Shown here: positions 1-60,909 of the stretch, in pieces
How positions within the stretch are numbered: position 1 is the first letter of the stretch
How the letters are laid out: every line of letters starts with the position of its first letter
DNA from: Spirochaetales bacterium
GTDB lineage: Bacteria > Spirochaetota > Spirochaetia > DSM-27196 > SKKC01
NCBI GenBank assembly: GCA_007135605.1
Contig: SLIN01000075.1
Span: 1-60,909, forward strand
Direction: 5' to 3'
DNA length: 60,909 bases
Position numbers and translations under genes: made by a program
Notes under the pieces: model-generated
Seen by the model: the letters and a program-made list of their open reading frames with translations, nothing else
Told to the model about the DNA's origin: nothing
Database searches by the model: none

Positions 1-83
1 CCGCCTGCTCTCTCCGGCAGCAGTGTCGGTCCGCCTCCGAGTCGTCTTTCCTTCCCTTCTCTATTCGCTGTGAAAGATCATCC

Positions 84-117
84 CCCGCCTCCGAAGGCGG
101 GACTCGTGTGATATCAC
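84..117. terminator. GC-rich hairpin (CCCGCCT-ccga-AGGCGGG, 84..101) followed by the perfect 10-bp palindrome GTGATATCAC (108..117). Possible bidirectional terminator and/or operator, downstream of the minus-strand operon that ends at 385.
   Basis: Read directly from the sequence: 7-bp perfect stem with a 4-nt loop, then a self-complementary decamer. No clear U-tract. Confidence 0.3.
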
Positions 118-384
118 GAACCGACACACAACGTCAAGATATCCACACCATTCGCTCACCAAATTGTCAGCGTGGTGCTGCGGTAGAAGCCGCACATGAC
201 TGTCGGATGATTGATCGCGCCGGCGGGCAACGCCAGCGTGTTCATAAACGTAATCGATTCCGCCGTAGCGTGTCAATACGGTAAACGCCGAAACAGGTCG
301 ACGCCGAACGTGGACAACCCTGTGACCACCGACTCGCATACTACCGACTCCTCCAACGCCACCGGCTCGGCAACAGCGAAAGCT

Positions 385-1647
385 TCAGAACGAATAGGTG
401 AATCCGGTCGTCAGCGTCGCGGCACCCGGCCGCTTCCAGCTGAAGACCGCCGCGTCGTCTCCGGTCTGCACTCCGGCGAAGGCGACCATATTGAACCCAC
501 CGAAGACGTTCCAGTTCATACCCGCGCTCGTCAGTGCGGATCGGTCTATCGGCGAAACTACCGATCGAAGCACCAGCGAGACCGTGCGACTCGGCGTGAG
601 AATCAGCTCCGGATAGAACGTGAGTCCGTAGTCAGCGTGCGGATTGGACTGATCTTCCCATTCGGCACCCGGACGAATGAGCGCCTCGAGCCGTGCATCG
701 AGGGTCGTATCGTAGCCCAGGCGAAAATGGTTGTAGCCGCCGACGCTGAAGGTTGTGCGTTCCCAGGCATTATCCGGATCGATCGCTCCGTCGAGCGATA
801 TCCGACCGGCGCCGTATACATCAACTCCGATAAGCCCCGAAACGCTCAACACCGCTTCGTGCCGCTCGGTCGGTCCGTCATAGAGATAGCCGGGCTCGAA
901 GGTGAACCGCCCCGCCTCGAAGCTCAATCGTCCGCCGGCACGAGTACGGTCGATTCCCGGAACCGCTGTCTCGGCGACGATCGCTCCGGCGGCTTCGTCG
1001 TCGTCCACGCCTTCAACGGACTCCGCTCCGCCGGCCGCCGCGGCAAACTCCAGCCCCGGCAGCGGCGGCAGCACTATCGGCTCGAAATACGCGAAATCGC
1101 CGAGCGGGAAGTAGATTGCGGTAAGCCACGTTGTCTCGTCGCGAAGATCGTCGGAAATCTCCAGAAAGTCGGCGGCACCGGTCCCGTCGGCGCCGAATAT
1201 AACGTCGGCGGCGTTAAAAAGCCGACCCGAGCCCCACGAGACGCGATCGCGTCCGGCGGTGACGCGCACGGTATACCCTTCGGTCACCGGGAAACGGAAC
1301 CGGATGGATGCTCGCGGCACTGAAAGGACCGACGCCGACAACGACCTGCCGGTCAAGGGGTCGAGAATCGAACCGAGTATCGCCTTCAGCGTGAGTCTCG
1401 CCTGTACGTTGCGATCGCGGTCCGAGCGCAGGTCGATGACGCCGGAGCCGTAACCGACCAAACCGAGCTCCTCCTCGGCGCCGTCCCACGCAAGCGTATT
1501 CAGCGCATCGATCTCGCCACCGACACGAGCCTGCGCAGCGAGCGGCGCAACGCCGAGACAAAGCCATACCGCCGCGATGAATACAATCGCCGGCAGACGG
1601 GCCGCCGGGCCGCCGGAAGTCACATCGCTTCGATCGACGCCTACCAT
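385..1647 (-). CDS. Putative outer-membrane beta-barrel protein (signal peptide, AQA cleavage motif, C-terminal ...GFTYSF).
   Basis: 420-aa ORF with an N-terminal hydrophobic signal and alternating hydrophobic residues. The terminal aromatic residue is typical of OMP beta-signals. Overlaps the upstream LolA-like gene by 7 nt, so it is the last gene of that operon. ATG confirmed ('cat' at 1645..1647). Confidence 0.6.
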   Translation of the reverse strand: MVGVDRSDVTSGGPAARLPAIVFIAAVWLCLGVAPLAAQARVGGEIDALNTLAWDGAEEELGLVGYGSGVIDLRSDRDRNVQARLTLKAILGSILDPLTGRSLSASVLSVPRASIRFRFPVTEGYTVRVTAGRDRVSWGSGRLFNAADVIFGADGTGAADFLEISDDLRDETTWLTAIYFPLGDFAYFEPIVLPPLPGLEFAAAAGGAESVEGVDDDEAAGAIVAETAVPGIDRTRAGGRLSFEAGRFTFEPGYLYDGPTERHEAVLSVSGLIGVDVYGAGRISLDGAIDPDNAWERTTFSVGGYNHFRLGYDTTLDARLEALIRPGAEWEDQSNPHADYGLTFYPELILTPSRTVSLVLRSVVSPIDRSALTSAGMNWNVFGGFNMVAFAGVQTGDDAAVFSWKRPGAATLTTGFTYSF

Positions 1648-2405
1648 GTCAGCTCCTCCAGCGAGAATATATTCGCCGGCAGCGACACGCCGATTTGCAC
1701 ATCGTCGATAATCATCTCGGTGCCGCTGGAACCGCGCGTCACATCGATGACCTCGATATGCGTCGGGAAGATGTAGCCGTCCTGCTCGGTCGTCTCCAGA
1801 ATGAGCGTCTCCTTCAGCAGCCGTCCTCCCCGCGCAAACTGTTCGCTCTTTCGCACCACAAACTCCTCGCGGTCCACATAATAGACCTGCTCCGGATACG
1901 CCACATTCGTGCCGCGCGCTTCGAGTCTGATCTTGTACGTCGGTCTGCCGTTGACCTCCTCCTCTCCAATGAGAGTTGCGCGGTAGTCGTCGATAATGCC
2001 GCGACCACCGGTCATGTCCTCGTAGGAGATGTCGGAGCCGAGCAGCGAATCGCGAAGCGCAGAGCCCTGCAACCGGATCACCTCGCGTGCGTCCGGATAG
2101 TAGAGGTAGAGATTGTCGTCGCGTCTAAGGATTCGCTGGCCTTCCTCATCCCGCGAGGTGAATTCCACGAGAAAACGATCGGCGCCTTCCGTGTGCGCGA
2201 TGTACGTGCTGACACGCTCGCCGAAGCGGTCGGTGATAATCATCCGCCCCTCCATGATGCTCGTGGAGTGCGTCTGGTTCTCCTCCATCCGCTCGATGAT
2301 CTCCTCGGCGGTCAGTTCCTGTGCCGGGGCCGGAGCAACGAACAGGAGTGCAGCCAGCCCCGCTACCACCGTTGCTACGATTCTTCGTCCCGTTTGGTGT
2401 TTCAT
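1641..2405 (-). CDS. LolA-like 'outer membrane lipoprotein-sorting protein' family (periplasmic, with signal peptide).
   Basis: The translation has the composition and length of PF17131/LolA-like proteins. Start is more likely MKHQ at 2405 than the track's 2420, because GGAGAGG sits 5 nt upstream. Signal-peptide-like n/h regions and an APA cleavage site. Confidence 0.6.
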   Translation of the reverse strand: MKHQTGRRIVATVVAGLAALLFVAPAPAQELTAEEIIERMEENQTHSTSIMEGRMIITDRFGERVSTYIAHTEGADRFLVEFTSRDEEGQRILRRDDNLYLYYPDAREVIRLQGSALRDSLLGSDISYEDMTGGRGIIDDYRATLIGEEEVNGRPTYKIRLEARGTNVAYPEQVYYVDREEFVVRKSEQFARGGRLLKETLILETTEQDGYIFPTHIEVIDVTRGSSGTEMIIDDVQIGVSLPANIFSLEELTW

Positions 2406-2517
2406 TTCGGTCCTCTCCATAATTTTTTAAGGTTGATGTTTCCTGCCGCGATCGACTCGGACAACCGTTTATCGTCGCCGCTCTCGCCTTCGTGGTGTGC
2501 CGGCCGCCGCTTCCCTT

Positions 2518-3744
2518 TTACTCCCGCAGCGCCTCCACCGGTTTCAGTTTTGCAGCGCGCCGCGCCGGAAAGACCGAGGCGATCATGGCGACCGCCGACG
2601 AGTAGACGAACACCACGAGCGTCGATCGAAGGTTGAGCACCGGATAGAGCACCGAGGAGATGTCCATGTTCGCCATTTCCATCGCCACCCCGAAATCGAT
2701 CCCGATCTGCTGCAGCGGAATCGTGACACCGATTCCGAGCAGTACGCCGGCCAGCGACCCGGCCACTCCGATATATGCCGCCTCGGCGAAAAAGAGGCGC
2801 ACCAGCTCGTCTCCGTGCATACCCATCGCGCCGAGCGTACCGATCTCGCGGGTGCGCTCGTGAATCGTCATCATCGTCGTGTTGATGACGACGGTGCTTC
2901 CGAGAATGAAGAACACCAACGCCATGATGTTGTACACGACATCGGCCATCTGGAGGTACGCCCATCCGCCGCTGACCTCGGTCCACGGCGTTACGCTCAG
3001 CCCCTCGGCGCCGCTCTCACGAACCGCGTCGCGAACGTCGGAGGTCAGCGCTTCGAAGTCGCCGTTGTCGCTTTTGACGAAGATCTCGCTCACCCCGTCG
3101 CCCATCCGCAGGTAGCGCGCGGCCGACTCCAGTGGAAGGATAAACGCAGTTCGGTTCATGCCGGCCATCGGAAAGTCGGCGAAACCGACCACGTCGACGG
3201 TAAACGCGTTCGAAGTTCTCAGCCTCGTCTGCGTGAGAAAGGTCGCCTGGCCACCTAATTCGACGCCGAGGTCCCGGGCGAGCGCATGCCCGAGTATCGC
3301 CTCGCTCGTACCCGGCTCGGGCAGACGCCCGGACGCTACGATATCCTCGAGGTCCTGGTAGCCGCGTTCGAGCTCCAGATCGACTCCTATCCCTCGGGCA
3401 GCGATCTGACGATCGTCGCGAAACGCCGCCGCCGGGACATTGATGCGTGGACTCACCCGCCAAACATGCGGCTGTCCCTGTAACCGCTCGACGATACCGG
3501 CGTAGTCGGGCACGACGTACTGCACCGGATTAAGATGCTCGTACCGGTCGAACTCGGCGTGGCGCAGACGCACCTCCCCGGTCTCGTAGTTCCAGGAGTT
3601 GTGCCGGACATCGACCTTGATCCCTTCGAGTACCGAGAAGAGCATCGTAATAGAGAACGCGGCGACCGCAATGGCGATTATCGAGAGCAGGCTGCGCCTG
3701 CCGTTCCGGAATACATTTCTGAACGCAATGGTTGATATTTTCAT
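2518..3744 (-). CDS. ABC transporter permease, FtsX/MacB/LolE-like (N-terminal TM, large periplasmic domain, C-terminal 3-TM FtsX core).
   Basis: 408-aa ORF with MKISTIAFRNVFRNGRRS... N-terminus typical of LolC/E and MacB permeases. ATG confirmed. Confidence 0.8.
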   Translation of the reverse strand: MKISTIAFRNVFRNGRRSLLSIIAIAVAAFSITMLFSVLEGIKVDVRHNSWNYETGEVRLRHAEFDRYEHLNPVQYVVPDYAGIVERLQGQPHVWRVSPRINVPAAAFRDDRQIAARGIGVDLELERGYQDLEDIVASGRLPEPGTSEAILGHALARDLGVELGGQATFLTQTRLRTSNAFTVDVVGFADFPMAGMNRTAFILPLESAARYLRMGDGVSEIFVKSDNGDFEALTSDVRDAVRESGAEGLSVTPWTEVSGGWAYLQMADVVYNIMALVFFILGSTVVINTTMMTIHERTREIGTLGAMGMHGDELVRLFFAEAAYIGVAGSLAGVLLGIGVTIPLQQIGIDFGVAMEMANMDISSVLYPVLNLRSTLVVFVYSSAVAMIASVFPARRAAKLKPVEALRE

Positions 3745-3754
3745 CGCACGCTCC

Positions 3755-5038
3755 TCACGAATGGCGCAGCGAATCGGTGATCCGGCGGCGAAGCATTCGC
3801 CGGGTCGGCACGAGCGCTACGACGCCGGCGATCAATACTGCGAAGACCGCAGCTGCGATCATCGAAGTGAAATGCCACACGCCGTACAGCACTCCGTCGA
3901 AACGGAAATCCATCTCGATCTCCATGAGCACTCCGTAGTCGATTCCTACGGCAACCGCGTGCCACACGAGCAGGGCCCCGAGAATCAACCCGACGATCGC
4001 GCCGATGAGGCCAATGCCGGCGGCTTCGAACGTGAACATCCAGCGGATCTCCCCGTCTCGCACGCCGAGCGCGCGCATCATACCGATTTCGTTTTCCCGC
4101 TCGAGCACCGACATGAGCATCGTGTTGGAGATGCCGACCACCGCGATAATACCGAGCAAGATCAGGATAATGGCGGTCCCGGCGTTCTCCATCTCCATCA
4201 CCTCGGCAAAATCCTCGTTCAGCCGGTAGAAACCGAGCACCTCGATGCCGTCGAACTCCGAGAGCAACTCCCGCACCGGCCCCGGATCGGCGTCCGCCGG
4301 AAGCATCCCGGGCAACGACAGGTAAACTGCGGTAACCGCTCCGCGCATTTCGAGGTACTCGTCGGCGACCGCGATCGGCAGGTACGCCTTATGGCGATTG
4401 ATAAACGGGTTCGAAGTGTTGAAGATGCCGACGATCTCCAGGTCCATAATCTGATAGAAGCCGTCGCGGGTTCGCGTGGTCACGGTAACCGGATAGCCGA
4501 CCTCCGCGCCGAGTTGATCTGCGAGCCATCGCCCGATAATCACCTCTTCGTTGCCGGGCTCGAGAAATCTCCCCGCCTCGATCGCCTCGGACAGTGCGAA
4601 GACCCTCGAGTCGCGCTCTATATCGATTCCGTAGAAGGCGCGCTGCAGCGACCCGTCCTCCGGAAACGGGTCATAGCGGACGATCAGATCGCCGCGAAAC
4701 GCGATACGTGGCGCAGCCGCGATTTCCTCTGCCTCGAGCAGCGAAAGAATCGCCTCCGGGTCTTCGACAGGCATGTCGAGCGGAAAGGTATCGCGCTCGT
4801 CCCAGTAGCCGGACCCCATGATCGCTGCATCGCCGGTTTCGTAACGCGACATATTCCGGTCGTTCTCCGCCTCGAAACCCTGGAGAATCGAGAACATCCA
4901 GATAAAGACCGCCACACCGACCGCGATTGCCCCGGCGGTGATCACCGTGCGCCGGCGGTGCCGCGCGAGATTCTTCATTGCCAGGGCGAGGAAGAATCCG
5001 CCGCGCGTGCGTCCGTTCCGATACGGTCGGGCACTCAT
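3755..5038 (-). CDS. ABC transporter permease, FtsX/MacB/LolC-like.
   Basis: 427-aa ORF. N-terminus aligns with LolC (..AMKNLARHRRRTVITAGAIAVGV..) and the C-terminus has an FtsX domain. Lies 1 nt downstream of the ATPase gene. Confidence 0.8.
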   Translation of the reverse strand: MSARPYRNGRTRGGFFLALAMKNLARHRRRTVITAGAIAVGVAVFIWMFSILQGFEAENDRNMSRYETGDAAIMGSGYWDERDTFPLDMPVEDPEAILSLLEAEEIAAAPRIAFRGDLIVRYDPFPEDGSLQRAFYGIDIERDSRVFALSEAIEAGRFLEPGNEEVIIGRWLADQLGAEVGYPVTVTTRTRDGFYQIMDLEIVGIFNTSNPFINRHKAYLPIAVADEYLEMRGAVTAVYLSLPGMLPADADPGPVRELLSEFDGIEVLGFYRLNEDFAEVMEMENAGTAIILILLGIIAVVGISNTMLMSVLERENEIGMMRALGVRDGEIRWMFTFEAAGIGLIGAIVGLILGALLVWHAVAVGIDYGVLMEIEMDFRFDGVLYGVWHFTSMIAAAVFAVLIAGVVALVPTRRMLRRRITDSLRHS

Positions 5039-5039
5039 A

Positions 5040-5723
5040 CTATGCGCTCCTTCGCTCGTCGCTTTCGATCAGTCCGTCGTGCAGCCGGCAGAGCCGGTCG
5101 CCGTAGTCCATGACCATCTGGTCGTGGGTCGAGAAGATGAAGGTCGTTCCGCGATGCCGGTTAATATCTTTCATGAGCTTGAGGATCGCCTCGCCGGTCG
5201 TCGAATCGAGATTCGCCGTCGGCTCGTCGGCGAGCACGATGAGTGGATCCTTGATCAGCGCCCGCGCGACCGCGACGCGCTGCTGCTGGCCTCCGGACAG
5301 CCGCGACGGGCGGCGGTGTTCCATTCCTTCCAGGCCGACCTCGGCGAGCAGCGCCATTGTGCGCTCGCGATTTTCCGCGTCCGATACGCCGAGCAGCGAC
5401 AGCGCCATGGACACGTTCTCGTACGCGGTGAGAACAGGAATGAGATTAAAGCTCTGGAAGACGAAACCGATTTTCGCCCGGCGGATCTCGGTCAGCTCCT
5501 TCTTGCTCTTGCCGCCGACCCGGTCGCCGTCGATATCGACGTCGCCGCTGTCGGCGTTGTCGATGCAGCCGATGATATTCAGCAATGTGGTCTTGCCCGA
5601 ACCCGAAGGACCCGCGATCGACAGGAACTCACCACCTTCGATCTTCAGCGACACACCCCGCAGCGCGCGCACGTGAGTCTCACCATCTATGTATTCCTTA
5701 TGGACTTCGTTTACCGCTATCAT
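5040..5723 (-). CDS. ABC transporter ATP-binding protein (LolD/MacB-NBD-like).
   Basis: Walker A GPSGSGKTT, signature LSGGQQQRVAVARAL and Walker B LIVLADEPT. 4-nt ATGA overlap with the upstream SPFH gene. Confidence 0.9.
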   Translation of the reverse strand: MIAVNEVHKEYIDGETHVRALRGVSLKIEGGEFLSIAGPSGSGKTTLLNIIGCIDNADSGDVDIDGDRVGGKSKKELTEIRRAKIGFVFQSFNLIPVLTAYENVSMALSLLGVSDAENRERTMALLAEVGLEGMEHRRPSRLSGGQQQRVAVARALIKDPLIVLADEPTANLDSTTGEAILKLMKDINRHRGTTFIFSTHDQMVMDYGDRLCRLHDGLIESDERRSA

Positions 5724-6925
5724 TTCCGTTCTCCTTCAACGCCGGAGGCCCCGCCCTCGGGCTCTGCCGCCGGATCCTCCGAATCGTGATACGGCCGTTC
5801 GCCGGCCGTTTCGGCGCCGCGCCGCAGCGCCGCCGCCCCGAGCGCGGTTCCGAGATTCATCGAGTCGAGCGCCGAGCTCGGTATTAACATCATGTTCTCG
5901 TTCTGCTTCATGCCGTCGTAGACCATATTCATGGCGCGAAGCTGAAACGCCGTCGGGTTCTGCTCGTAGCGGTGTCCCGCCTCTTCGAACTTCTCCGCGA
6001 TTTCCACTTCCGCCGAGCTGAGGATGACCCTCGACTGACGCTCGCGCTCGGCCTGTGCCTTGCGGCTCAACGCATCCTCGAGCTCCTTCGGCAACAACAC
6101 CTCCTTGAACTCAATTGAAAGGATGGTGATGCCCCACGGGCTGGTCTTCCGGTCGAGTATCTCCTGGATTTCCGAGCCGAGCCGCTCCCGTTCGCTGAGA
6201 AGTTTCGAAAGGTCGTTTCGACCGATATTGTCGCGCAGCGCCGCCTGGGCCGAGAGTGTTACCGCATCGCGATACTTCTCCACCTCCAGAATCGCCTTCT
6301 CGGCATCCCACACCATCCAGAAGGCGAGCGCGTCGACATGCACCGGTACGGTGTCGCGCGTGACCGAGCGCTCGGCGGAAAAGTCGGTAACGCGTATCCG
6401 CATATCGACGTGTGCGACGATGGTGTCGAGCACCGGCAGCAGCAGGTGCGGGCCGGGCTCGAGCGTTCGATAGAAACGACCGAGGCGGAAGACCAGCGCG
6501 CGTTCCCACTGCTGCACGATCTGAATGGTCGGCGCGATGAGCAATCCCGCGCTGACAATCGCAAGCGCGGGCGCCATAACGCCGTCACCGATCGGTCCGA
6601 CCGCCGCCCATACCGCCACGATCACCGCGAGCACGATCGGCCACAGCGGCAATATCGCGATAACGATTGCCCCGCCGACCACCGCTGCGCCGAGCGCGCC
6701 GACCGCCTCCACCGGCGGTACGCCGTCGATAAGCACCTGAACCACGGCTCCCACCGCCAGAAACACGACGAGTGTAAGTGCCGACAGCGTGGTCATCGCG
6801 AAGTGAGTCGGACGCGTGAACGACGGAATCTGTCGCGCACCGCGGTTGGACTCGGCGCGATTCGACGTGTTGCGATCGGGTTCGGTGCGGGCGGACTCGC
6901 TATGTTTCGACCCGAAGAGCTTCAT
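5720..6925 (-). CDS. SPFH/band-7 (stomatin/HflC-like) membrane protein with a multi-TM N-terminal extension and an acidic C-terminal tail.
   Basis: The SPFH core (..ERALVFRLGRFYRTLEPGPHLLLPVLDTIV..) is recognisable. Start ATG 6923..6925 overlaps the GntR stop (ATGA). A GGAGGG RBS lies inside the GntR C-terminal codons. Confidence 0.8.
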   Translation of the reverse strand: MKLFGSKHSESARTEPDRNTSNRAESNRGARQIPSFTRPTHFAMTTLSALTLVVFLAVGAVVQVLIDGVPPVEAVGALGAAVVGGAIVIAILPLWPIVLAVIVAVWAAVGPIGDGVMAPALAIVSAGLLIAPTIQIVQQWERALVFRLGRFYRTLEPGPHLLLPVLDTIVAHVDMRIRVTDFSAERSVTRDTVPVHVDALAFWMVWDAEKAILEVEKYRDAVTLSAQAALRDNIGRNDLSKLLSERERLGSEIQEILDRKTSPWGITILSIEFKEVLLPKELEDALSRKAQAERERQSRVILSSAEVEIAEKFEEAGHRYEQNPTAFQLRAMNMVYDGMKQNENMMLIPSSALDSMNLGTALGAAALRRGAETAGERPYHDSEDPAAEPEGGASGVEGERK

Positions 6926-7347
6926 TTTTCTCCCTCCTCATGGTAGGCGATGAGATAATCGACGAGATCCTGCACGGTGAAACCGTAGGAGGCCGCCTGG
7001 CTCACGAAGCCCCGCACCAGCTGCGACAGAATCTGCTCGCGGTCGGCATCCGAGAGCGCAATCTCCTTGTCGCTTATAAAGGTGCCGGTTCCGTGCTGGG
7101 TGCTGACCAGTCCGCGAATCTCGAGTTCGTTGTAGGCGCGGGCGACCGTATTCGGGTTCACCTGCAGTTCCACCGCGAGTCCGCGGACCGTCGGAAGCTG
7201 GTAACCCGGCTTGAGTCGACCGTCGGCAACCGCCATCTCAATCTGCAGAATGATCTGGCGGTAGTACGGAATTCCGCTGCCGGGATCGAGTACGATCTCT
7301 ATCGAACGCTTGTCTTTCGCCACGTCGACTCCATCCAATTCTTCCAT
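6922..7347 (-). CDS. GntR-family transcriptional regulator, short YtrA-like subfamily (wHTH plus short C-terminal helices).
   Basis: HTH segment IPYYRQIILQIEMAVADGRLKPGYQLPTVRGLAVELQVNPNTVARAYNELEIRGLV resembles YtrA. The annotated ATG has no SD. An internal GTG (Val9) preceded by GGAG may be the true start. Confidence 0.8.
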   Translation of the reverse strand: MEELDGVDVAKDKRSIEIVLDPGSGIPYYRQIILQIEMAVADGRLKPGYQLPTVRGLAVELQVNPNTVARAYNELEIRGLVSTQHGTGTFISDKEIALSDADREQILSQLVRGFVSQAASYGFTVQDLVDYLIAYHEEGEK

Positions 7348-7392
7348 TGGTGTATCATATCACTAATACACTGGTATAGTGATACACATTGA
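7348..7392. promoter_or_regulatory. Nested palindromes immediately upstream of the GntR gene: GTGTAT-N10-ATACAC, and GTGTATCA...TGATACAC with TATCA direct repeats. Candidate autoregulatory operator.
   Basis: Read directly: tggtgtatcatatcactaatacactggtatagtgatacacattg. Built on a GTGATA/TATCAC core. The site lies next to the regulator's own start. Confidence 0.4.
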
Positions 7393-7539
7393 CCGACATG
7401 TCAACAGAAAAGTGACCGGATATGCAACGAATTCGGCAAAGGTGTGGATATACGAGCGTAACGTGCGCCGGCCTTACCGGTAGCGCGTTATGCGCTTCGC
7501 TGTATACGGGCCCCGTCGATCCGGGGCCCGTAGGTGGGT

Positions 7540-8397
7540 CTACTTGTCGGCCTCGGTCAGGCCTTTCACGAAGCTCTTCTGCATACCGAGCACGAGCAAC
7601 ATGGTCGGGATCATCGAGAGGATGGTTATCGCCATGATGATGTGCCAGTCTGCTTGCGCATCTCCGGCGTTCAGCATTCGTCCGAGACCGATCATGACGG
7701 TATAGAAGCGTCGCTCGGTTGTGATCAGCAGAGGCCACAGATACTGGTTCCAGCCGTACACGAACTGGATGACGACCAGTGCCGCGATCGGCGTGCGCGA
7801 CATGGGGACGAGTATGTAGCTGAAGAAGCGCATCGGCCCCGCGCCGTCGATCTTCGCCGCCTCGACGAGCTGGTCGGGTATCGTCATGAAGTACTGCTTG
7901 AAGAGAAAGGTCGCCGTCGCCGACACCGCAAGGGGCAGTATGAGACCCACGTAGCTGTTGAGCATGCCGAGACTGGAAACCAGCCCGTATGTCGGCACGA
8001 TCCGGACTTCCACCGGCAGCATGAGAGTCATGAAGATTAACCAGAATAGAATACTGCGCCCGGGGAAGCGGAAGAACACGATGGCGAAGGTCGAAAGCAG
8101 CGACACGACGATCTTCGCTACGGTTATGCCGCCGGCCATGATAAAGCTGTTCTGAAGCATTACCCCGGCGCCGATCGCGCGCGCACCGCCGAGGCCGCGC
8201 CCACCGTGGAAGATAGCCTGGTAGTAGTTCTGGATAACCTCGCTTCCGGGAAGAAGCGGCATCGGTCGCTGGAATATCGCCGGGAGCGGAATAGTGGACG
8301 CCACGAACACGAAATAGATCGGAACTATAACGATAAGACAGCCGATGACGAGAAAGAAATGTCGAAAAACTCTGGTCGGTGTTGAATCGAAAATCAT
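7540..8397 (-). CDS. Carbohydrate ABC transporter permease (UgpE/LacG-like, MalG family).
   Basis: 285-aa, 6-TM, with the EAA-like loop (..EAAKIDGAGPMRFFSYILVP..). Confidence 0.85.
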   Translation of the reverse strand: MIFDSTPTRVFRHFFLVIGCLIVIVPIYFVFVASTIPLPAIFQRPMPLLPGSEVIQNYYQAIFHGGRGLGGARAIGAGVMLQNSFIMAGGITVAKIVVSLLSTFAIVFFRFPGRSILFWLIFMTLMLPVEVRIVPTYGLVSSLGMLNSYVGLILPLAVSATATFLFKQYFMTIPDQLVEAAKIDGAGPMRFFSYILVPMSRTPIAALVVIQFVYGWNQYLWPLLITTERRFYTVMIGLGRMLNAGDAQADWHIIMAITILSMIPTMLLVLGMQKSFVKGLTEADK

Positions 8398-8408
8398 CGC
8401 CTTCCTCC

Positions 8409-9296
8409 TCAGTAGTACACTCGGCGTTCCACGTAGCGGAACTGGATGAGAACGAAGACCATGACGAACGCCATGAGAATGACCGACTGAGCCGAGGACC
8501 CACCGTAATCGAGCGATCGGAATCCGTCCCGATATATCCGGTACACCATGGTGGCCGTCGAATTATTCGGCCCGCCTTCGGTGAGCGTATGGATAACCGG
8601 GAAGGTGTAGAAGAATACGTAGATCGTATTCACGATCGCCAGAAAGAAGGTGGTCGGCGAGAGGAGCGGGAACGTAATTCTCCAGAAGCGCGAAACCGGT
8701 CCCGACCCGTCTATCGCCGCGCTTTCGAGCAACGAGTCGGGAATCATCTGCATACCGGCGAGATAGAAAAGAAAGTTGTAGGCGATACGCTGCCATGAGG
8801 AGGCGACCACCACCAGCGTGAACGCCTGCCACGGGATGATCGAATGGTTCCACGTAATGCCCAGTGTCCGAAGGAAGTAGGCGACTACCCCGACCGCCGG
8901 ACTCATGAGGAAGAACCACATGACACCGGCCACCAGCGGCGCGACGGCGTACGGCGAGATGATGATTGTCTGATAGTAGATCGCCTTCTTGCCGACATTA
9001 TTTGCCAGGCTCGCGAAAAAGAGCGCGAGCACCATGGTAAGTACCGCGACCGCCACCGAAAAGCCGAGCGTGGTCCAGATCGACTGAACGTACCGGACGT
9101 CGCTGAGGACGCGTTCGAAGTTTCCGAGACCGATAAAGACCCGGGAAAGCCCGAACGCGTCTTCGCGATAGAACGCCATGAGCAGAGCCTGAACGGCGGG
9201 CACGATAAAGAAAACCGCCGTCAGCGCCACTTCGGGGGCCAAGAGTACGTATGGGAGCCCCTTGTTCTTGAATACGACGCTTTTGCCCGTAACCAT
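8409..9296 (-). CDS. Carbohydrate ABC transporter permease (UgpA/LacF-like, MalF family).
   Basis: 295-aa with ..ESAAIDGSGPVSRFWRITFPLL.. ATG confirmed. Confidence 0.85.
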   Translation of the reverse strand: MVTGKSVVFKNKGLPYVLLAPEVALTAVFFIVPAVQALLMAFYREDAFGLSRVFIGLGNFERVLSDVRYVQSIWTTLGFSVAVAVLTMVLALFFASLANNVGKKAIYYQTIIISPYAVAPLVAGVMWFFLMSPAVGVVAYFLRTLGITWNHSIIPWQAFTLVVVASSWQRIAYNFLFYLAGMQMIPDSLLESAAIDGSGPVSRFWRITFPLLSPTTFFLAIVNTIYVFFYTFPVIHTLTEGGPNNSTATMVYRIYRDGFRSLDYGGSSAQSVILMAFVMVFVLIQFRYVERRVYY

Positions 9297-9402
9297 TGTC
9301 GAGCGACCTCCCGTGCACTACGCCGGCCTCCGCCCGCCGCACAGGCGACGCGACGAAAGCCGGTTTCATGTCTCTGTATGTATAGACTAAGGTGTTTTGC
9401 CG

Positions 9403-10746
9403 TTACCGGGCAACGGTTTCCTCGAATTCCCGGAGCAATGCGTTACCGCGTTGCACCGCTTCGTCGAGCGCTTCCTGCGCGCCCGCATCGCCGGCGAAGA
9501 TCGCCTCCATGGCATCCAGAATCACCGAACGGCCCTGCACGTAGTTTCCGAAGCGGATACCGCGCGAGTTGTCCGTCGGCTCGCTGAGCGTGATCTGCTC
9601 GATCGCCGTGTTGTGGATGGGAATCTCGTCGTAGAAACCCTGCTCGCGGGTCAGCTCCCACGCCGAATCGGTGATCGGCAGGTAGCCGCTGAACTGGTGC
9701 CAGCTCGCCTGGACCTCGGTCGACGACAGATACTCGAAGAATTCCGCAACACCCTCGTACTCGATGTCGGAGTGGCCCTCCATGACCCACAGCGAACCGC
9801 CACCGATAATCGAGTTCTGCGGCGAATCGATGATCTCCGGCCAGTACGGCAAGAAGCTCGCGTTGAACTCGAAGTCCGCGCTTTCCGCGATTCCGGCGTA
9901 GGCCGCCGAAGAGGCAATGTACATCGGTACGTCACCCGCGGTGAACAGAGGACCCGCGTCACCGCCGCGTCCGCCGTACTGGAAGAGGCCGCGGTCGGCG
10001 AAGTCGGCGAGTGCTTCCATGTGGTGGACGTGTTCCGGGATGTTGTACACGAATTCGGTTCCCCAGCCGTCGAGTCCGTTCGCCAGCGTTCCCATGGGAA
10101 TGTCGTGCCACGCGGAGAAGTTCTCCATGTTGGTCCACGACGGCCACTGGAAGGTAAACCCGGCGGTGTAGTTTCCGGTACCAACGAGCGCTTCGGCGTA
10201 CTCTTCAATGTCGTGCCACGTCTCGGGCGGATCGTTCGGATCCAGGCCGGCTTCGCGGAATGCATCGACATTGTAGTAGAAGATCGGGGTCGAACTGTTG
10301 AACGGGAACGAAAGCATGTTGCCGTCGAGGTCCGAGTAATAGGCGGTGACCTGGTCGAGCACGTCGTCGGTGTCGAACGGCCGATCGTAATCCTCCATGA
10401 GCTGATATACCGGATAGACGACCTCGGGATTGCCGTGCATCGTACCGGTTCCGACATCGTAAACCTGCAGAATATGCGGGGGATTACCGGCGCGATAGGC
10501 TGCGATTGCACTCGTCATCGCCTCCGCGTAGTCGCCCTGTTCCACAACGTTCACGAGGTATTCGTCCTGCATGGCGTTAAAGTCAGCCGCCATCCGCTCG
10601 ATCTCCTCACCGAGCGCACCACCGAGCCCGATCCACATTTCGATCTCGAGCGGGAATTCGGGCTCCACTTCCTCCGGTTCGCCCGCGGCGAACAGGAACG
10701 AAGGAAGCAGCAACACAACACACACCAATAGCGCTATCTTGCGCAT
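9403..10746 (-). CDS. Carbohydrate ABC transporter substrate-binding protein (family 1 SBP). Context next to beta-galactosidase suggests a galactoside or oligosaccharide substrate.
   Basis: True start is MRKIALLVCVVLLLPSFLFAAG (signal peptide) at 10746 ('cat' 10744..10746), not the track's 10950. Extracellular solute-binding protein 1 architecture. Confidence 0.8.
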   Translation of the reverse strand: MRKIALLVCVVLLLPSFLFAAGEPEEVEPEFPLEIEMWIGLGGALGEEIERMAADFNAMQDEYLVNVVEQGDYAEAMTSAIAAYRAGNPPHILQVYDVGTGTMHGNPEVVYPVYQLMEDYDRPFDTDDVLDQVTAYYSDLDGNMLSFPFNSSTPIFYYNVDAFREAGLDPNDPPETWHDIEEYAEALVGTGNYTAGFTFQWPSWTNMENFSAWHDIPMGTLANGLDGWGTEFVYNIPEHVHHMEALADFADRGLFQYGGRGGDAGPLFTAGDVPMYIASSAAYAGIAESADFEFNASFLPYWPEIIDSPQNSIIGGGSLWVMEGHSDIEYEGVAEFFEYLSSTEVQASWHQFSGYLPITDSAWELTREQGFYDEIPIHNTAIEQITLSEPTDNSRGIRFGNYVQGRSVILDAMEAIFAGDAGAQEALDEAVQRGNALLREFEETVAR

Positions 10747-11144
10747 ATGGCACCTCCTGTTGATTATTCGTGTCATTGGTGCGCATGGCCGGACCGACCG
10801 CTGCGCACTTCCACGCATGGTTTTCAAGCGGTCACCGTGTTCGCTCACCCTGTGCCGTTGAGCGCGGTACCGCGTTGGTACGGAAGTCGCTCCTGTGCGA
10901 AACAGATAGTTGTTTGGTTTCTGTCCACGACCGCGCTGATTCACGAGCATTCACCTTGTGATCAGCCGATACTGTGATATTTGTACAGCCCGACTGAACA
11001 TTCGTTCGATCTTCCGTAGTGTGAGCGTAGACCCACATCCGGCCGCTGTCAACGCTTTTGTGATACAAATGTTAGTGGAGATTATATATCATTGGTTTGG
11101 ATACCGGAGGTGATGTCGACACCGGCGACTCCGCGGGGTCGCAA

Positions 11145-14846
<3,702 letters not shown>

Positions 14847-14890
14847 TCAAGCTTGCGGATCGGACGCCCCGGAGCGATCGCAACGAAACG

Positions 14891-15409
14891 CTACAGCAAC
14901 GAAACGACCACGACGGCGACGATAACCCCGAACGCCACGCCGACGATGATCTCGCCGAGCGAGTGACCGACCATCTCCGAGACCGGCGGTTCCGACGGGG
15001 GAGTCAACGCCGGCGCCGCACCCCGTTCGGTCGACGGCTCGGCGGCAATCCGGTCGCGGCGCATTTCCTCGATGTGCGCGCTCGCGCGTTCCAGCAGATC
15101 GGCGAGCCGGTTCAGCCGGCGCGCGTGATCCTGGACATGGCCGCGCAGGCGGTACGCGTCGTAGATCACAATCGCAGAAAAAACAAAGGAGACGGCGAAG
15201 AGATCGCTGCCGATCCCGGCGCGTACGGCAACCGACGCAGTCAACGCCGATACGAACGCGGCGTGGGCGCTGGGAAAGCCTCCTGCAGTCACGAAGTATT
15301 CGGGGGCGAAGCGGCGCTCGCGCACCGAATAGAGCGCGACCTTGAAAAGCTGAGAGATAACCTGCACCGCCACGGCGACAAGCAACGGCGGGGCGATAGC
15401 GTCAAGCAT
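14891..15409 (-). CDS. Divergent PAP2-family membrane protein (DUF212 / acid-phosphatase / vanadium-haloperoxidase-related).
   Basis: 172 aa with ..YFVTAGGFPSAHAAFVSALTASVAVRAGIGSDLFAVSFVFSAIVIYDA.. typical of this family. ATG confirmed. Confidence 0.6.
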   Translation of the reverse strand: MLDAIAPPLLVAVAVQVISQLFKVALYSVRERRFAPEYFVTAGGFPSAHAAFVSALTASVAVRAGIGSDLFAVSFVFSAIVIYDAYRLRGHVQDHARRLNRLADLLERASAHIEEMRRDRIAAEPSTERGAAPALTPPSEPPVSEMVGHSLGEIIVGVAFGVIVAVVVVSLL

Positions 15410-15532
15410 GGGCGCGCCTCCGACTCGCGGCCGGCGCGGCGCGCGCTGTTCGAGGAGCGGGCGCCGGTCGTGCGGCGAGAGTCGTCCGCGGGGCGAGAGC
15501 TGTTCGCGCGGCGGGCACTGTTTGCGGCGCCG

Positions 15533-18358
15533 TCACTGCTCGCCCACTCCCACCGCCTCGCCGCGCAGGATCTCCCGCGGCTTCGAGCCGTTCGCCGGGC
15601 CGACGATGCCGAGGCGCTCCATCTCCTCGACCATGCGCGCGGCGCGGTTATACCCGACTTTCAGTCGGCGCTGCAGATAGCTCGCGCTCGCTTTGCGCGA
15701 CTGCTGTACGACCGCAATCGCCTTCTCCAGCAGCGGATCCTCGAGATCTTCCTGGAGATCGGGGTCGTCATCATCATCTATGAATATCTCTTCATCTATG
15801 TAGTCGGGCTCGCCGAGCGTTTTGACGTGTGCGACTACGCGCTCGACCTCGTCCTCGCTGAGGAAGGCGCCCTGCATGCGCGTCGGCACCGGATCCCACG
15901 CGGAGGTGAAGAGCATGTCACCGCGGCCGAGCAGTTTCTCGGCGCCCTGCGAGTCGAGGATGATCCGGCTGTCGACTTTACTCGCGACCATGAAGGCGAT
16001 GCGCGAGGGGATGTTCGCCTTGATGAGTCCGGTGATAACGTCGGTGCTCGGGCGCTGGGTGGCGAGCACGAGATGGATGCCGACGGCGCGACTCATGGCG
16101 GCGAGCCTGGCGAGCGTGCTCTCGAGCTCTTTCCCGCTGGTCGCCATGAGGTCGGCGAACTCGTCGACGACGATCACGATGTACGGCAGCTTCTCGACGG
16201 CGAGCTTGCGCGCCTTCACTTTCTGGTTGTAGCTGGCGATATCGCGCACCTGCAGGCTGTCGAGCAGACTGTAGCGGCGTTCCATCTCATAGAGCGCGTA
16301 CTGCAGCGCCTGGAACGCCCGCTTCGGCTCGGTGATCACCGGCGTGAGCAGGTGCGGTATGTCGTTGTAGAACTTCAGCTCGACAATCTTCGGATCGATG
16401 AGGATCATCTTCACGTCCTGCGGCGCGCGGCGGTACAGCACCGAGCAGATGATGGAATTCACGCAGACACTCTTCCCGCTTCCGGTGGCCCCGGCTATCA
16501 GCAGATGCGGGGTTTTCGTCAGGTCGATGATCTGCGCGTCGCCGGGGATATCCTTTCCCATCGCAAGCGGGATCAAGTGCTCTTTGTCGTTGAACGACCG
16601 GTTCTGTACGAGATCGGCGAAACTTACGATCGCCCGGCGCTTGTTCGGCACTTCGATGCCGACCGCGTGTTTGCCGGGAATCGGCGCCACGATCCGGACT
16701 GTCTGCGCGGCGAGCCGCAACGCGATATTGTCGGCGAGGTTTACGATCTTCGTCAGCTTTACGCCGGGCGCGGGCAGGATTTCGAACATGGTAATAACCG
16801 GTCCCTTGCGGATCCCGGTAACCTCCGCTTCTATGCCGAACTCCTGCAAGGTGTAGCGCAGCGTCTCCCCGTCGGCCTTCGTGCGCTCATCGAGCTCCCA
16901 ATAGCGCTCGTGCGGATACTCCTCGAGAAGCCCGTCGACCGGAACGTTGTAGCGGGAGACGTGCCCCGCTTTGCGTCCCGGGCCGCGGCGAGGCGGCGCT
17001 GCGTCCGCAGCGGCATCCGCCTGCTTCGCGTCGTCGGAGTGCTCGTCGACGGAGTCGCCGATCTCTTCGAGCTCGGCGCTTTCGTCGTACACGCCTTCGG
17101 CGAACTCCTCATCGTCAACACCGGCATGCCGACCGACTGCCTCACCCTCGTCGTCCAGGTCGCTTTCCCAAACGTCCACGTCATCGTAGTCGTCGTATTC
17201 GGCGACGTCCGGGGCCGCCTCGGTTGACGCACCGTTGAGCTCGTCATGATCTTCGACACTCGACGCCGCCTCGGTTCGCCCGCCATTCAGCTCGTCGTAT
17301 CCGATCCTGATTTCGGCTTCCTCGTCGCGCCCGAGACTGCGAAACCGCCCGCCGGTGAACTCTACGACGAGCTCACTCGTGTCGGGATCATCCTTGTCCG
17401 AGCCGCTCCGTCCGGCCTTATTCCGGACGATGTACTCATTGTCCCGGACGATGTAATCACCCCGTTCCGCTGTGGTATCCGGCCGAGCTACATCACCTTC
17501 AGCATCGGTCTCATCGTCATCGAAACGGACGCGGGCGCGATTGCTCGGCCATTCGATGTGCAAACCACGGAGCAACTCCCCGGGGTGTGTGTCCTCCGGC
17601 TGTGTGTCGTCCGGATCGCTTGACGAGTCCTGCGACGCGTTTCCGGCTGCGATCACCGGCGGGAGCTCGTCCTCCGCTTCATCCGGGCCGTCCGGAGATT
17701 CCACGGAATCGAAGTCGGACAGGGGGGCTCCACTTCCGTCGGCCTCGCACTCGGCGTGGCGACGTTTGCCTCGAGGGGTGTGTTTCCACGCATATGCGGC
17801 CGCAGGCGGCGGCAACTCGAGCACCACACCGGAGGGTTGTCGTTCTGAGGTGCCGGCGTCGGCGGCGGATAGGGAGCTCGACAGGCGTTCGCGATCGAGC
17901 CGTACCCAGATACGTGTGACCACTACTATAAGGAGACAGAGCACCGCGGTGAGAAGAGCGAACGTGAGCGCTCCGGGGACGCGCCCGAACATGCCGGATA
18001 CGCTGGCGGTGATCGGACTCGCCATGACGCGGACATCGAAGGCAAGGCGCAACGCTACCGCAGATGTGAGAAACGGCAGAATCGCGAGATTGAGTGCGAG
18101 AATCGCGGCGGTACCACCCCTCCTCCTCACAAGCGCAGCGGCGATCAGTACGTACGCCGGGACAAAGAGGGCGGCGGCGTGGAAGCTTGCGAGCAGGAAG
18201 CGTCCCGGAAGTGCGAAAACCTGTAAGAAACCGACCGGCATCACCTCCACAAGCGGTATCGAGGCGAAGCTGATGCTCAGGAGCATACCAAGACCGCTGA
18301 ACGCCGCTGCGGTCGCCGAGCGAATAGGATGTAGATTGCTGTCCATGTCCCTTCCCAT
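15533..18358 (-). CDS. ftsK: DNA translocase FtsK (N-terminal 4-TM domain, very long acidic linker, C-terminal motor).
   Basis: C-terminal Walker A ATGSGKSVCVNSIICS and other FtsK motor blocks. Start probably M45 (18358) or M49, where the first TM segments begin. The linker is extremely D/E-rich. Confidence 0.9.
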   Translation of the reverse strand: MGRDMDSNLHPIRSATAAAFSGLGMLLSISFASIPLVEVMPVGFLQVFALPGRFLLASFHAAALFVPAYVLIAAALVRRRGGTAAILALNLAILPFLTSAVALRLAFDVRVMASPITASVSGMFGRVPGALTFALLTAVLCLLIVVVTRIWVRLDRERLSSSLSAADAGTSERQPSGVVLELPPPAAAYAWKHTPRGKRRHAECEADGSGAPLSDFDSVESPDGPDEAEDELPPVIAAGNASQDSSSDPDDTQPEDTHPGELLRGLHIEWPSNRARVRFDDDETDAEGDVARPDTTAERGDYIVRDNEYIVRNKAGRSGSDKDDPDTSELVVEFTGGRFRSLGRDEEAEIRIGYDELNGGRTEAASSVEDHDELNGASTEAAPDVAEYDDYDDVDVWESDLDDEGEAVGRHAGVDDEEFAEGVYDESAELEEIGDSVDEHSDDAKQADAAADAAPPRRGPGRKAGHVSRYNVPVDGLLEEYPHERYWELDERTKADGETLRYTLQEFGIEAEVTGIRKGPVITMFEILPAPGVKLTKIVNLADNIALRLAAQTVRIVAPIPGKHAVGIEVPNKRRAIVSFADLVQNRSFNDKEHLIPLAMGKDIPGDAQIIDLTKTPHLLIAGATGSGKSVCVNSIICSVLYRRAPQDVKMILIDPKIVELKFYNDIPHLLTPVITEPKRAFQALQYALYEMERRYSLLDSLQVRDIASYNQKVKARKLAVEKLPYIVIVVDEFADLMATSGKELESTLARLAAMSRAVGIHLVLATQRPSTDVITGLIKANIPSRIAFMVASKVDSRIILDSQGAEKLLGRGDMLFTSAWDPVPTRMQGAFLSEDEVERVVAHVKTLGEPDYIDEEIFIDDDDDPDLQEDLEDPLLEKAIAVVQQSRKASASYLQRRLKVGYNRAARMVEEMERLGIVGPANGSKPREILRGEAVGVGEQ

Positions 18359-18434
18359 CTCTTCGATTACAGTATCGGAGCGAGACGCCGCAGCCTTAGA
18401 AGTTTGTCGGGCGTGAAGGCGGTCCGACGAGCGT

Positions 18435-20654
18435 TCAGAAGAGGTCGGGAAAGAAATCGAGCACGGTGTCACGAACCGTGCCGTTGTCATAGAGGTGCCG
18501 GTAGTTCACAGCTGAAACGAGTATCTTTCGGATATAATCTCGTGTTTCGCCGAGTGGGATCCCCTCGTGAAAGAGAATCGAGGGGAGATCTCCCCGATTC
18601 GCCCGCCACACACGTACCCGGCCCTGCCCGGCGTTGTACGCAGCGAGCGAACCGAGCCAGTTTCCAAGCGACCGATTGATGTCGGAGAGGTAACGGGCGC
18701 CGAAACGCAGATTCGTCTCGGGATCGGTAAGGTCGTAATCGCTGACCCCGAGGCGATTGGCGACGTCCATGGCAGTTGCGGGCATGAGTTGTGCCAGCCC
18801 GGTCGCACCGACCCACGACCGTATCTCCGCGTCGAAGTAGCTTTCCTCGCGCACCAAGCCGTAGAAGAGATAGAGCGGAAGATCGAACTCTTCGACCACT
18901 GCACGCATCTCCTCCTCGTACGCGAGCGGGTAGATGAGTCGTGCAAGGTCGCGGTCGACGACGAGATCATCGATCCGGCTCAACCGATTCGCAACACGCA
19001 ACGAAAACAGCAACTGTCCGCTCCGGGCCAGCTCGGCGGCGAGCTGCTCGGTGACCGCGCCTCCGGTGCGCTTATCGTCTTCATACACCGCGCGATACGC
19101 TTCGGCCAGCAGTCCGTACTGCATATACCCCGAGACGAGGAGGTCATCATCTCCGGCGACGGACTCGCGCTCGGCGTCACGCTCTCCGGGCAGCGCCCAC
19201 AGTTCGCGGTCCATCATGACCGAGGCTACGATCGAGTAGTATGGGCTTTCCCGCTGCTCGAAAGCGGGCTGCAACAGCTCGTCGAGCCCGTCCGTACCTG
19301 AGTTGCGCTCCGCCGGAAGGTGGACGAGTCCTGCTCGTACCGCGCCGGCCAGGGCGACTGCATACTGAGCGGCACTCCGCGATGATCCGTGCTCGCGAAT
19401 CGCCGAATGCGCGCGCACCAGTGCGTCCCATCGCCGGGCGGGAACAATGTTCGCAAGAAGGCGCTCGAGAGACTCATCAAACCTCGACGGTTCGTTTGCT
19501 CTCTCCAGCACCCCGGCAAGCTCGCCGACAAGGCCGATCGGATCCGCGCTCACCGCTGCGTGGAGATAATGATACAGAGCATCGTCGTACGAGCCGGCAT
19601 CCTCGGAGGAGTCCATCGCGCGTCGCAGCGCACCGACGGCGGCGCGATTGTCGGAAACGGCCCGGTACAGTCTTCCGATACTCTCGTGCATGTAGTGACG
19701 GATATGGGTCGGGGCGACGTCGAGCAACGCGGAAAGCCGCTCTGCCCCGGCGCGCGGGCTACCGTCGCGGAAGTAGGTCTCCCGTATATCGGCGATGCCC
19801 GGGCGGGAGAAAACCGAATCGTTGTCGACGGTTAGTTCCTCACCGTCGGACACGAACTGTACCCCGTCCGTTCCCGGGTGCATCGAATCGAGAACGTGTC
19901 TTGCGGTCGTCCATTCCCTGTCGGCGACAGCGGCCCGATAGGCGAGATAGTCGTACTGCGCTCGCGGTACCTCACGGGCGATAGAAACAGATTCGTCGGG
20001 GGAGCCCGCACCGCGGCTAGTACTATTCGGCTCGCGCAGGGAGGTCAAACGTGACTCGAGCTTCGCGAGGCCCTCGTCGGACGCCGCATCGCGAAGGGCA
20101 CGCCGTAAATCGTCGGAGAACCGTTCCCCTTTCCCATCGATCAGCGACGCAAGGGCGAGCCGTGAATGGAGATCCGGGAGCTCGTCGGCATACCGCTCGA
20201 GTCCGTAGACCTCCTCCGCTCGATCGAGCGACAACAAGAGGTCGGCACGTTCGAGAGCGAGCCGGGCGTATCTCGAGGTCGATGCGGAGACCGTTTCGGC
20301 CGCGACGAGTGCCCGCTCGCGCTCGCGCCTACTGTGGGCGAGGTCTACCATGCGGAGAGCGGACTCCGCCGCCCACGGCTCGACACCTGAATCGAACTGC
20401 ATTTCGTGAAACCGGAATGCCGTCTGCTCGCGCCCTTTGCGCTCGAAGATCCGCCCGACATAGTAGCCGCTGCCGTCCTCGATCCCGTACAGACGTTCGC
20501 TGTTGAAATCGCGCGGGTCGACGTCGCGAAGGAAGGAGTAATCGCCGCGTTCGAGCCGGGCCATCGAGGCATCGTAGTCCATCCCGAGAAAATCGGGATC
20601 GGTTTCGCAGCCGAGCAATAGCGGAAGCAGAAGTAGTAAGAGCGTGCGCTGCAT
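18435..20654 (-). CDS. Soluble lytic murein transglycosylase (Slt70-like): lipoprotein signal (LLGC), superhelical N-domain, C-terminal SLT catalytic domain.
   Basis: SLT domain ..WVGATGLAQLMPATAMDVANRLGVSDY..AAYNAGQGRV.. Lipobox LLLGC at the N-terminus. Confidence 0.8.
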   Translation of the reverse strand: MQRTLLLLLLPLLLGCETDPDFLGMDYDASMARLERGDYSFLRDVDPRDFNSERLYGIEDGSGYYVGRIFERKGREQTAFRFHEMQFDSGVEPWAAESALRMVDLAHSRRERERALVAAETVSASTSRYARLALERADLLLSLDRAEEVYGLERYADELPDLHSRLALASLIDGKGERFSDDLRRALRDAASDEGLAKLESRLTSLREPNSTSRGAGSPDESVSIAREVPRAQYDYLAYRAAVADREWTTARHVLDSMHPGTDGVQFVSDGEELTVDNDSVFSRPGIADIRETYFRDGSPRAGAERLSALLDVAPTHIRHYMHESIGRLYRAVSDNRAAVGALRRAMDSSEDAGSYDDALYHYLHAAVSADPIGLVGELAGVLERANEPSRFDESLERLLANIVPARRWDALVRAHSAIREHGSSRSAAQYAVALAGAVRAGLVHLPAERNSGTDGLDELLQPAFEQRESPYYSIVASVMMDRELWALPGERDAERESVAGDDDLLVSGYMQYGLLAEAYRAVYEDDKRTGGAVTEQLAAELARSGQLLFSLRVANRLSRIDDLVVDRDLARLIYPLAYEEEMRAVVEEFDLPLYLFYGLVREESYFDAEIRSWVGATGLAQLMPATAMDVANRLGVSDYDLTDPETNLRFGARYLSDINRSLGNWLGSLAAYNAGQGRVRVWRANRGDLPSILFHEGIPLGETRDYIRKILVSAVNYRHLYDNGTVRDTVLDFFPDLF

Positions 20655-20676
20655 GATCTATAGCGATTCGGTGAAC

Positions 20677-21852
20677 TCAATCGATGGTGCGCTCACCCCG
20701 GATTAGCCGGGCGAGTTTCCGCAACGGTGCGGGGAATCGCCGCACTGCGCGGTGTCCGCCGATGAATGGAACCGGCCACGATGAGAGACCGAAGCCGACG
20801 GCACTTTCGAGCGGAGGCACGGGTTCGGCCTGAAACGCACCGTAAATGAGGTAAACGAGGCCGGCAAGAATAGCGAGTCCCAATAGCATGTACGCGACGA
20901 AGTAGATCGATGAGGGGCCGGCTGACGCCACGCTCGAATCGGCTTCGCCGGCAGTTTCCCCCTCCTCGTCCTCGATACCCGGCTCCGTGGCCGCGTGCGA
21001 AGCGAGGCGTTGATCCGCGTACGGTGAGTCGAACTCATCGAAAGAGAAGTCCTCGGTTTCGGCGCGGGCGGGCGCCGCTTCCTTACCTTCGACGGGTGTC
21101 AGCTCGTCGCTCGCAGCTTCGAGGGATGCCGGCTCTTCATACTCGCTCGCACCTTCCAGGGATTCCAGCTCGTCATACTCGCTCGCAGCTTCGAGCGGTG
21201 ACGGCTCTTCGTCCTCGCCCTCAGCGTCGAACTCGCCGGAAAACGGTTGCTCACTCTCACCGACGTCGCCCGACGCCTGATCGAACTCAGAATCATCCTC
21301 CTCGGGAAGCTCAAACGCAAGGTCGTCGAGGTCCGGGCCGCCGAACTCCGGTTCGTCGGCCGATTCCGGAGACGATTCATCCGGATCGAAAACCGGCGGT
21401 TCTTCGAGTTCCCCTGAAAGATCGAAGGTTTCCTCGTCGTCGAGGGAGAAATCCGGGAGCTCCTCCGAGGTACCCTCGACGGATGTCTCTGTGCCGATTT
21501 CGTCGGTACGATCGAGGCTGATCGAAAGACTCTGAGTATCGCCGTTCGAGAGATTCTGCGCGCGTGCCTGCAGTTGCCCCCGATCGTCAATGCCGACGAC
21601 GAGGCTGATCTCGACGCTTCCGGCGGAAGCGGAATCGATATCATCGATAACGAGGCTCCCGACGTACTCGGCGTTGGCGAGGTCGTGGCGATCACCCTGG
21701 TACATGTCTATCTGGACGCGCTCCTGATTGTCGCGTGAGGTGGTCAGCACGACCCGTTTTCGGCCACGGTCGTTCCGATCGAGGATCGGAAACCGCGACC
21801 CGTCTGCCGTCTTTATAGCGATCACAGCGTTGTCCACCGGTAATCCTCCCAA
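20677..21852 (-). CDS. Membrane protein whose only recognisable domain is an N-terminal Hsp70/DnaK substrate-binding beta-domain. This is followed by a long acidic repeat region, one TM helix and a roughly 55-aa tail.
   Basis: The N-terminal 110 aa align residue-by-residue with DnaK SBD-beta: MGGLPVDNAVIAIKTAD..QIDMYQGDR..VEISLVVGIDDRGQLQARAQNLSNGDTQSLSI versus [48 protein letters not shown]. The track start is TTG. GGAGGA followed by GTG at 21837 may be the real start. TM segment SIYFVAYMLLGLAILAGLVYLIYGAF. Confidence 0.6.
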   Translation of the reverse strand: MGGLPVDNAVIAIKTADGSRFPILDRNDRGRKRVVLTTSRDNQERVQIDMYQGDRHDLANAEYVGSLVIDDIDSASAGSVEISLVVGIDDRGQLQARAQNLSNGDTQSLSISLDRTDEIGTETSVEGTSEELPDFSLDDEETFDLSGELEEPPVFDPDESSPESADEPEFGGPDLDDLAFELPEEDDSEFDQASGDVGESEQPFSGEFDAEGEDEEPSPLEAASEYDELESLEGASEYEEPASLEAASDELTPVEGKEAAPARAETEDFSFDEFDSPYADQRLASHAATEPGIEDEEGETAGEADSSVASAGPSSIYFVAYMLLGLAILAGLVYLIYGAFQAEPVPPLESAVGFGLSSWPVPFIGGHRAVRRFPAPLRKLARLIRGERTID

Positions 21853-21945
21853 GCTCTGCGGGTCAAGCGTATGGCAGCGGTTCAGCCTTTGTCAACGAAA
21901 GCGGACTCGATTGACGAGGGCGAAACTCGACGGAATAATACCCGC

Positions 21946-23304
21946 ATGTCTCTCCCCGTCATTATCGGCATCCTGACGATCGGGATTATCGTCCTGGCGG
22001 CCATTGCCGTGTCTATTCTCAACCAGGATCGTCGAAAGAGCGGCGGTGGCGGCGGCAAGGTACGCGATCGCGCCACGATTCTGAAGCAGGCCAACAAGCG
22101 TCTCGCACAGAACCCGAAGGATGTCGGTGCGCTCAGCGAGCTCGCGGATCTCTACTATCGCGAAGAAGACTGGGAGAAGGCGTTCAAGACATACGACGCC
22201 CTCTTGCAGCTGGCTCCGAGCAACGATCAGGTTGACGAGTTCGAGGTCACTCTTCGGCACGCCCTCAGCGCCATGCGGGAAGGCCATCTCAATGAAGCGT
22301 ATAAGGGGCTGCTCCTTGCGCGACAGACGAAGCCGGATCTGTTCGAGATCAGCTACAACCTCGGATACCTGGAATTCCGGAGACGAAACTACGAGAAAGC
22401 GGTTTCGCTGCTCCGGGAGGCAAGTTCGCAGCAACCGGAGCATGGCGGGACACTCCGCTATCTCGGACAGGCGCTCTTTCGAATGAAGGAATACAAGAAT
22501 GCACTCGCGACCCTGCGTAGAGCGGTGGATCAGGAACCGGGGGATAAGGAGTCGCAGTTTGCACTTGCACAATGCTATTACGAGCTCGGTCAGCAGGAGC
22601 AGGCGTTGCGTATCTTCAGCCACCTCCGCGCCGATCCGACGCTCGGTCCGAGTGCCTCGTTGAGAGCCGGATTGATTCGCTCACAACAGAAGAAGTACGA
22701 GGAGGCGATCTACGACTTCGAGATCGGACTGAGGCACGAGTCGCTGAAGCCGGAAATCGAGCTCGAGCTGCGTTACCGCATGGCCAACGCGTACACACGC
22801 AATCAGCAGGTCAACAAGGCGGCACAGGTTCTTCGTGAAATTCACGCAATCAAGCCGGACTACAAAGATGTGGCAGCCCAGCTCGGTCGGGCGGAGGAGC
22901 TCAGCAGCGACAGGAATTTGCAGACGTATCTCATCGGCCCGTCGAGCGATTTTGTGAGCGTGTGCCGGCGCATAGTCGCCGCATATTTCTCGAATGCGAA
23001 CATGAAGCTCGAGGACATTCACGTGGAATCGAATCAGCACGCAGATCTGCTCGCCCAGGTGGAAACGCGGCACTGGGAGGATCTGATCCTGTTTCGATTT
23101 ATCCGCCACAGCGGCAATATCGGTGAGCTGATGCTGCGCGATTTCCACACGCGAATTAAGGAAGTGAAGGCCGGTCGCGGCATCTGTTTCTGTGCCGGTG
23201 AGTTCACCGATGGGGCACGGGCATTTGTGGAGGCTCGCCTGGTGGACCTCCACGACAAGAGAGAACTGCAGAAGCATCTGCAAAAGATCATGACGCGGTT
23301 CTAA
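21946..23304 (+). CDS. Membrane-anchored TPR-repeat protein with a C-terminal restriction-endonuclease-like (Mrr_cat/PD-(D/E)xK-like) domain.
   Basis: N-terminal TM LPVIIGILTIGIIVLAAIAVSIL, then multiple TPR motifs. The C-terminal 120 aa have Mrr_cat-like secondary-structure and motif order. An alternative upstream ATG at 21871 has no SD. 21946 is preceded by a TTGACG-17-AATAAT promoter-like element, suggesting a leaderless mRNA. Confidence 0.6.
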   Translation: MSLPVIIGILTIGIIVLAAIAVSILNQDRRKSGGGGGKVRDRATILKQANKRLAQNPKDVGALSELADLYYREEDWEKAFKTYDALLQLAPSNDQVDEFEVTLRHALSAMREGHLNEAYKGLLLARQTKPDLFEISYNLGYLEFRRRNYEKAVSLLREASSQQPEHGGTLRYLGQALFRMKEYKNALATLRRAVDQEPGDKESQFALAQCYYELGQQEQALRIFSHLRADPTLGPSASLRAGLIRSQQKKYEEAIYDFEIGLRHESLKPEIELELRYRMANAYTRNQQVNKAAQVLREIHAIKPDYKDVAAQLGRAEELSSDRNLQTYLIGPSSDFVSVCRRIVAAYFSNANMKLEDIHVESNQHADLLAQVETRHWEDLILFRFIRHSGNIGELMLRDFHTRIKEVKAGRGICFCAGEFTDGARAFVEARLVDLHDKRELQKHLQKIMTRF

Positions 23305-23954
23305 GGACTTCGTCGCGAAATAATAACGGCGTGCCGCTCGGCGTCGAGGCCCGGCACGACGAGCGGTTTAATGTCGAACACCGCGTCCGATGTCGCGACC
23401 GACCCGAGCTCCGTTTCGATTCGTTCGCGCCGTCCTTTCAACAGCAAGGCATGTCCGCCGTCTCGAAACATCCGAAGTAGATGATCCACGAACTCGCTAT
23501 CGATGGCGGTAAGCGCTCGAGCGACAACGAGATCGTAGCGATCATGACTCGGTACGGTGTAGGAGCGCTCACAAACGGTGACATTCGACAGACCGAGCAC
23601 CGCACGGCAGTTTCTCAAGAATCCGGCCCGACGCCCGCTGCGCTCGATAAGCGCGACCGTCGTGTCGGGCAGCGCCAGGGCCAGCGGAATGCCGGGCAGA
23701 CCGGCGCCGCTGCCGAGATCGGCGATCGTGCCCCTCTCCGGTAACACGGCACGAGCGAGCGGAACGGCCGCCATGCAGTCGAGGATATGGCGACCGACCA
23801 GCTCGTCTCCAGCGGCGTCCACGAGGCGCAGCTTTCGATTCCACAGTTCCAGCTCGGCGATGTAGCGCTCGAGCGACCGAGCGATATCGTCGCTGTTGTC
23901 GATCGACAGTGCGGCAAGCCCCTCGCGAAGCATTTCCCGACCGGAGTCGGTCAT
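23301..23954 (-). CDS. rsmG: 16S rRNA (guanine527-N7)-methyltransferase RsmG (GidB).
   Basis: SAM-binding motif ..[21 protein letters not shown].. ATGA overlap with mnmG upstream. Its stop overlaps the TPR gene stop (CTAA). Confidence 0.85.
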
Positions 23955-25861
23955 TCTTCGGTGCCCCGTCTTACCCGATCCGCCTCGACGTGAGCCATGA
24001 GCACCGCAATGTCCGAGTTTCGCACTCCGGAAATCCGCGCGGCCTGGCCGAGGCTCATCGGCTTGATACTCTTCATCTTCTCGCGCCCTTCGTTCGACAG
24101 CCCGTGAACCGTGTCATAGTCGAAGTCTCGCCCGAGTTTCATCCGCTCGACACGCTCCATACGAGCTATCTGCTTCTCCTGACGGGCGACATACCCTTCG
24201 TACTTGACGTCGAGCTCGACCTGGCGAAGCCAGTCGGGCCGCACTGCGCTGACCGGCTCATAGTCGTAGGTGCCGTTCACGAGGGGGCTCACATCATCAA
24301 TCCGAATTTCCGGATCCTTGAGCACCTGGTAGAGCGTCTTGCCGAGGTGCCGCTCGAAGAGCGGCTTGCGCCCGTTCATTGCTTCGGCGGCATCGCCCTC
24401 GAAATCGCTTTGTCCGAGGCGCCGCCGGCGAAGCAGCTCCTTGAACTCATCGATGCGCTCACGCTTCTCGAGAAACCGCTGGTATCGCTCCTCATCGTGC
24501 AATCCAATCCCGTATCCCTTCTCGAAAAGGCGCATATCGCTCGAGTCGTGGCGCAACACAAGGCGATGCTCGGCGCGACTCGTGAACATGCGGTACGGCT
24601 CTTTCGTGCCGAGGGTCACCAGGTCGTCGCAGAGCACCCCGATGTACGCCTCCGCGCGTCCGAGGATAACCGGTTCGGCGCCCTGAAGCTTCCGCGCGGC
24701 ATTGATCCCGGCGACCAGCCCCTGGGCGGCCGCCTCCTCGTAACCGGAGCTTCCGTTGGTCTGTCCGGCGATAAAGAGCCCGTCGCAGAGCTTCGCCTCG
24801 AGGGTCGGGTAGAGCTGGGAGGGGTCGATGTAGTCGTACTCGACCGCGTAGCCGGGTCGCATAATCTCCGCCTGTTCGAGGCCGGGAATCGTATGGATGA
24901 ACTGTTCCTGAACCTCTTCCGGCATCGAAGAGCTAATACCGTTGAGATACATCTCCTCGGTATCGAGGCCCTCCGGTTCGATGAAGATCTGATGGCGGTC
25001 CTTGTCCGGGAATTTCACGACCTTGTCCTCGATGCTCGGGCAGTATCGCGCTCCGGTTCCGACAATCTCGCCGGAGTACAGTGGAGAACGCGCCATGTTC
25101 TCGCGAAGAATGCGGTGTGTCCTTTCGTTGGTAAAGGTGATGTAACACGACAGCTTCGGGCGCTCGACATCGTTGTGGCTGAAGCTGAACGGCACGATTT
25201 CCTCGTCGCCGAACTGCTCGTCCATGCGGTCGAAATCGAGGCTGCCGCGATGCACCCGCGCCGGTGTTCCGGTCTTGAGCCGTCCCATGCGGAAACCGAG
25301 CCGGGAAAGGGAGCGTTCGAGTCCGGCGGCCGCCGGCTCCGCCATCCGACCGGCGATCTCGCTGTACTCACCGACGAAAATGCGACCGTTGAGGAAGGTG
25401 CCGGTGGTGAGCACGACCACCCGGGAATGGAATCGCTTTCCGCGCTGCGTCCGCACGCCGAGTATGCGGCGGCGCTCGGAGTCGTATTCGAGCGAAGCCA
25501 CCGTATCCATATAGACGTGCAGATCTTTCTGCCGCTCGATGGTCTTCTTCGCGAGTACTTCGTACGCTTTCTTGTCCGCCTGGGCACGCGGAGCCTGCAC
25601 CGCGGGGCCGCGACTGCGATTGAGCACGCGAAACTGGATCATGGTCGCGTCGACGAGTCGGCCCATCTCGCCGCCGAGCGCGTCGATCTCGCGTACCATA
25701 TTCCCTTTCGCCAGCCCGCCGATCGCGGGGTTACAGCTGAGACGGCCGATCGTGTCGAGGCTCTGGGTTACCATCAGGGTGGAATAGCCGAGGCGGGAGA
25801 GCGCCATGCCCGCCTCGATACCGGCATGACCGCCACCGACCACTATTGCGTCGAAGTCCAT
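23951..25861 (-). CDS. mnmG: tRNA uridine-5-carboxymethylaminomethyl synthesis enzyme MnmG (GidA).
   Basis: N-terminal FAD motif [20 protein letters not shown] and full-length conservation. ATG confirmed. Confidence 0.95.
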
Positions 25862-25934
25862 AGTGGTGCGGAGTTTAGCAGAATGCCGGTCCCGGCGGGA
25901 AGATGCAGCTGCACGGTTTTTCGGCCGGGGCTCG

Positions 25935-26002
25935 TGTCGCCGTCGTGCGTCGTGCGTCGCCGTCGTGCGTCGCCGTCGCGTGTCGCCGTCGTGCGTCGCC
26001 GC
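25935..26002. repeat. Intergenic tandem repeat: about 5 copies of a 13-nt unit (gtcgccgtcgtgc on + / gacggcgacgcac on the transcribed strand), with one truncated copy, between the mnmE stop and the mnmG start.
   Basis: Read directly: gtgtcgccgtcgtgcgtcgtgcgtcgccgtcgtgcgtcgccgtcgcgtgtcgccgtcgtgcgtcgccgcc. Confidence 0.6.
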
Positions 26003-27385
26003 CTACTTCCCTACGCAGAAGTCGCTGAACATCGCGTCGAGAATGTCGTCGGAGGTCACCTCGCCGGTTATCTCGCCGAGCGCATCCACGGCATCCTGCA
26101 GGTCGACGGCGACGAGATCGGCCGGCATCTCCGCCTGCATGCTCTCGAGGGTACGTTCGCACGCACCGACAGCCCGTTCGACAAGTCCTGCCTGTCGGGC
26201 GTTGTCGATAACCGTCTCGTCACCGCTCAAGCGCGCCGATCCGGCGGTGAGGAGCTCGGTTAACGCCGTGCGCAGCGCCTCGAGGCCCTCACCGGTTTCC
26301 GCCGAGACCGATTGGAAGCCGCGGGGTGGCGCTGTTCGGCGGTCGTCGCCGGCGAGAAGGTCCACCTTGTTCCATGCGCCGATAAGCCTCCGCTCGCTCC
26401 GAAGCATCTCGATAACACGCTCGTCCTCGGCGGTTACACCGACCCGGGCGTCCACCACGTATACTACCGCCGCTGCCTGTTCGATTACCTCGCGCGTACG
26501 TCGAATCCCCTCCCGCTCGACCGACTCATCGATTTCCCGAATACCCGCCGTGTCGTAGAGCTGCACCGGAATGCCGTCGAGATCGACGCTCGACTCGATG
26601 AAATCGCGCGTCGTTCCGTGCGTTTCGCTCACAATCGATCGATTCTCGCTGAGCAACAGGTTGAACAGACTGGACTTACCGGCGTTGGTCGCCCCGGCGA
26701 GCGTCACCCGAACGCCGGCCTGATAGAGCCGTCCGGCCGCATAGGTGGAAACCAGCGAACGCAGTTCGAAGATTGCCGATTCGATTTCCTCGGTTCGGTA
26801 GCCGACGACCCCGGTCTCTTCTTCCGGGTAGTCGAGCTGGACATTGACGGCCGCGAGCACGTGTACAAGTTCGCGCTTTATGCGATCGACCGCTTGCTCC
26901 ACCCGGCCGTCGAGTCGTCCGAGAGCGAGTTTTCGGGCGGTATCGGTACGAGCACCCACGATCTCGCGCACCGCTTCCGCCTGCGTAAGCCCGAGCTTAC
27001 CGGCCAGAAAGGCTCTCAGCGTGAACTCCCCCGGCTCCGCCTGCCTGAGCCCCGCGCGTGAGAGAGCATGCAGACACGATTTGACGCAGGCGATACTGCC
27101 GTGACAGCTGATCTCGACCGCATCCTGGCCGGTGTAGCTTCGTGGTGCGCGGTAGACTGTACACACTACCTGGTCGATCGCCTCGGCGCTATCGGGATCG
27201 CGGAAGGTTCCCACGACGGCGGTCCTGCCGGCTGCGCCGGTGAGCGATTTCGCAGGCGCGAAGCAACGGGCGACTCGTTCAACGACATCGTCTCCGGACG
27301 TCCGGACGAGCGCCAGCGCGCTTTCTGCGAGCGGAGTAGCAAGGGCATAGATCGATTCGTCGCGGTTGCTGTATGCGTAAGCCAT
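26003..27385 (-). CDS. mnmE: tRNA modification GTPase MnmE (TrmE).
   Basis: G-domain motifs (GATNAGKSSLFN, DTAG), C-terminal ..FCVGK. ATG confirmed. Confidence 0.9.
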   Translation of the reverse strand: MAYAYSNRDESIYALATPLAESALALVRTSGDDVVERVARCFAPAKSLTGAAGRTAVVGTFRDPDSAEAIDQVVCTVYRAPRSYTGQDAVEISCHGSIACVKSCLHALSRAGLRQAEPGEFTLRAFLAGKLGLTQAEAVREIVGARTDTARKLALGRLDGRVEQAVDRIKRELVHVLAAVNVQLDYPEEETGVVGYRTEEIESAIFELRSLVSTYAAGRLYQAGVRVTLAGATNAGKSSLFNLLLSENRSIVSETHGTTRDFIESSVDLDGIPVQLYDTAGIREIDESVEREGIRRTREVIEQAAAVVYVVDARVGVTAEDERVIEMLRSERRLIGAWNKVDLLAGDDRRTAPPRGFQSVSAETGEGLEALRTALTELLTAGSARLSGDETVIDNARQAGLVERAVGACERTLESMQAEMPADLVAVDLQDAVDALGEITGEVTSDDILDAMFSDFCVGK

Positions 27386-27511
27386 GGTCGTCTCAGAGCT
27401 TGCCGCAACCGGACGTCTCGATTCAACCTGGGAGCGTGTCGGACGACCCGGCGGCCCGTTTACCCGTCCCCGTCACCCCGGGTATTCTAACTCCGACGAA
27501 GGAGGGTGCGA

Positions 27512-28009
27512 ATGGACCTATCGGATTTGGATCGTCTCGACCCTGAGAACAGTGCCGCGGATGCCGATCTTTCCGGCCTGTCGAAACAGGAAGCGTACGA
27601 GTATGTACGTTCCTTCGTTACGACGCTGAAATCGGTGCAGCGTAGACTCGAGGAAGCAGGGCGCACGCTTTCGCTCTGGCAGGAGCGCGCGCGACTCGCT
27701 TACGAGAAGCAGGACCGGGAGCTTGCCCGGGTTGCTCTGGAGAAGTGGGAAGCATCGAAAGCCGAGGTGGAACGACTGCAGGAGGAGGAGCGCAAGCTCG
27801 CCCGAACCGTCGATCTGTTGAAGCAGAACTTTGCCAAGCTCAAACGTACGCCGGAGATGTCCGTGGATGCCGAGGCATTGAACGAGCAGATGGAAGAGAT
27901 CGTCGGCTCGCATGAGTCGCGAAAGACCGAAAAGTCTCTGCGCGATATCGAAATCGATTCGCAGCTGGAGCAACTTCGCAAGAAGATTCGCAACGAGGAT
28001 AACGAGTAG
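27512..28009 (+). CDS. Hypothetical acidic coiled-coil protein (about 165 aa).
   Basis: Heptad-rich, charged sequence with no TM. GGAGGG SD at 27501..27506 supports ATG 27512 rather than the track's GTG at 27506. Its stop is 2 nt before ugpQ, so the two are co-transcribed. Confidence 0.5.
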   Translation: MDLSDLDRLDPENSAADADLSGLSKQEAYEYVRSFVTTLKSVQRRLEEAGRTLSLWQERARLAYEKQDRELARVALEKWEASKAEVERLQEEERKLARTVDLLKQNFAKLKRTPEMSVDAEALNEQMEEIVGSHESRKTEKSLRDIEIDSQLEQLRKKIRNEDNE

Positions 28010-28011
28010 GT

Positions 28012-28779
28012 ATGAACAATCCGCTTTTTCCCGATCTTCCCCGTCCGTGGGTATTCGCCCACCGGGGATTCAGTGCCCGAAGGCCGGAGAATACGCTATC
28101 GGCGTTCGAAGCCGCAAAGGACGGCGGCGCCGACGGTGTCGAGCTCGACATTCAACTGTGCAGCACCGGCGAATTAGTCGTTTTCCACGATTGGACCGTC
28201 GACCGGATGACAGGCGCAAGCGGTACCGTTTCAGAGATGTCGTGGCGCGAGCTGAGCAAGCTATCGGTCGTCGGCGAGGAACGTATACCGCTTCTCACCG
28301 ATGTCTTCGATCGCCTCGGTCGTGATCTATACTACGACATCGAGATAAAAACACGTGAGCGGGAACCGACAGGGATCGAGCAGGCGCTCGGCTCGATGAT
28401 TCAGTCGCGCGGACTGGCCGACAGGATCCTTGTCAGCTCGTTCAACCCGATGCCTCTTCGGGAGTTCCGTCGGATGCATCCGGAAATCCCGACCTCGGTT
28501 ATCTACTCCAGAAGCAGCGACGTCCCGTGGATTCTCCGTGGCGGATTCGGCCGCTACATCGCGGGCACCGATGCGATCAAGCCCGATCATAAGCTGGTAG
28601 GGGCGTTCAGTATGCTTCGAAATCGACTGACTCGGACGCCGGTAATCCCGTGGACCATCGACGACCCGGACGAGGCGAGACGTCTCATCGCTCTGCGCTG
28701 CGACGGGCTCATCACAAACGAGCCGGCGCTTATAGCCGAGGCGATCAGAGAGCCGAAACCGGCGCTCAGCGGAGTGTAG
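28012..28779 (+). CDS. ugpQ: Glycerophosphodiester phosphodiesterase (GlpQ/UgpQ family).
   Basis: GDPD motifs ..VFAHRGFSARRPENTLSAFEAAKDGGADGVELDIQL..VVFHDWTVDR.. Confidence 0.85.
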   Translation: MNNPLFPDLPRPWVFAHRGFSARRPENTLSAFEAAKDGGADGVELDIQLCSTGELVVFHDWTVDRMTGASGTVSEMSWRELSKLSVVGEERIPLLTDVFDRLGRDLYYDIEIKTREREPTGIEQALGSMIQSRGLADRILVSSFNPMPLREFRRMHPEIPTSVIYSRSSDVPWILRGGFGRYIAGTDAIKPDHKLVGAFSMLRNRLTRTPVIPWTIDDPDEARRLIALRCDGLITNEPALIAEAIREPKPALSGV

Positions 28780-28780
28780 G

Positions 28781-30229
28781 TCACTCGAGGCGACGCATAA
28801 GCTCATATCCCGCTATCTCACCGATTCGGCGAAATGCCGCGCTAATCGTGCTGACCGAATCACCGCCGCTGCTTCGGGTGAATCCCGACCAGCCGCCGAG
28901 CACGCGGTTGCTTCCCGTCTCGATAACGGAGAAGTCTCCGTCCACGCGGGCGAGCATACCGTTGCGCTCCTCGAACTCCGTGATCGCCGTACGACCGACG
29001 ATCACGAGCTCGACGCTCGGTGCGTTGCCGAGCACCAGATCCACGATCTCGCGATCACTCATATCGGCGGCGACACCGGGGCTCGATCCGGCATGGACGA
29101 GAACGTAACCGGCCCGCTCCAGGGTAGTGGTGAGCGAGGTCGCGGCACGACTCTCGCTCAGTGGATTTCCCGCCCGATCACGTTCCACGACAACTACTGC
29201 TATAGATCGATCGGAGACGTCGAGTGCGAAATCGTACGGAAATCGGACGCGCAAATCGCGGATGACCGTACGAAGTGCCGTGAGCTCACGCCCGCCGTCG
29301 GCGACAGGAATAGCATCGAGCTCCGAGCTCAGCGATACGCCCATCCGTACGTAGCCGGATCCCGGCGGGGTGTCGTCGGGAAGCGCGAACGTGACTCGGC
29401 CCGAGGCGTCGGTAGACGCCCTCGTCGTGCCGATCCCCGTCCGGCCGTGTGCCAATCTTACCGGGTGAGTGATCGACACCGGGACGCCGGACAACGGCGT
29501 CGTCCCCTCCGCAGTCTCGGCGTACACCTGTGCGGTCATCGGATCATCGGCGACCGGGCGCATCCGGACGCTCGAGAGAACATCCTCAGCCCGTCTCAGG
29601 CTGGAAGGCATCGTCGACTTCATCCCGTCGATTTCGCTTTCGGCGGCCGCAGCTGCAGCGCGCAGGTAATGCTGCGCGGCCTTCACATAGTCGCCTTCGG
29701 CTTCCAGCGCAAACGCGGTCCGCATCGGCGCTTCGACCGCCTCGATCCGCGCCTCGAATAGCGCGGTCAGCCGCGCCCGCTCCCGCTCGAGCGCATCGCG
29801 ATCGTATCGCGCGAGCAGATGAATCTCCACCCGGCCGTCACGGACCTCGACGAACCGGTCCTCGATCCGCAGCCCCTCGATACGAGCGGTGCCGTGCTGC
29901 TCTACCGTACGTGTCACCCGGCCCGTGAAATCTTCGAGCGACGCCTCGGCAACCGCGGTGCTCTCGGTACGTATTGTGACACCGAGATAACGCGTGATCT
30001 CGGAGACGAGCGCGGCTGTTGCCTCGTCCTCGGCCGCCGCCCTGCTGCCCCCGGCGTCCACACCGCGTCCGACGAAGTACTCCGCGTCGCTGGAGGTCGG
30101 AGGAGATCCGAGAACCCATTCCGGCTGTTCGGCCCTCTCTTCGGGCGACAAATCAGGGGAGGTGGCACACGCGGAAGCAACCAGGAGCGACAGAGTACAT
30201 AATCCCAACAGACGATTTCGGCCGAGCAT
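28781..30229 (-). CDS. Lipoprotein with an N-terminal LPP20/FlgP-like domain and a C-terminal CsgG/LpoB-like alpha/beta domain.
   Basis: Lipobox LLVASAC. LPP20 signature ..PEWVLG..YFVGRGVDAGGSRAAAEDEATAALVSEITRYLGVTIRT.. C-terminal ..IAVVVVERDRAGNPL..VDLVLGNA..ARVDGDFSVIETGSNRVLGGWSG.. resembles the CsgG-family fold. Confidence 0.55.
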   Translation of the reverse strand: MLGRNRLLGLCTLSLLVASACATSPDLSPEERAEQPEWVLGSPPTSSDAEYFVGRGVDAGGSRAAAEDEATAALVSEITRYLGVTIRTESTAVAEASLEDFTGRVTRTVEQHGTARIEGLRIEDRFVEVRDGRVEIHLLARYDRDALERERARLTALFEARIEAVEAPMRTAFALEAEGDYVKAAQHYLRAAAAAAESEIDGMKSTMPSSLRRAEDVLSSVRMRPVADDPMTAQVYAETAEGTTPLSGVPVSITHPVRLAHGRTGIGTTRASTDASGRVTFALPDDTPPGSGYVRMGVSLSSELDAIPVADGGRELTALRTVIRDLRVRFPYDFALDVSDRSIAVVVVERDRAGNPLSESRAATSLTTTLERAGYVLVHAGSSPGVAADMSDREIVDLVLGNAPSVELVIVGRTAITEFEERNGMLARVDGDFSVIETGSNRVLGGWSGFTRSSGGDSVSTISAAFRRIGEIAGYELMRRLE

Positions 30230-30250
30230 GAACGCGCTACCGGACCGACA

Positions 30251-30916
30251 TCAGAGCCCTTCCTCGGCAAGCGCCCGGCGCACACGCTCGCGCACGGTTC
30301 GCTCATCCTCGGTTCTCGGCTCCTGCGCTTGTCGCTCCGCGACCTCAATGGCGTGAAGCACCTGACGATCGAGCAGATCGCGATCAATGGTATAGAGAAC
30401 GGTATAACGATACTCATCGCGGTCGACCGTAGTGCGGTCGGCTTCATACCAGCGATACTGAACCCACCATTCGCCGGCACGTCGGAAGCCGCTGAACTCC
30501 GCCTCGGACATGGTCTTAACTACGTTTTCCATGTACGTTTCGATCGCATCGACTTCCCCCGCCGCGGCACCGGCGAAGCGCTGCTCCACACGGGTGCTAA
30601 CCTGCTGCGCGATCTGAGCCGGTGCGCTGAAGTTCTGCGCCCACATCTCCACCCCGCGCAGATCGCTGCCGGATTCCTCCAGAACGACAGCATACGTGCC
30701 TTCGAACTCATCCATCGCCTCAACGGCGGCCGCACCCTCGAGGCTTACCCGCACCCATTCCGGTGCGTCGACACCGCGCGAGCTTCCTCTGTGCTGCAAC
30801 ACGACGAACGGTTGCACCGCTTCATCGGCCGGATCGGGTGTGCTCGCGCACCCGACGATTACCAGCAGTACCGCGGAGGTCACAACGCATATTCGAAGCA
30901 GTCCACGCATAGCCAA
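30251..30916 (-). CDS. Small lipoprotein, LPP20/FlgP-like.
   Basis: Lipobox VIVGCAS, and ..PEWVRVSLEGAAAVEAMDEFEGTYAVVLE..APAQIAQQVSTRVE.. has the same pattern as LPP20 family members. Confidence 0.5.
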   Translation of the reverse strand: MAMRGLLRICVVTSAVLLVIVGCASTPDPADEAVQPFVVLQHRGSSRGVDAPEWVRVSLEGAAAVEAMDEFEGTYAVVLEESGSDLRGVEMWAQNFSAPAQIAQQVSTRVEQRFAGAAAGEVDAIETYMENVVKTMSEAEFSGFRRAGEWWVQYRWYEADRTTVDRDEYRYTVLYTIDRDLLDRQVLHAIEVAERQAQEPRTEDERTVRERVRRALAEEGL

Positions 30917-30939
30917 GGCTCCTCTGTAGCCGGTCCGAA

Positions 30940-32226
30940 TCAGAGACCGGAGTGAAAGGTGAGCGACTTACCGCGTCGGATCACCTGGTAGATGTTTTCC
31001 ATACCCGGCGTGGCATCGCCCGCCGCGTACACAATATCCTCGACTTCGTCGAGCGGTCCGTAGTGGCGGACCACGAAGTGCGTCGAATCGGGGCTCTGAC
31101 TCAACGTCTCGACCGATTCGGTACGTTCGCGCAGCATCTGGCGAAACCGGCCGACCATACGAGCATCGGGCGTGTTCTGCACAACGATTTCGTAGCGAAT
31201 TCCACGACTCAGATTCTGCTCCATGAGCACGCGACTCTGGTCAATCATTCGCGGCATGGCCGCGTAGACGGCGCTTTGTACTGCATTTGCACGAGCATCG
31301 AATTCATCGACTCTGCTCACCGCCCGCTCACTCCGGTACGGCACCGACCCGAGCAGTTGGCCCGTCGACGTTTCGAACATTCTCAATGTGATGTTCGCCT
31401 GTCCGTAGTGGGTATTTCGCTCGGTCGATCCACTGACGCTTGCGTCGAGCTCGACATAGACATCGGCATTGAGCCGCTGTGCGACCCATTGAAGGATGCT
31501 GACATCCCGACCGGTCTCTTCCTCGTACACCAGGCGCTGGTCCTCCTTGAGACGCTTCACCTGCCGTGCATCCACCGCGTAATAGCCGTTTGAGGTGAGA
31601 TAGCTGTTCGCCTGCCCGACACCGAGCTCCAGCAGGAACGGTTCGGTGCTCGCACGTTCGGCGTCGTGGTAGACCATATAGGTCATCGAGTCGATGTAGC
31701 GCCGGATGAACTCACGCTCGGAGGGACCTGCCGCGCCCCAGTCGGTCTCCGTGGTCGTTTCGGGCGAGCGATCCGCGTCGTCGGCCGGCCTTGCGGTCGC
31801 CCGGTCCACGGAGTCGTCGATACGGTTGGCCGACAGCGTTCGCCGGACCGCATCCACGTTCACCGCGATACGCAGCTCGTAGACATAGTCCGGGTCCTCG
31901 AATGTGCCGAGGTTCTCTCTGCGAAGCGTTTCCATCGTCTCGGTGTGGACGAACTGGTTCGGATTGCGCGTGCGATAGATGACATCCTCGAGGGTAGCGG
32001 CGTGGTAGCGTTCGGCCTCCTCCCCGATTTCGTCGGTTATGAAGGCACGAACCGCCTCCATCTTGGCCGCATTCATCGCCGTACCGAACGATTCCCCACG
32101 TCCGGACGCCTCGTACACCGCATCCGTTCGATCGATGGCCGGCTGGTCGGTTGCGCACGCGGACACGACAAGTGCGATCACTCCGAGCAGAAGCGATCTA
32201 CTGACAGCGCGGTGAAAGAACCTCAT
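30940..32226 (-). CDS. Lipoprotein with an LPP20-like N-region and a CsgG-like alpha/beta C-region.
   Basis: Lipobox VVSACAT. ..VYEASGRGESFGTAMNAAKMEAVRAFI.., and later ..ANITLRMFETSTGQLLGSVPY.. Confidence 0.5.
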   Translation of the reverse strand: MRFFHRAVSRSLLLGVIALVVSACATDQPAIDRTDAVYEASGRGESFGTAMNAAKMEAVRAFITDEIGEEAERYHAATLEDVIYRTRNPNQFVHTETMETLRRENLGTFEDPDYVYELRIAVNVDAVRRTLSANRIDDSVDRATARPADDADRSPETTTETDWGAAGPSEREFIRRYIDSMTYMVYHDAERASTEPFLLELGVGQANSYLTSNGYYAVDARQVKRLKEDQRLVYEEETGRDVSILQWVAQRLNADVYVELDASVSGSTERNTHYGQANITLRMFETSTGQLLGSVPYRSERAVSRVDEFDARANAVQSAVYAAMPRMIDQSRVLMEQNLSRGIRYEIVVQNTPDARMVGRFRQMLRERTESVETLSQSPDSTHFVVRHYGPLDEVEDIVYAAGDATPGMENIYQVIRRGKSLTFHSGL

Positions 32227-32235
32227 TCCGAGCTC

Positions 32236-33654
32236 CTATCGAAAGGTGATGGCGGCACCGATGTACGGGCCGACCAGCGGACGAATACCGCGATCAGCTG
32301 CAACGCCGCTGCGCCACAGCTGCATCCATCCCGTTTGTACACCGAGCATAGTATCTCTGCCGAGCTGGAAAATCATGCCCAGTTGCACTTTTCCGCCGAA
32401 GTGCGACACGAAGGGATCCGAGTCATCACCGAGCCGATCGGCGACCGCCCCACCGAATTTGAGTGACGGACCGATACGTAATCGACCGAAATAGAAGCTC
32501 GTCTCGAAGCCGAGATACCCGCCGATCACGGTGTGGTCGCCCTCGCCGGTCAGCGGCAACTCGAGCGCGACAAGCGGCCGGACGCGAAAGAACCCGCGAT
32601 TCGCAACGGCGCTCAGTCCGATGACCGCACCGGTCGGTTCGACCTGCCGGCCTCCTCCCGGTGCAGTGAGGAGCATGTGCGCATATGCCCCGACCTCCGC
32701 GCCGCGCCGCGGTACCTCCTCCAACTGATCGCCCACGTTCGCAGAGCGTCCCCCGTAGATAAGGCGAGCGACGCTATACTGCTCGTACACATCGCTGACG
32801 ACGATCAGCCCGCTCTCGTACTCGCCGGTATAACCGGCCCGACCGGTACGTGTGCTCATAATCGCGTACTCGTCCCCCGGTCGCACACCCATGTTCCGTC
32901 CGAACTCCATATAGATACGCCGCCCGTCACGATCGATAATGCCGCTGCGGATCCGGAAGGTCGCAAGCGAGCGAAGCTCGTACTCGAGCCTGGACGGGAT
33001 AGCGTCGACGGCGGCCTGTACCGCCCGCTCGGCGCGGTCGCTGTTCCCCCCGGTTTCGATCCGAAAGTGCTCGACACTCCGGCCGGAATCGACATCGACG
33101 ACGGTGAAGCTCGTTTCGATGCTTGCGCTGTACCGGATATCGTACGGGTCGTAATCCATTCGATACCAGGTGACCGACGGGACGATAACGAGGAATCCTC
33201 CGCTCAGCGCACGAAACTCGGCCTCGGTAAACGCCTGCTGCCCGAGCATGACCGCCTCCGGCATCTCGAGCTCCTCGGTTCGATATTCGCGAACCGCCTG
33301 GATGAACTCGTCCACGTATTCGGACCGCAGTCGCTGTGGATAGCCGACGACATCGAAGCGGCCGAGATTCACGAACACACCGCGAATTCGCTCGTCCACA
33401 GCGCCGAAGGCGTTCTGAAAGAGCGAATCGTAGCTCGGACGGCCGGTTCCACGGTACTCGAAGGCGAATCGTGAACGGTCGACCTCAATTCGCAGGAACG
33501 GACCGCTCGGCCGAACCGGTTCTGGCTGTCCGTAGTAGCTCAGGCGGAAGAGCGCGAGCTCGCGGCGGTCGGAGAACTCCTGGCCGCTCGCCGCGCCGGC
33601 GGCAAACAATACGAGCAGAACCGAGCTGAGGCCGATCGGAAACCAGCGCCGCAT
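32236..33654 (-). CDS. Secreted, beta-rich protein (signal peptide). Possible outer-membrane component of the lipoprotein operon.
   Basis: Start taken at MRRWFPIGLSSVLLVLFAAGAASG (33654), which removes the apparent overlap with the upstream gene. The C-terminal third has Gly/aromatic-rich alternating beta-strands. Confidence 0.45.
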   Translation of the reverse strand: MRRWFPIGLSSVLLVLFAAGAASGQEFSDRRELALFRLSYYGQPEPVRPSGPFLRIEVDRSRFAFEYRGTGRPSYDSLFQNAFGAVDERIRGVFVNLGRFDVVGYPQRLRSEYVDEFIQAVREYRTEELEMPEAVMLGQQAFTEAEFRALSGGFLVIVPSVTWYRMDYDPYDIRYSASIETSFTVVDVDSGRSVEHFRIETGGNSDRAERAVQAAVDAIPSRLEYELRSLATFRIRSGIIDRDGRRIYMEFGRNMGVRPGDEYAIMSTRTGRAGYTGEYESGLIVVSDVYEQYSVARLIYGGRSANVGDQLEEVPRRGAEVGAYAHMLLTAPGGGRQVEPTGAVIGLSAVANRGFFRVRPLVALELPLTGEGDHTVIGGYLGFETSFYFGRLRIGPSLKFGGAVADRLGDDSDPFVSHFGGKVQLGMIFQLGRDTMLGVQTGWMQLWRSGVAADRGIRPLVGPYIGAAITFR

Positions 33655-33682
33655 GTCCCGGAAACCCCTGGCCGTTCGCACG

Positions 33683-35710
33683 CTACTGTGAACCGGAGAA
33701 ATCGAGCCGTTCGGCGAGTCCGGCACGATCCCGATGCGCGAGCACACTGAGCACCCGCAGCGGAACCTCGCGCCCCTCGTCGTGCCGTGCGGTCATCGTG
33801 ACACCGTCGAATCTCGCCCCCTCGAGCGGTATCTCATCTTCCGTTCCCGCGCCGCCACGGACGATCAGCCGATCGTCGTCGTGCCGGATGCGCAAGAGGA
33901 GCGTGGAAGCGCCGTCGGAGGCGAACGACTCGTACGTCGCCTCGCCTATAACCGCCGAGCCGTCGCTTATTACAGTGAAAAGACGGCCTCTGTCATCCTC
34001 CGGGTACGATTCATCGAACACGAACTCGCCGGAGGCTTCGGCGGCGTCATCGCCGAGCTCGAGCTCAACGATGAGATCCTCATCTTCGAAAAGAAACGCG
34101 GGGAAGTGTACGCGCGCGCCGGGTTCCAGAACGAGCTCCCCGGTCCGAACGGTAACGCGACCGACTGTCTCCAGCTCTTCGGGCAGGAAAAGTCCCTCGA
34201 AACCCTGGGCATACGCCAGTCGCGAGGCAAACTGGCTCTCCATCGCATTTCGGAACAGACCGTCATCGGTCGAGAGACGCTCTTGGCTGTCGCGGAAATA
34301 CACTCCGACTTCGCCGACGAGGCCTACAAATCCGTTCGTTTGCGCGCCGACGACCGTTACCCCGTCGAGGATCGAAACGTCGTCGGGATCGGTAACTACA
34401 CGTGTTCGTGCGCTACCGGTCGGAGACTCGCCGAGCGGGGAAGAAGCGAAGCCGATGTCGAGCTGGTCGATGCTCGCAAGCTGTCCATCCACGAACCAGA
34501 GCACGGTCGTGTATTCCACGCCGGGCGAAACGGAAACACTGATCCGACTCGGTTCGTCCGGGACGAGCATCGGATAGGCACTCGAGGTCGTCGCTACTTC
34601 GCCATTTCGATGCAACGTCGCTCTCGGAATCCCGTTATTGTCGGTCTCTACACGGAACTCGAAGCTTCCGTCGGCGGCAGCCGTCTTATAGAGGGTTCGA
34701 TCGACTTGAAGGCCACTCGGCAAGAGGTCGAGGCTTAATGAGAACGGGGCCAGACTGCTGTCGACAAACGGCACTCCGAGACCGTCGGACTCGAATCCAC
34801 TCTTTCCGTCGAGCTGATAGCCGAGCATTTCTCCTTCGACCCTGAACACCGGCTCTCCAAAGAGTCGCCCGTCGAAATCGCGTGAGTCGAAATCGATACG
34901 CACTCCGTCGTCACGGAAATCGCCCTCGAGCCGGTACAGTGAATAGAACGACTCACGGGCCCGAGAGTCGCTCGCGCCTGCACTGGTATCGGAGCGACTG
35001 ACGTACACGTCCGCATTCTCGGCGAGCGCGCTCGGAAAATCATACCGGTCGCCGCTCGGTGGCGGAATCGGAAAGAGCTCAACCTTGACGCGATATACCC
35101 CCTCGCGTTCCGGTGCCTGCCAGTTCAGCTCTTCGAGTCCGTCGCCGATCGGACCGGTAGCGACGACTTCACCGTCGACACTCCACTGTAGCCATGCCTC
35201 TTCCCCGCCTCGAGCCGAGGTTTGGAACACCCCGACGGCTCCGGGATTCAGTCGGGCGGGATACGTACGTACGCCGTCGAGGTCGAACTCCCGTCCGACG
35301 ATAAAGGCTCTACGCTCTTCCCGCAGAAGCTCTCTTCCGCCGCTTTCCACCGAGATGTCGAGGGTGTACAGTCCCGGATCGAAGTCATCGGCCGGTATAC
35401 GAACACGCTGTTCGGCACCAAAATCATCGCGGGACCAATCGAAAAACTCGACCTCGCTCCCGTCGGCGGTCCTGACACTCACCGTTACCCGGTCGAAATC
35501 CGATCCGTCACCCAGCTCGATTTCGAGGGGCACCGTATCGCCTGTCGTGACGAAGTCACCATCTCCGACAGTATTCAGATGAACGCCGTCGGCCCGTGCG
35601 GCGTCGGGCAGAAAGAAGGCGCTATCGCTGCAGGAGGCCACCAATCCGAGCGTGGCAACGGCGGCGCAAGAGAGAAAGATCCGCTGTATCGAACGACGAC
35701 CCGATCTCAC
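33683..35710 (-). CDS. Large lipoprotein with several Ig-like/beta-sandwich repeats. First gene of the five-gene lipoprotein operon.
   Basis: Lipobox LGLVASCS. Repeated about 90-aa modules (..LYTLDISVESGG.., ..VYRVKVELFP.., ..SFEFRVETDNNG..). Confidence 0.5.
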   Translation of the reverse strand: MRSGRRSIQRIFLSCAAVATLGLVASCSDSAFFLPDAARADGVHLNTVGDGDFVTTGDTVPLEIELGDGSDFDRVTVSVRTADGSEVEFFDWSRDDFGAEQRVRIPADDFDPGLYTLDISVESGGRELLREERRAFIVGREFDLDGVRTYPARLNPGAVGVFQTSARGGEEAWLQWSVDGEVVATGPIGDGLEELNWQAPEREGVYRVKVELFPIPPPSGDRYDFPSALAENADVYVSRSDTSAGASDSRARESFYSLYRLEGDFRDDGVRIDFDSRDFDGRLFGEPVFRVEGEMLGYQLDGKSGFESDGLGVPFVDSSLAPFSLSLDLLPSGLQVDRTLYKTAAADGSFEFRVETDNNGIPRATLHRNGEVATTSSAYPMLVPDEPSRISVSVSPGVEYTTVLWFVDGQLASIDQLDIGFASSPLGESPTGSARTRVVTDPDDVSILDGVTVVGAQTNGFVGLVGEVGVYFRDSQERLSTDDGLFRNAMESQFASRLAYAQGFEGLFLPEELETVGRVTVRTGELVLEPGARVHFPAFLFEDEDLIVELELGDDAAEASGEFVFDESYPEDDRGRLFTVISDGSAVIGEATYESFASDGASTLLLRIRHDDDRLIVRGGAGTEDEIPLEGARFDGVTMTARHDEGREVPLRVLSVLAHRDRAGLAERLDFSGSQ

Positions 35711-35890
35711 AACAATAAGGATATCACGAATCGCCGGCGAAATACGACCTGATTGCCCCGGAATACCTATAGAAAGATCAACGAAAAGACCGCCCAGGCG
35801 ATAAACGCCCCTGCGAGCACCGCCGCGAGTATCGGAAGAACGAGTCGTAATCCGACCAATATGAGCAGCAGCGTGTCCGATCGTGTCGAT

Positions 35891-36928
35891 CTAATGCGCG
35901 ATTCTCGTTTCGACGGTCGAAAGATCGCCATTGTGCTGCTCCGGCGGGTGAATGAGATGGCACGCTACATGCCGGCCGCTGTCGGTGCGACGTAGCCGCG
36001 GTACGACGCTTCGGCATACATCCATGGCATAGGGGCAGCGGGTGTGAAACGGACAGCCGGACGGAGGGTTCGCAGGACTCGGCACATCACCCTTGAGGAT
36101 TATTCGCTCCTGCCTCCGCGCCGGATCGCTCACCGGTATTGCCGACAGAAGTGCCTGACTGTACGGATGCAGCGGATTTTCGTAGAGCTCCCGCTTTCCG
36201 GCCACCTCTACGAGCTTGCCGAGGTACATGACTCCGACACGCTCGGCCATGTGTTTCACGACACTCAAGTCGTGGCTTATAAAGAGGAAGGTGAGATCGA
36301 ACTCGTCCTGGAGATCTTCGAGCAAATTGATAATCTGACTCTGTATGCTCACATCGAGTGCCGATATCGGCTCGTCGGCGACGATAAGACTCGGATTCAA
36401 CGCCAGCGCACGGGCGATCACGACTCGCTGTCGCTGACCGCCGGAGAATTCGTGCGGATATCGTGATGCGTGGTGCCGTTGCAGTCCGCATGTTTCGAGT
36501 ACTCGCTCCGCCTTCTCGTGCAGTTCGTTTCCGGTTGCCATACCGTGGACTCGCATAATTTCGCGAATCGCGGCGCCGATCGTCATGCGCGGATTCAGCG
36601 CGCTGTACGGGTCCTGAAAGACGATCTGCATGTCCTTGCGAAGCACGCGCATCCGATCGCCGGTGGCGGCGTAAACATCTTCACCCTTGAAGATAACCTG
36701 CCCACCGGTGGCGTTCTGCAAACGCAGAATGGTTCGACCTGTTGTGCTTTTTCCACATCCGCTCTCTCCGACGAGCGCGAACGTCTCGCCGGGATAGATA
36801 TCGAAACTCACATCGTCGACCGCTTTGACGTACCCGGTCGTACGGCTGAACACCCCGGTCTTGATCGGAAAGTACTTCTTGAGATTGGTTACCTGCAGCA
36901 TCGGCTGTCGTTCGGCGGTACCGCTCAT
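35891..36928 (-). CDS. dppF: Peptide ABC transporter ATP-binding protein (DppF/OppF).
   Basis: Walker A GESGCGKST, signature LSGGQRQRV, C-terminal oligopeptide-transporter extension with Cys residues. Confidence 0.9.
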   Translation of the reverse strand: MSGTAERQPMLQVTNLKKYFPIKTGVFSRTTGYVKAVDDVSFDIYPGETFALVGESGCGKSTTGRTILRLQNATGGQVIFKGEDVYAATGDRMRVLRKDMQIVFQDPYSALNPRMTIGAAIREIMRVHGMATGNELHEKAERVLETCGLQRHHASRYPHEFSGGQRQRVVIARALALNPSLIVADEPISALDVSIQSQIINLLEDLQDEFDLTFLFISHDLSVVKHMAERVGVMYLGKLVEVAGKRELYENPLHPYSQALLSAIPVSDPARRQERIILKGDVPSPANPPSGCPFHTRCPYAMDVCRSVVPRLRRTDSGRHVACHLIHPPEQHNGDLSTVETRIAH

Positions 36929-36931
36929 ATG

Positions 36932-37954
<1,023 letters not shown>

Positions 37955-37970
37955 AGTCGCTTCCTGGATC

Positions 37971-38939
37971 TCAGTTACCCCGGCTTCTCGGGTCCAGCGC
38001 ATCGCGCAGCCCGTCACCGAGCAAGTTGAACCCGAGCACCATAAAGAGAATGGCAAGACCGGGATATGTCGTCAGGTGATGGGCCGTCCGAATGTATGCC
38101 CGCCCGTCGCTCAGAATTGCACCCCACTCGGGCATAGGGGCCTGCGCGCCGAGGCCGAGGAATCCGAGTCCGGCCGCCCAGAGAATCGACGTGGCGATTT
38201 GAAAGGTGCTCTGCACGATGATGGGCGCGAGACAGTTCGGCAGAATATGACGGAAGACGATGCTCGCGTCGCCGAGGCCCGCCGCGCGCGCCGCCTCGAC
38301 ATAACTCTGCTCCTTCGCCGCAAGAACCGACCCACGCACGAGCCGGGCATAGATCGGCACGCTCGCAATACCGGTTGCGATCATAACGTTCTGCACTCCG
38401 ACCCCGAGCACCGTTACAACGATGATCGCGAGGAGAATTCCGGGAAAGGCGATCATAATGTCGATAATTCGCTGGGTGAAAATGTCGAGCTTGCCGCCGT
38501 AGAAGCCGCTGATCGCACCGATCGGAACGCCGACGGCAACACCGATCACCACCGATATTAAGCCGATATTCAGTGATATCCGGCTTCCGTAGAGCATGCG
38601 GCTGTACAGGTCGCGACCGAGCGCGTCCGTGCCGAGCCAATGCGTCGTGCTCGGACTCTGTAGCCGCATGGTTAAGTTGTTCTGAATTGGGTTATGCGTT
38701 GTGAGAACCGGTGCGAACACCGCTCCGATTACAAAGATTCCTATTATAAGGAGGCCGATCACCGCGCCCCGGTTACGGAGAAGATGCTTTCCAACCTGAT
38801 GCCACTCCGAAACGCCTCGTCGGCGTCTCGGCGCCACCGTCCCGGTCGAAACGTCGTCTTCGAGGTCAACCGCCGGAATCTCCGCCTCTTCGTAGCCGCG
38901 GCTCTGTGTACCGGTGCCCGGGATTTCGTTCGTTTCCAT
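37971..38939 (-). CDS. dppC: Peptide ABC transporter permease (DppC/OppC).
   Basis: BPD_transp_1 with an N-terminal extension and the typical ..LGTDALGRDLYSRMLYG.. block. Confidence 0.9.
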   Translation of the reverse strand: METNEIPGTGTQSRGYEEAEIPAVDLEDDVSTGTVAPRRRRGVSEWHQVGKHLLRNRGAVIGLLIIGIFVIGAVFAPVLTTHNPIQNNLTMRLQSPSTTHWLGTDALGRDLYSRMLYGSRISLNIGLISVVIGVAVGVPIGAISGFYGGKLDIFTQRIIDIMIAFPGILLAIIVVTVLGVGVQNVMIATGIASVPIYARLVRGSVLAAKEQSYVEAARAAGLGDASIVFRHILPNCLAPIIVQSTFQIATSILWAAGLGFLGLGAQAPMPEWGAILSDGRAYIRTAHHLTTYPGLAILFMVLGFNLLGDGLRDALDPRSRGN

Positions 38940-38945
38940 CTCAGC

Positions 38946-39881
38946 TCACTCCCCGGCCTCGCCCTGATAGTGTATCCGCGGATCGAGAAACGCGTAGGTG
39001 ATGTCGACGACGAGGTTAATGATCACGAAAAGGAAGGCCATCAGCATGACCGTCCCCTGCACGACCGGATAGTCGCGACGCAGAATCGAATCGACGAGCA
39101 GGCGCCCGATTCCGGGCCACGCAAAGACCGTCTCGGTCAGCACCGCCCCGCCGAGCAGAATTCCGAACTGCAGCCCCATGACCGTCACGACCGGAATTAA
39201 CGCGTTCTTCAACGCATGCTTGTAGATAACAAAACGCTCATTCAACCCTTTTGCCCTGGCGGTAGTAATGAAATCCTGCCGCAGCACCTCGAGCATGCTT
39301 GAACGGGTAATACGCGCCATGAGTCCGGCGCTCGCCATGCCGAGTGTGATGCTCGGCAGCACGAGATGCCGCCACGTGCCGATGCCCGTGGCCGGGAGTA
39401 TCCGCATGTTCACCGCAAAAAGGAGTTGAAGCATAAGCGCCATCCAGAAGACCGGCGCCGCAACGCCGACAAGCGCGAAAAGCATGCTCACGTTGTCGAA
39501 CATCGAGTTCCGTCTGGTCGCCGAAACAATACCGGCGGACACCCCGACTATGGTCGCGATCACAAGCGCCGTCATTGCCAGGAGAAATGTTCTCGGAAAG
39601 CGCTCGCCGATTTCGGTCGCAACCGGTCGGCGGCTGAACGTCGATCTGCCGAGTTCGCCCCGAGCGAGATCGCCGAGAAAGATGCCGAACTGCACCGGCA
39701 GCGGCTCATCGAGCCGGTAGCGTGCCCGAACCTGCTGAATGAACTCGGGGCTCGCCTGTACCCCTGCGATCGCTCGGGCCGGGTCTCCCGGGATGAGCCG
39801 GATGATCGAGAACACCAGTATTGCCACGCCGAATATAACCGGAACGGTCAGCAGCAGTCTTCGCGCGATGTATTGATACAC
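38946..39881 (-). CDS. dppB: Peptide ABC transporter permease (DppB/OppB).
   Basis: MYQYIARRLLLTVPVIFGVAILVFSIIRLIPGDPA N-terminus is diagnostic. Confidence 0.9.
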   Translation of the reverse strand: MYQYIARRLLLTVPVIFGVAILVFSIIRLIPGDPARAIAGVQASPEFIQQVRARYRLDEPLPVQFGIFLGDLARGELGRSTFSRRPVATEIGERFPRTFLLAMTALVIATIVGVSAGIVSATRRNSMFDNVSMLFALVGVAAPVFWMALMLQLLFAVNMRILPATGIGTWRHLVLPSITLGMASAGLMARITRSSMLEVLRQDFITTARAKGLNERFVIYKHALKNALIPVVTVMGLQFGILLGGAVLTETVFAWPGIGRLLVDSILRRDYPVVQGTVMLMAFLFVIINLVVDITYAFLDPRIHYQGEAGE

Positions 39882-40040
39882 GAGTTCCTAACTCCGCAGT
39901 TGTCGATTTCGGCCCAATCGAACCGCATCGCCGGAGCGATGAAGCTCGAGCCGGCCGGCGAACGGCAGAGCGGAACCGTACGTCGGTTCCGCTCGCACCG
40001 GCCGCAGCCGGATTGACCTGAGTAGCACAAGACTACCCGA

Positions 40041-41621
40041 TCAGTCGTCGATGAAGAAGGCCTCCCAGGCGCTTACGTTCTCGAGCGGATGGTGAATCAG
40101 TCCGCCGACATCCGCGCGCTGTGCGTTGATTTGCCCCTCGTTGTGCAGGTAGAGCCACGGAGCGTCGTCCCAGATCAACTCGATCGCCTCCGCATAGAGC
40201 TCCTCGCGTACCGACGGGTCGGTTTCGACGCGAGCCCGGTCGAGTATATCGTCGACCCGCTCGTTGCTGTAGAATCCGCGGTTGTTCCCGGCGGGATTCC
40301 ACTGGCGGGTGTGCAGCAGCGCGTAGAGTCCGTAATCGGAATCGAGGGTTACCGTACCCCAGCCGAGCATGAACATCTGGTACTCGGCCTGATCGACCGG
40401 CTGACCGGTGAAATCGAGGTAAGCACCCCACTCGCGGGTCTCGAGGGTGATGTCGAGCCCCACCTCGGTAAGCATACCCTGCACCGCTTCGGCGATCGTC
40501 GAGTCGAGCAGGTAGCGTCCGGTCGGGTGATGCAGCGTGGCGCTGAGCCCGTCGGGATACCCGGCTTCGGCGAGAAGCTCCCGGGCGCGATCGGGGTCGT
40601 ATTCGTACGGGCCGACGGAGGTGTGTCCGAACACCGCCGGAACAACCGGCGCATCGGCGACGAACGCGTTGCCGTCGAGGATAGCGTCGACGATCGCGTC
40701 CTTGTCCACCGCGTAGTTGAACGCTTTCCGGACGAGCGGGTCGTCGAACGGCTCGGACTGGCTGTTGAAGCCGATATAGATCGTGCGGACGCTCGTCTGG
40801 TAGACGACGTCGATCTCCGGATCGGCATCGAGACGATCGGCATCCTGGGGCGGTACGCGCATGACCGCGTCGGCCTCGCCGGTCTCCAGAGCCACCATTC
40901 GAGCCGAATCTTCCGGGATGAAGCGGAAAACGAGATGCGGAATCTCGGGCGCCGGTCCCCAGTAATCCTCGTTCCGAACCATGGTAATGCTGTCGCCGCG
41001 GCTCCACTCCACGAGCTCGTACGGGCCGGTTCCGACTGCGGCATCCGTCGTATCATCCGGGCCGAGATCCGCGAACGAGGCCGGGCTGATGATGCCGATG
41101 AAGCTGTGGGAGAGGTGGCTGAGGATCGGGGCGAACGGCTCGGCCAAGTGCAAGCGCAGCTCGTACTCGCTCACCGCTTCGATCTCCTCGACACTTCCGA
41201 GGAGAAAGGCGTACGCGGCACCTACCTCTGGATCGACGAAGCGATCGAGATTCGCCTTCACCGCCTCGGCGTTGAGCGGCTCGCCGTCGTGAAACTGAAC
41301 GCCCTGCCGGATCTGGAACGTCCACTCGGTGCCGTCGGCGCTGCTCTCCCACTCGGTGGCGAGCATCGGCGTCAGGCTCCCGTCCTCCTCCATGTAGATC
41401 AGGCGCTGGATCGCATGCTCGCCCACCGTCGCAGCCGGCGCGCTGGTCATGTTCACGGGATCGAGCGCCTCGGGCTCTGCGCCGATGGCGATCGTTATCG
41501 TGTCGCGCTCGACGGCCGCCTCCTGAGCGCCACCCGCGAACGCCGCCATTCCGACGAACACAAAGACTAAGACGAGGGCCAGCGTCGCTAACCGCCCGTG
41601 CATATGCATAGTCGTACGCAT
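40041..41621 (-). CDS. dppA: Peptide/nickel ABC transporter substrate-binding protein (SBP family 5, DppA/OppA-like), acidic.
   Basis: Signal peptide plus SBP_bac_5 architecture. By my count the start codon sits at 41620..41622, one base off the track's coordinate. Confidence 0.85.
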   Translation of the reverse strand: MRTTMHMHGRLATLALVLVFVFVGMAAFAGGAQEAAVERDTITIAIGAEPEALDPVNMTSAPAATVGEHAIQRLIYMEEDGSLTPMLATEWESSADGTEWTFQIRQGVQFHDGEPLNAEAVKANLDRFVDPEVGAAYAFLLGSVEEIEAVSEYELRLHLAEPFAPILSHLSHSFIGIISPASFADLGPDDTTDAAVGTGPYELVEWSRGDSITMVRNEDYWGPAPEIPHLVFRFIPEDSARMVALETGEADAVMRVPPQDADRLDADPEIDVVYQTSVRTIYIGFNSQSEPFDDPLVRKAFNYAVDKDAIVDAILDGNAFVADAPVVPAVFGHTSVGPYEYDPDRARELLAEAGYPDGLSATLHHPTGRYLLDSTIAEAVQGMLTEVGLDITLETREWGAYLDFTGQPVDQAEYQMFMLGWGTVTLDSDYGLYALLHTRQWNPAGNNRGFYSNERVDDILDRARVETDPSVREELYAEAIELIWDDAPWLYLHNEGQINAQRADVGGLIHHPLENVSAWEAFFIDD

Positions 41622-41884
41622 TTCGCACTCCTTCTGAATAAATTTACTGGGCGGAAGTATATGAGTAAGCGGCGCACTTTTGCAAGCTTCCGGTGAAATT
41701 TCGGGTTGCGACCGGGTGCAAATCGCTTGACACCCGGTTTCGATCGGTAAATTCGCTATCGGTCGATCGCCCGAAACGCCTGCAGAGCCCTCAGTTGCGA
41801 AACTTTCGCTGCAAATTCCGCATATATACTCATTCCGATTGCATACGGCCGCGATTCGCTAATCGTATAGCCGCAGTCGCCTGT

Positions 41885-43156
41885 TCAGCCGCCCTCAAGC
41901 GCCCAGCCGCGGGCGAGGTGGATCACGAGCTCGGCCGACCGGGCGAGCGCCGGCGTCGGCACCCACTCGTAACGGGAATGCATATTGTGCTGTCCCGAGC
42001 TCACATTCGGCGTCGGGATACCCATCTCGGTAAGGCGCGAACCGTCGGTACCGCCGCGAATCGCATGACGAGTCGGCTCGATGCCGGTGGCACGCATCGC
42101 CTCCTCGAGCTTTCGCATGACCCCCGGCTCACTCGAGATCCGCTCGAACATATTCGAGTACTGCTTTCGACTCTCGGTTGCGACCTTCCCGCCCGGGAAT
42201 GCGGCCTCGACTGCTCGAGCAAACTGGTCGAGAGCGGCGACACGCCGCTTCGCGATCTCGTCGTCGTGATCGCGGATAAAGACATCAAGCGTAGCCGACT
42301 CCAACCCACCCCGAATCTCCAGCGGGCAGTAGTAGCCGTAATAGCCGTCGGTAGCCTCCGGACTCTCCGATCGCGGAAGCAGGCCGATGAACGCGGCGGC
42401 CATCGATACGGCGTTCACCAGCTTCCCGCGCGCATAGCCGAGATGAATCGCCGTGCCGGTAAAGGAGACGTTCACGTGGTAGGCATTGAAGCACTCCGCC
42501 TCCACGAGTCCTTCCGCCTGTCCGTCGAGTGTGTAGCAGGCGACACTGTGCAGCTTCTCCTTCGGGAAGCGGTTCATACCGAGCCCGGTCTCCTCGTCGG
42601 GAGTAAAGATAATCTCAAGCTCGCCATGTGATATCTCCGGATGCTCGACGAGATAGGCGACCGCAGCCATGATTTCCGCGACCCCCGCCTTGTCGTCACC
42701 ACCGAGAAGCGTCGACCCGTCGCTGGTGATAACCGTCTGCCCGCGGTATTCGAGCAGCTCCGGATAGTCGGCCGGATCGAGCGTATATCCGGCCGGCAGC
42801 TCGATCGGCCGGCCGTCGTACCGGTCGTATACCTGCGGTCTCACCCCCTCGCCGCTGACGTCGGAGGCGGTATCCACGTGTGCCATCAACCCGATCGCCG
42901 GCGCCGACTTGTACCCTTCGCTCGCAGGCAGCCGTGCGATCAGGTAACAGCATTCATCGAGCTCGACATCGGTAATTCCGAGCTCCCGCAACTCCCGCTC
43001 GAGATGCCGGGCGAGCTCCCACTGGCCGGGGGTGGAGGGCGTATCCGGGCTCTGCCGGTCGCTCGTCGTCGGCACCCGCACGTACCTGAGAAAACGCTCG
43101 GTTGCATCGCGTTCGAGCGCGGTTCGATCGATAGAAAGCTCAACGGACTTCGCCAT
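41885..43156 (-). CDS. pepT: Peptidase T (tripeptide aminopeptidase, M20B).
   Basis: M20 metal-binding blocks (..GLMAHVDT.., ..GGDDKAGVAEIMAA.., ..IFTPDEETG..). Start probably MAKSVELS (43156) or 43165, not the track's 43246. Confidence 0.8.
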   Translation of the reverse strand: MAKSVELSIDRTALERDATERFLRYVRVPTTSDRQSPDTPSTPGQWELARHLERELRELGITDVELDECCYLIARLPASEGYKSAPAIGLMAHVDTASDVSGEGVRPQVYDRYDGRPIELPAGYTLDPADYPELLEYRGQTVITSDGSTLLGGDDKAGVAEIMAAVAYLVEHPEISHGELEIIFTPDEETGLGMNRFPKEKLHSVACYTLDGQAEGLVEAECFNAYHVNVSFTGTAIHLGYARGKLVNAVSMAAAFIGLLPRSESPEATDGYYGYYCPLEIRGGLESATLDVFIRDHDDEIAKRRVAALDQFARAVEAAFPGGKVATESRKQYSNMFERISSEPGVMRKLEEAMRATGIEPTRHAIRGGTDGSRLTEMGIPTPNVSSGQHNMHSRYEWVPTPALARSAELVIHLARGWALEGG

Positions 43157-43347
43157 ACACGCCATCGTACCCCGACGTTGCCCCTCGCGCATAGCCGATA
43201 GTACCATGCCGTAATTGAATATTGGGACTGCCACGTGCATATTCATAGCAAACGCGCCGCATGCCCACGCACGGGTTTACGCCGAATATTCAATTCCGGA
43301 GTGAAGTCCGACAAGCTCATAGGTGCGGCCTCACAGGTGCGGAACCA

Positions 43348-46300
43348 ATGGCAATGAACGAGCTCAAGAGATCCATCCTCGAACACGCGCCGGCCGCATA
43401 TCGCAGCGATTTCGAAGAACGCGAGATCGATGAGCATATCGTCGCGATCCGCTCGCTCTCGTTCGAGAAACCGTATGTTCTCAGTCTCACCGGCGACCCC
43501 GCTTCGTGTAGCGTCACCGTGGTCAGCCACGATCGCCGCGGCCTTTTCAGTATGATCACCGGATTGCTTTCATCGGCGGGCCTTTCGATCGTTCGGGGCG
43601 AGGTATACACGCTTCAGATCGACGCCTCGCTCCTCGACACCGGCAATAGCGTACCTCGAGGCGGCGGTAGAAAGCCGGGTCCCTTCGGACGTGCGCGACT
43701 CGGGCGCCGCCCGTCCGCCGGTGGCGGGGCCGCTACCGGCGGGACACCGGAGCCGCCCACCGGGATGAAGGTGATCGTCGACCGGTTCACCGGCTCGCTC
43801 ACCCCCGACCGCGGGTGGGATGAGTTCGCATCCCGGCTCGAGGCTTCGTTCCGCCGGCTGTATGAGACGCTCGCCGAAAACGGCAATGAGGCCGGACGGC
43901 GACTCGTTGCTGAGGAAGTCGCCGCGCGAATCGCCGAGCTGCCGCCGAGCGAGGGGCAGACTCTTGCTCCGATTCACATCGAGGAGATGACCGGTGCGGG
44001 ATCGATTACACGATTCTCGATCCGGACCGCCGACACCCCGTTTTTCCTGTACAGTTTCAGCCACGCGTTGAGCCTGCACAATACCTCGATCGAGCGAGTG
44101 GATATACAGACGGTCGGCACCGAAATACGCGATTTCTTCGATGTCGTGGGACCGAGCGGCGCTCCGATCCGCGATCGCGTGCGACTCGACCGCATTCGGC
44201 TCAGCATCCTCCTGACCAAACAGTTCACCTTTGTGCTCGACCGTGCACCCGACCCGTACGCGGCGATGGAACGATTCGACCGGCTGATTCAGGACCTCGG
44301 CGAAACCGAAGCGGCACCCGACCTTCGCAGGCTGTTGTCCGACCGGGATATGCAGCGCGAACTGGCGGTTCTCCTCGGGGCGAGCGACTTCATCTGGGAG
44401 GACTTCGTGCGGCAGCAGCGGGAGAACCTCCTGCCGATGCTCGAGCAGATCGAGGAACACCGCCTGCTTTCGTTCGAAGCCGAGGAGATGGAAGATCGCC
44501 TCGCTGAGGCGATGGCGAACGCCGCAGCGCCCGACTCCGCAACGGACGCGGCCGGGGACGCCGCCGATCCGGTCGCCGCACGGGTGGAGGCGCTCAACGC
44601 CTTTAAAGATCGACAGAGCTTTCTCATCGACCTCGACCACATGCTCTCGCCCGACATCGATTTTTTCTTTCTCAGCAGGCGTCTGACCGCTCTCGCCGAG
44701 GCGGTCGTTCGAGCGGCACTCTCGCTCGCCTGGGAGAAGACAACCGCCCGCTTCGGTACACCGCGGACCGCAGCCGGGCTGCCGGCGCGCTACGCCACCT
44801 TCGGCCTCGGCAAACTCGGCGGGTCCGCTCTCGGCTACGCCTCCGACATCGAGCTGCTCTTCGTCTATAGCGATTCGGGCTCGACCGACGGGCCGGAGAA
44901 GATCCGGAACGCAGAGTTCTTCGAGTATCTCTTCCGTACCGCGACGGCATTCATTCGGGCACGCCGCGAAGGCATTTTCCAGACCGACCTGCGCCTGCGC
45001 CCTTACGGCGAAGACGGCCCCCTCGCCTGCACGCTCGAGCGCTTCGTCGAGTACTACACCGCCGACGGGCCGGCCCACGCGGTCGAACGACTGGCGCTGG
45101 TGCGGCTGCGACAGATCGACGGCGACAGCGAGCTCGGCCGCCGTGTGGTCCGAATCCGCGACGAGATCCTCTATCAGCGCGACAGCATACGCATTGCCGC
45201 AGTACGCGAGCTGCGCCGCACCCAGCTCGAGGGAAAACTCGACGGCGGCAGGCTCAACGCGAAGTTCACTCCCGGAGGTCTGGTCGACGTCGAGTACAAC
45301 GTCCAGATTCTTCAGATCGGACGCGGCAGGCACAATCCGGCACTGCGCTGTCCCGGCATCCACGACGCGCTCGAGGCGCTGCGCGACGAAGGAACCATCG
45401 AGCCTGACGAGGCCGATGCGATGATCGCCGCGTACCGTTTTCTGCGTCGGCTCATCAACGGACTGCGCATGCTGCGCGGCAACGCCCAGGACCTCTTCAT
45501 GCCGCCGTTCGACAGTACCGAATGCGCCCATCTCGCCCGTCGCATCGGATACCGCCGGGGAGAAGATCTCTCCGAAGCGCAGCAGCTGAAGCTCGACTTC
45601 GAGACCCACACCGCGTTCGTGCGAGCGTTCGTAGAGCGCCACCTCGGCGCCGACGCGATTCCCGGCGAGGTCGAAGGAGGCCCCGCCGATCTCGTGCTCT
45701 CCGGGTCGCTTTCCGCATCGCGGCGCAATGCGATTCTCGAGCGAGTCGGCGTACGAGACCCGGAGCGTTCGTTCGCTAACATCTCCGAGATCCAACGAAT
45801 TGTCGCCGATGACGCGCGTTTTTCACGCGTCTTGATTCTCGTGTGGGATCCGCTCGCACGCGTGCCGGACGCCGACATGGCGCTGAACAACTGGGAGCGC
45901 TTCGTGCGCTCGTGTCCGCATCCCGAAGGGCATCTCTCCGATATACTCGAACAGCCGGAGCGGTTGGAAATCCTTTTCACCATATTCTCCGGCAGCCAGT
46001 TTCTCTCCGATACGCTGGCCTCCGATCCGGACGTATTTGCCTGGATCACGGAGCCGGAGACGGTCGAGCGGACATATTCCGACGGCGAGCTCGCCCGCGA
46101 GCTGAGGGCCGGTTGGCAGCGTGTGCGTGCCCGCGACCGGGATGCCTGGCTTGCGGTACTCAGACGATTTCGGAAGCGGCACATTCTACGCATCGGTACG
46201 CGCGATATCTGCCTCGGCGAAGCATTGCCGGTTGTAACCGCCGAGATCAGCAGCCTCGCGCGCGCGGTCGTACGCGTCGGGCTCGAGGCGGTATGGGCGC

Positions 46301-47364
46301 GGGAGGTATGGCGCTGGTCCCAACAACCGCGTGTCAAAGCGGCCCCGGACGAGGGTCACGAAGGTCCGGAGAAGCTGAGCGATGCGCCGGGCGGCACGAC
46401 AGGAGCGGGAGAGTCACCCGACGCGGCGGTACCTCCGAGGATACGCCGTTCGCTCGCGGCAAGCGCAGTGCGGCTTACCATTCTCGCTTTCGGGAAGCTC
46501 GGCGGCGACGAGTTGAACTACAGCTCCGACATCGATCTGCTGGCGGTCTTTGAGCCGGAAGGGGTATCCGGCGAGACGGCGACCTATACCGAAGTCGTTC
46601 GCTCGCTGATTCGCGATCTTACCGAGTTTACCACCGAGGGACAGTGCTATCGGGTCGACATGCGATTGCGGCCGCACGGGATCGCGGGAGCGCTGGTACT
46701 CCCCGCCGAGCGGGCCCTGGAGTACTACCGTGCGGAAGCACAGCTGTGGGAGAAGCAGGCGCTGCTGAAGTTGAGCCCGGTCGCCGGCTCGCGGCCGGTC
46801 GGCAGGCGCTTTATGTCCGGCATACGGGAACTCTTTGCGACACCGGTCTCCCCGTCGGATGCCCGTGCCGGCATCGCGCACCTTCGCCGGCTTGCGATCG
46901 AGCAATCGGCGAACACCACCGTGGCGACACTCTCATCGGCAGGACGTGCGAAGAGTACAAACGAGGTCATGGGAACGCGCGATATCAAGAACGACGAAGG
47001 CGGAATACGCGATATAGAGTTCGGTGTGCAGCTCCTGCAACTGGGTAACGTGCACGAAGATGAAAGGCTGTTGACCGGTAACACGATCTTGGCACTCTCC
47101 GCGCTCGAAGAGACGGGGTTGATCGAACACGAACAGGCCGAACAGTTGCGCGGCGACTATATAATCCTTCGCAAGATCGAGCACTTCCTGCAGTTGTACG
47201 GCGATCGCCGGCTGCACGCGCTTCCAACCGACGAAATCGCCCGATCGCGGATGGCACACACCGTGGGAATCGCGGACAGCGGAGCGGAGTTCTTCGAGCG
47301 GCTTTCCGAATGCATGCGTCGAACCCGCGAGTTCTATCGCGCGCTCATCATCAATCCATTATAA
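43348..47364 (+). CDS. glnE: Glutamine synthetase adenylyltransferase/adenylyl-removing enzyme GlnE, with two extra N-terminal ACT domains.
   Basis: Two GlnE nucleotidyltransferase domains (..TFGLGKLGGSALGYASDIELLFVY.. and ..ILAFGKLGGDELNYSSDIDLLAVFE..) are preceded by about 330 aa containing two ACT-like folds (..VTVVSHDRRGLFSMITGLLSSAGLSIVRGEV.. and ..FSIRTADTPFFLYSFSHALSLHNTSIERVDIQT..). Start taken at MAMNELK. The antisense 741-aa ORF 43570..45795 is a shadow. Confidence 0.85.
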   Translation: MAMNELKRSILEHAPAAYRSDFEEREIDEHIVAIRSLSFEKPYVLSLTGDPASCSVTVVSHDRRGLFSMITGLLSSAGLSIVRGEVYTLQIDASLLDTGNSVPRGGGRKPGPFGRARLGRRPSAGGGAATGGTPEPPTGMKVIVDRFTGSLTPDRGWDEFASRLEASFRRLYETLAENGNEAGRRLVAEEVAARIAELPPSEGQTLAPIHIEEMTGAGSITRFSIRTADTPFFLYSFSHALSLHNTSIERVDIQTVGTEIRDFFDVVGPSGAPIRDRVRLDRIRLSILLTKQFTFVLDRAPDPYAAMERFDRLIQDLGETEAAPDLRRLLSDRDMQRELAVLLGASDFIWEDFVRQQRENLLPMLEQIEEHRLLSFEAEEMEDRLAEAMANAAAPDSATDAAGDAADPVAARVEALNAFKDRQSFLIDLDHMLSPDIDFFFLSRRLTALAEAVVRAALSLAWEKTTARFGTPRTAAGLPARYATFGLGKLGGSALGYASDIELLFVYSDSGSTDGPEKIRNAEFFEYLFRTATAFIRARREGIFQTDLRLRPYGEDGPLACTLERFVEYYTADGPAHAVERLALVRLRQIDGDSELGRRVVRIRDEILYQRDSIRIAAVRELRRTQLEGKLDGGRLNAKFTPGGLVDVEYNVQILQIGRGRHNPALRCPGIHDALEALRDEGTIEPDEADAMIAAYRFLRRLINGLRMLRGNAQDLFMPPFDSTECAHLARRIGYRRGEDLSEAQQLKLDFETHTAFVRAFVERHLGADAIPGEVEGGPADLVLSGSLSASRRNAILERVGVRDPERSFANISEIQRIVADDARFSRVLILVWDPLARVPDADMALNNWERFVRSCPHPEGHLSDILEQPERLEILFTIFSGSQFLSDTLASDPDVFAWITEPETVERTYSDGELARELRAGWQRVRARDRDAWLAVLRRFRKRHILRIGTRDICLGEALPVVTAEISSLARAVVRVGLEAVWAREVWRWSQQPRVKAAPDEGHEGPEKLSDAPGGTTGAGESPDAAVPPRIRRSLAASAVRLTILAFGKLGGDELNYSSDIDLLAVFEPEGVSGETATYTEVVRSLIRDLTEFTTEGQCYRVDMRLRPHGIAGALVLPAERALEYYRAEAQLWEKQALLKLSPVAGSRPVGRRFMSGIRELFATPVSPSDARAGIAHLRRLAIEQSANTTVATLSSAGRAKSTNEVMGTRDIKNDEGGIRDIEFGVQLLQLGNVHEDERLLTGNTILALSALEETGLIEHEQAEQLRGDYIILRKIEHFLQLYGDRRLHALPTDEIARSRMAHTVGIADSGAEFFERLSECMRRTREFYRALIINPL

Positions 47365-47572
47365 CACGGTTCATGAACCTACATTTATGTAGGAACCATG
47401 ACGACAGGCAACAAAAATGTTCCATTTTTTTGTCAAACCTACTTTTCTTTCTGATTCGAGTGTGCTACGTTCCGCATAAAGATTCTATAAATATGTCGTT
47501 CGGTTGCATGTGCCGCCGCCGCGGCATGCGGAGGATCGACGACAAGATCCAATTCTGCAGGAGGATGTGAGA

Positions 47573-48994
47573 ATGAGTGAGAAGACTCCGAAGGAGATTC
47601 TGAGCTTAATGGAAAAGGAGAAGGTCCAGGTCGTCGACCTTCGCTTCATGGACTTCCCGGGTATCTGGCAGCACTTCAGCATTCCGGCGCACGAGCTCGA
47701 CGAGGATACGTTCCGTGACGGAATGGGATTCGACGGATCGAGCATTCGCGGCTGGCAGGCAATCAACGAAAGCGACATGATCGTCAAGCCGGTTCCCGAC
47801 AGTGCGTTCATCGACCCGTACATGACCGCCCGCACGCTCGTTATGACATGCGATATCTGCGATCCGGTCACCGGCGAAGACTATACGCGCGACCCGCGCA
47901 GCGTCGCCCGCAAGGCGGAGACCTATCTGAAATCGACCGGAATCGGCGATACCGCCTTCTTCGGCCCGGAGGCGGAGTTCTTCGTCTTCGACGATATCCG
48001 TTACGACCAGAACGAGCACTGCGGCTACTACTTCGTCGATTCGGTCGAAGGGCGGTGGAACTCCGGACGGGTCGAGGAGCCGAACCTCGGAAACAAGCTT
48101 CGATACAAGGAAGGCTACTTTCCGTGTCCTCCGGCCGACAGCCTGCAGAACCTTCGCAGCGAGATGATGCTCACCCTCGAGTCGCTCGGCGTGGCGGTCG
48201 AGGCGCAACACCACGAAGTGGCTACCGGCGGCCAGTGCGAGATCGACATGCGCTTTGCCCCGCTCGTACAGATGGCGGACAACCTGTTGAAGTACAAGTA
48301 CGTCATCAAGAACACCGCCCGCGCACACAACAAGGTGGTCACATTCATGCCGAAGCCGCTGTGGAACGACAACGGAAGCGGCATGCACATTCACATGTCG
48401 TTCTGGAAGGATGGAAAGAACCAGTTCTATGGTGATGGGTACGCGGGCCTTTCGCAGACCGCCCTCTACGCAATCGGCGGTCTGCTCAAGCACGCACCGA
48501 GCGTACTCGCGTTCAGCAACCCGACCACCAACAGCTACAAGCGGCTCGTACCCGGCTTCGAGGCTCCCGTGAATCTCGCCTACTCCAGCCGAAACCGCTC
48601 GGCGGCGGTGCGCATTCCGATGTACAGCCAGAGCGAGAAAGCAAAGCGCTTCGAGTTCCGCTGCCCCGATCCGAGCGGCAACGCGTACCTCACCTTCAGT
48701 GCAATGCTCATGGCCGCGGTCGACGGAATCCAGAACAAGATCGATCCCGGTGAGCCCCTCGACAAGAACATCTACGATCTGCCGCCGGCAGAAGCGGCGC
48801 AGGTACCGAAAACGCCGGGCAGCCTCCGCGAGGCGCTCGAGCACCTCGCCGTCGACCACGAGTTCTTGCTGAAAGGAGATGTTTTCACCAAGGATGTGGT
48901 GGAGACGTGGATCGAGTACAAGCACGACAACGAGGTCATGGAGGTGGATACGCGGCCGCATCCGTACGAGTTCGCGCTTTACCAGGACATATAG
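47573..48994 (+). CDS. glnA: Glutamine synthetase type I.
   Basis: Full-length GSI conservation, including the adenylylation-site region (..NLYDLP..). GGAGGA SD lies 8 nt upstream of ATG 47573. Confidence 0.95.
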
Positions 48995-49122
48995 ACGGCA
49001 CTCCGTCGTACCATACAATCGCCGCCGCGCCGGTTTTCCGGCGAGGCGGCGATGAGTAGTGCCGGTACCACTTTCGATTCCGGCGAGCATGTCGAGACAT
49101 CTCCAGCCGCCGTGCGCCAACC

Positions 49123-50382
49123 CTACGTTCGTCGGAGCCGCGGCAGAGAAAAGCGCACTACGGTTCCCTCCCCCGACCGGCTTTCGGCGGCGATGCGACC
49201 GCCCTGCGCTTCGACGAAGTACCGGGAAATCGTCAAACCGATGCCCGCCCCGTCGTCGTCCGACCGCGACCGCGCGGCGTCCGCACGATAGAAACGTTCG
49301 AAGATGTGCGGAATCGCCTCCGGAGCGATGCCTTCACCGCTGTCGCGTATCTCGACGACTACGTACGGTAGCTCCGCCACCGGCGGGTCGGGCGACACCC
49401 CGGGGGAGCCAAGCGGCTCACCATGTGTGGCTTCCGCGGTCGCTGACGGGGTACCGATCGGATCGCGACCGGCCACTTCGGCGCCGGTGCTGTATGCGGT
49501 CCGTACGACCACTTCGCCGCCCGGCGGCGTGTGCCGAAGCGCATTCCGGACGATATTCGACAGCACCTGAACGGTTCGGTCCGGGTCGGCGAACACCACA
49601 TCGTCGCTCGCCGCCGCGCCGCGCGCCGCCGGCACGTGAAGCCGGACGCCCTTCTCGGCGAACGCCTTACCCTGGTCGGCTTCGAGCTGGATGAAGAGTG
49701 TCGAGAGGCGGGTTTCCCGAGGATGGACTTCCTGCACTCCGGCCTCGACCCGAGATATCAGCGAGAGATCGTCCACGAGTCGTCCGAGACGCGAGATCTG
49801 GCGCGAGCACGATTCGAGGGTTTCCGGACCGGCTTCAAAGGCCCCATCCTGCAACCCTTCCACATAGCCGCGAAGACTTGAGAGCGGAGTGCGGAACTCG
49901 TGAGCGACCGTCGCAACAAGTGACCGCCGCCGCTCTTCGACCCGCTCGAGTTCGGCGGCCATCCTGTTAAACGCCGCGGCCAGCTCGCCGACCTCACCGG
50001 GAGAGGACTCGTCGAGCCGTTCCCCGTAGTTCCCCTCGGCGATACGCCCGCTCGCCCGCTCCATGCTTCGAAGCGGATCGCTGAGGCGCCGGCTGAGAAG
50101 CAAGCTCACACCCCCTGCGACCGCGAGCGCTACTCCGAGCCCGAGCAGGAGCGCTCGCTGCATCGCCCGCCGGTATGCGGAATCGAGTAGCTCGACCATC
50201 TGTTCCTGCACCCTCATCGACATGCCGCCCATTCCCTGCATCCCGTGCATGGCCGGCCCGCGGTGCATCTCGATAAAGCGCGGAGCCGCCGCCTCACTCG
50301 CAAGAAACAGAACGATTCCGGCGATCACGAGCACCAGGACGTAGGAGAAGAAGAGACGGACCGAAATACCGGGGCCTCTCAT
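49123..50382 (-). CDS. Sensor histidine kinase (2 TM helices, HAMP, HisKA, HATPase_c) with a roughly 35-aa Met-rich periplasmic loop.
   Basis: H-box ..VAHEFRTPLSSL.., N/G boxes present. Start taken at MRGPGISVRLFF (50382), which has a GGGAGG SD. The track's start is TTG at 50454. Periplasmic loop ..HRGPAMHGMQGMGGMSMRVQEQM.. Confidence 0.85.
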   Translation of the reverse strand: MRGPGISVRLFFSYVLVLVIAGIVLFLASEAAAPRFIEMHRGPAMHGMQGMGGMSMRVQEQMVELLDSAYRRAMQRALLLGLGVALAVAGGVSLLLSRRLSDPLRSMERASGRIAEGNYGERLDESSPGEVGELAAAFNRMAAELERVEERRRSLVATVAHEFRTPLSSLRGYVEGLQDGAFEAGPETLESCSRQISRLGRLVDDLSLISRVEAGVQEVHPRETRLSTLFIQLEADQGKAFAEKGVRLHVPAARGAAASDDVVFADPDRTVQVLSNIVRNALRHTPPGGEVVVRTAYSTGAEVAGRDPIGTPSATAEATHGEPLGSPGVSPDPPVAELPYVVVEIRDSGEGIAPEAIPHIFERFYRADAARSRSDDDGAGIGLTISRYFVEAQGGRIAAESRSGEGTVVRFSLPRLRRT

Positions 50383-50450
50383 ACGCCCGCCTCCCACTGC
50401 AGCGCTCCGGCTTTGGTCGGTTCCGTCGCGACCCGACACTCGTCCGCCCA

Positions 50451-51323
50451 TCAATCGTCCTCCTCGACGGCGAAGCGATAGCCCACACCCCGCACCGTCT
50501 CAATGTACGCCGGATGGTGAACCGGCCGATCGCCGCCGGCGACGCCCGCGGCGGAATCTTCTCCCGCACTGGGGAAATCTTCGTCACCGGCGCCCACCCC
50601 CGCGGCGGGGCGATCTTCCGTGCCGGGGTCTTCCCCCGCCCCCGCGGCAAGTTTTGCGCGCAGGTTCGACACGTGCACGTCGACCACCCGGTCGACTCCG
50701 ACGTAGTCCTCGCCCCAGATCCTCGAAAGCAACTCGTCACGCGTAAACACGCGCTTCGGCGAGCGCGCGAGCACCAGCAGAAGCTCGAACTCCCGCGTCG
50801 TCAGGTCGATTTCCCGGTCATCGAGATGGACCAGCCGCGTTTCCGAGTCGATGTGAAGCGCCCCGAAGCGCAGCGGCCGCGTTCCCGGTTGCCCGCCCTC
50901 ACCGACCGATTCCCGGCCGCCGGACGCGCCGGCGCGGTCATCCGTCGGGACCACCGCGGCCCTGCTCATCACCGCCTTCACTCGGGCAACGAGCTCGCGA
51001 GGGCTGAACGGTTTCACCACATAGTCGTCGACTCCGTACTCGAAGCCGGTCAGCCGGTCCTCCTCTTCTCCCTTCGCCGTGAGCATAATGACCGGTATCG
51101 CACGCCTGGCGCGGAGCCGCTTCATGAACGCCGGCCCGGCGGTTCCCGGGAGCATCCAGTCGAGGATGATCAGGTCGGGGCGCCGGCTGCCTTCCAGCGC
51201 CTCGTACAAGCCGGCCGTTCCGTCGCCGACCGTCCGCACCGCGTAGCCGACGCGCTCCAGATAGACCCGAACCACGCGCGCGATATCCTCATCATCCTCG
51301 ACTACCAGCACGAACCGCTCCAT
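50451..51323 (-). CDS. OmpR-family response regulator with low-complexity insertions in the linker and inside the winged-helix domain.
   Basis: Receiver ..VLVVEDDEDIARVV..ILDWMLPG.., wHTH ..RVFTRDELLSRIWG..VDVHVSNLRAKL[43-aa insert]..IETVRGVGYRF. ATG at 51321..51323. Confidence 0.85.
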   Translation of the reverse strand: MERFVLVVEDDEDIARVVRVYLERVGYAVRTVGDGTAGLYEALEGSRRPDLIILDWMLPGTAGPAFMKRLRARRAIPVIMLTAKGEEEDRLTGFEYGVDDYVVKPFSPRELVARVKAVMSRAAVVPTDDRAGASGGRESVGEGGQPGTRPLRFGALHIDSETRLVHLDDREIDLTTREFELLLVLARSPKRVFTRDELLSRIWGEDYVGVDRVVDVHVSNLRAKLAAGAGEDPGTEDRPAAGVGAGDEDFPSAGEDSAAGVAGGDRPVHHPAYIETVRGVGYRFAVEEDD

Positions 51324-51568
51324 ACACCGCATTCTATCACCGCTGAATGTTAAGCAGCGATAAAGGCGTGTTCGGGATGGAATCTCGCTCTCTGACCGCC
51401 CCAAGCCGGGCAGCAAACTCCCGATCGCGGGCGAGCCCTGCCGGGCACAATTGCCACGGTTGCAGTTGATCGGGCGACATCACCTCATTTGTCGGTTTAC
51501 CGCATGCCGCGCACGCGATATTCTGCACCTCCTGTGGTACACTGCGGGAGTATGCAGGAGGAGATGGT

Positions 51569-52612
51569 ATGATGCTAAAACGCTTTGCAGCTCTGCTGCT
51601 GGTTGGTTTGCTTTTTGTCGGGGCGGCATTCGCTAACGATATCGAACAGGAGACGGAGAGGATCGAGCAGGCGCTCGATGAGCTCGGGTCGGGAATCGTC
51701 GGCTCCCTGTCGCACTACAACACCCTGGGACTCGGCTGGTCGGACGCGTATATCGGGCAGCTTTTCAGCATGCCGCCGAGCTTCGGAGTCGGAGTCACGG
51801 TCGGGGCGGCGACAATTCCGCTGAACGTGCTCACCGGTCCGCTGGGAGACCTCGACATCGACAGCGATGAAATGCTCGCCGATCTTCCCGCAAGCGGGGT
51901 TATCGGTCGGGTCGGACTGCCGCTTCCCGCGTACACATTCGGCGCGCGCGTCGGCGGTTTCGGAATCCCCTTCGATGTCGGCTTCAAGCTGGGAACCGTT
52001 CCGAACCTCGCGATGCTCGAGGACGAGGGAGTTGAGCTCGATTTCCTGCTTGTCGGCGGCGACTTCCGCTACGCCGTCCTCGACGGCAGCGGAATTCTCC
52101 CGAAGCTTTCGGCGGGGATCGGATTTAATCACTCCCGCTTCGGTGTCGGTGTCACAATGGACGACATGGAGCTTGCCGAGGATGAAGTCGGCGGCGAAGA
52201 TGTTTCCTTGCTGCTCGCCGACCCCCGCTTCGACTTCGGCTGGCGGAGCAGTAGCGTCGAGCTGAAAGCGCAGGCGAGCAAACGTCTGCTCATCTTCCAG
52301 CCGTTCATCGGCGCCGGAGTCGCTTACAACTGGGCGTCGATGGGCGGAAGCTTCAGCGGGCAGCTGACCGTGGACGAAAAAGCGTTCGACGAGCTCGACG
52401 ACGACGACGCTGAGGAAGTCAAAGAGATGCTCGGGGAGTATTTCGACAACGGAGACGTGTTATTCGGCTTCGACGTTCCCGACAGCGGGTTCACCGCCCG
52501 CGCGTTCGGAGGACTCGGATTGCGCATATTTATCCTGAATCTCGATGTCGGCGCATCGATCGACACGCGCGGAAGTATGGCGCTCGAGCTCAACACGCGG
52601 ATCCAGTTCTAA
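51569..52612 (+). CDS. Secreted Gly-rich protein, probable outer-membrane beta-barrel (C-terminal ..LELNTRIQF).
   Basis: Signal peptide MMLKRFAALLLVGLLFVGAAFA. GGAGGAG SD. Alternating amphipathic strands and a terminal Phe. Divergent from the two-component-system operon. Confidence 0.55.
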   Translation: MMLKRFAALLLVGLLFVGAAFANDIEQETERIEQALDELGSGIVGSLSHYNTLGLGWSDAYIGQLFSMPPSFGVGVTVGAATIPLNVLTGPLGDLDIDSDEMLADLPASGVIGRVGLPLPAYTFGARVGGFGIPFDVGFKLGTVPNLAMLEDEGVELDFLLVGGDFRYAVLDGSGILPKLSAGIGFNHSRFGVGVTMDDMELAEDEVGGEDVSLLLADPRFDFGWRSSSVELKAQASKRLLIFQPFIGAGVAYNWASMGGSFSGQLTVDEKAFDELDDDDAEEVKEMLGEYFDNGDVLFGFDVPDSGFTARAFGGLGLRIFILNLDVGASIDTRGSMALELNTRIQF

Positions 52613-52620
52613 AGAGGGAT

Positions 52621-52710
52621 TACCTGCGCCCCTGCGCGGCCGGGGGTGTAGTCCGATGTCGAGGAAACTGGTTCAATCGACGCCTGCGCCCCTGGGCGGC
52701 CGGGGGTGTA
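52621..52710. repeat. Two copies, 60 nt apart, of a 30-nt GC-rich hairpin-forming element (cctgcgcccctgSgcggccgggggtgtag), directly downstream of the OMP gene. Possible terminator or REP-like repeats.
   Basis: Read directly. Each copy can form a roughly 8-bp stem (gcgcccc / ggggtgt(a)) with a 10-nt loop. The two copies are 28/30 identical. Confidence 0.4.
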
Positions 52711-52909
52711 GGCATCCACGCTTTTTCATTGACACAGACAAGCCCCCCCGATAGCCTGCCAATAGCACGTTGGGAGTCGGCGCGCATGCGGACAGGCCGA
52801 TCGCTGTTGACCCTGCGAGAAGGCCGCGCGGGCGACCAATCACCGTCGTGTGGCCGACCACGTGCGGTCGTGGGGACGACCGCCCATCGCGTGGCCGGAC
52901 ACCATTCCC

Positions 52910-52983
52910 GCCCCGGTAGCTCAGCTGGATAGAGCGGCTGCCTCCTAAGCAGCAGGTCACGCGTTCGAATCGCGTCCGGGGTA
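52910..52983 (+). tRNA. tRNA-Arg (anticodon CCT).
   Basis: Manual fold: acceptor GCCCCGG/CCGGGGT, D-arm GCTC-AGCTGGATA-GAGC, anticodon stem GCTGC/GCAGC with loop CTCCTAA (U33, CCT, A37), T-arm ACGCG-TTCGAAT-CGCGT. Confidence 0.85.
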
Positions 52984-52985
52984 CG

Positions 52986-53480
52986 TTACCGTATATCGAC
53001 GTGTGCGAAGACGCGGCTTTCGGTGTCGAAGACGCCGTAGCTCGGCTCGCCGAAGCGACCCATGACTTCGCCGGGGTTTGCCCACAGGCACGAGCCGACC
53101 GGCTCGACGTAGCGCTTGTGATCGTGACCGCTGAATACCGCGTCGTAGGCGCCGCTTTCGGCCAGCCGTTTCGCAATATCCGGATAGTGGTTGAGCGCGA
53201 TTTGCAGCCCATCAACCTCCAGCTCGGCCAGATAGCCGTGCAGTGTGACGTGGTCGTACTTCGATGCAATCCGGCTCAACAGAAAGGTATCGCCGTCGTT
53301 GTTGCCGAAGACGACGTCGATCGGGCCGGAAAAGCCGTCGGCTATCTGCGCGAGGGTGAACGGCGCACAGAAGTCGCCGAGGAAGAAAAGCCGCGAGCAG
53401 GAACGCTCGCCGATCCCGGTAAGCGCCCGTTCGAGATTCCATATATTATCGTGCGAGTCGCTGACAACAGCGATATTCAT
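52986..53480 (-). CDS. Metallophosphoesterase (YfcE/MJ0936-like phosphodiesterase).
   Basis: Motifs ..IAVVSDSHDN.., ..LGDF.., ..GNND.., ..GHDH.. Confidence 0.8.
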   Translation of the reverse strand: MNIAVVSDSHDNIWNLERALTGIGERSCSRLFFLGDFCAPFTLAQIADGFSGPIDVVFGNNDGDTFLLSRIASKYDHVTLHGYLAELEVDGLQIALNHYPDIAKRLAESGAYDAVFSGHDHKRYVEPVGSCLWANPGEVMGRFGEPSYGVFDTESRVFAHVDIR

Positions 53481-53683
53481 ACCATGATATTGACTTGCCG
53501 GCCGACCGCCGGATCCTGTCCGACCTGCTGCTGGAGCTGGGCCGCATCTCCCATCAACCTCTGGATCCCCTCGGCCTGCTGCTCAGAGGTTTCCAGGCCC
53601 ATGCGCATTGCGTGCATGCCGACCTGCTGTTGAAGCTGAGCATGATGCATAGCGGTAGATGCGTGTGCGATCCCGTTTGTCAT
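53477..53683 (-). CDS. YjfB-like 'putative motility protein' (small Gln-rich protein).
   Basis: Start taken at MTNGIAHASTAMHHAQLQQQVGMHAMRMGLETSEQQ.. with GGAGG SD. The pattern matches the YjfB family. 4-nt overlap with the downstream phosphoesterase gene. Confidence 0.55.
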   Translation of the reverse strand: MTNGIAHASTAMHHAQLQQQVGMHAMRMGLETSEQQAEGIQRLMGDAAQLQQQVGQDPAVGRQVNIMV

Positions 53684-53812
53684 ACGCGGAAACCCTCCTC
53701 GTACTTCACAGTGTAGTAACTCGCAATGCACTTTTCAAACGGCCGGCGCAATTGACCTCGCCGAACCGGTTTGCCGGATCGTTCCGGTCGCCGGGCGCCG
53801 CCTGTGCATCAC

Positions 53813-54976
53813 TTATACGAATCCGCGCGTGCGGTACCACGCGAGCGTTTCGGGCACCCCCTCGGCGATCCCGACCCGTGGTCTATACCCGAGCTCCGTG
53901 ACCGCCAGATCGCTCGAACAGGCGGCACACGCGTCGAGCATCTCGGCTGCCTTCTCGCGGTGGAACGGGGGGAAGATGCCCAACGCGGACGCAATATCTT
54001 CGACAATCGCCCCGGCGGCGCGGAACGCCCGCCGAGGCACCGGCAGCGTCAGGACCGGTCGCCGCAACTGCGCGGCAACCGCGGAACGAACCTCGCGCGC
54101 GAAGTCGAGCCACCCGACTGTCTCCGGCGGACCGAGGAAGTATGTTCTGCCACCGGCATCGGGATGCTCGGCGGCGAGCATAGTGCCGGCGACGACATCA
54201 CGCACGTGGACGAGGCTCAGCCGGCGACGCCGGTCGATCGGCACCGGGCATACCCCCCGAGAGGCTGCCCGGAAATAGGTGTAGATGTCGCGCTCGCGCG
54301 GACCGTAGACCGCCGGGGGTCGAACGACGGTAATCGGCAGGCGCCCGTGCAGCGATTGCGGGTCGGACGGAGTCCCGAGCGCCCGCTCGAGCTCGGCTTT
54401 GCTGCGCCCGTAGGCGCTTACCGGCTGCATTGCAGCGCGCTCGTCGGCAACGCCCTCCACGGCGCTCCCCACGACCGCGAGGCTGCCGGCCACCACAGCA
54501 CGTTCGAGGCGGGTCGAGGCCCGGGCGGCGCATTCGAGCAGGCCGACGGGGGCGAGCACATTTGCAGTAACGAACTCACTCCAGCTCTTCGCCCGCGTGA
54601 GCGCTGCGAAGTGGAAGATGTGTGTGACGTCGGCGAGTGCGCGTTGAAGGTCATCGAGATGGGGTGGCGCGCCGGCCGTCGAACGGCGAGTCGCGGCGCC
54701 ATCGGCGGATCGGCTGTCGATCGCACCTACGCTTCCGTCGTTGGGAGCCGCGGTACCCGCCGCCCTTGCCTCCCCGCCCGCGAACACCGGAGCCCGGGCG
54801 AACCGCGCGAAATCGTCGAGGGTACCGGTCACCCGAACCACCGGCTTGCCCCGCAGCCACTTCGGGTCGCGACGGACGAGACATCGAACCTCATCCCACC
54901 CGTCGGCGAGCAACCGATCGACGATGTGGCTTCCGATAAAGCCGGTACCACCGGTAACAAACGCGACTCTCGGCAC
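53813..54976 (-). CDS. NAD-dependent epimerase/dehydratase family (SDR) protein with a low-complexity insertion.
   Basis: Rossmann motif VAFVTGGTGFIGSHIVDRLL. Exact enzyme not assignable. Confidence 0.75.
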   Translation of the reverse strand: MPRVAFVTGGTGFIGSHIVDRLLADGWDEVRCLVRRDPKWLRGKPVVRVTGTLDDFARFARAPVFAGGEARAAGTAAPNDGSVGAIDSRSADGAATRRSTAGAPPHLDDLQRALADVTHIFHFAALTRAKSWSEFVTANVLAPVGLLECAARASTRLERAVVAGSLAVVGSAVEGVADERAAMQPVSAYGRSKAELERALGTPSDPQSLHGRLPITVVRPPAVYGPRERDIYTYFRAASRGVCPVPIDRRRRLSLVHVRDVVAGTMLAAEHPDAGGRTYFLGPPETVGWLDFAREVRSAVAAQLRRPVLTLPVPRRAFRAAGAIVEDIASALGIFPPFHREKAAEMLDACAACSSDLAVTELGYRPRVGIAEGVPETLAWYRTRGFV

Positions 54977-55008
54977 GCAGTCAGCCCCTCAACTCGTAAC
55001 CCATGCGG

Positions 55009-55809
55009 TCAGCCCTTCAACTCGTAAACGACAAGCGCACTGTCGACTGCAAAACCGAGCCGTTCGTACAGCCGCTGCGCCTCCAGCTCCGCCTGAAGGA
55101 GCGCCCGTGTGCAGCCGCGTTCGGCGGCACGAGCCATGAGATGGACCATCACCGCACCGGCATATCCTCTCCCGCGGGATGCATGGCGCGTCGCCAGCTG
55201 ATAGATCCCGGCGTACCGCTTACCGTCATCGAGTTCCGGTTCGAGGCGGAGCTTCGCGCACGTCACCGCCCGTTCACTCCGGTATCCGAGATACCACTCG
55301 CTGTCGGCACGCCGGCGCCACGCGTCGGGCAATGTCTCGAGGAATCCGGAAGTCGTGGTACGGTCATAGTCGTTCGCCTCGGTATAGATGCGCACCCACT
55401 CTTCCGCCTCCGCCGTCGAGCGCACCGGTCGCACGTCGAGCTCCTCCCGTGCAGCCGCACGAACTACACCGTCCCACATTGCCGGGCGACCTGCCCCGTG
55501 CAGCGATCCGCTCATGGCCGGGAAGTCCCCGCGATGCGCCAGCCCCGCTGCCTCCAGCGCCGCACGGAGAGTGTCACGGCGAGGCGGCTCCCACAGAAGC
55601 CAGCGGATCTCGGCGGGATTCCGCGCACCGCGGATATCGTCGAGCACCACCTCCACCGACGACCGATCCTCCCGGGCGGCCGGATCGCCGGTCGGATAAA
55701 CGCGAACCGGTAGATCGGGGTGAACCTGTACCCAGGTCCACGGCCGGACGGTGCGCACGACACCCAATGGGGCATGGCACTGCTCGAGAAAATGGTGATG
55801 TAAACTCAT
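55009..55809 (-). CDS. GNAT-family N-acetyltransferase (C-terminal GNAT fold).
   Basis: ..RGRGYAGAVMVHLMARAAERGCTRALLQAELEAQRLYERLGF.. Start taken at MSLHHHF (55809). Confidence 0.65.
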   Translation of the reverse strand: MSLHHHFLEQCHAPLGVVRTVRPWTWVQVHPDLPVRVYPTGDPAAREDRSSVEVVLDDIRGARNPAEIRWLLWEPPRRDTLRAALEAAGLAHRGDFPAMSGSLHGAGRPAMWDGVVRAAAREELDVRPVRSTAEAEEWVRIYTEANDYDRTTTSGFLETLPDAWRRRADSEWYLGYRSERAVTCAKLRLEPELDDGKRYAGIYQLATRHASRGRGYAGAVMVHLMARAAERGCTRALLQAELEAQRLYERLGFAVDSALVVYELKG

Positions 55810-55934
55810 CGCGGACGCACGGAGCGCCCCGGTAGTCGTTTGCTTTGCAGCAGATCGGTTCACGGTGCCCGACAGCGTACGGCGAAGCAGCGATTCGCCG
55901 CAAGGTTCAGTCGCCGCCCGGCGGCCGAAACGCC

Positions 55935-56492
55935 TCACACTTCGATATCGACGGTCCGCCCCCGCAGGTCGTCGTCAATCTCTTCGGATTCGTCTGTCGC
56001 TCCGCCGCGCGACGATCGGCCGGTGCGAGCACTGCCGAAGGCCTCGGCCCGCTCGCCGGCGCCCGCGCCCTCCCCTCCCGCACCGCCGCCGACAGCGGTC
56101 CCGCTCCGCTCCTCTACCATGCGGCTGAACGGCGAACCGTGCTCACCGGAGATCTCAACGCTCACCGGATAGTCGATGAGCGGCGGGCCGAGCCCGCTCG
56201 TGCGCGTCTGCTCGGTCGACATATTATAGCGTGGGAGTACCCGCTGCATGCGCACCGAAGAGATCGGCGCGATACGATCGAGCCGCCCGACGCTGTTACT
56301 ATAGCCGGGATAGAAGTTCGTGATCGGATAGGTGTACCAGCGCCTGCGGCTTCGCCGGCGATTGTCCGAGGGTACACGAGAGTTCGGGGGGGGGCGGTTT
56401 TCCGCGCCCTCGCCCGAATCTCGAGTCGTTGTATCCGGCTCGGCATCGCTCCGCGGCTCGCGGAAGTCGACGCCCTCGTCATCGCCGGCCAT
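55935..56492 (-). CDS. Hypothetical protein (Arg/Gly/Asp-rich, probably partly disordered).
   Basis: Sampled third-codon-position GC is highest in this frame, compared with the overlapping +-strand ORF 55845..56528. No recognisable domain. Confidence 0.4.
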   Translation of the reverse strand: MAGDDEGVDFREPRSDAEPDTTTRDSGEGAENRPPPNSRVPSDNRRRSRRRWYTYPITNFYPGYSNSVGRLDRIAPISSVRMQRVLPRYNMSTEQTRTSGLGPPLIDYPVSVEISGEHGSPFSRMVEERSGTAVGGGAGGEGAGAGERAEAFGSARTGRSSRGGATDESEEIDDDLRGRTVDIEV

Positions 56493-56533
56493 ACGTATAG
56501 TATACTACCGAAGGTCGAACGGCGTTGACCGTA

Positions 56534-56660
56534 TATGTGGCCGGCATCGTCCGCCGGACGCGGACATACAGCGGCGCGGCTCGCCGCGATCGTTATTTGT
56601 GGCCGGCATCGGCCGGCGGGCGCGGACATACGGCGGCGCGGCTCGCCGCGATCGTTGACC
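56534..56660. repeat. Tandem duplication of a roughly 62-nt unit (..tgtggccggcatcgKccgScggRcgcggacatacRgcggcgcggctcgccgcgatcgtt..) in the divergent intergenic region.
   Basis: Read directly. The two consecutive copies are about 90% identical. Confidence 0.5.
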
Positions 56661-56698
56661 TTCGCGGCGACCACCTCCATAGTCTTTCGCGAGGTGCA

Positions 56699-57199
56699 AT
56701 GGGTGAATCCATCGATGTGGTGAAACTCGACGTTCATGGGGTCGAGAAAATCCGCTATACAGCCACACCACTCATGCTCGATTTCCGGTGGGGTTACGCG
56801 CTCGTAGAGGCTCACTTCGCCCTCGACCGCGCCGATGTCGAGCTTTTCGCCCTCGAGCACGGCGACCGCATGATCGAGCACTTCTGGAGCTCGCGGCACT
56901 TCAATGTTTTCGAGATCTACGCTCCGGACGGATCGCTTCGCGGTTTCTACTGCAACATCACCCGCCCGGCAACAATCGACTCGGTGAGTATAGCCGCCGA
57001 CGATCTGGCCCTCGATCTCGTCGTGGATACAGCCGGCAACACGGTGCGGCTCGACGTCGGCGAGTTCCGGTCACTATCTATCGGTGATGATGAGCGCCGC
57101 CGCGCGATCGCCGCAATCGAGGAGCTCGAGCTCATGGCGCGCCTCAGAATCGGGCCGTTCTTTCGACTCAAACGCGCGTATCGGGAGGCGAAGAGGTGA
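56699..57199 (+). CDS. DUF402 (FomD-like nucleoside di/triphosphatase) family protein.
   Basis: ..RGFYCNITRP.. and overall DUF402 pattern. GAGGTG SD, ATG 56699. ATGA/GTGA-type overlap with the next gene. Confidence 0.6.
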   Translation: MGESIDVVKLDVHGVEKIRYTATPLMLDFRWGYALVEAHFALDRADVELFALEHGDRMIEHFWSSRHFNVFEIYAPDGSLRGFYCNITRPATIDSVSIAADDLALDLVVDTAGNTVRLDVGEFRSLSIGDDERRRAIAAIEELELMARLRIGPFFRLKRAYREAKR

Positions 57200-58419
57200 C
57201 CGCGAATCGACCGGGCGGCCGCGCGTACCCGTCCGCAGCATACCGTTGTGCGCCTCGGACGGCGCCCGCCGTGCTTCTGCTCCTGCTGCTCGCGGCCACG
57301 GCAACCGCCCGCGAACCGCTTCCGAGCGATACCCGCGACGGACTGATCCTGATACCGGACGCAGGCGCGGTTTTCGAGCCGAGCGCACTCGAGGCCACAC
57401 CGCCGGAAGCACTCGACTACGTCCGCTACGACGGCTTTCCCGCGTTGCTGCCGGACGAGCCCCACGCAGGCCAGGAGGTCGCCGACGATCCGAGGGCAAC
57501 CGACGAGGCGCTCGACGCGGCTGGATTCGGCGAATACCTTCTCCTCTACGCCTCCGATCACGGCGATTCGGAGCCTGCGTACGAGCCGGATCTCGTACGA
57601 CTCGGACTCATCACGCGGAACGAAGAGATCCCGTTCGCGCTCATAGAAAGCGATTCCGATCGCTACGACGCTACCCTCTGGAGCGCATCTCTCTCCTACG
57701 GCAATCTCTTTGTGCGAATCGACGACTCACGATTTGTCGTAGACCTCGGTGCGCTCTACGAGCTGAACCTCCGGCTCGAAGGCGACGAGCAGCCGTACGC
57801 GAGCCGACTGCCGGCGCTCCCGGCGGCGCCGGTCGCCGCGCGATTCACGTGGGTTAAGCAGCTCTCCGAGCATCTGATCGAGATCGAGGCACGACTCATC
57901 ATCTCCCTGAATAATCCGAATATGGAGCCGGTTACCGCGCGCGTGTTTCTGCGTCCCGGCTCGGACTCACTCGAACTCGTGGCCTATCTGATTGAGGAGC
58001 TCGCGTATCCGGACGGGCTGGAGTATCGCGCATGGCACACCTTCGAGGGACGCAGCCCGGCAAGGATCCGCGAAGAGGTTCTGCGCAGTACGCCGGCGGG
58101 CGGAGACCGCAGGCACTTCCGGATTGCTGTCGGCGAATACGCGCTGCATCGGGGCCGCTTCGTGAGATCGAGCGCGACGCGAACGATTTGGGAGGATGTT
58201 TTCCCGACGCGGCTGGTGGTTGCCGAGGAGCAGGTCGGCGTGTACGACATGCCGGGCGGCGCCCGGGTCGGTGAGTTACCGCTCGGCCGTCGAGTGCAGG
58301 CGGTTGAGCCATGGGGGCGCATCGACTCGCGTGACGGAACGGACGGTGTGTGGTACCGGGTTCGATTCGGAGGCGGAGCCGGCTGGGTCTGGGGCCCGTA
58401 TCTGGCCGAACCGGAGTGA
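57196..58419 (+). CDS. Secreted hypothetical protein with a C-terminal SH3b-like domain.
   Basis: GTG start with GGGAGG SD. Hydrophobic signal AVLLLLLLAATATA. C-terminal ..VGVYDMPGGARVGELPLGRRVQAVEPWGRIDSRDGTDGVWYRVRF.. Confidence 0.5.
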   Translation: MTANRPGGRAYPSAAYRCAPRTAPAVLLLLLLAATATAREPLPSDTRDGLILIPDAGAVFEPSALEATPPEALDYVRYDGFPALLPDEPHAGQEVADDPRATDEALDAAGFGEYLLLYASDHGDSEPAYEPDLVRLGLITRNEEIPFALIESDSDRYDATLWSASLSYGNLFVRIDDSRFVVDLGALYELNLRLEGDEQPYASRLPALPAAPVAARFTWVKQLSEHLIEIEARLIISLNNPNMEPVTARVFLRPGSDSLELVAYLIEELAYPDGLEYRAWHTFEGRSPARIREEVLRSTPAGGDRRHFRIAVGEYALHRGRFVRSSATRTIWEDVFPTRLVVAEEQVGVYDMPGGARVGELPLGRRVQAVEPWGRIDSRDGTDGVWYRVRFGGGAGWVWGPYLAEPE

Positions 58420-58479
58420 AGCTGCGACCGCTTTCGGGATCGCCCCTTCCTTCCCGGTCCGAGGCTTTGTATCTTTAGG

Positions 58480-59343
58480 TTGCTTATGAATCATATCAAG
58501 ACGCTGTTTCTCATGACCCTCCTGACGGTGCTCCTTGTACTGGCCGGCGGTGCGATCGCCGGTGAGGCGGGATTGATTTTCGCGCTGGTGTTTGCGGTAC
58601 TGCTGAACGTCTTCACGTGGTGGAACTCCGACCGCATCGCCATCCGCATGACCCGCTCGCAGCCGCTTCCGCGCAGCCGTGCGCCGAGGCTCTATGAGAT
58701 GGTCGAACGGCTGTGCGCACGAGCGAAACTACCGATGCCGCGGCTTTACCTTACCCCGTCGCAGCAGCCGAACGCCTTCGCTACCGGCCGGAGTCCGCGG
58801 CATTCGGCGGTCGCGGTGACCGAAGGCCTGCTGAGACAGCTCGATGCCGAAGAGATAGAGGGCGTGATCGCGCACGAGCTCGCGCATATCCGTAACCGGG
58901 ATACGTTGATCAGCACGGTGGCCGCGGTCATGGCGGGCGCATTAACTGCCGTCGCCCGGATCGGGACCTACGGAATGCTGCTCGGCGGCGGGCGGGGGCG
59001 TGGCGGCAATCCCGTCACGATACTGCTTGCCATCATCCTCGCTCCGATCGCAGCCATGCTGATCCGAATGGCGGTCTCGCGCAGTCGGGAGTTCGCCGCC
59101 GATCGCAGTGCCGCGGCAATCGCCGGGTCACCGACCGGGTTGGTAAGCGCACTGCGCAAGCTCGACCGGACGGCACGCACCTCCCGAATGCAGGTCAGCG
59201 AGGCGGCAAGTCACATGTTCATCGTGAATCCGCTCTCCGGGGGCGGCATGAGCGCGCTCTTTTCGACCCACCCGCCGATGGAACGGCGAATCGAGCGGCT
59301 GCAGCGGCTGCAGGCGCCGGGGGCACGCCGGAAACTGCGGTAA
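58480..59343 (+). CDS. htpX: Zinc metalloprotease HtpX (M48).
   Basis: HEXXH ..AHELAHIRNRD.. 4-TM topology. Full-length HtpX similarity. Confidence 0.9.
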   Translation: MLMNHIKTLFLMTLLTVLLVLAGGAIAGEAGLIFALVFAVLLNVFTWWNSDRIAIRMTRSQPLPRSRAPRLYEMVERLCARAKLPMPRLYLTPSQQPNAFATGRSPRHSAVAVTEGLLRQLDAEEIEGVIAHELAHIRNRDTLISTVAAVMAGALTAVARIGTYGMLLGGGRGRGGNPVTILLAIILAPIAAMLIRMAVSRSREFAADRSAAAIAGSPTGLVSALRKLDRTARTSRMQVSEAASHMFIVNPLSGGGMSALFSTHPPMERRIERLQRLQAPGARRKLR

Positions 59344-59380
59344 TCGTCCGGCGCCCGCGGCCGGCAAACTCGGGGGACAT

Positions 59381-59424
59381 TTCTATCGAGTCTTGACAGG
59401 CGCTTCTATCGAGGCTTGACAGCC
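59381..59424. promoter_or_regulatory. Tandem direct repeat (period 24 nt) of TTCTATCGAGNCTTGACAG, each copy containing a TTGACA hexamer. Lies upstream of the SorC-family regulator gene.
   Basis: Read directly: ttctatcgagtcttgacagg cgc ttctatcgaggcttgacagc. Confidence 0.4.
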
Positions 59425-59704
59425 GCCCGCAAGGCGATTGCCATCATCGATTCACAATGATTTCCCGAATATACTTTACGCGCCCAGTGTGTTACCGATA
59501 AATTCACCCTGGATAGCGGGAGCGGACGGCGCCATGCGGAGGCAAGGACAAGCTTGTCACACTTCACGAAGTATGGCATGATGCGTTGACGTTTACGCTA
59601 CAGGAAGGGGACCGGTAAGAATTACAGCGTTGTCTGTAGCCGAAGCGCTCCTTCGTTGTTTTCTATACAGCGGATGCAATTATGCGCCGAGGAGATGTGG
59701 CACT

Positions 59705-60661
59705 ATGAGTACCGAGATGGACTTTGAGTCCCCTACCGACAACAGCAACGCGAGACGCGATCTGTTCGCCAAGATCGCCCGCCTCTACTACGTGGAGGAT
59801 ATGAATCAGCGACAGATAGCCGAGCAGCTGAATATCAGTGTCGCCAGTGTATCGCGCGCGCTATCCAAGGCCAAGGATCTGAATATCGTTAAGATCTCCA
59901 TTGACGAGACGCGTGAAGAGTTCCACAAGATGGAGATCGGCCTCGAGCGCCGCTATCCGATTCGTGAGTGCATGGTCGCCGGCAGGCACAACAACCCTGA
60001 CGATGTCCATCGAGACATGGGGTCCATGGTAACAGGCCTGCTCGCCCGGCTTCTCAAGCGGGATAACGTCCTCGGACTCGGATGGGGGTCGGATCTACTC
60101 GGCCTGGCGAAAAACCTCGGCAGAGCGAGCGTCGGACGCATCGACATTGTGCCGCTCAGCGGAACAGTTACCAACGCCGATCCGTCGATCGGCGCCGATC
60201 AGGTCGCACAGGCGTTCGCATCCCGGCTCGACGGCGACATCCATCCGGTTCCGTCGGAGGCAGTCGTCGAATCGGGCGCCGCACGTACGTCAATCATGTC
60301 GGATCCGTCCTTTCCGCCCGTTCGCCGGCTCTGGAATCGCCTCGATACGGTAATCTTGAGCGTCGAGTCAGTCGATGGCCGTGAGGCGGGGACGTACACT
60401 TCCGATCAGAAGAAAGAGCTCAAGAAGGCAGGCGCGGTATGTACCATAAACGGCACACCGATCGATGCCGATGGAAACGAGATCGCAAACCCGTTCGGCG
60501 ATCGACTCGTTGCGGTTGAGCTCGAAGAGCTTCGTCACGTGCGAAACGTGGTGGCCGTCGCAAGCGGCGAGAAGTCGGTCGATCCGGTACGAGCCGCTCT
60601 GGCTGCCGGGTTCGTCCACGTGCTCGTAATCGACGCGAAGTGCGGCGACGGGCTTCTGTAG
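59705..60661 (+). CDS. SorC/DeoR-family sugar-binding transcriptional regulator (CggR-like architecture).
   Basis: N-terminal HTH ..MNQRQIAEQLNISVASVSRALSKAKDLNIVKISI.. plus a C-terminal sugar-binding domain. GGAGGAG SD, ATG 59705. Confidence 0.8.
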   Translation: MSTEMDFESPTDNSNARRDLFAKIARLYYVEDMNQRQIAEQLNISVASVSRALSKAKDLNIVKISIDETREEFHKMEIGLERRYPIRECMVAGRHNNPDDVHRDMGSMVTGLLARLLKRDNVLGLGWGSDLLGLAKNLGRASVGRIDIVPLSGTVTNADPSIGADQVAQAFASRLDGDIHPVPSEAVVESGAARTSIMSDPSFPPVRRLWNRLDTVILSVESVDGREAGTYTSDQKKELKKAGAVCTINGTPIDADGNEIANPFGDRLVAVELEELRHVRNVVAVASGEKSVDPVRAALAAGFVHVLVIDAKCGDGLL

Positions 60662-60726
60662 GCCCAGCGGAGTGAATGCTGCGGCGAGGTATCGGAAGGT
60701 CCGCCGCTGATCGGATAACCTGCGTT

Positions 60727-60792
60727 TGCAACCGCGACACTCCGCGTTCATGCTGAAAACGTACCGGTGCAACCGAGGCACACCGCGTTCAT
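60727..60792. repeat. Two 25-nt direct repeats (tgcaaccgNgNcacNccgcgttcat, 22/25 identical, 41 nt apart) between the SorC gene and the next gene.
   Basis: Read directly. Confidence 0.4.
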
Positions 60793-60835
60793 TCGGGGCT
60801 GGTCAGTCGATGAGCAGGCGCGGTAATTTATGCGC

Positions 60836-60909
60836 ATGAGACCGCATCGAAAGGCCTTGGCAGCGTGTGTCGTTTGCGCGCTCATCACCGCATGCGCGAC
60901 CACTACCCG
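60836..60909 (+). CDS. 5' end of a lipoprotein gene, truncated by the window edge.
   Basis: MRPHRKALAACVVCALITACATTT..: signal peptide with lipobox-like ITAC. Confidence 0.35.
   Translation, partial: MRPHRKALAACVVCALITACATTT

Follow-up and report, generated by a model that had tools for sequence, protein, structure and literature searches.

A repressor-linked operon in a Spirochaetales bacterium combining a LolE/LolF-like ABC transporter, a LolA-like protein and a predicted outer-membrane barrel: a candidate envelope exporter

The operon and its upstream region

The window analyzed here is a stretch of 60,909 nucleotides from a Spirochaetales bacterium (contig SLIN01000075.1). All seven co-directional genes listed in a preliminary description of this DNA were found with the ORF list and a Pfam scan, on the minus strand between positions 385 and 7347. 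The features of the locus are:

7399–7404, minus strand, TTGACA, a tentative −35-like hexamer (read from the sequence)
7350–7387, no strand, nested inverted repeats resembling an operator, directly before the GntR start codon (repeat search)
6922–7347, minus strand, YtrA-like GntR regulator of 141 aa (PF00392, E = 3e-17)
5720–6925, minus strand, SPFH protein of the stomatin/slipin type (Band_7, E = 4e-33)
5040–5723, minus strand, ABC ATPase (ABC_tran, E = 5e-33)
3755–5038, minus strand, ABC permease 1 (FtsX and MacB_PCD)
2518–3744, minus strand, ABC permease 2 (FtsX and MacB_PCD)
1641–2420, minus strand, LolA-like protein (PF17131, E = 8e-48); in the database its start is placed at the second ATG, 2405
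385–1647, minus strand, predicted outer-membrane beta-barrel of 420 aa (no Pfam or NCBIfam match)
83–102, minus strand, GC-rich hairpin with a T-rich tail, resembling a terminator (consensus scan, pattern match only)

The sequence shows the SPFH gene coupled by ATGA overlaps on both sides, to the GntR gene (6925–6922) and to the ATPase gene (5723–5720). A third ATGA had been claimed for the LolA-like/barrel junction, but there the two genes share the seven nucleotides ATGGTAG (1647–1641), so the observation as first described is partly confirmed. A 1-nt spacer separates the ATPase gene from permease 1, a 10-nt spacer lies between the permease genes, and a 97-nt gap precedes the LolA-like gene. 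The terminator-like hairpin lies ∼280 nt beyond the end of the barrel gene, and no Rfam match was found anywhere in positions 1–7700.

In agreement with the short YtrA-type regulator described earlier, the GntR protein consists of a winged helix (residues 29–91) and a tail of ∼50 aa that contains no effector domain. It shares with the YtrA-subfamily regulators (Bacillus subtilis YtrA, Staphylococcus aureus PmtR, Mycobacterium tuberculosis Rv1152) a minimal C-terminal tail, the first position in an ABC transporter operon and a palindromic, here putative, operator. However, its top NCBIfam scores, to the Rv1152 family (73 bits) and PmtR (66 bits), are both under cut-off, and it differs from these regulators in being strictly paired with a stomatin-like protein with four transmembrane helices. 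A literature search for YtrA together with stomatin, slipin or flotillin returned no paper. The candidate operator contains two repeat pairs, GTGTATCA-N22-TGATACAC and TATCACTA-N11-TAGTGATA, and a palindrome of the form TTGTACTA-N(0-18)-TAGTACAA occurs within ∼70 nt of the GntR start in ∼19 of 28 related GntR-type loci; judging from these repeats, GntR would bind at 7350–7387. CACTAT, a weak −10 candidate located 17 nt downstream of TTGACA, overlaps this putative operator. The consensus scanner called no promoter at the TTGACA site.

The encoded proteins and their relatives

The Band_7, MacB_PCD and PF17131 domains that had been predicted for the operon were all detected by the Pfam scan. The SPFH protein begins with a K/R-rich tail and four transmembrane helices, as indicated by hydropathy and charge analysis and by an AlphaFold2 model (helices 46–67, 72–91, 95–113 and 118–133, pLDDT 88–94). 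Its PDB sequence matches are PH stomatin (E = 4e-37), human stomatin (∼3e-35) and QmcA (4e-27), compared with 1e-9 to 1e-11 for HflK/C, so the likeness to HflKC and FtsH scaffolds that had been drawn from the sequence gives way to a stomatin/slipin-type assignment. The stomatin type of the protein, its four N-terminal transmembrane helices and its probable orientation toward the cytoplasm make a periplasmic cage in the manner of HflKC/FtsH unlikely. Its role in the operon is a matter of conjecture.

The Walker A, Q-loop, LSGGQ, Walker B and H-loop motifs of the ATPase are all legible in the translation. With these catalytic motifs intact, the protein belongs to the LolD/DevA/DarD/MacB-NBD group, and its NCBIfam scores (DevA 220, DarD 218 and LolD 214 bits) are all under cut-off (308 for LolD). 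Both permeases are of type VII (MacB/LolCE-fold in permease 1, with a periplasmic MacB_PCD domain). The top solved relative of permease 1 is LolE (E = 3e-18), those of permease 2 are LolF (1e-21), LolE (8e-14) and YtrF (2e-13), and both have YtrF as a solved relative; the two proteins are much nearer to LolE/LolF (1e-18 to 1e-21) than to MacB (1e-6 to 1e-10). They are paralogues with ∼26–29% identity in cross-matches, which implies a heterodimer. The family lolCE (TIGR02212) is the top NCBIfam family of both, at 101 bits for permease 1 and 126 bits for permease 2 against a cut-off of 362.

The LolA-like protein matches PF17131, now named 'TP_0789-like', and its PDB sequence matches are 4z48, 3buu, 9tp6 and 3bk5. 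It has a signal peptide and no lipobox, which is also absent from all 77 homologues; as it is not a lipoprotein, it fits a shuttle, and is best regarded as a putative soluble periplasmic carrier of the LolA superfamily.

These relationships raise the possibility of a specialized Lol-type biogenesis system, in which the ABC transporter would extract either a subset of lipoproteins, for instance those of the cell surface, or a lipid or glycolipid of the outer membrane; the LolA-like protein would chaperone this cargo and the barrel would serve as acceptor or translocon. The LolCDE-LolA-LolB pathway (the Escherichia coli paradigm, with its LolDF variants) likewise has a separate ATPase, two paralogous type VII permeases with MacB-like periplasmic domains and a LolA-fold periplasmic protein; LolF, LolE and LolC are the nearest solved permease relatives, and the heterodimer implied here would resemble LolCE. 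Spirochaetes lack LolB, and a second surface-lipoprotein route has been proposed for them (PMC11326224). However, all Lol equivalog models score far under cut-off, and the carrier belongs to PF17131 and not to canonical LolA: a PDB sequence search with it, extended to E ≤ 1, did not retrieve BB0346, the spirochaetal LolA of solved structure. Diverse environmental spirochaetes are reported to have LolA of the BB0346 type (PMC11326224), so the operon would be an extra system. It also differs from the Lol pathway in its local repressor, in the apparent translational coupling to a barrel gene and in having an 18-strand integral barrel in the place of LolB. As the best 80 genome matches include no genome of Treponema, Borrelia, Leptospira or Brachyspira, and as swappable TetR and GntR repressors (see below) would be unusual for essential biogenesis, we consider this reading unlikely. 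Nevertheless, the closeness of the permeases to LolE/LolF would suit lipoprotein handling too, and counts against the exporter reading given below.

The 420-aa terminal protein, which had been described as an outer-membrane barrel, is indeed predicted to be one: the AlphaFold2 model is a confident, porin-like 18-strand beta-barrel, and the protein carries a signal peptide and ends in Phe; in 69 of 72 homologues the last residue is F or Y. It belongs to a small, previously unclassified family (307 clusters at 50% identity among 1.84 billion representatives). Structure comparison related the fold to general and substrate-specific porins, and a profile search of PDB sequences retrieved the OmpM1 porin alone (E = 0.003); a role like that of TolC or LolB had been suggested earlier, but the barrel resembles neither. 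Its most conserved segment is loop 3 (residues 135–172), with the motif GRDRVSWGxGxLFNAxD. The periplasmic turns of the model are all short, which makes the docking of a carrier hard to picture and counts against the exporter reading. Remote likeness was noted to Wzi and to DUF1302. In contrast to the 18-strand barrels Wzi and AlgE, the window barrel matches no Pfam family and is not linked to polysaccharide synthesis or export genes.

The earlier DUF1302/DUF1329 lead found faint support, in a weak DUF1329 similarity of the carrier (E = 0.003, Pfam scan) and a DUF1302 match (E = 3e-5) in 2 of 43 barrel homologues; the window's own barrel has none. AmeABCD and other DUF1302/DUF1329 modules with an RND (HAE3) pump (Castellaniella, Pseudomonas, Shewanella) similarly combine an outer-membrane barrel, a LolA-superfamily protein and an inner-membrane exporter, and share the GRxRxxWGxG motif with the operon. 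They differ in using a proton-driven RND pump instead of an ABC ATPase, in having a BNR protein and in the length of the barrel (∼600 versus ∼400 aa). An inward role has been proposed for some DUF1302/DUF1329 pairs, and such genes are required for growth of Pseudomonas on fatty esters and Tween (bioRxiv 10.1101/2020.07.04.188060, 10.1101/072470). By analogy, the barrel and LolA-like protein could bring in a greasy nutrient that the ABC transporter inserts or releases at the inner membrane. This is improbable, as no locus examined places catabolic genes beside the operon and the characterized type VII ABC systems, MacB and LolCDE, act outward.

Conservation of the core and exchange of its regulators

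Linkage was counted in those spirochaete loci whose flanking sequence was long enough. The barrel gene directly follows the LolA-like gene in 71 of 71 loci, and ABC genes precede the LolA-like gene in 60 of 61. In the exception (L060), the LolA-like/barrel pair has no ABC genes within 9 kb, an observation that sits uneasily with export by the complete operon. Across 81 loci, the end of the LolA-like gene and the beginning of the barrel gene share 7 nt in 59 and 4 nt in another 12, a pattern suggestive of translational coupling. The arrangement was seen again in dozens of independent genomes, whose flanking genes differ; therefore, it is not due to chance, and the module is self-contained. An ordinary diffusion porin that merely adjoins the operon would account for the porin-like fold and the OmpM1 match, but is hardly credible given that the adjacency and the overlap are conserved among relatives down to ∼30% identity, that the family is so small and that, in the spirochaete locus set analyzed, every locus long enough to show the barrel also has the LolA-like gene.

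Analogous modules, which speak for the exporter reading, exist outside the spirochaetes: Vibrio and Burkholderia replicons encode an ATPase, an FtsX permease, a PF17131 protein and a 380–414-aa signal-peptide protein ending in F, and in Haliovirga TetR, MMPL and PF17131 occur together. None of the 12 plasmid records that match the window's LolA-like protein at E ≤ 1e-3 is from Borrelia, and plasmid records gave no match at all to the barrel.

The GntR and SPFH genes are both present in 25 of 52 loci and both absent in 27, and never occur singly; in at least 22 of these 27 a TetR gene precedes the ATPase gene. The two operon types are interspersed on the core-protein tree (at least 11 switches, 56 taxa), and the GntR-SPFH pair is found elsewhere both alone and ahead of ABC-2 exporters. 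For these reasons the pair looks like a swappable regulatory cassette rather than a scaffold needed by the transporter. The five-gene core is thus conserved as a unit, whereas the seven-gene operon, present as such in about half of the loci, is not. Operon conservation and the terminal barrel had been named beforehand as the points on which the original idea could fail; both were checked, and the idea survived.

The regulator also bears on a module for envelope stress or antimicrobial-peptide resistance like YtrBCDEF, BceAB or PmtABCD, in which the ABC transporter would remove a membrane-active antibiotic or peptide or shield against it, the YtrA-like repressor would sense the compound, and the LolA-like protein and barrel would dispose of it. 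PmtR and Rv1152 as top family matches of GntR, YtrF among the permease relatives and the same cassette ahead of ABC-2 exporters all point this way. However, the PmtR and Rv1152 scores are under cut-off, half of the operons have TetR instead, and peptide precursor or immunity genes were not found near the operon at the loci examined. We regard this reading, which largely overlaps with export and differs only in cargo class, as distinctly unlikely.

A model for inducible export

On balance, and with somewhat better than even confidence, we interpret the operon as a repressor-controlled, ATP-driven envelope exporter of hydrophobic or amphipathic cargo. Its domains match an extractor combined with a carrier and an outer-membrane component. 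The always-attached local repressor, GntR or TetR, was counted in favor of an inducible exporter, as such repressors are typical of inducible efflux and detoxification and less so of housekeeping biogenesis. The confident barrel prediction, the strict linkage of the core genes, their varying neighbors, the interspersed regulator types and the palindrome in front of GntR were counted on the same side. MacB and LolCDE act by mechanotransmission and do not themselves carry cargo through the inner membrane. Without inducer, a GntR dimer would occupy the palindromic operator at 7350–7387 and silence its own operon. GntR has no effector domain. Speculatively, the co-inherited SPFH protein, its SPFH domain on the cytoplasmic face of the membrane, might help to couple membrane state or substrate load to derepression, or could instead cage the transporter from the cytoplasmic side. 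By family membership, two ATPase subunits would drive the permease heterodimer, which would in the same manner pull cargo from the outer leaflet or the periplasm. The cargo would pass to the soluble LolA-fold carrier and on to the dedicated barrel, where the conserved inward-folding loop 3 may form a gate or binding site.

MacAB-TolC shares with this model the FtsX and MacB_PCD permease fold, the MacB/LolD-type NBD and the logic of an outward-acting, repressor-controlled envelope pump. In contrast to MacAB-TolC, the Pfam scan found neither a membrane-fusion adaptor nor a TolC-type outer-membrane factor in the operon, the NBD is a separate protein, the permeases are predicted to be heterodimeric, the periplasmic link has a LolA fold and the outer-membrane part is a porin-like barrel. 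Among spirochaetes, the computationally described Borrelia BBJ23–BBJ29 cluster (2026) comprises a MacB-like ABC transporter, a LolA-like protein and an outer-membrane barrel, and has been proposed to export non-polar ligands and, in favor of the Lol-type reading, to move lipoproteins (PMC13078400). It differs in its barrel, BBJ25, which is of the Omp85 type, in a homodimeric permease, in the presence of TPR proteins and in the absence of GntR, SPFH and TetR. The one genetically studied analogue, AmeABCD (DUF1302 barrel, DUF1329 LolA-like protein and RND pump), confers monoterpene tolerance and dye efflux, and modules of this type have been linked experimentally to tolerance and efflux of apolar compounds (PMC6394551); it was counted for the exporter.

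In summary, the interpretation first given to this operon is partly supported. The gene neighborhood offered no substrate clue. The analysis shows the gene content, the predicted folds, the strict genetic linkage and the exchangeability of the regulator cassette; from these we infer export itself, its direction and its substrate, for which a lipid, a peptide or a small lipophilic molecule, to be expelled or placed in the outer membrane on demand, is most likely.

Gene content and surroundings of the operon

Seven ORFs follow one another on the minus strand between positions 385 and 7347. The co-directional seven-gene content proposed in the preliminary description was borne out by the ORF list and by Pfam and NCBIfam identification, with a single junction as the sole exception. 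From first gene to last, the operon consists of:

6922-7347, minus strand: GntR-family regulator, 141 aa, with a PF00392 winged helix at residues 29-91
5720-6925, minus strand: Band_7/SPFH protein, 401 aa (Pfam/NCBIfam)
5040-5723, minus strand: ABC ATPase, 227 aa, scoring ~215 bits against the DevA, DarD and LolD models, each time below the cut-off
3755-5038, minus strand: permease 1, with a MacB periplasmic core domain (PF12704) and an FtsX domain (PF02687)
2518-3744, minus strand: permease 2, a paralogue of permease 1, with PF12704 and PF02687
1641-2420, minus strand: LolA-like protein (PF17131, E=8e-48)
385-1647, minus strand: barrel protein, 420 aa, matching no Pfam or NCBIfam family

PF17131 is named LolA_like in the Pfam set used and 'TP_0789-like' in the precomputed annotation. 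Three ATGA overlaps had been claimed, and two of them are present, at 6925-6922 (GntR/SPFH) and 5723-5720 (SPFH/ATPase); the LolA-like and barrel genes instead share the 7-nt overlap ATGGTAG at 1647-1641.

The operon is surrounded by chromosomal housekeeping genes. A terminator-like hairpin is located at 83-102, and the ~280 nt between it and the barrel stop codon are apparently non-coding (a 92-aa ORF at 61-339, within the 61-384 region, looks spurious). Rfam and tRNA scans of window positions 1-7700 gave no match, and a consensus promoter scan upstream of the GntR gene called no promoter. Elsewhere in the window, the minus strand carries four successive large ORFs (482, 428, 503 and 675 aa; 28781-35710) with no Pfam match at E<=1e-5, and a 391-aa ORF (20677-21852) whose N-terminus matches a fragment of Hsp70 only (profile positions 396-502). 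The plus strand at 21871-23304 encodes a 477-aa protein with many TPR repeats and a C-terminal Mrr_cat restriction-endonuclease-like domain.

The five-gene core and its terminal barrel

With one genome scanned per species, 160 relatives of the LolA-like protein were retrieved, and the top 80 are without exception Spirochaetota (Spirochaetaceae, Alkalispirochaeta, Sediminispirochaeta and Salinispira). Around the homologues of the LolA-like and barrel genes, the gene order is identical in loci with unrelated flanks. When the content of all loci was scored by tblastn with the seven window proteins as queries, the barrel gene was found directly downstream of the LolA-like gene in 71/71 loci with room to judge, and the ATPase, permease 1 and permease 2 genes lay upstream of it in 60/61 evaluable loci. 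The exception, L060 (OZ253446.1, a metagenome-assembled genome of Spirochaetia), has a LolA-like/barrel pair at 10001-11991 with no ABC ATPase or permease detectable within 9 kb. In 59/81 loci the overlap between the stop codon of the carrier gene and the start of the barrel gene is 7 nt long, and in a further 12 it is 4 nt. These linkage and overlap counts indicate that the conserved functional unit consists of the last five genes, with translational coupling of the carrier and barrel. The expectation that the operon would be kept as a unit in relatives thus held for this five-gene core and not for the GntR and SPFH genes, which are present in 25 of 52 loci. Both arrangements occur in cultured species, as Spirochaeta africana has all seven genes and S. 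thermophila has a TetR gene followed by the last five. A lipobox was found in none of 77 LolA-like proteins.

The terminal gene product had been described as an outer-membrane barrel, and as a prediction this stands: its AlphaFold2 model is a single-chain barrel of 18 strands. The protein has the features of an integral outer-membrane protein, namely a signal peptide, an even number of antiparallel strands, short periplasmic turns and a C-terminal aromatic residue (F or Y in 69/72 homologues). The best-conserved segment, at residues 135-172 and with the motif GRDRVSWGxGxLFNAxD, is the long loop that joins strand 5 to strand 6. Loop 3 constricts the channel of many porins; by its position, the strand 5-6 loop probably corresponds to loop 3 and may act as a gate.

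Neither the window barrel nor its 29 closest relatives have a genuine Pfam family match. Among 43 more diverse relatives, weak matches were obtained to Wzi (PF14052, Caps_assemb_Wzi; 12/43, best 4e-4) and DUF1302 (PF06980; 2/43, best 3e-5); the window barrel itself has no Wzi match at the Pfam gathering threshold and no DUF1302 match. A profile search of PDB sequences with the barrel yielded the OmpM1 porin as the sole match (E=0.003), and one homologue is labelled 'Alginate export domain-containing' in UniRef. A family of 307 clusters emerged at E<=1e-3 when 1.84 billion representatives were searched exhaustively with HMMER, and no match to the barrel was present in 72,556 plasmid records. 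Given the weak and sparse family matches and the 307 clusters, the barrel belongs to a small branch, as yet unclassified, within the superfamily of porin-like barrels, and the operon thereby defines a barrel family that lacks a Pfam model.

The GntR-SPFH regulatory cassette

The SPFH protein had been likened to HflKC, and family scores place it instead with proteins of the stomatin/slipin type. Its Band_7 domain is nearest to stomatins (PH stomatin, 4e-37; human stomatin, ~3e-35; QmcA, 4e-27), with HflK/C at 1e-9 to 1e-11, and it scores below the equivalog cut-offs of both HflK (71.6 versus 159 bits) and HflC (45.6 versus 134 bits). Its homologues are named 'slipin family protein' by NCBI. A K/R-rich N-terminal tail is followed by four confidently predicted transmembrane (TM) helices, the only part for which the AlphaFold2 model is confident (the SPFH domain has a pLDDT of 36-66). 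Because of the basic tail and the four helices, the positive-inside rule would put the SPFH domain in the cytoplasm. An HflKC-like caging of periplasmic domains was therefore rejected on the basis of family scores and predicted topology. The operon partner of prokaryotic stomatins is NfeD; no NfeD gene is present in the operon or related loci, and the partner of the SPFH gene is always GntR.

The assignment of the regulator to the YtrA type was confirmed, as its winged helix is followed by a C-terminal tail of ~50 aa with no effector domain. Its best NCBIfam matches, to the Rv1152 family and PmtR, are both sub-threshold. In line with the YtrA subfamily, both in gene order and in the presence of repeats, the gene heads an ABC operon with a palindromic operator-like site. 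The site consists of nested inverted repeats at window positions 7350-7387, upstream of the GntR gene. The palindrome TTGTACTA-N(0-18)-TAGTACAA is found within ~70 nt of the GntR start in ~19/28 related loci (L001, L002, L006, L036-L045, L061, L070 and others), and a diverged form, GTGTATCA…TGATACAC, is present in the window. We regard this sequence as a putative operator that is conserved in relatives.

Upstream sequence was sufficient in 52 loci: the GntR and SPFH genes are both present in 25 and both absent in 27, and no locus has just one of them. Where the pair is missing, the gene directly before the ATPase gene is of the TetR family (~230-275 aa) in at least 22 of the 27 cases, as it also is in S. 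thermophila, and this TetR gene usually overlaps the ATPase start (L007, L012, L013, L019, L020, L032 and others). When ATPase, permease 2 and carrier sequences were concatenated for a neighbour-joining tree, operons of the GntR and TetR types came out intermingled, so that the 56 taxa require at least 11 switches; the tree is rough and the pattern is clear. In homologues at 48-54% identity, the SPFH gene invariably comes after a short GntR gene, the stop codon of the latter overlapping the start of the former. These SPFH homologues occur in full seven-gene operons, as a stand-alone pair, and before ABC-2-type exporters that are accompanied by neither a LolA-like nor a barrel gene. The two-gene cassette encoding GntR and a slipin with four TM helices was observed at window positions 5720-7347 and in the related loci L088, L089, L094, L095, L096 and P0340. 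Our conclusion is that the GntR-SPFH pair serves as a mobile regulatory cassette, functionally exchangeable for TetR, and not as a scaffold needed by the transporter. Literature searches found no study of GntR-SPFH pairs.

Relation to known transport systems and a candidate export relay

To our knowledge, two type VII ABC envelope architectures have been described, MacAB-TolC and LolCDE-LolA-LolB. The preliminary description had compared the operon with both, and the comparison works for a hybrid of the two and fails for membership of either. As in MacAB, both permeases combine the FtsX transmembrane domain (PF02687) with the MacB periplasmic core (PF12704). However, no MacA/HlyD membrane-fusion adaptor was found among the seven products or in related loci, and the operon contains no OEP/TolC match. 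A LolB acceptor is likewise absent. The outer-membrane partner with a LolB- or TolC-like role that had been envisaged is thus replaced by a predicted integral 18-strand barrel, made of a single chain and bearing a type I signal peptide. In outline, the earlier interpretation of the operon was supported, with four of its details corrected.

In the main rival explanation, the operon would encode a specialised Lol-type pathway that handles lipoproteins or lipids of the outer membrane. The permeases are closer to LolE and LolF than to MacB, and spirochaetes lack LolB (PMC11326224), both of which would fit such a pathway. However, the equivalog scores of the operon reach a third to two-thirds of the cut-offs: 101 and 126 bits for the permeases against 362 for TIGR02212 (LolC/LolE), and 213.5 bits for the ATPase against 308 for TIGR02211 (LolD), with DevA (219.6) and DarD (217.5) scoring higher. 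The carrier is not a canonical LolA, as at E<=0.01 only PF17131, MucB_RseB and DUF1329 were reported for it, and its PDB sequence matches are 4z48, 3buu, 9tp6 and 3bk5 and not E. coli LolA or Borrelia BB0346. In the Lol pathway, LolA is recruited by the 'Hook' hairpin of LolC. Overall, we consider a specialised Lol-type pathway unlikely.

The nearest experimentally touched analogues are AmeABCD and related DUF1302/DUF1329-RND modules, which comprise a barrel and a LolA-superfamily protein and affect tolerance of apolar compounds (PMC6394551; bioRxiv 10.1101/072470). The partners of the DUF1302/DUF1329 pair are an RND (HAE3) pump and a BNR protein, whereas the inner-membrane part of the operon is an ABC complex. 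Beside its strong match to PF17131, the carrier has a sub-threshold match to DUF1329 (PF07044; E=0.0026, 17.5 bits versus a cut-off of 23.1). The nearest published spirochaete analogue is the Borrelia BBJ23-29 cluster, described computationally, which uses an Omp85 barrel (PMC13078400). There were no Borrelia plasmids among the plasmid-record matches to the window carrier or barrel, so direct homology of the operon to the BBJ cluster is unsupported. No study of the operon or of PF17131-ABC-barrel clusters was found in literature searches.

PF17131 proteins of other phyla also adjoin inner-membrane exporters. A Vibrio sp. HDW18 plasmid (L093, 4967-8888) encodes an ATPase, an FtsX permease, a LolA-like protein and then a 414-aa hypothetical protein, and a Burkholderia thailandensis plasmid (L092, 6914-12015) encodes a LolA-like protein, an ATPase, a fused permease and then a 380-aa hypothetical protein. 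Both hypothetical proteins have a signal peptide, a C-terminal F and the motif G(K/R)xR(I/L)xWGxG at an equivalent position, so that GxxRxxWGxG is common to them and the spirochaete barrels; the Burkholderia protein scores 21.2 bits against DUF1302 (threshold 23.2). Profile-profile comparison (hhalign) with the spirochaete barrel family gave E=2e-4 and a probability of 45% over the shared motif region. These sequence similarities suggest that the Vibrio and Burkholderia modules are possible counterparts of the spirochaete module. In Persicobacter, genes for TetR, a 378-aa signal-peptide protein, an ATPase, two permeases and a LolA-like protein are found together; the 378-aa protein was rejected as a barrel relative, having no significant profile similarity to the barrel family. 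A Haliovirga abyssi plasmid (L091, 3375-7666) groups TetR, an MMPL transporter and a PF17131 LolA-like protein, from which it follows that the LolA-like family also pairs with RND/MMPL-type exporters. The namesake of PF17131, T. pallidum TP0789, is a predicted abundant lipoprotein (PMC5015957). In published models, TP0784-0786 correspond to LptC, LptA and LptB, and TP0790 to an RND pump (PMC8407342); TP0786-TP0788 are not the ABC partner of TP0789. Locus-tag numbers suggest that TP0789 and TP0790 are neighbours, which would be a further pairing of the family with an RND-type exporter; the adjacency is not discussed in PMC5015957 or PMC8407342.

The best-supported model, which we hold to be somewhat probable, is that the operon encodes an inducible outward relay. 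The repressor would first let go of the operon. Two ATPase subunits would then power a LolCE-like heterodimer that pulls hydrophobic cargo out of either the periplasm or the inner membrane's outer leaflet, the cargo would pass to the soluble LolA-fold carrier, and the dedicated barrel would let it into or across the outer membrane. For the operon itself, the domain content, predicted folds, linkage, coupling and swapping of regulators are established here; we infer the direction of export, given how characterised type VII ABC systems behave, as well as the hand-offs and the gating by loop 3. Functional statements on the operon draw throughout on sequence, predicted structure and gene context. 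On-demand efflux or detoxification is favoured over housekeeping biogenesis because of the TetR- and YtrA-type repressors and variable neighbourhoods, and because host-associated spirochaete genera are absent among the best 80 of the 160 relatives.

A broader joint reading, which we consider somewhat unlikely, is that the core represents a third, so far undescribed type VII ABC architecture, in which a soluble PF17131 shuttle feeds a dedicated Wzi/DUF1302-like 18-strand barrel. This architecture appears to be spread across diderm phyla (spirochaetes, Vibrio and Burkholderia, possibly also Bacteroidota). Many spirochaetes lack LPS, and in those without LolB the core could be a route by which lipids or lipoproteins are inserted into the outer membrane or carried past it. 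The GntR-slipin cassette would then be a new, membrane-linked mode of control for YtrA repressors devoid of an effector domain.

We know of few systems, all proteobacterial, in which the transit of hydrophobic cargo through the periplasm and outer membrane is well understood. The operon offers a compact, strictly linked candidate set of extractor, carrier and barrel for such a route, and its apparent counterparts in the genetically tractable Vibrio and Burkholderia make the idea testable. If it is merely another inducible efflux pump, its value lies mainly in annotation; its significance would rise if the carrier-barrel relay is a general third type VII ABC architecture, or if the GntR-slipin cassette is a membrane-sensing switch. 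That a YtrA-like repressor is strictly paired with a stomatin-like protein of four TM helices, and that this pair is swappable with TetR, suggests how YtrA regulators that have no ligand domain may receive their signals.

Follow-up and report, generated by a model that had tools for sequence, protein, structure and literature searches.

A conserved five-gene cluster of free-living spirochaetes encodes exported envelope proteins, two of which are akin in fold to Vibrio H-ring proteins

Background

In published structures, FlgT, FlgP and FlgO form lipid-anchored rings by which a machine is secured to the outer membrane. In Vibrio, FlgT and the lipoproteins FlgP and FlgO make up the H-ring (PDB 3W1E, 8Z5N, 9YDS), which is built upon the L ring, the P ring and MotX/Y. 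FlgP, Lpp20 and the N-terminal domain of FlgT share the SHS2/LPP20 fold, made up by a strand, a helix and two strands (PMC12222027). Further terms of comparison are Campylobacter FlgP/FlgQ and the LPP20 family (PF02169, IPR024952), including H. pylori Lpp20 (5OK8). Other systems feature an alpha/beta domain, as CsgG (4UV2, 4UV3), the hairpins of which build a 36-stranded pore, and PelC, the dodecameric ring of the Pel exporter (5T0Z, 5T10, 9H80). LptE, LpoB, TolB-N and PqiC are periplasmic lipoproteins of the same alpha/beta fold with quite different jobs. Small 8-stranded barrels are found in the N-domain of OmpA, OprF-N, NspA, OmpW and PagL; single-domain barrels of this size are the only ones reported in T. 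pallidum.

Results

Organization and conservation of the cluster

Five adjacent genes, G1 to G5, reside on the minus strand of a metagenomic Spirochaetales bacterium contig, analyzed over a stretch of 60,909 nucleotides (the window). Orthologs of all five were found in dozens of species genomes, and the genes are therefore real. G1 (33683..35710) encodes a lipoprotein of 675 aa. The G2 ORF covers 32236..33747, and the gene is likely 32236..33654, starting at the ATG at 33654 and encoding 472 aa, as called in the source contig. G3 (30940..32226), G4 (30251..30916) and G5 (28781..30229) encode lipoproteins of 428, 221 and 482 aa, respectively, the first apparently belonging to the DUF6175 family. 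Measured with the G2 start at ATG 33654, the gaps G1-G2, G2-G3, G3-G4 and G4-G5 are 28, 9, 23 and 21 nt long. As had been predicted, the genes lie behind a region of lower GC content (0.528 vs. 0.622 across the cluster), the 180-nt intergenic stretch 5' of G1 (35711..35890, minus strand). It features a terminator-like hairpin directly after oppF (35802..35789), likely the oppF terminator, and is presumed to hold the operon promoter; no sigma-70-like promoter was found on its minus strand by a consensus scan. Since upstream neighbours vary among species, transcription of the cluster probably starts from a promoter of its own.

The expectation that the cluster would be conserved in relatives was borne out. 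G2-G3-G4-G5 are colinear in 55 of the 59 loci of related species in which there is room, the median gaps being 11-52 nt, and both order and short gaps persist down to 40-45% identity. In one rearranged locus (L002) the genes are still linked, G4 is absent from 3 of the 59 loci, and the G2-G3 pair alone is retained in Treponema MAGs. In 42 of 60 loci G1 lies upstream of the other genes and shares their strand; elsewhere it is sometimes inverted or absent. Such tight linkage proves a common function for the cluster genes, not a common structure. The genes flanking the cluster are housekeeping genes which differ between lineages. In the window the cluster adjoins an opp peptide transporter, a neighbourhood not conserved elsewhere. 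Statements on gene context rest on seven neighbourhoods with Pfam annotation; nothing in them links the operon to flagella or to secretion.

All five products are exported. Lipobox cysteines were read from sequence and family alignments in G1, G3, G4 and G5, and G2 has a Sec-type signal peptide lacking cysteine (..AAGAAS/GQEF); the earlier description of four lipoproteins and a fifth protein with a signal peptide and a beta-rich C-terminus thus holds. The cysteine is invariant among orthologs of G4 (IVG/C23) and G5 (ASA/C21), as among 40 orthologs of G1 (LVAS/C27), and C24 of G3 is kept in at least 90% of the G3 orthologs.

G2 and G3

According to its AF2 model (pLDDT 81), G2 is a Sec-exported outer-membrane protein of three domains. 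Residues 31-230 (32965..33564, minus strand) form a FlgT-M/CsgG/HpaA-type alpha/beta domain, residues 236-314 (32713..32949, minus strand) a small FlgT_C-like beta domain, and residues 319-471 (32242..32700, minus strand) a predicted outer-membrane beta-barrel. The C-terminal 150 residues fold in the model as eight beta-strands, antiparallel and transmembrane, which close the barrel. The likeness to FlgT_C is seen at the sequence level, the Pfam family being matched by 31 of 46 G2 relatives; homologues of G2 make up 512 clusters at 50% identity. The barrel resembles those of the OmpA N-domain, OprF-N, NspA, OmpW and PagL, but the domain order of OmpA is reversed, the periplasmic part of G2 being N-terminal, and the peptidoglycan-binding OmpA_C domain is missing.

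The model of G3 (AF2, pLDDT 88.6) finds FlgT as its best Foldseek match (8z5n, E 2e-8; 3w1e, E 3.4e-8), and as modelled G3 is FlgT-like in its domains 1 and 2. The N-terminal domain (residues 37-133; 31828..32118, minus strand) is arranged, according to DSSP of the model, as beta-alpha-(helical insert)-beta-beta-alpha, and comparison with the published description (PMC12222027) suggests an SHS2/LPP20-like topology. The insert consists of three short helices (residues 69-92), at the position where FlgP carries its ring-forming beta-hairpin. No profile match was found between this domain and either G4 or the N-domain of G5. The central domain (residues 168-340; 31207..31725, minus strand) is of the PelC/CsgG/LptE/LpoB/TolB-N alpha/beta type, and the C-terminal one (residues 343-425; 30952..31200, minus strand) has a predicted beta-alpha-beta-beta-alpha-beta-beta arrangement. 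PF19672 (DUF6175) was matched by 33 of 48 G3 orthologs (best E 7e-8); the G3 protein of the window scores 20.0 bits over profile positions 19-149 of 293, the cutoff being 23. Orthologs in Spirochaeta lutea, S. africana and S. dissipatitropha carry the NCBI label 'DUF6175 family protein'. No paper mentioning DUF6175 was found, in keeping with the view that the operon had not been described.

The N-M-C architecture of FlgT is not present in one periplasmic protein, being split between G3 (N-like and M-like) and G2 (M-like and C-like). Unlike FlgT, G3 is a lipoprotein with an alpha/beta third domain in place of the FlgT-C barrel, and in G2 the FlgT-like domains are joined to a transmembrane barrel.

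The alpha/beta domains of G2 and G3 match FlgT, CsgG, PelC, LpoB, LptE, HpaA and TraT structurally, and a periplasmic domain of the CsgG type is thus present. CsgG/LpoB-like regions had been placed at the C-terminus of two proteins; the fold is there, but the domain is central in G3 and N-terminal in G2. Pfam CsgG (PF03783), suggested as a search profile, matched neither the window proteins nor their isolated domains, and does not figure in the Pfam families listed for orthologs. Judged by helix/strand maps of the models, that is by secondary structure only, the G2 and G3 domains have no CsgG-like transmembrane beta-hairpins.

G4, G5 and G1

G4 is a single-domain protein of about 220 aa. The layout of G5, as read from profiles, comprises a putative LPP20-like domain, a helical segment, a beta-sandwich and an alpha/beta domain. 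The first (residues 33-150; 29780..30133, minus strand) features a PEWV motif, followed by a predicted strand, helix and two strands. The middle part (57 orthologs) matches DUF4198, Big_1 and CarboxypepD_reg in Pfam. Homologs of G5 number 8 by word-indexed search vs. about 70 in genome loci.

Profile comparison shows homology between G4 and the N-domain of G5 (hhalign over the full length, Prob 97%, E 1e-10; signal peptides removed, Prob 91%, E 1e-6). This is the sole homology detectable among the five, which are not the five-member paralogous cluster of the original prediction.

The link to LPP20 is weak. G4 and G5 share with Campylobacter FlgP/FlgQ and the LPP20 family a P-x-W-V motif after the lipobox and, apparently, the strand-helix-strand-strand domain following it; the LPP20-like start predicted for at least three proteins finds some support in G5, 13 of 57 orthologs of which match PF02169 at E<=0.01 (best 1e-5). 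The window proteins, however, stay below the Pfam threshold, no match being found even at E<=10 for G3, G4 or G5, searched both entire and domain by domain, and a Pfam scan of 61 G4 orthologs found no match, LPP20 included. The match of G5 to the PDB structure of Lpp20 (5ok8, E 0.002) was obtained with the signal peptide in the query, and is lost with a trimmed N-domain profile lacking it.

The C-domain of G5 (residues 330-482; 28784..29242, minus strand) is on profile comparisons probably of the CsgG/PelC/FlgT-M alpha/beta type. Its profile matches PelC in the PDB (9h80_C, E 0.049 over 121/154 positions), and hhalign of the whole domain gives Prob 45%, E 2e-4 with the G2 N-domain, Prob 10% with the central domain of G3.

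G1 is a lipoprotein apparently rich in beta-sandwiches and the most variable of the five, with a mean column identity of 22% over 40 orthologs. The multi-Ig-like nature ascribed to it rests on beta-sandwich matches, Ig-like or ConA-like, all below threshold (BiPBP_C, Big_3_5, Laminin_G_3, CopC).

Discussion

The reading we tentatively prefer, holding it to be somewhat short of probable, is that the cluster encodes an outer-membrane-anchored periplasmic complex of free-living spirochaetes, a structural scaffold and not a channel. It is supported by the conserved order of G2-G5 and the survival of G2-G3 alone in Treponema MAGs, by the conservation of the lipobox cysteines, by the match of G2 and G3 to folds of ring-forming proteins, and by the FlgT_C and LPP20 matches among relatives of G2 and G5, respectively. 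The kinship of G4 to the G5 N-domain, the weak similarity of the G2 N-domain to the G5 C-domain, and housekeeping neighbours varying between lineages point the same way. Against it stand the weakness of the LPP20 link, a linkage which is no proof of shared structure, and the alpha/beta fold, which is so generic among lipoproteins (LptE, LpoB, TolB-N, PqiC) that fold alone does not fix function.

The fold kinship of G2 and G3 with Vibrio H-ring proteins is real, and this part of the proposal of a flagellar outer-disk module stands. The five proteins might be a flagellar accessory, either an analogue of the H-ring or basal disk, or another outer-membrane-side structure touching periplasmic flagella or motors. 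The H-ring is made of exactly such parts: FlgT is the best PDB match of G3, G2 has FlgT-M-like and FlgT_C-like domains, G4 and G5 would be LPP20/FlgP-type lipoproteins, and each set has lipid-anchored as well as periplasmic subunits beneath the outer membrane. Identity to the Vibrio proteins, however, is 13-16% only, and in its SHS2-like domain G3 has a helical insert where FlgP has a hairpin. Flagellar genes adjoin the cluster in none of the seven annotated neighbourhoods, nor were they found among the other window genes scanned; flgH, flgI and motX/Y, for the partners of the H-ring, are beside it in no annotated locus. Spirochaetes are flagellated, but their flagella remain in the periplasm, generally without an L-ring. 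Moreover, as Treponema MAGs hold the reduced pair only and the barrels of T. pallidum are single-domain, the set appears not to be a core component of the motor. A flagellar role is thus unlikely.

It is also improbable that the genes encode surface or periplasmic lipoproteins which are co-regulated yet physically independent, serving for example nutrient binding or adhesion, and share no assembly. The families are mostly unrelated in sequence, G1 comes and goes, and the opp transporter beside the window cluster would suit this view. That neighbourhood, however, is not conserved, one fold repertoire recurs within the set, and order and short gaps of G2-G3-G4-G5 held down to such low identity are typical of the subunits of one machine.

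Doubtful, too, are regulators similar to LpoB, TolB-N or LptE, outer-membrane lipoproteins which extend inward and control peptidoglycan synthases or the traffic of lipids and lipoproteins rather than forming a static scaffold. The matches to such proteins are at the fold level only (9-17% identity), the BiPBP_C match of G1 is generic Ig-like and sub-threshold, and genes for PBP, Tol, Lpt or Mla/Pqi are linked to the cluster in none of the seven annotated neighbourhoods.

A CsgG- or PelC-like secretion apparatus, a lipoprotein funnel or channel exporting a polymer or a protein across the outer membrane, is very improbable: G2 and G3 have CsgG and PelC among their best structural hits, the G5 C-domain weakly matches PelC and G2 is an apparent outer-membrane barrel, but likeness to PelC is confined to the fold, the long hairpins of CsgG are missing from the models, the sole membrane barrel is a separate, 8-stranded one, a PelB-like large barrel and a TPR protein are lacking, and csgA/E/F, pel and other substrate or synthase genes are near the cluster in none of the seven annotated neighbourhoods. 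To our knowledge, 8-stranded barrels such as OmpA, OmpW and NspA are too narrow to pass a polymer.

In the scaffold complex, the four lipoproteins, anchored via their conserved cysteines, would be sorted to the inner leaflet of the outer membrane. The lipidated, FlgT-like G3 would pair with G2, to which it is linked, in a conserved core, which the LPP20-type G4 and G5 and the variable beta-sandwich protein G1 may decorate. As FlgT, FlgP, FlgO, CsgG, PelC and TraT form rings under the outer membrane, the complex is likely oligomeric, and by analogy with these proteins possibly ring- or patch-like. By the same analogy, it would contribute to envelope architecture, stiffening or organizing outer membrane and periplasm. 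The operon is conserved in many free-living spirochaetes and has never been studied; as far as the models and profiles indicate, it uses the same structural modules as the outer rings of flagella and the outer-membrane lipoprotein rings of other bacteria.

Gene layout and export signals

The cluster lies on a metagenome contig and is made up of five consecutive ORFs on the minus strand, G1 (33683..35710, 675 aa), G2, G3 (30940..32226, 428 aa), G4 (30251..30916, 221 aa) and G5 (28781..30229, 482 aa). The longest ORF available to G2 spans 32236..33747, on the same strand as the others; the gene call on the source contig and the orthologs indicate the ATG at 33654 as the likely start, and a product of 472 aa. 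Using this corrected start, the intergenic gaps measure 28, 9, 23 and 21 nt. G1, G3, G4 and G5 each have a signal peptide with a terminal lipobox cysteine, which in ortholog alignments is invariant in G1 (C27, 40 orthologs), G4 (C23) and G5 (C21), and is kept in at least 90% of orthologs in G3 (C24). The G2 signal peptide is cysteine-free. The tight array of five genes for exported proteins, four with lipoboxes and one with a signal peptide, was correctly anticipated in the original prediction. The source-contig call (locus L001, 6586..8544) starts G1 at an internal GTG, yielding 652 aa and losing the signal peptide; the lipobox is restored by taking the GTG at 35710 as start (window 35642..35710).

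The 180-nt spacer toward the upstream oppF gene has a GC content of 0.53 (vs. 0.62 within the cluster), and a terminator-like hairpin is found inside it, directly past oppF. A simple sigma-70 scan of the oppF-G1 spacer gave no promoter match. The promoter of the operon would lie in this spacer (35711..35890), because of its position and because the upstream neighbours vary among species.

At the other end, a PspA/IM30-like coiled-coil gene (27506..28009) and a glycerophosphodiester phosphodiesterase (GDPD) gene (28012..28779), both on the plus strand, converge on G5, the stop codons of G5 and GDPD being 1 nt apart. The same PspA-like/GDPD arrangement is found beside G5 at one other locus (L005), GDPD and an unannotated gene at another (L006). 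No paralogs of G1-G5 were found in the window outside the cluster, and an RNA-family scan of the window returned one tRNA-Arg and no other family. Three candidate ORFs of the window have no Pfam match at E<=1e-5: 47606..49120 (minus strand, 504 aa), 53771..55027 (plus, 418 aa) and 57196..58419 (plus, 407 aa). A GH2 beta-galactosidase gene (11145..14792, minus strand) resides in the GC peak of the window (0.69 at 12001..14000 vs. about 0.62 overall).

Conservation and gene order

Relatives of G3 were sought by an alignment scan covering one genome per species, which detected them in at least 146 species genomes. The 80 loci listed all come from MAGs of Spirochaetales, Spirochaetaceae or Salinispira, many of them recovered from soda-lake sediments, and the closest G3 relative among them is 93% identical. 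G3 orthologs are present in named cultured species, among them Spirochaeta lutea, S. africana and S. dissipatitropha; Salinispira pacifica is a named carrier of a G2 ortholog. The G2 family is represented in an exhaustive HMMER search by 512 representative clusters at E<=1e-3, 167 of them at E<=1e-30. In two cluster look-ups of remote G2 relatives, Treponema sp. was the sole taxon named.

To establish gene order, the five proteins were compared with every ORF at each locus. G2, G3, G4 and G5 are colinear and on one strand in 55 of the 59 loci with enough room, with median gaps of 11-52 nt, and the cluster is strongly conserved. Of 60 loci, 42 have G1 upstream of this block in the same orientation, 8 have it inverted or at another position, and in 10 it escaped detection. 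The operon is flanked by housekeeping genes that differ by lineage (opp transporter, GDPD, PspA-like, mnmE, mnmG, rsmG, alanine racemase, TRAP transporter), and no flagellar, curli or Pel gene was found in the annotated neighbourhoods.

Further variation was observed at single loci. G4 is missing from three (L073, L079 and L086), in which G5 directly follows G3, so that G4 either can be dispensed with in certain lineages or has diverged past detection. In a more distant MAG (GCA_964468155.1, locus L002, 8272..12809) a short G3-like gene (340 aa) is followed by G4 and G5, a G2-like gene is inverted downstream and no G1 was detected, the remaining genes staying linked despite the rearrangement. 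Treponema sp. MAGs (L088, 6930..9705; L089, 2873..5648) feature only adjacent G2-like and G3-like genes, followed by a DctPQM TRAP transporter. As this pair is retained alone, G2-G3 can be regarded as the conserved core of an operon whose linkage is tight and ancient. At two distant G2-family loci (L090, 1..10569; L091, 1..10458) the G2 relative resides at the end of another conserved block, made up of four CotH-kinase-like genes, a DAGK_cat gene and a HypF_C_2-domain gene, with no adjoining G3.

Family matches and relationships among the five proteins

Pfam and NCBIfam scans of the five window proteins gave no family above threshold. Sub-threshold signals were limited to FlgT_C for G2 (23 bits vs. 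27), DUF6175 for G3 (20 vs. 23) and BiPBP_C for G1, and isolated domains scanned at E<=10 returned nothing relevant. Scans of the ortholog sets made the signals consistent: FlgT_C is matched by 31 of 46 G2 relatives, DUF6175 by 33 of 48 G3 relatives and LPP20 by 13 of 57 G5 relatives, beta-sandwich families matching the middle of G5. G1 relatives show weak Ig-like or ConA-like matches only, G4 relatives no Pfam match. At the sequence level DUF6175 is the only family label that appears to fit the operon; no paper on it was found in the searched literature, and nothing relevant on LPP20 in spirochetes.

G4 is homologous to the N-domain of G5 in profile-profile comparison (probability 97% at full length; 91%, E 1e-6, minus signal peptides). 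The G5 C-domain can be aligned from end to end with the alpha/beta domain of G2 (probability 45%, E 2e-4); its match to the G3 central domain is weaker (probability 10%). The remaining cross-family matches in all-against-all blastp and hhalign comparisons are due to signal peptides, and the notion of a five-member paralogous cluster had to be abandoned. Sequence-profile searches of the PDB were negative for both G2 and G3. The G5 C-domain profile matched PelC over the whole domain (E 0.049), and a CsgG/PelC-type fold is probable for this domain on profile evidence. The top matches of the same profile, designed WD40-type repeat proteins, are spurious; only PelC covers the whole domain.

The LPP20-like reading of the original prediction stands in part. 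The domains of the window proteins, scanned in isolation at E<=10, gave zero PF02169 matches. The full G5 profile hits H. pylori Lpp20 in the PDB (5OK8, E 0.002); the match is gone after trimming of the signal peptide, and was rejected as solid evidence. What remains in support is the minority of matching orthologs, the P-x-W-V motif that precedes a strand-helix-strand-strand pattern and is conserved in the alignments, and the SHS2-like topology of the modelled G3 N-domain, an SHS2-like fold being common to FlgP, Lpp20 and FlgT according to the Campylobacter motor paper (PMC12222027). LPP20-like is a reasonable description of these proteins; that they are members of LPP20 is not established.

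Predicted structures of G2 and G3

The AlphaFold2 model of G3 (48 sequences, pLDDT 88.6) features three domains and a disordered acidic linker. Residues 37-133 are predicted to form a strand, a helix, a helical insert, two strands and a helix. An alpha/beta sandwich is modelled at residues 168-340, and a small alpha/beta domain at residues 343-425. Ring formation accompanies an inserted beta-hairpin that separates the helix from the second strand (PMC12222027); the G3 insert found at the position of the FlgP hairpin is helical in the model. The G2 model (46 sequences, pLDDT 81.2) is also made up of three domains, one of which shows, as modelled, an outer-membrane barrel fold. Both G2 and G3 have periplasmic domains of the FlgT/CsgG/PelC type. 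G2 probably does not correspond to any of the 8-stranded T. pallidum barrels, which are described as single-domain proteins.

Discussion

The products of G1-G5 may form one complex at the periplasmic face of the outer membrane, with four lipid anchors and one barrel to keep it in place. Such a complex would probably be oligomeric, because rings at this site are frequent among solved proteins with these folds: known rings are 26-mers for FlgT, 58-mers for FlgP and FlgO, nonamers for CsgG, dodecamers for PelC and decamers for TraT. A structural scaffold of the envelope is the favoured role for the operon, with a little less than an even chance of being right. Regulatory roles like those of LpoB or LptE, together with independent lipoproteins, share what the scaffold, flagellar and channel readings leave.

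The Vibrio H-ring (FlgT, FlgP, FlgO) is the known system most similar in composition, and a flagellar outer disk, as suggested earlier, would account for a parts list mirroring that ring. Such a disk would find neither an L nor a P ring to rest on, the annotated neighbourhoods of the operon are not flagellar, and the Treponema MAGs have only the reduced pair; a flagellar role is improbable. A secretion channel is most improbable, as helix and strand maps of the models show no CsgG-type hairpin insert, the barrel is only 8-stranded, and the annotated neighbourhoods contain no substrate genes.

In fold, the closest proteins are FlgT, CsgG, PelC, HpaA and small OmpA-type barrels. CsgG is defined by its HMM, transmembrane hairpins and csg neighbours, none of which was found; FlgT combines N, M and C domains in one periplasmic protein and occurs in a flagellar context, unlike anything in the operon. 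The operon is therefore outside both families. It is best described as a variant among outer-membrane lipoprotein assemblies that combine FlgT/CsgG-fold and SHS2/LPP20-fold modules, and as a member of none of those families.

Spirochaete flagella never cross the outer membrane. The parts list of the H-ring is found here in a new arrangement, two FlgT-like proteins, one fused to a barrel, and two LPP20-type lipoproteins, in a non-flagellar gene context. A more specific proposal, doubtful as it is, sees an outer-membrane ring or lattice of free-living spirochaetes, non-flagellar or independent of L and P rings, in which FlgT-like (G2, G3) and FlgP/LPP20-like (G4, G5) proteins would be fastened to the membrane through lipid anchors and the fused 8-stranded barrel. 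Cryo-ET of spirochaetes displays periplasmic densities lacking an assignment, as cones, bowls or layers, one of which such a ring or lattice might match.

Should no ring or lattice exist, this would still be an envelope operon that is widely conserved (G3 relatives in no fewer than 146 species genomes, 512 representative clusters in the G2 family) and entirely uncharacterised, open to study in the cultured Spirochaeta africana, S. lutea and Salinispira pacifica. The outer rings of Vibrio and Campylobacter flagella are textbook molecular add-ons, the evolutionary source of which is unclear. If real, the ring or lattice would be an undescribed envelope structure of spirochaetes, would give the first functional handle on DUF6175, might be ancestral to the H-ring or a cousin of it, and could exemplify the type of module recruited for the Vibrio H-ring and the Campylobacter basal disk.

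Follow-up and report, generated by a model that had tools for sequence, protein, structure and literature searches.

A GlnE subfamily with a GlnD-type tandem ACT module, a putative glutamine synthetase adenylylation switch with a built-in sensor

We describe a gene for a GlnE-type protein that carries a GlnD-type tandem ACT pair at its N-terminus, located at 43348..47364 on the plus strand of a 60,909-nt stretch of DNA from a Spirochaetales bacterium (the window, analysed over its whole length). The protein, which we call ACT-ACT-GlnE, belongs to a widespread GlnE subfamily for which we found no published description in the literature searched, and whose members are annotated as plain GlnE in the sources. 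We suggest with moderate confidence, from sequence comparisons and structural models, that it is a switch for the adenylylation of glutamine synthetase (GS) with its own ACT sensor, probably for glutamine.

The full open reading frame spans 43261-47364 (+), and translation from the start at 43348 gives 1338 aa followed by a stop, a product equal in length and identical to database entry P0001. The long form read from this start in a preliminary description of the window thus stands, with 1338 aa in place of the 1339 aa given there. A Pfam search with the protein matched GlnE (PF03710, 3.7e-82, three stretches) and GlnD_UR_UTase (PF08335, 1.6e-38, two stretches), and the protein shows the arrangement that marks the GlnE superfamily: two pol-beta-like nucleotidyltransferase (NT) domains with the G-x-G...D-x-[DE] signature, each followed by a helical GlnD_UR_UTase domain. 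The NT motifs GLGKLGGSALGYASDIEL (aa 486-503, nt 44803-44856) and GKLGGDELNYSSDIDL (aa 1049-1064, nt 46492-46539) are both intact and both align to D173/D175 of E. coli GlnE, in agreement with the two GlnE NT domains claimed earlier. The protein scores under the NCBIfam GlnE equivalog cut-offs (PRK11072, 403 vs 487 bits; PRK14109, 423 vs 625; PRK14108, 323 vs 724) and under those of the NCBIfam GlnD models (13-49 bits vs cut-offs of 519-1299), and the Pfam search gave no match to an HD domain. Canonical bifunctional GlnE adenylylates GS and removes the adenylyl group by phosphorolysis, under the control of PII, PII-UMP and glutamine.

The N-terminal module begins with a pre-ACT helical region (aa 1-40, 43348..43467, +), which hhalign shows to be homologous to the GlnD stretch joining the HD domain and ACT1, and which is modelled with helices at aa 2-36. 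ACT1 (aa 43-178, 43474..43881, +) is delimited by the secondary structure of the model, by invariant columns, by an NCBIfam GlnD match and by a weak Pfam ACT match; the family alignment places invariant residues at D62, G72, G84, T88 and D145. Within it lies a disordered Arg/Gly-rich insertion (aa 93-138, 43624..43761, +), recognised from low pLDDT (below 50 at aa 105-136 of the AlphaFold2 model) and from a gap-rich, variable stretch of the family alignment, whose length among homologs ranges from 0 to about 90 aa. ACT2 (aa 210-297, 43975..44238, +) is defined by the family alignment, the model and an NCBIfam GlnD match, and its invariant features are a DTPFF loop and residues D229, T230, F233, L234, I253, T255 and D262.

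Among NCBIfam models, only those for GlnD match the N-terminus of the protein, via their ACT regions, at aa 9-97 (E 1.9e-13) and aa 183-277 (E 1e-7). In hhalign, a profile of the module built from 28 sequences aligned with residues 653-870 of the 890 in E. coli GlnD (96% probability, E 3.8e-9), and the module profile also aligned with a Desulfobacteraceae GlnD, starting at residue 563 (98%, E 2.8e-13); the same comparison with E. coli GlnE gave no match. The AlphaFold2 model of the module (pLDDT 86.4, pTM 0.84) contains two beta-alpha-beta-beta-alpha units. The Pfam searches proposed in the preliminary description succeeded for PF03710 and PF08335 but not for ACT (PF01842), which scored 19.9 bits at aa 56-88, under the 27-bit gathering cut-off that some relatives reach (P0236, 29.1 bits; P0251, 29.7 bits). 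Despite this sub-threshold score, the sequence profiles and the model confirm the extra N-terminal region as a GlnD-type tandem ACT pair; the two ACT-like domains had been proposed from two peptides, which the translation contains at aa 56-86 and 223-266.

Glutamine sensing by the ACT domains of GlnD is the subject of literature cited in PMC3173338 and PMC11190351, and the PDB search found no GlnD structure and no GlnD ligand complex. The family-invariant Asp, Thr and Asp-x-Phe of the module line up in hhalign with conserved positions of GlnD ACTs, and include the Asp and Phe highlighted by a study of a glutamine-activated ACT domain in its alignment with GlnD and ACR11 ACTs (PMC11190351). In ACT domains the ligand loop between beta1 and alpha1 carries a conserved glycine (PMC3173338); the ACT1 loop, DRRGLF, keeps this glycine, though it varies within the family, whereas the ACT2 loop is the invariant DTPFF, with no glycine, where the GlnD equivalent is D-x-P-G-L. 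Because this loop lacks the glycine typical of GlnD ACTs, glutamine is a putative ligand, and the pair may bind something else.

The two NT halves, with boundaries taken from HMM matches, are h1 (aa 326-767, 44323..45648, +), comprising GlnE and GlnD_UR_UTase domains, and h2 (aa 851-1335, 45898..47352, +), separated by a linker of 83 aa (45649..45897, +). No part of the protein is more conserved than h1 (median identity 57%), which is modelled at pLDDT 86.6 and has D-I-E in place of D-x-D in its catalytic motif. E. coli GlnE consists of a deadenylylase half (AR), a central domain and an adenylyltransferase half (AT), and the preliminary description had assumed this canonical order; our HMM, hhalign and quartet comparisons favour AT-like h1 before AR-like h2 instead. 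In every test h2 resembles the AR half: for each h2 half tested, the canonical AR HMM outscores the AT HMM by 12 to 65 bits, and hhalign scores h2 at 603 with AR vs 519 with AT. The h1 half is probably AT-like, with hhalign scores of 413 for AT vs 350 for AR and a weak lean of the h1 halves to the AT HMM, although the window protein's own h1 scores 187 bits with the AR HMM vs 182 with the AT HMM. In a four-point test, the grouping of AR with h2 and AT with h1 was recovered by 498 of 500 bootstraps and, among 20,000 single quartets, by 75%; the strict neighbour-joining bipartition of the halves appeared in only 9 of 100 bootstraps. The motifs ELNySSDIDL and YRVDxRLRP are common to AR and h2, and LGYxSD to AT and h1. 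In a Foldseek search, the h1 model fits 1V4A (AR, E 1.4e-19) and 3K7D (AT, E 1.4e-16) about equally well, a fold comparison that is neutral on AT versus AR. When the halves are taken in isolation, the positions of the best NCBIfam stretches disagree between models, and isolated h1 halves have no NCBIfam match to GlnD. Taken together, we think it likely that the order of the halves is swapped relative to E. coli GlnE, with the AT-like half first and the AR-like half last. The h1 and AT sequences form the long branches, and long-branch attraction is possible in the assignment of halves.

The preliminary description had named ordinary GlnE in relatives as evidence that would count against its proposal. 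The relatives instead carry the long form: the N-terminal module is present in 120 of the 120 closest homologs among the matches listed, and this conservation excludes chance as its origin. At E<=1e-30 there are 288 cluster representatives at 50% identity, and the motif DTP[FA]FL[YF][SA][LI][SA] was found in 293 of the 185,579 species genomes searched, with named examples in Spirochaetota, Desulfobacterota, Planctomycetota, Verrucomicrobiota and Fibrobacterota and, through a separate look-up, in Chloroflexota. In a survey of 275 proteins, made up of homologs and best profile hits and classified throughout, it is h1, and in no case h2, that directly follows the ACT pair. This ACT-ACT-h1 unit is fixed in three arrangements, ACT-ACT-h1-h2, h2-ACT-ACT-h1 and ACT-ACT-h1 as a separate protein. 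The second of these has the same AR-then-AT order as canonical GlnE, and its ACT2 is matched by Pfam ACT_ACR9_3rd. Among the separate ACT-ACT-h1 genes, one adjoins a separate h2 gene, a single-half gene that is AR-like, and two have no h2 within 10 kb.

Downstream of the ACT-ACT-GlnE gene lies glnA (47573-48994, +; TIGR00653, 3.7e-196), encoding a type I GS of 473 aa, the presumed substrate, in whose translation we located the adenylylation loop DKNIYDLPP with Tyr401 (48773-48775, +). The gene is therefore accompanied by a GS with an adenylylation-loop tyrosine, the substrate of canonical GlnE. The adjacency of glnA had been noted before, with a gap of 206 nt; the sequence between the two ORFs is 208 nt long (47365..47572). 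Its GC content is 45%, compared with about 62% across the window, and it contains the palindrome CCTACATTTATGTAGG (47378-47393); it has no Rfam match, and a sigma-70 and terminator scan of it gave nothing beyond chance. The preliminary description was correct that glnB, glnD and glnK are missing from the window: tblastn and phmmer searches (the latter with E. coli GlnB, GlnK, AmtB and GlnD against all window ORFs of at least 70 aa) found no PII, AmtB, GlnD or second GlnE-like ORF within the 60.9 kb, a result that covers this one 61-kb contig as distinct from the rest of the genome.

Linkage to glnA or to amtB-glnK is conserved in the subfamily. The glnA gene is adjacent in 19 of 80 relatives, as it is in the window, and of the 26 linked GS ORFs that we examined, 23 have a DK[ND]IYDLP tyrosine loop; of the three without it, one ends at a contig edge and one is fused and incomplete. 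Upstream sequence was sufficient in 70 relatives: 21 of these have amtB-glnK as the immediately preceding genes on the same strand, and 25 have a PII gene in the flank. The linked PII proteins retain the T-loop tyrosine (GCGQQKGYxESYRG). A full GlnD is encoded 4.7 kb away from one Desulfobacteraceae relative, and none was seen in the Spirochaetota loci examined. For the family, the upstream amtB-glnK pairs, the flanking PII genes and this nearby GlnD contradict the earlier suggestion that the enzyme operates without a PII relay. Direct glutamine sensing would also not be new for GlnE, since the canonical enzyme already has this ability: a preprint reports that E. coli and H. seropedicae GlnE sense glutamine via the C-terminal adenylyltransferase part, and that some GlnE proteins function without PII (10.64898/2026.09.02.748916).

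In this protein, a stretch of about 300 residues with homology to the C-terminal GlnD sensor (pre-ACT helices, ACT1 and ACT2) is fused directly ahead of one of the two GlnE NT halves. In the mechanism that we propose, the window enzyme would reversibly adenylylate Tyr401 of the GS encoded downstream, with h1 adding the adenylyl group and h2 removing it, in an order permuted relative to E. coli. The ACT pair would bind a small ligand that reports nitrogen status, most likely glutamine by analogy with GlnD, and would work in cis, such that high ligand turns h1 on and h2 off. In this way it could supply GlnE with an input that E. coli receives indirectly via GlnD and PII-UMP, while in many carriers information on 2-oxoglutarate and energy probably still comes from PII. 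If this is correct, bacteria of several phyla may read nitrogen status directly at the GS-modifying enzyme, an idea that is open to test. Since the AT part of canonical GlnE has a glutamine site of its own, however, it is not obvious why a further glutamine sensor would be needed.

We considered how else this architecture might be read. The protein could be a GS adenylyltransferase/deadenylylase whose ACT pair responds to another metabolite, such as an amino acid, or acts in oligomerisation or autoinhibition, or offers a PII docking surface that replaces the canonical central regulatory domain. The invariant DTPFF loop is peculiar to the family at the position of D-x-P-G-L in GlnD, the pair occupies the canonical central-domain position in h2-ACT-ACT-h1, 21 of 70 relatives have PII genes directly ahead of the gene, and canonical GlnE senses glutamine at another site, all of which give this alternative some appeal. 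We nevertheless find it doubtful: GlnD models are the sole NCBIfam matches along the whole module, including the pre-ACT helices, the conserved Asp, Thr and Asp-x-Phe coincide with conserved GlnD ACT positions, and GlnD-type ACTs elsewhere (plant ACR11, Chlamydomonas AMA2) are tied to glutamine. The possibility of a misassembly, a wrong start or a decaying fusion, leaving an ordinary PII-controlled GlnE with a functionless N-terminus, might be raised by the origin of the window as a contig from a metagenome-assembled genome, by the sub-threshold Pfam ACT score and by the disordered insertion within ACT1. It is effectively refuted, and in our estimation negligible, given the same architecture in all 120 homologs among the matches listed, in 293 species genomes and in several phyla, the invariant residues and confident predicted fold of the module, and its constant placement with respect to h1 in each of the three arrangements.

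A further alternative shifts the target from GS to PII. Here h1 would modify the PII T-loop tyrosine, h2 would remove the modification in place of the HD domain of GlnD, the ACT pair would sense glutamine, and GS would be either one target among others or none at all. ACT-ACT-GlnE would then supply the missing glutamine sensor in phyla from which GlnD is not known, nucleotidylylating PII in amtB-glnK operons, and amount to a GlnD analogue assembled from GlnE parts. The same-strand order amtB-glnK-(ACT-ACT-GlnE gene) at 21 loci is like the actinobacterial amtB-glnK-glnD, the T-loop tyrosine is intact in the linked PII proteins, and GlnD was not seen in any Spirochaetota locus examined. The combination of sensor, transferase and removing activity parallels the domain logic of GlnD, and adenylylation of mycobacterial GlnK is reported in PMC3612183. 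We consider such a role unlikely, however, because both NT halves are of the GlnE type, isolated h1 has no NCBIfam GlnD match, and h2 is near the canonical AR half, which acts on GS-AMP. Moreover, the neighbour is glnA and not PII in the window and 19 relatives, whose GS proteins retain the adenylylation tyrosine, and a PII gene beside glnE is equally well explained by PII regulating GlnE. The reading that we prefer remains that of a sensor-bearing switch for GS adenylylation.

Compared with canonical GlnE (E. coli b3053; 1V4A and 3K7D), the window protein has the same pair of paralogous pol-beta-type NT halves with a GlnD_UR_UTase domain after each, the same catalytic motifs, an h1 fold that matches 1V4A and 3K7D with a TM of about 0.7, and linkage to a type I GS with an adenylylation tyrosine. 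In contrast to the window protein, E. coli GlnE is entirely without the ~300-aa GlnD-type ACT pair; the window protein also differs in probably having its AT-like half first and its AR-like half last, in a linker of only 83 aa between the halves, in the D-I-E of h1 where a D-x-D is expected, and in falling under all three NCBIfam GlnE equivalog cut-offs.

The likeness to GlnD lies in an N-terminal module collinear with the last ~240 residues of that protein, in the PF08335 domain that likewise follows the GlnD NT domain, and in the overall logic of transferase and removing activities joined to a tandem ACT sensor. Unlike GlnD, the window protein is without an HD domain, has its sensor at the N-terminus instead of the C-terminus, has NT halves of the GlnE type, carries DTPFF rather than D-x-P-G-L in the ACT2 loop, and bears a variable disordered insertion in ACT1.

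Actinobacterial operons in which GlnD adenylylates GlnK have the order amtB-glnK-glnD, and in the 21 relatives with upstream amtB-glnK the genes likewise run from amtB through PII to a sensor-bearing nucleotidyltransferase. The third gene in these relatives encodes a GlnE-type double NT protein, however, and not GlnD, while the window has glnA as the neighbour and no PII gene.

Plant ACR11 and ACR12 and Chlamydomonas AMA2 are further parallels. They are eukaryotic, the ACR proteins stand alone, AMA2 has a single ACT domain on a glycosidase, and none is fused to a protein-modifying nucleotidyltransferase. Even so, ACR11 is co-expressed with chloroplast GS (PMC3173338) and AMA2, an alpha-amylase, is activated by glutamine through its N-terminal ACT domain (PMC11190351); in these proteins, as we propose for ACT-ACT-GlnE, a GlnD-like ACT has been recruited to control another enzyme.

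The glnE-type reading frame occupies 43261-47364 (+), and translation from the start at 43348 within it gives 1338 aa, one fewer than in the preliminary description, a product that matches the public database prediction P0001. The start at 43261 was rejected, since just 14 nt would then remain to the divergent M20 peptidase gene. Both of the GlnE nucleotidyltransferase (NT) domains that had been claimed are recovered by Pfam (PF03710, 3.7e-82, three stretches), GlnD_UR_UTase is matched in two stretches (PF08335, 1.6e-38), and the catalytic motifs are intact. The two ACT-like peptides quoted earlier are present in the translation, at aa 56-86 and aa 223-266, although the ACT family itself (PF01842) scores 19.9 bits, under its 27-bit cut-off. 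Three NCBIfam GlnE equivalogs match the region outside the ACT pair, each under its cut-off.

The reading of the N-terminal region as a tandem ACT module of the GlnD type is borne out both by homology and by predicted fold. Two NCBIfam GlnD models match here: one of 940 positions aligns with aa 9-97 at its positions 694-784 (E 1.9e-13), and one of 782 positions aligns with aa 183-277 at its positions 669-766 (E 1e-7). In hhalign, a profile from alignment A1 (N-terminal parts of 28 diverse homologs) is collinear with residues 653-870 of the 890 in E. coli GlnD (96%, E 3.8e-9) and matches residues 563-804 of the 821 in a Desulfobacteraceae GlnD (98%, E 2.8e-13), the latter match spanning the helices that precede the first ACT domain (ACT1), then ACT1 and ACT2; a control against E. 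coli GlnE gave no match (probability 0.15%). AlphaFold2 on A1 (pLDDT 86.4, pTM 0.84) produced two beta-alpha-beta-beta-alpha units, with disorder only at aa 105-136. Neither the single N-terminal sequence nor its profile gave more than chance-level matches in PDB searches, and the PDB holds no GlnD structure for a ligand-site comparison. The residues invariant in A1 (D62, G72, G84, T88 and D145 in ACT1; D229, T230, F233, L234, I253, T255 and D262 in ACT2) coincide with conserved GlnD positions in the hhalign alignments. Unlike GlnD, ACT1 carries a disordered Arg/Gly-rich insertion of 0 to about 90 aa, depending on the homolog. In the window it lies at 43624-43761 (aa 93-138), between ACT1 strands, and it is frequently very basic.

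The NT halves are named here by their place relative to the ACT pair, h1 being the one that comes after it and h2 its partner; separate HMMs distinguish them cleanly. All members of a 275-protein set of homologs and best profile hits could be classified: 164 have the window's arrangement, ACT-ACT-h1-h2, 17 (from Anaerolineae) read h2-ACT-ACT-h1, and 38 contain ACT-ACT-h1 only, these being true proteins of about 725-775 aa together with fragments. A further 33 have the ACT pair without an NT half, 23 are variants of the listed arrangements with incomplete halves, and in none of the 275 is the ACT pair followed directly by h2. ACT-ACT-h1 is a fixed unit, and within the window's type h1 has the highest median identity (57%, against 39% for h2 and 33% for the ACT module). 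The enzyme also occurs in split form: at one locus (L098) a 746-aa ACT-ACT-h1 protein (P0222; 4096-6336, +) is encoded convergently with, and slightly overlapping, a 571-aa single-half GlnE (6278-7993, -), which is of the h2 type (314 bits with the h2 HMM vs 201 bits with h1) and contains the exact E. coli motif of the adenylyl-removing half, GKLGGGELNFSSDIDL. At two Phycisphaeraceae ACT-ACT-h1 loci (L031, 9821-12226; L033, 9902-12196) there is no h2 gene within 10 kb, and the deadenylylase half may be absent or encoded elsewhere. In two other relatives (L021, 3756-7617; L057, 9698-13872) the gene lies in two overlapping ORFs in different frames; it may be truly split there, or the break may come from a frameshift or from a sequencing error.

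We considered how h1 and h2 correspond to the N-terminal adenylyl-removing (AR) and C-terminal adenylyltransferase (AT) halves of canonical GlnE, using ten taxa, E. coli and nine chromosomes filed in a plasmid collection. Several of the PLSDB source records (e.g. NZ_AP026896.1, NZ_CP119140.1, NZ_CP104131.1) are of 2-12 Mb with a housekeeping glnE, and are evidently chromosomes mislabelled as plasmids. With the h2 HMM each canonical AR half outscores its AT partner, and every h2 half scores 12 to 65 bits higher with the canonical AR HMM than with the AT HMM. The h1 halves lean weakly to AT, with group means of -3 to -18 bits and mixed sign; the window's own h1, with 187 bits for the AR HMM vs 182 for the AT HMM, is undecided. 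Profile-profile scores are reciprocal (h1-AT 413 vs h1-AR 350; h2-AR 603 vs h2-AT 519), and a four-point test on group distances returns (AR,h2|AT,h1) in 498 of 500 bootstraps, with 75% of 20,000 single quartets in agreement. Motifs ELNySSDIDL and YRVDxRLRP are common to AR and h2, and LGYxSD to AT and h1. The strict neighbor-joining bipartition of AR+h2 from AT+h1 is poorly supported, at 9 of 100 bootstraps with 0 of 100 for each alternative, but this criterion asks too much, as in that tree even canonical AR and canonical AT fail to be monophyletic. NCBIfam scans of isolated halves give no assignment, since the best-stretch positions of the three GlnE models disagree, and the AlphaFold2 model of h1 (pLDDT 86.6) matches the AR structure 1V4A and the AT structure 3K7D about equally in Foldseek. 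The long branches are those of h1 and AT, which counts against their grouping. From these sequence comparisons, there is good support for h2 as AR-like and moderate support for h1 as AT-like, which makes a permuted GlnE the probable reading of the window protein, with the sensor followed by AT and then AR. A derivation of h1 from the GlnD NT domain was rejected, isolated h1 halves giving no NCBIfam GlnD match.

Relatives share the long form rather than showing ordinary GlnE: the ACT module is present in all 120 best homologs (1186-1399 aa; coverage 94-100% except one). A search with the A1 profile recovered 288 cluster representatives (clusters at 50% identity) at E<=1e-30, a number that rises to 1494 at E<=1e-10, and the motif DTP[FA]FL[YF][SA][LI][SA] led to confirmed relatives in 293 of 185,579 species genomes, the nearest named relatives in this motif search being Spirochaetales and Spirochaetaceae MAGs. 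The 80 loci analysed are mostly from Spirochaetota and also include Desulfobacterota, Planctomycetota, Verrucomicrobiota/Kiritimatiellales, Fibrobacterota and FCPU426; the Anaerolineae (Chloroflexota) carriers come from a separate look-up. Spirochaeta africana (homolog P0119) and Alkalispirochaeta are among the carriers that can be cultivated. Where sources name the homologs, the name is "glutamate-ammonia-ligase adenylyltransferase", an annotation that conceals a distinct subfamily below the curated GlnE equivalog thresholds. Some Anaerolineae proteins are labelled "ACT domain-containing protein" by NCBI, so that pipelines do detect the domain, yet leave it uninterpreted. No account of an ACT-bearing GlnE turned up in full-text literature searches that combined GlnE, GS adenylyltransferase and ACT domain, and one on GlnD distribution and glutamine sensing brought nothing relevant.

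In the window, glnE is followed by glnA for a type I glutamine synthetase (GS; 47573-48994, TIGR00653, 3.7e-196), as described before, with a spacer after the stop codon of 208 nt rather than 206. The reported lack of PII and GlnD genes in the 60.9-kb window holds, and we found no AmtB or further GlnE-like ORF there. The spacer (47365-47572) is 45% GC vs about 62% for the window, and contains a perfect palindrome, CCTACATTTATGTAGG, at 47378-47393 that is a possible operator. The spacer shows no Rfam match to a riboswitch or other RNA, nothing above chance in a scan for sigma-70 promoters and terminators, and no sigma-54 or GlnR/TnrA-type site convincing by eye.

MnmE, GDPD, three unnamed genes, M20 peptidase, glnE and glnA occur in the same order in two complete genomes, and this synteny supports a spirochaetal chromosome. 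Between the MnmE-GDPD and M20 peptidase-glnE-glnA blocks the window has five consecutive same-strand ORFs (35891-41621, -), which we assume to be an oligopeptide-type ABC transporter operon; the one scanned (40041-41621) encodes a 526-aa family-5 solute-binding protein. The related complete genomes L001 and L002 have no such genes there, and have instead a gene for an LPG_synthase_C-domain protein just before glnE. Convergent to glnA is a two-component system (49123-51416, -) with a HAMP/HisKA/HATPase kinase and an OmpR-type regulator, both with apparent Gly/Ala/Asp-rich low-complexity stretches within conserved domains by eye; in the regulator the Pfam match to Trans_reg_C (77 positions) spans just model positions 2-60. 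Elsewhere, 21871-23304 (+) encodes a 477-aa protein with an unusual pairing of many TPR repeats and a C-terminal Mrr_cat restriction-endonuclease-like domain, a GC-rich stretch (0.69) at 12-14 kb lies inside the gene for a 1215-aa LacZ-type GH2 beta-galactosidase (11145-14792, -), and the sole RNA gene found by Rfam is tRNA-Arg(CCT) (52910-52984, +).

In the relatives, glnA adjoins the ACT-glnE gene at 19 of 80 loci. At 21 of the 70 loci with at least 1.5 kb of upstream sequence, a PII gene preceded by amtB lies immediately upstream on the same strand, and PII and amtB are in the flank at 25 of 70; only 2 loci have both the glnA and the PII linkage. The family is tied to GS and to PII/AmtB alike, and a relay that dispenses with PII, as the preliminary description proposed, therefore cannot be claimed for it. 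In a Desulfobacteraceae MAG (L070) a complete GlnD homolog (821-aa ORF, 18377-20839, -) lies 4.7 kb from ACT-glnE, so that both sensor-bearing enzymes coexist in at least one genome. The linked PII proteins retain the T-loop tyrosine; an unusual T-loop, GCGQQKGYxESYRG, is common to PII of three loci (L010, L011, L012) and 18 other amtB-glnK-(ACT-glnE) loci. The GS tyrosine loop, DK[ND]IYDLP, is found in 23 of 26 linked GS ORFs examined; among the other three, one ends at a contig edge and one is fused and incomplete. In the window GS the loop tyrosine is Tyr401.

The E. coli scheme of nitrogen control has GlnD as the main glutamine sensor: GlnD marks PII, and PII directs GlnE to switch GS off or on. 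Glutamine sensing is poorly understood in the numerous phyla for which GlnD is not known to uridylylate PII. A GlnD sensor placed in cis before one of the catalytic halves suggests that the GlnD-PII-GlnE relay is short-circuited. The window enzyme would adenylylate and deadenylylate GS at Tyr401, its ACT pair binding a nitrogen-status ligand; the ligand-bound pair would act in cis on the adjacent h1, probably the adenylylating half, and would affect h2 in the opposite sense. The likeliest ligand is glutamine, given that the module is GlnD's sensor and that related ACT pairs respond to glutamine.

The ACT pair might instead bind another ligand, or have a structural or PII-docking role, a reading that we consider unlikely, if a serious one. 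A glycine in the ACT loop is usually tied to ligand binding (PMC3173338), and the DTPFF loop of ACT2 is without it; the conserved Asp and Phe positions picked out by aligning a glutamine-activated ACT domain with GlnD and ACR11 (PMC11190351) are among the family-invariant residues. The gene order amtB-glnK-X points to another reading, in which PII rather than GS is the target and the protein is a GlnD analogue; with both NT halves of the GlnE type and the linked GS keeping the loop tyrosine, we regard this as improbable. That the long form is an artefact of fusion, misassembly or a wrong start codon is scarcely credible, being ruled out by the family data, in which all homologs keep the N-terminal module.

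A single purified protein, with its GS and glutamine, would suffice for a direct test of the reading in which the ACT pair regulates GlnE in cis, and nature supplies, in the two fused orders and the split form, ready constructs for assigning the halves and locating the regulatory contact. ACT-ACT-GlnE is real, widespread and mechanistically suggestive, and moderately surprising to a specialist, its carriers comprising hundreds of genomes that include Spirochaetota, Desulfobacterota, Planctomycetota and Chloroflexota.

Direct glutamine sensing by GlnE is not new as such, since the AT part of canonical GlnE is itself a glutamine sensor and there are GlnE that work in the absence of PII (10.64898/2026.09.02.748916); what is new is the borrowed GlnD sensor and its placement in front of h1. 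Compared with GlnD, which has D-x-P-G-L at this position, ACT2 has the invariant DTPFF loop. If h2 is AR and h1 is AT, the h2-ACT-ACT-h1 form keeps the AR-then-AT order of canonical GlnE, with the ACT pair at the position that the central domain occupies in the E. coli enzyme.
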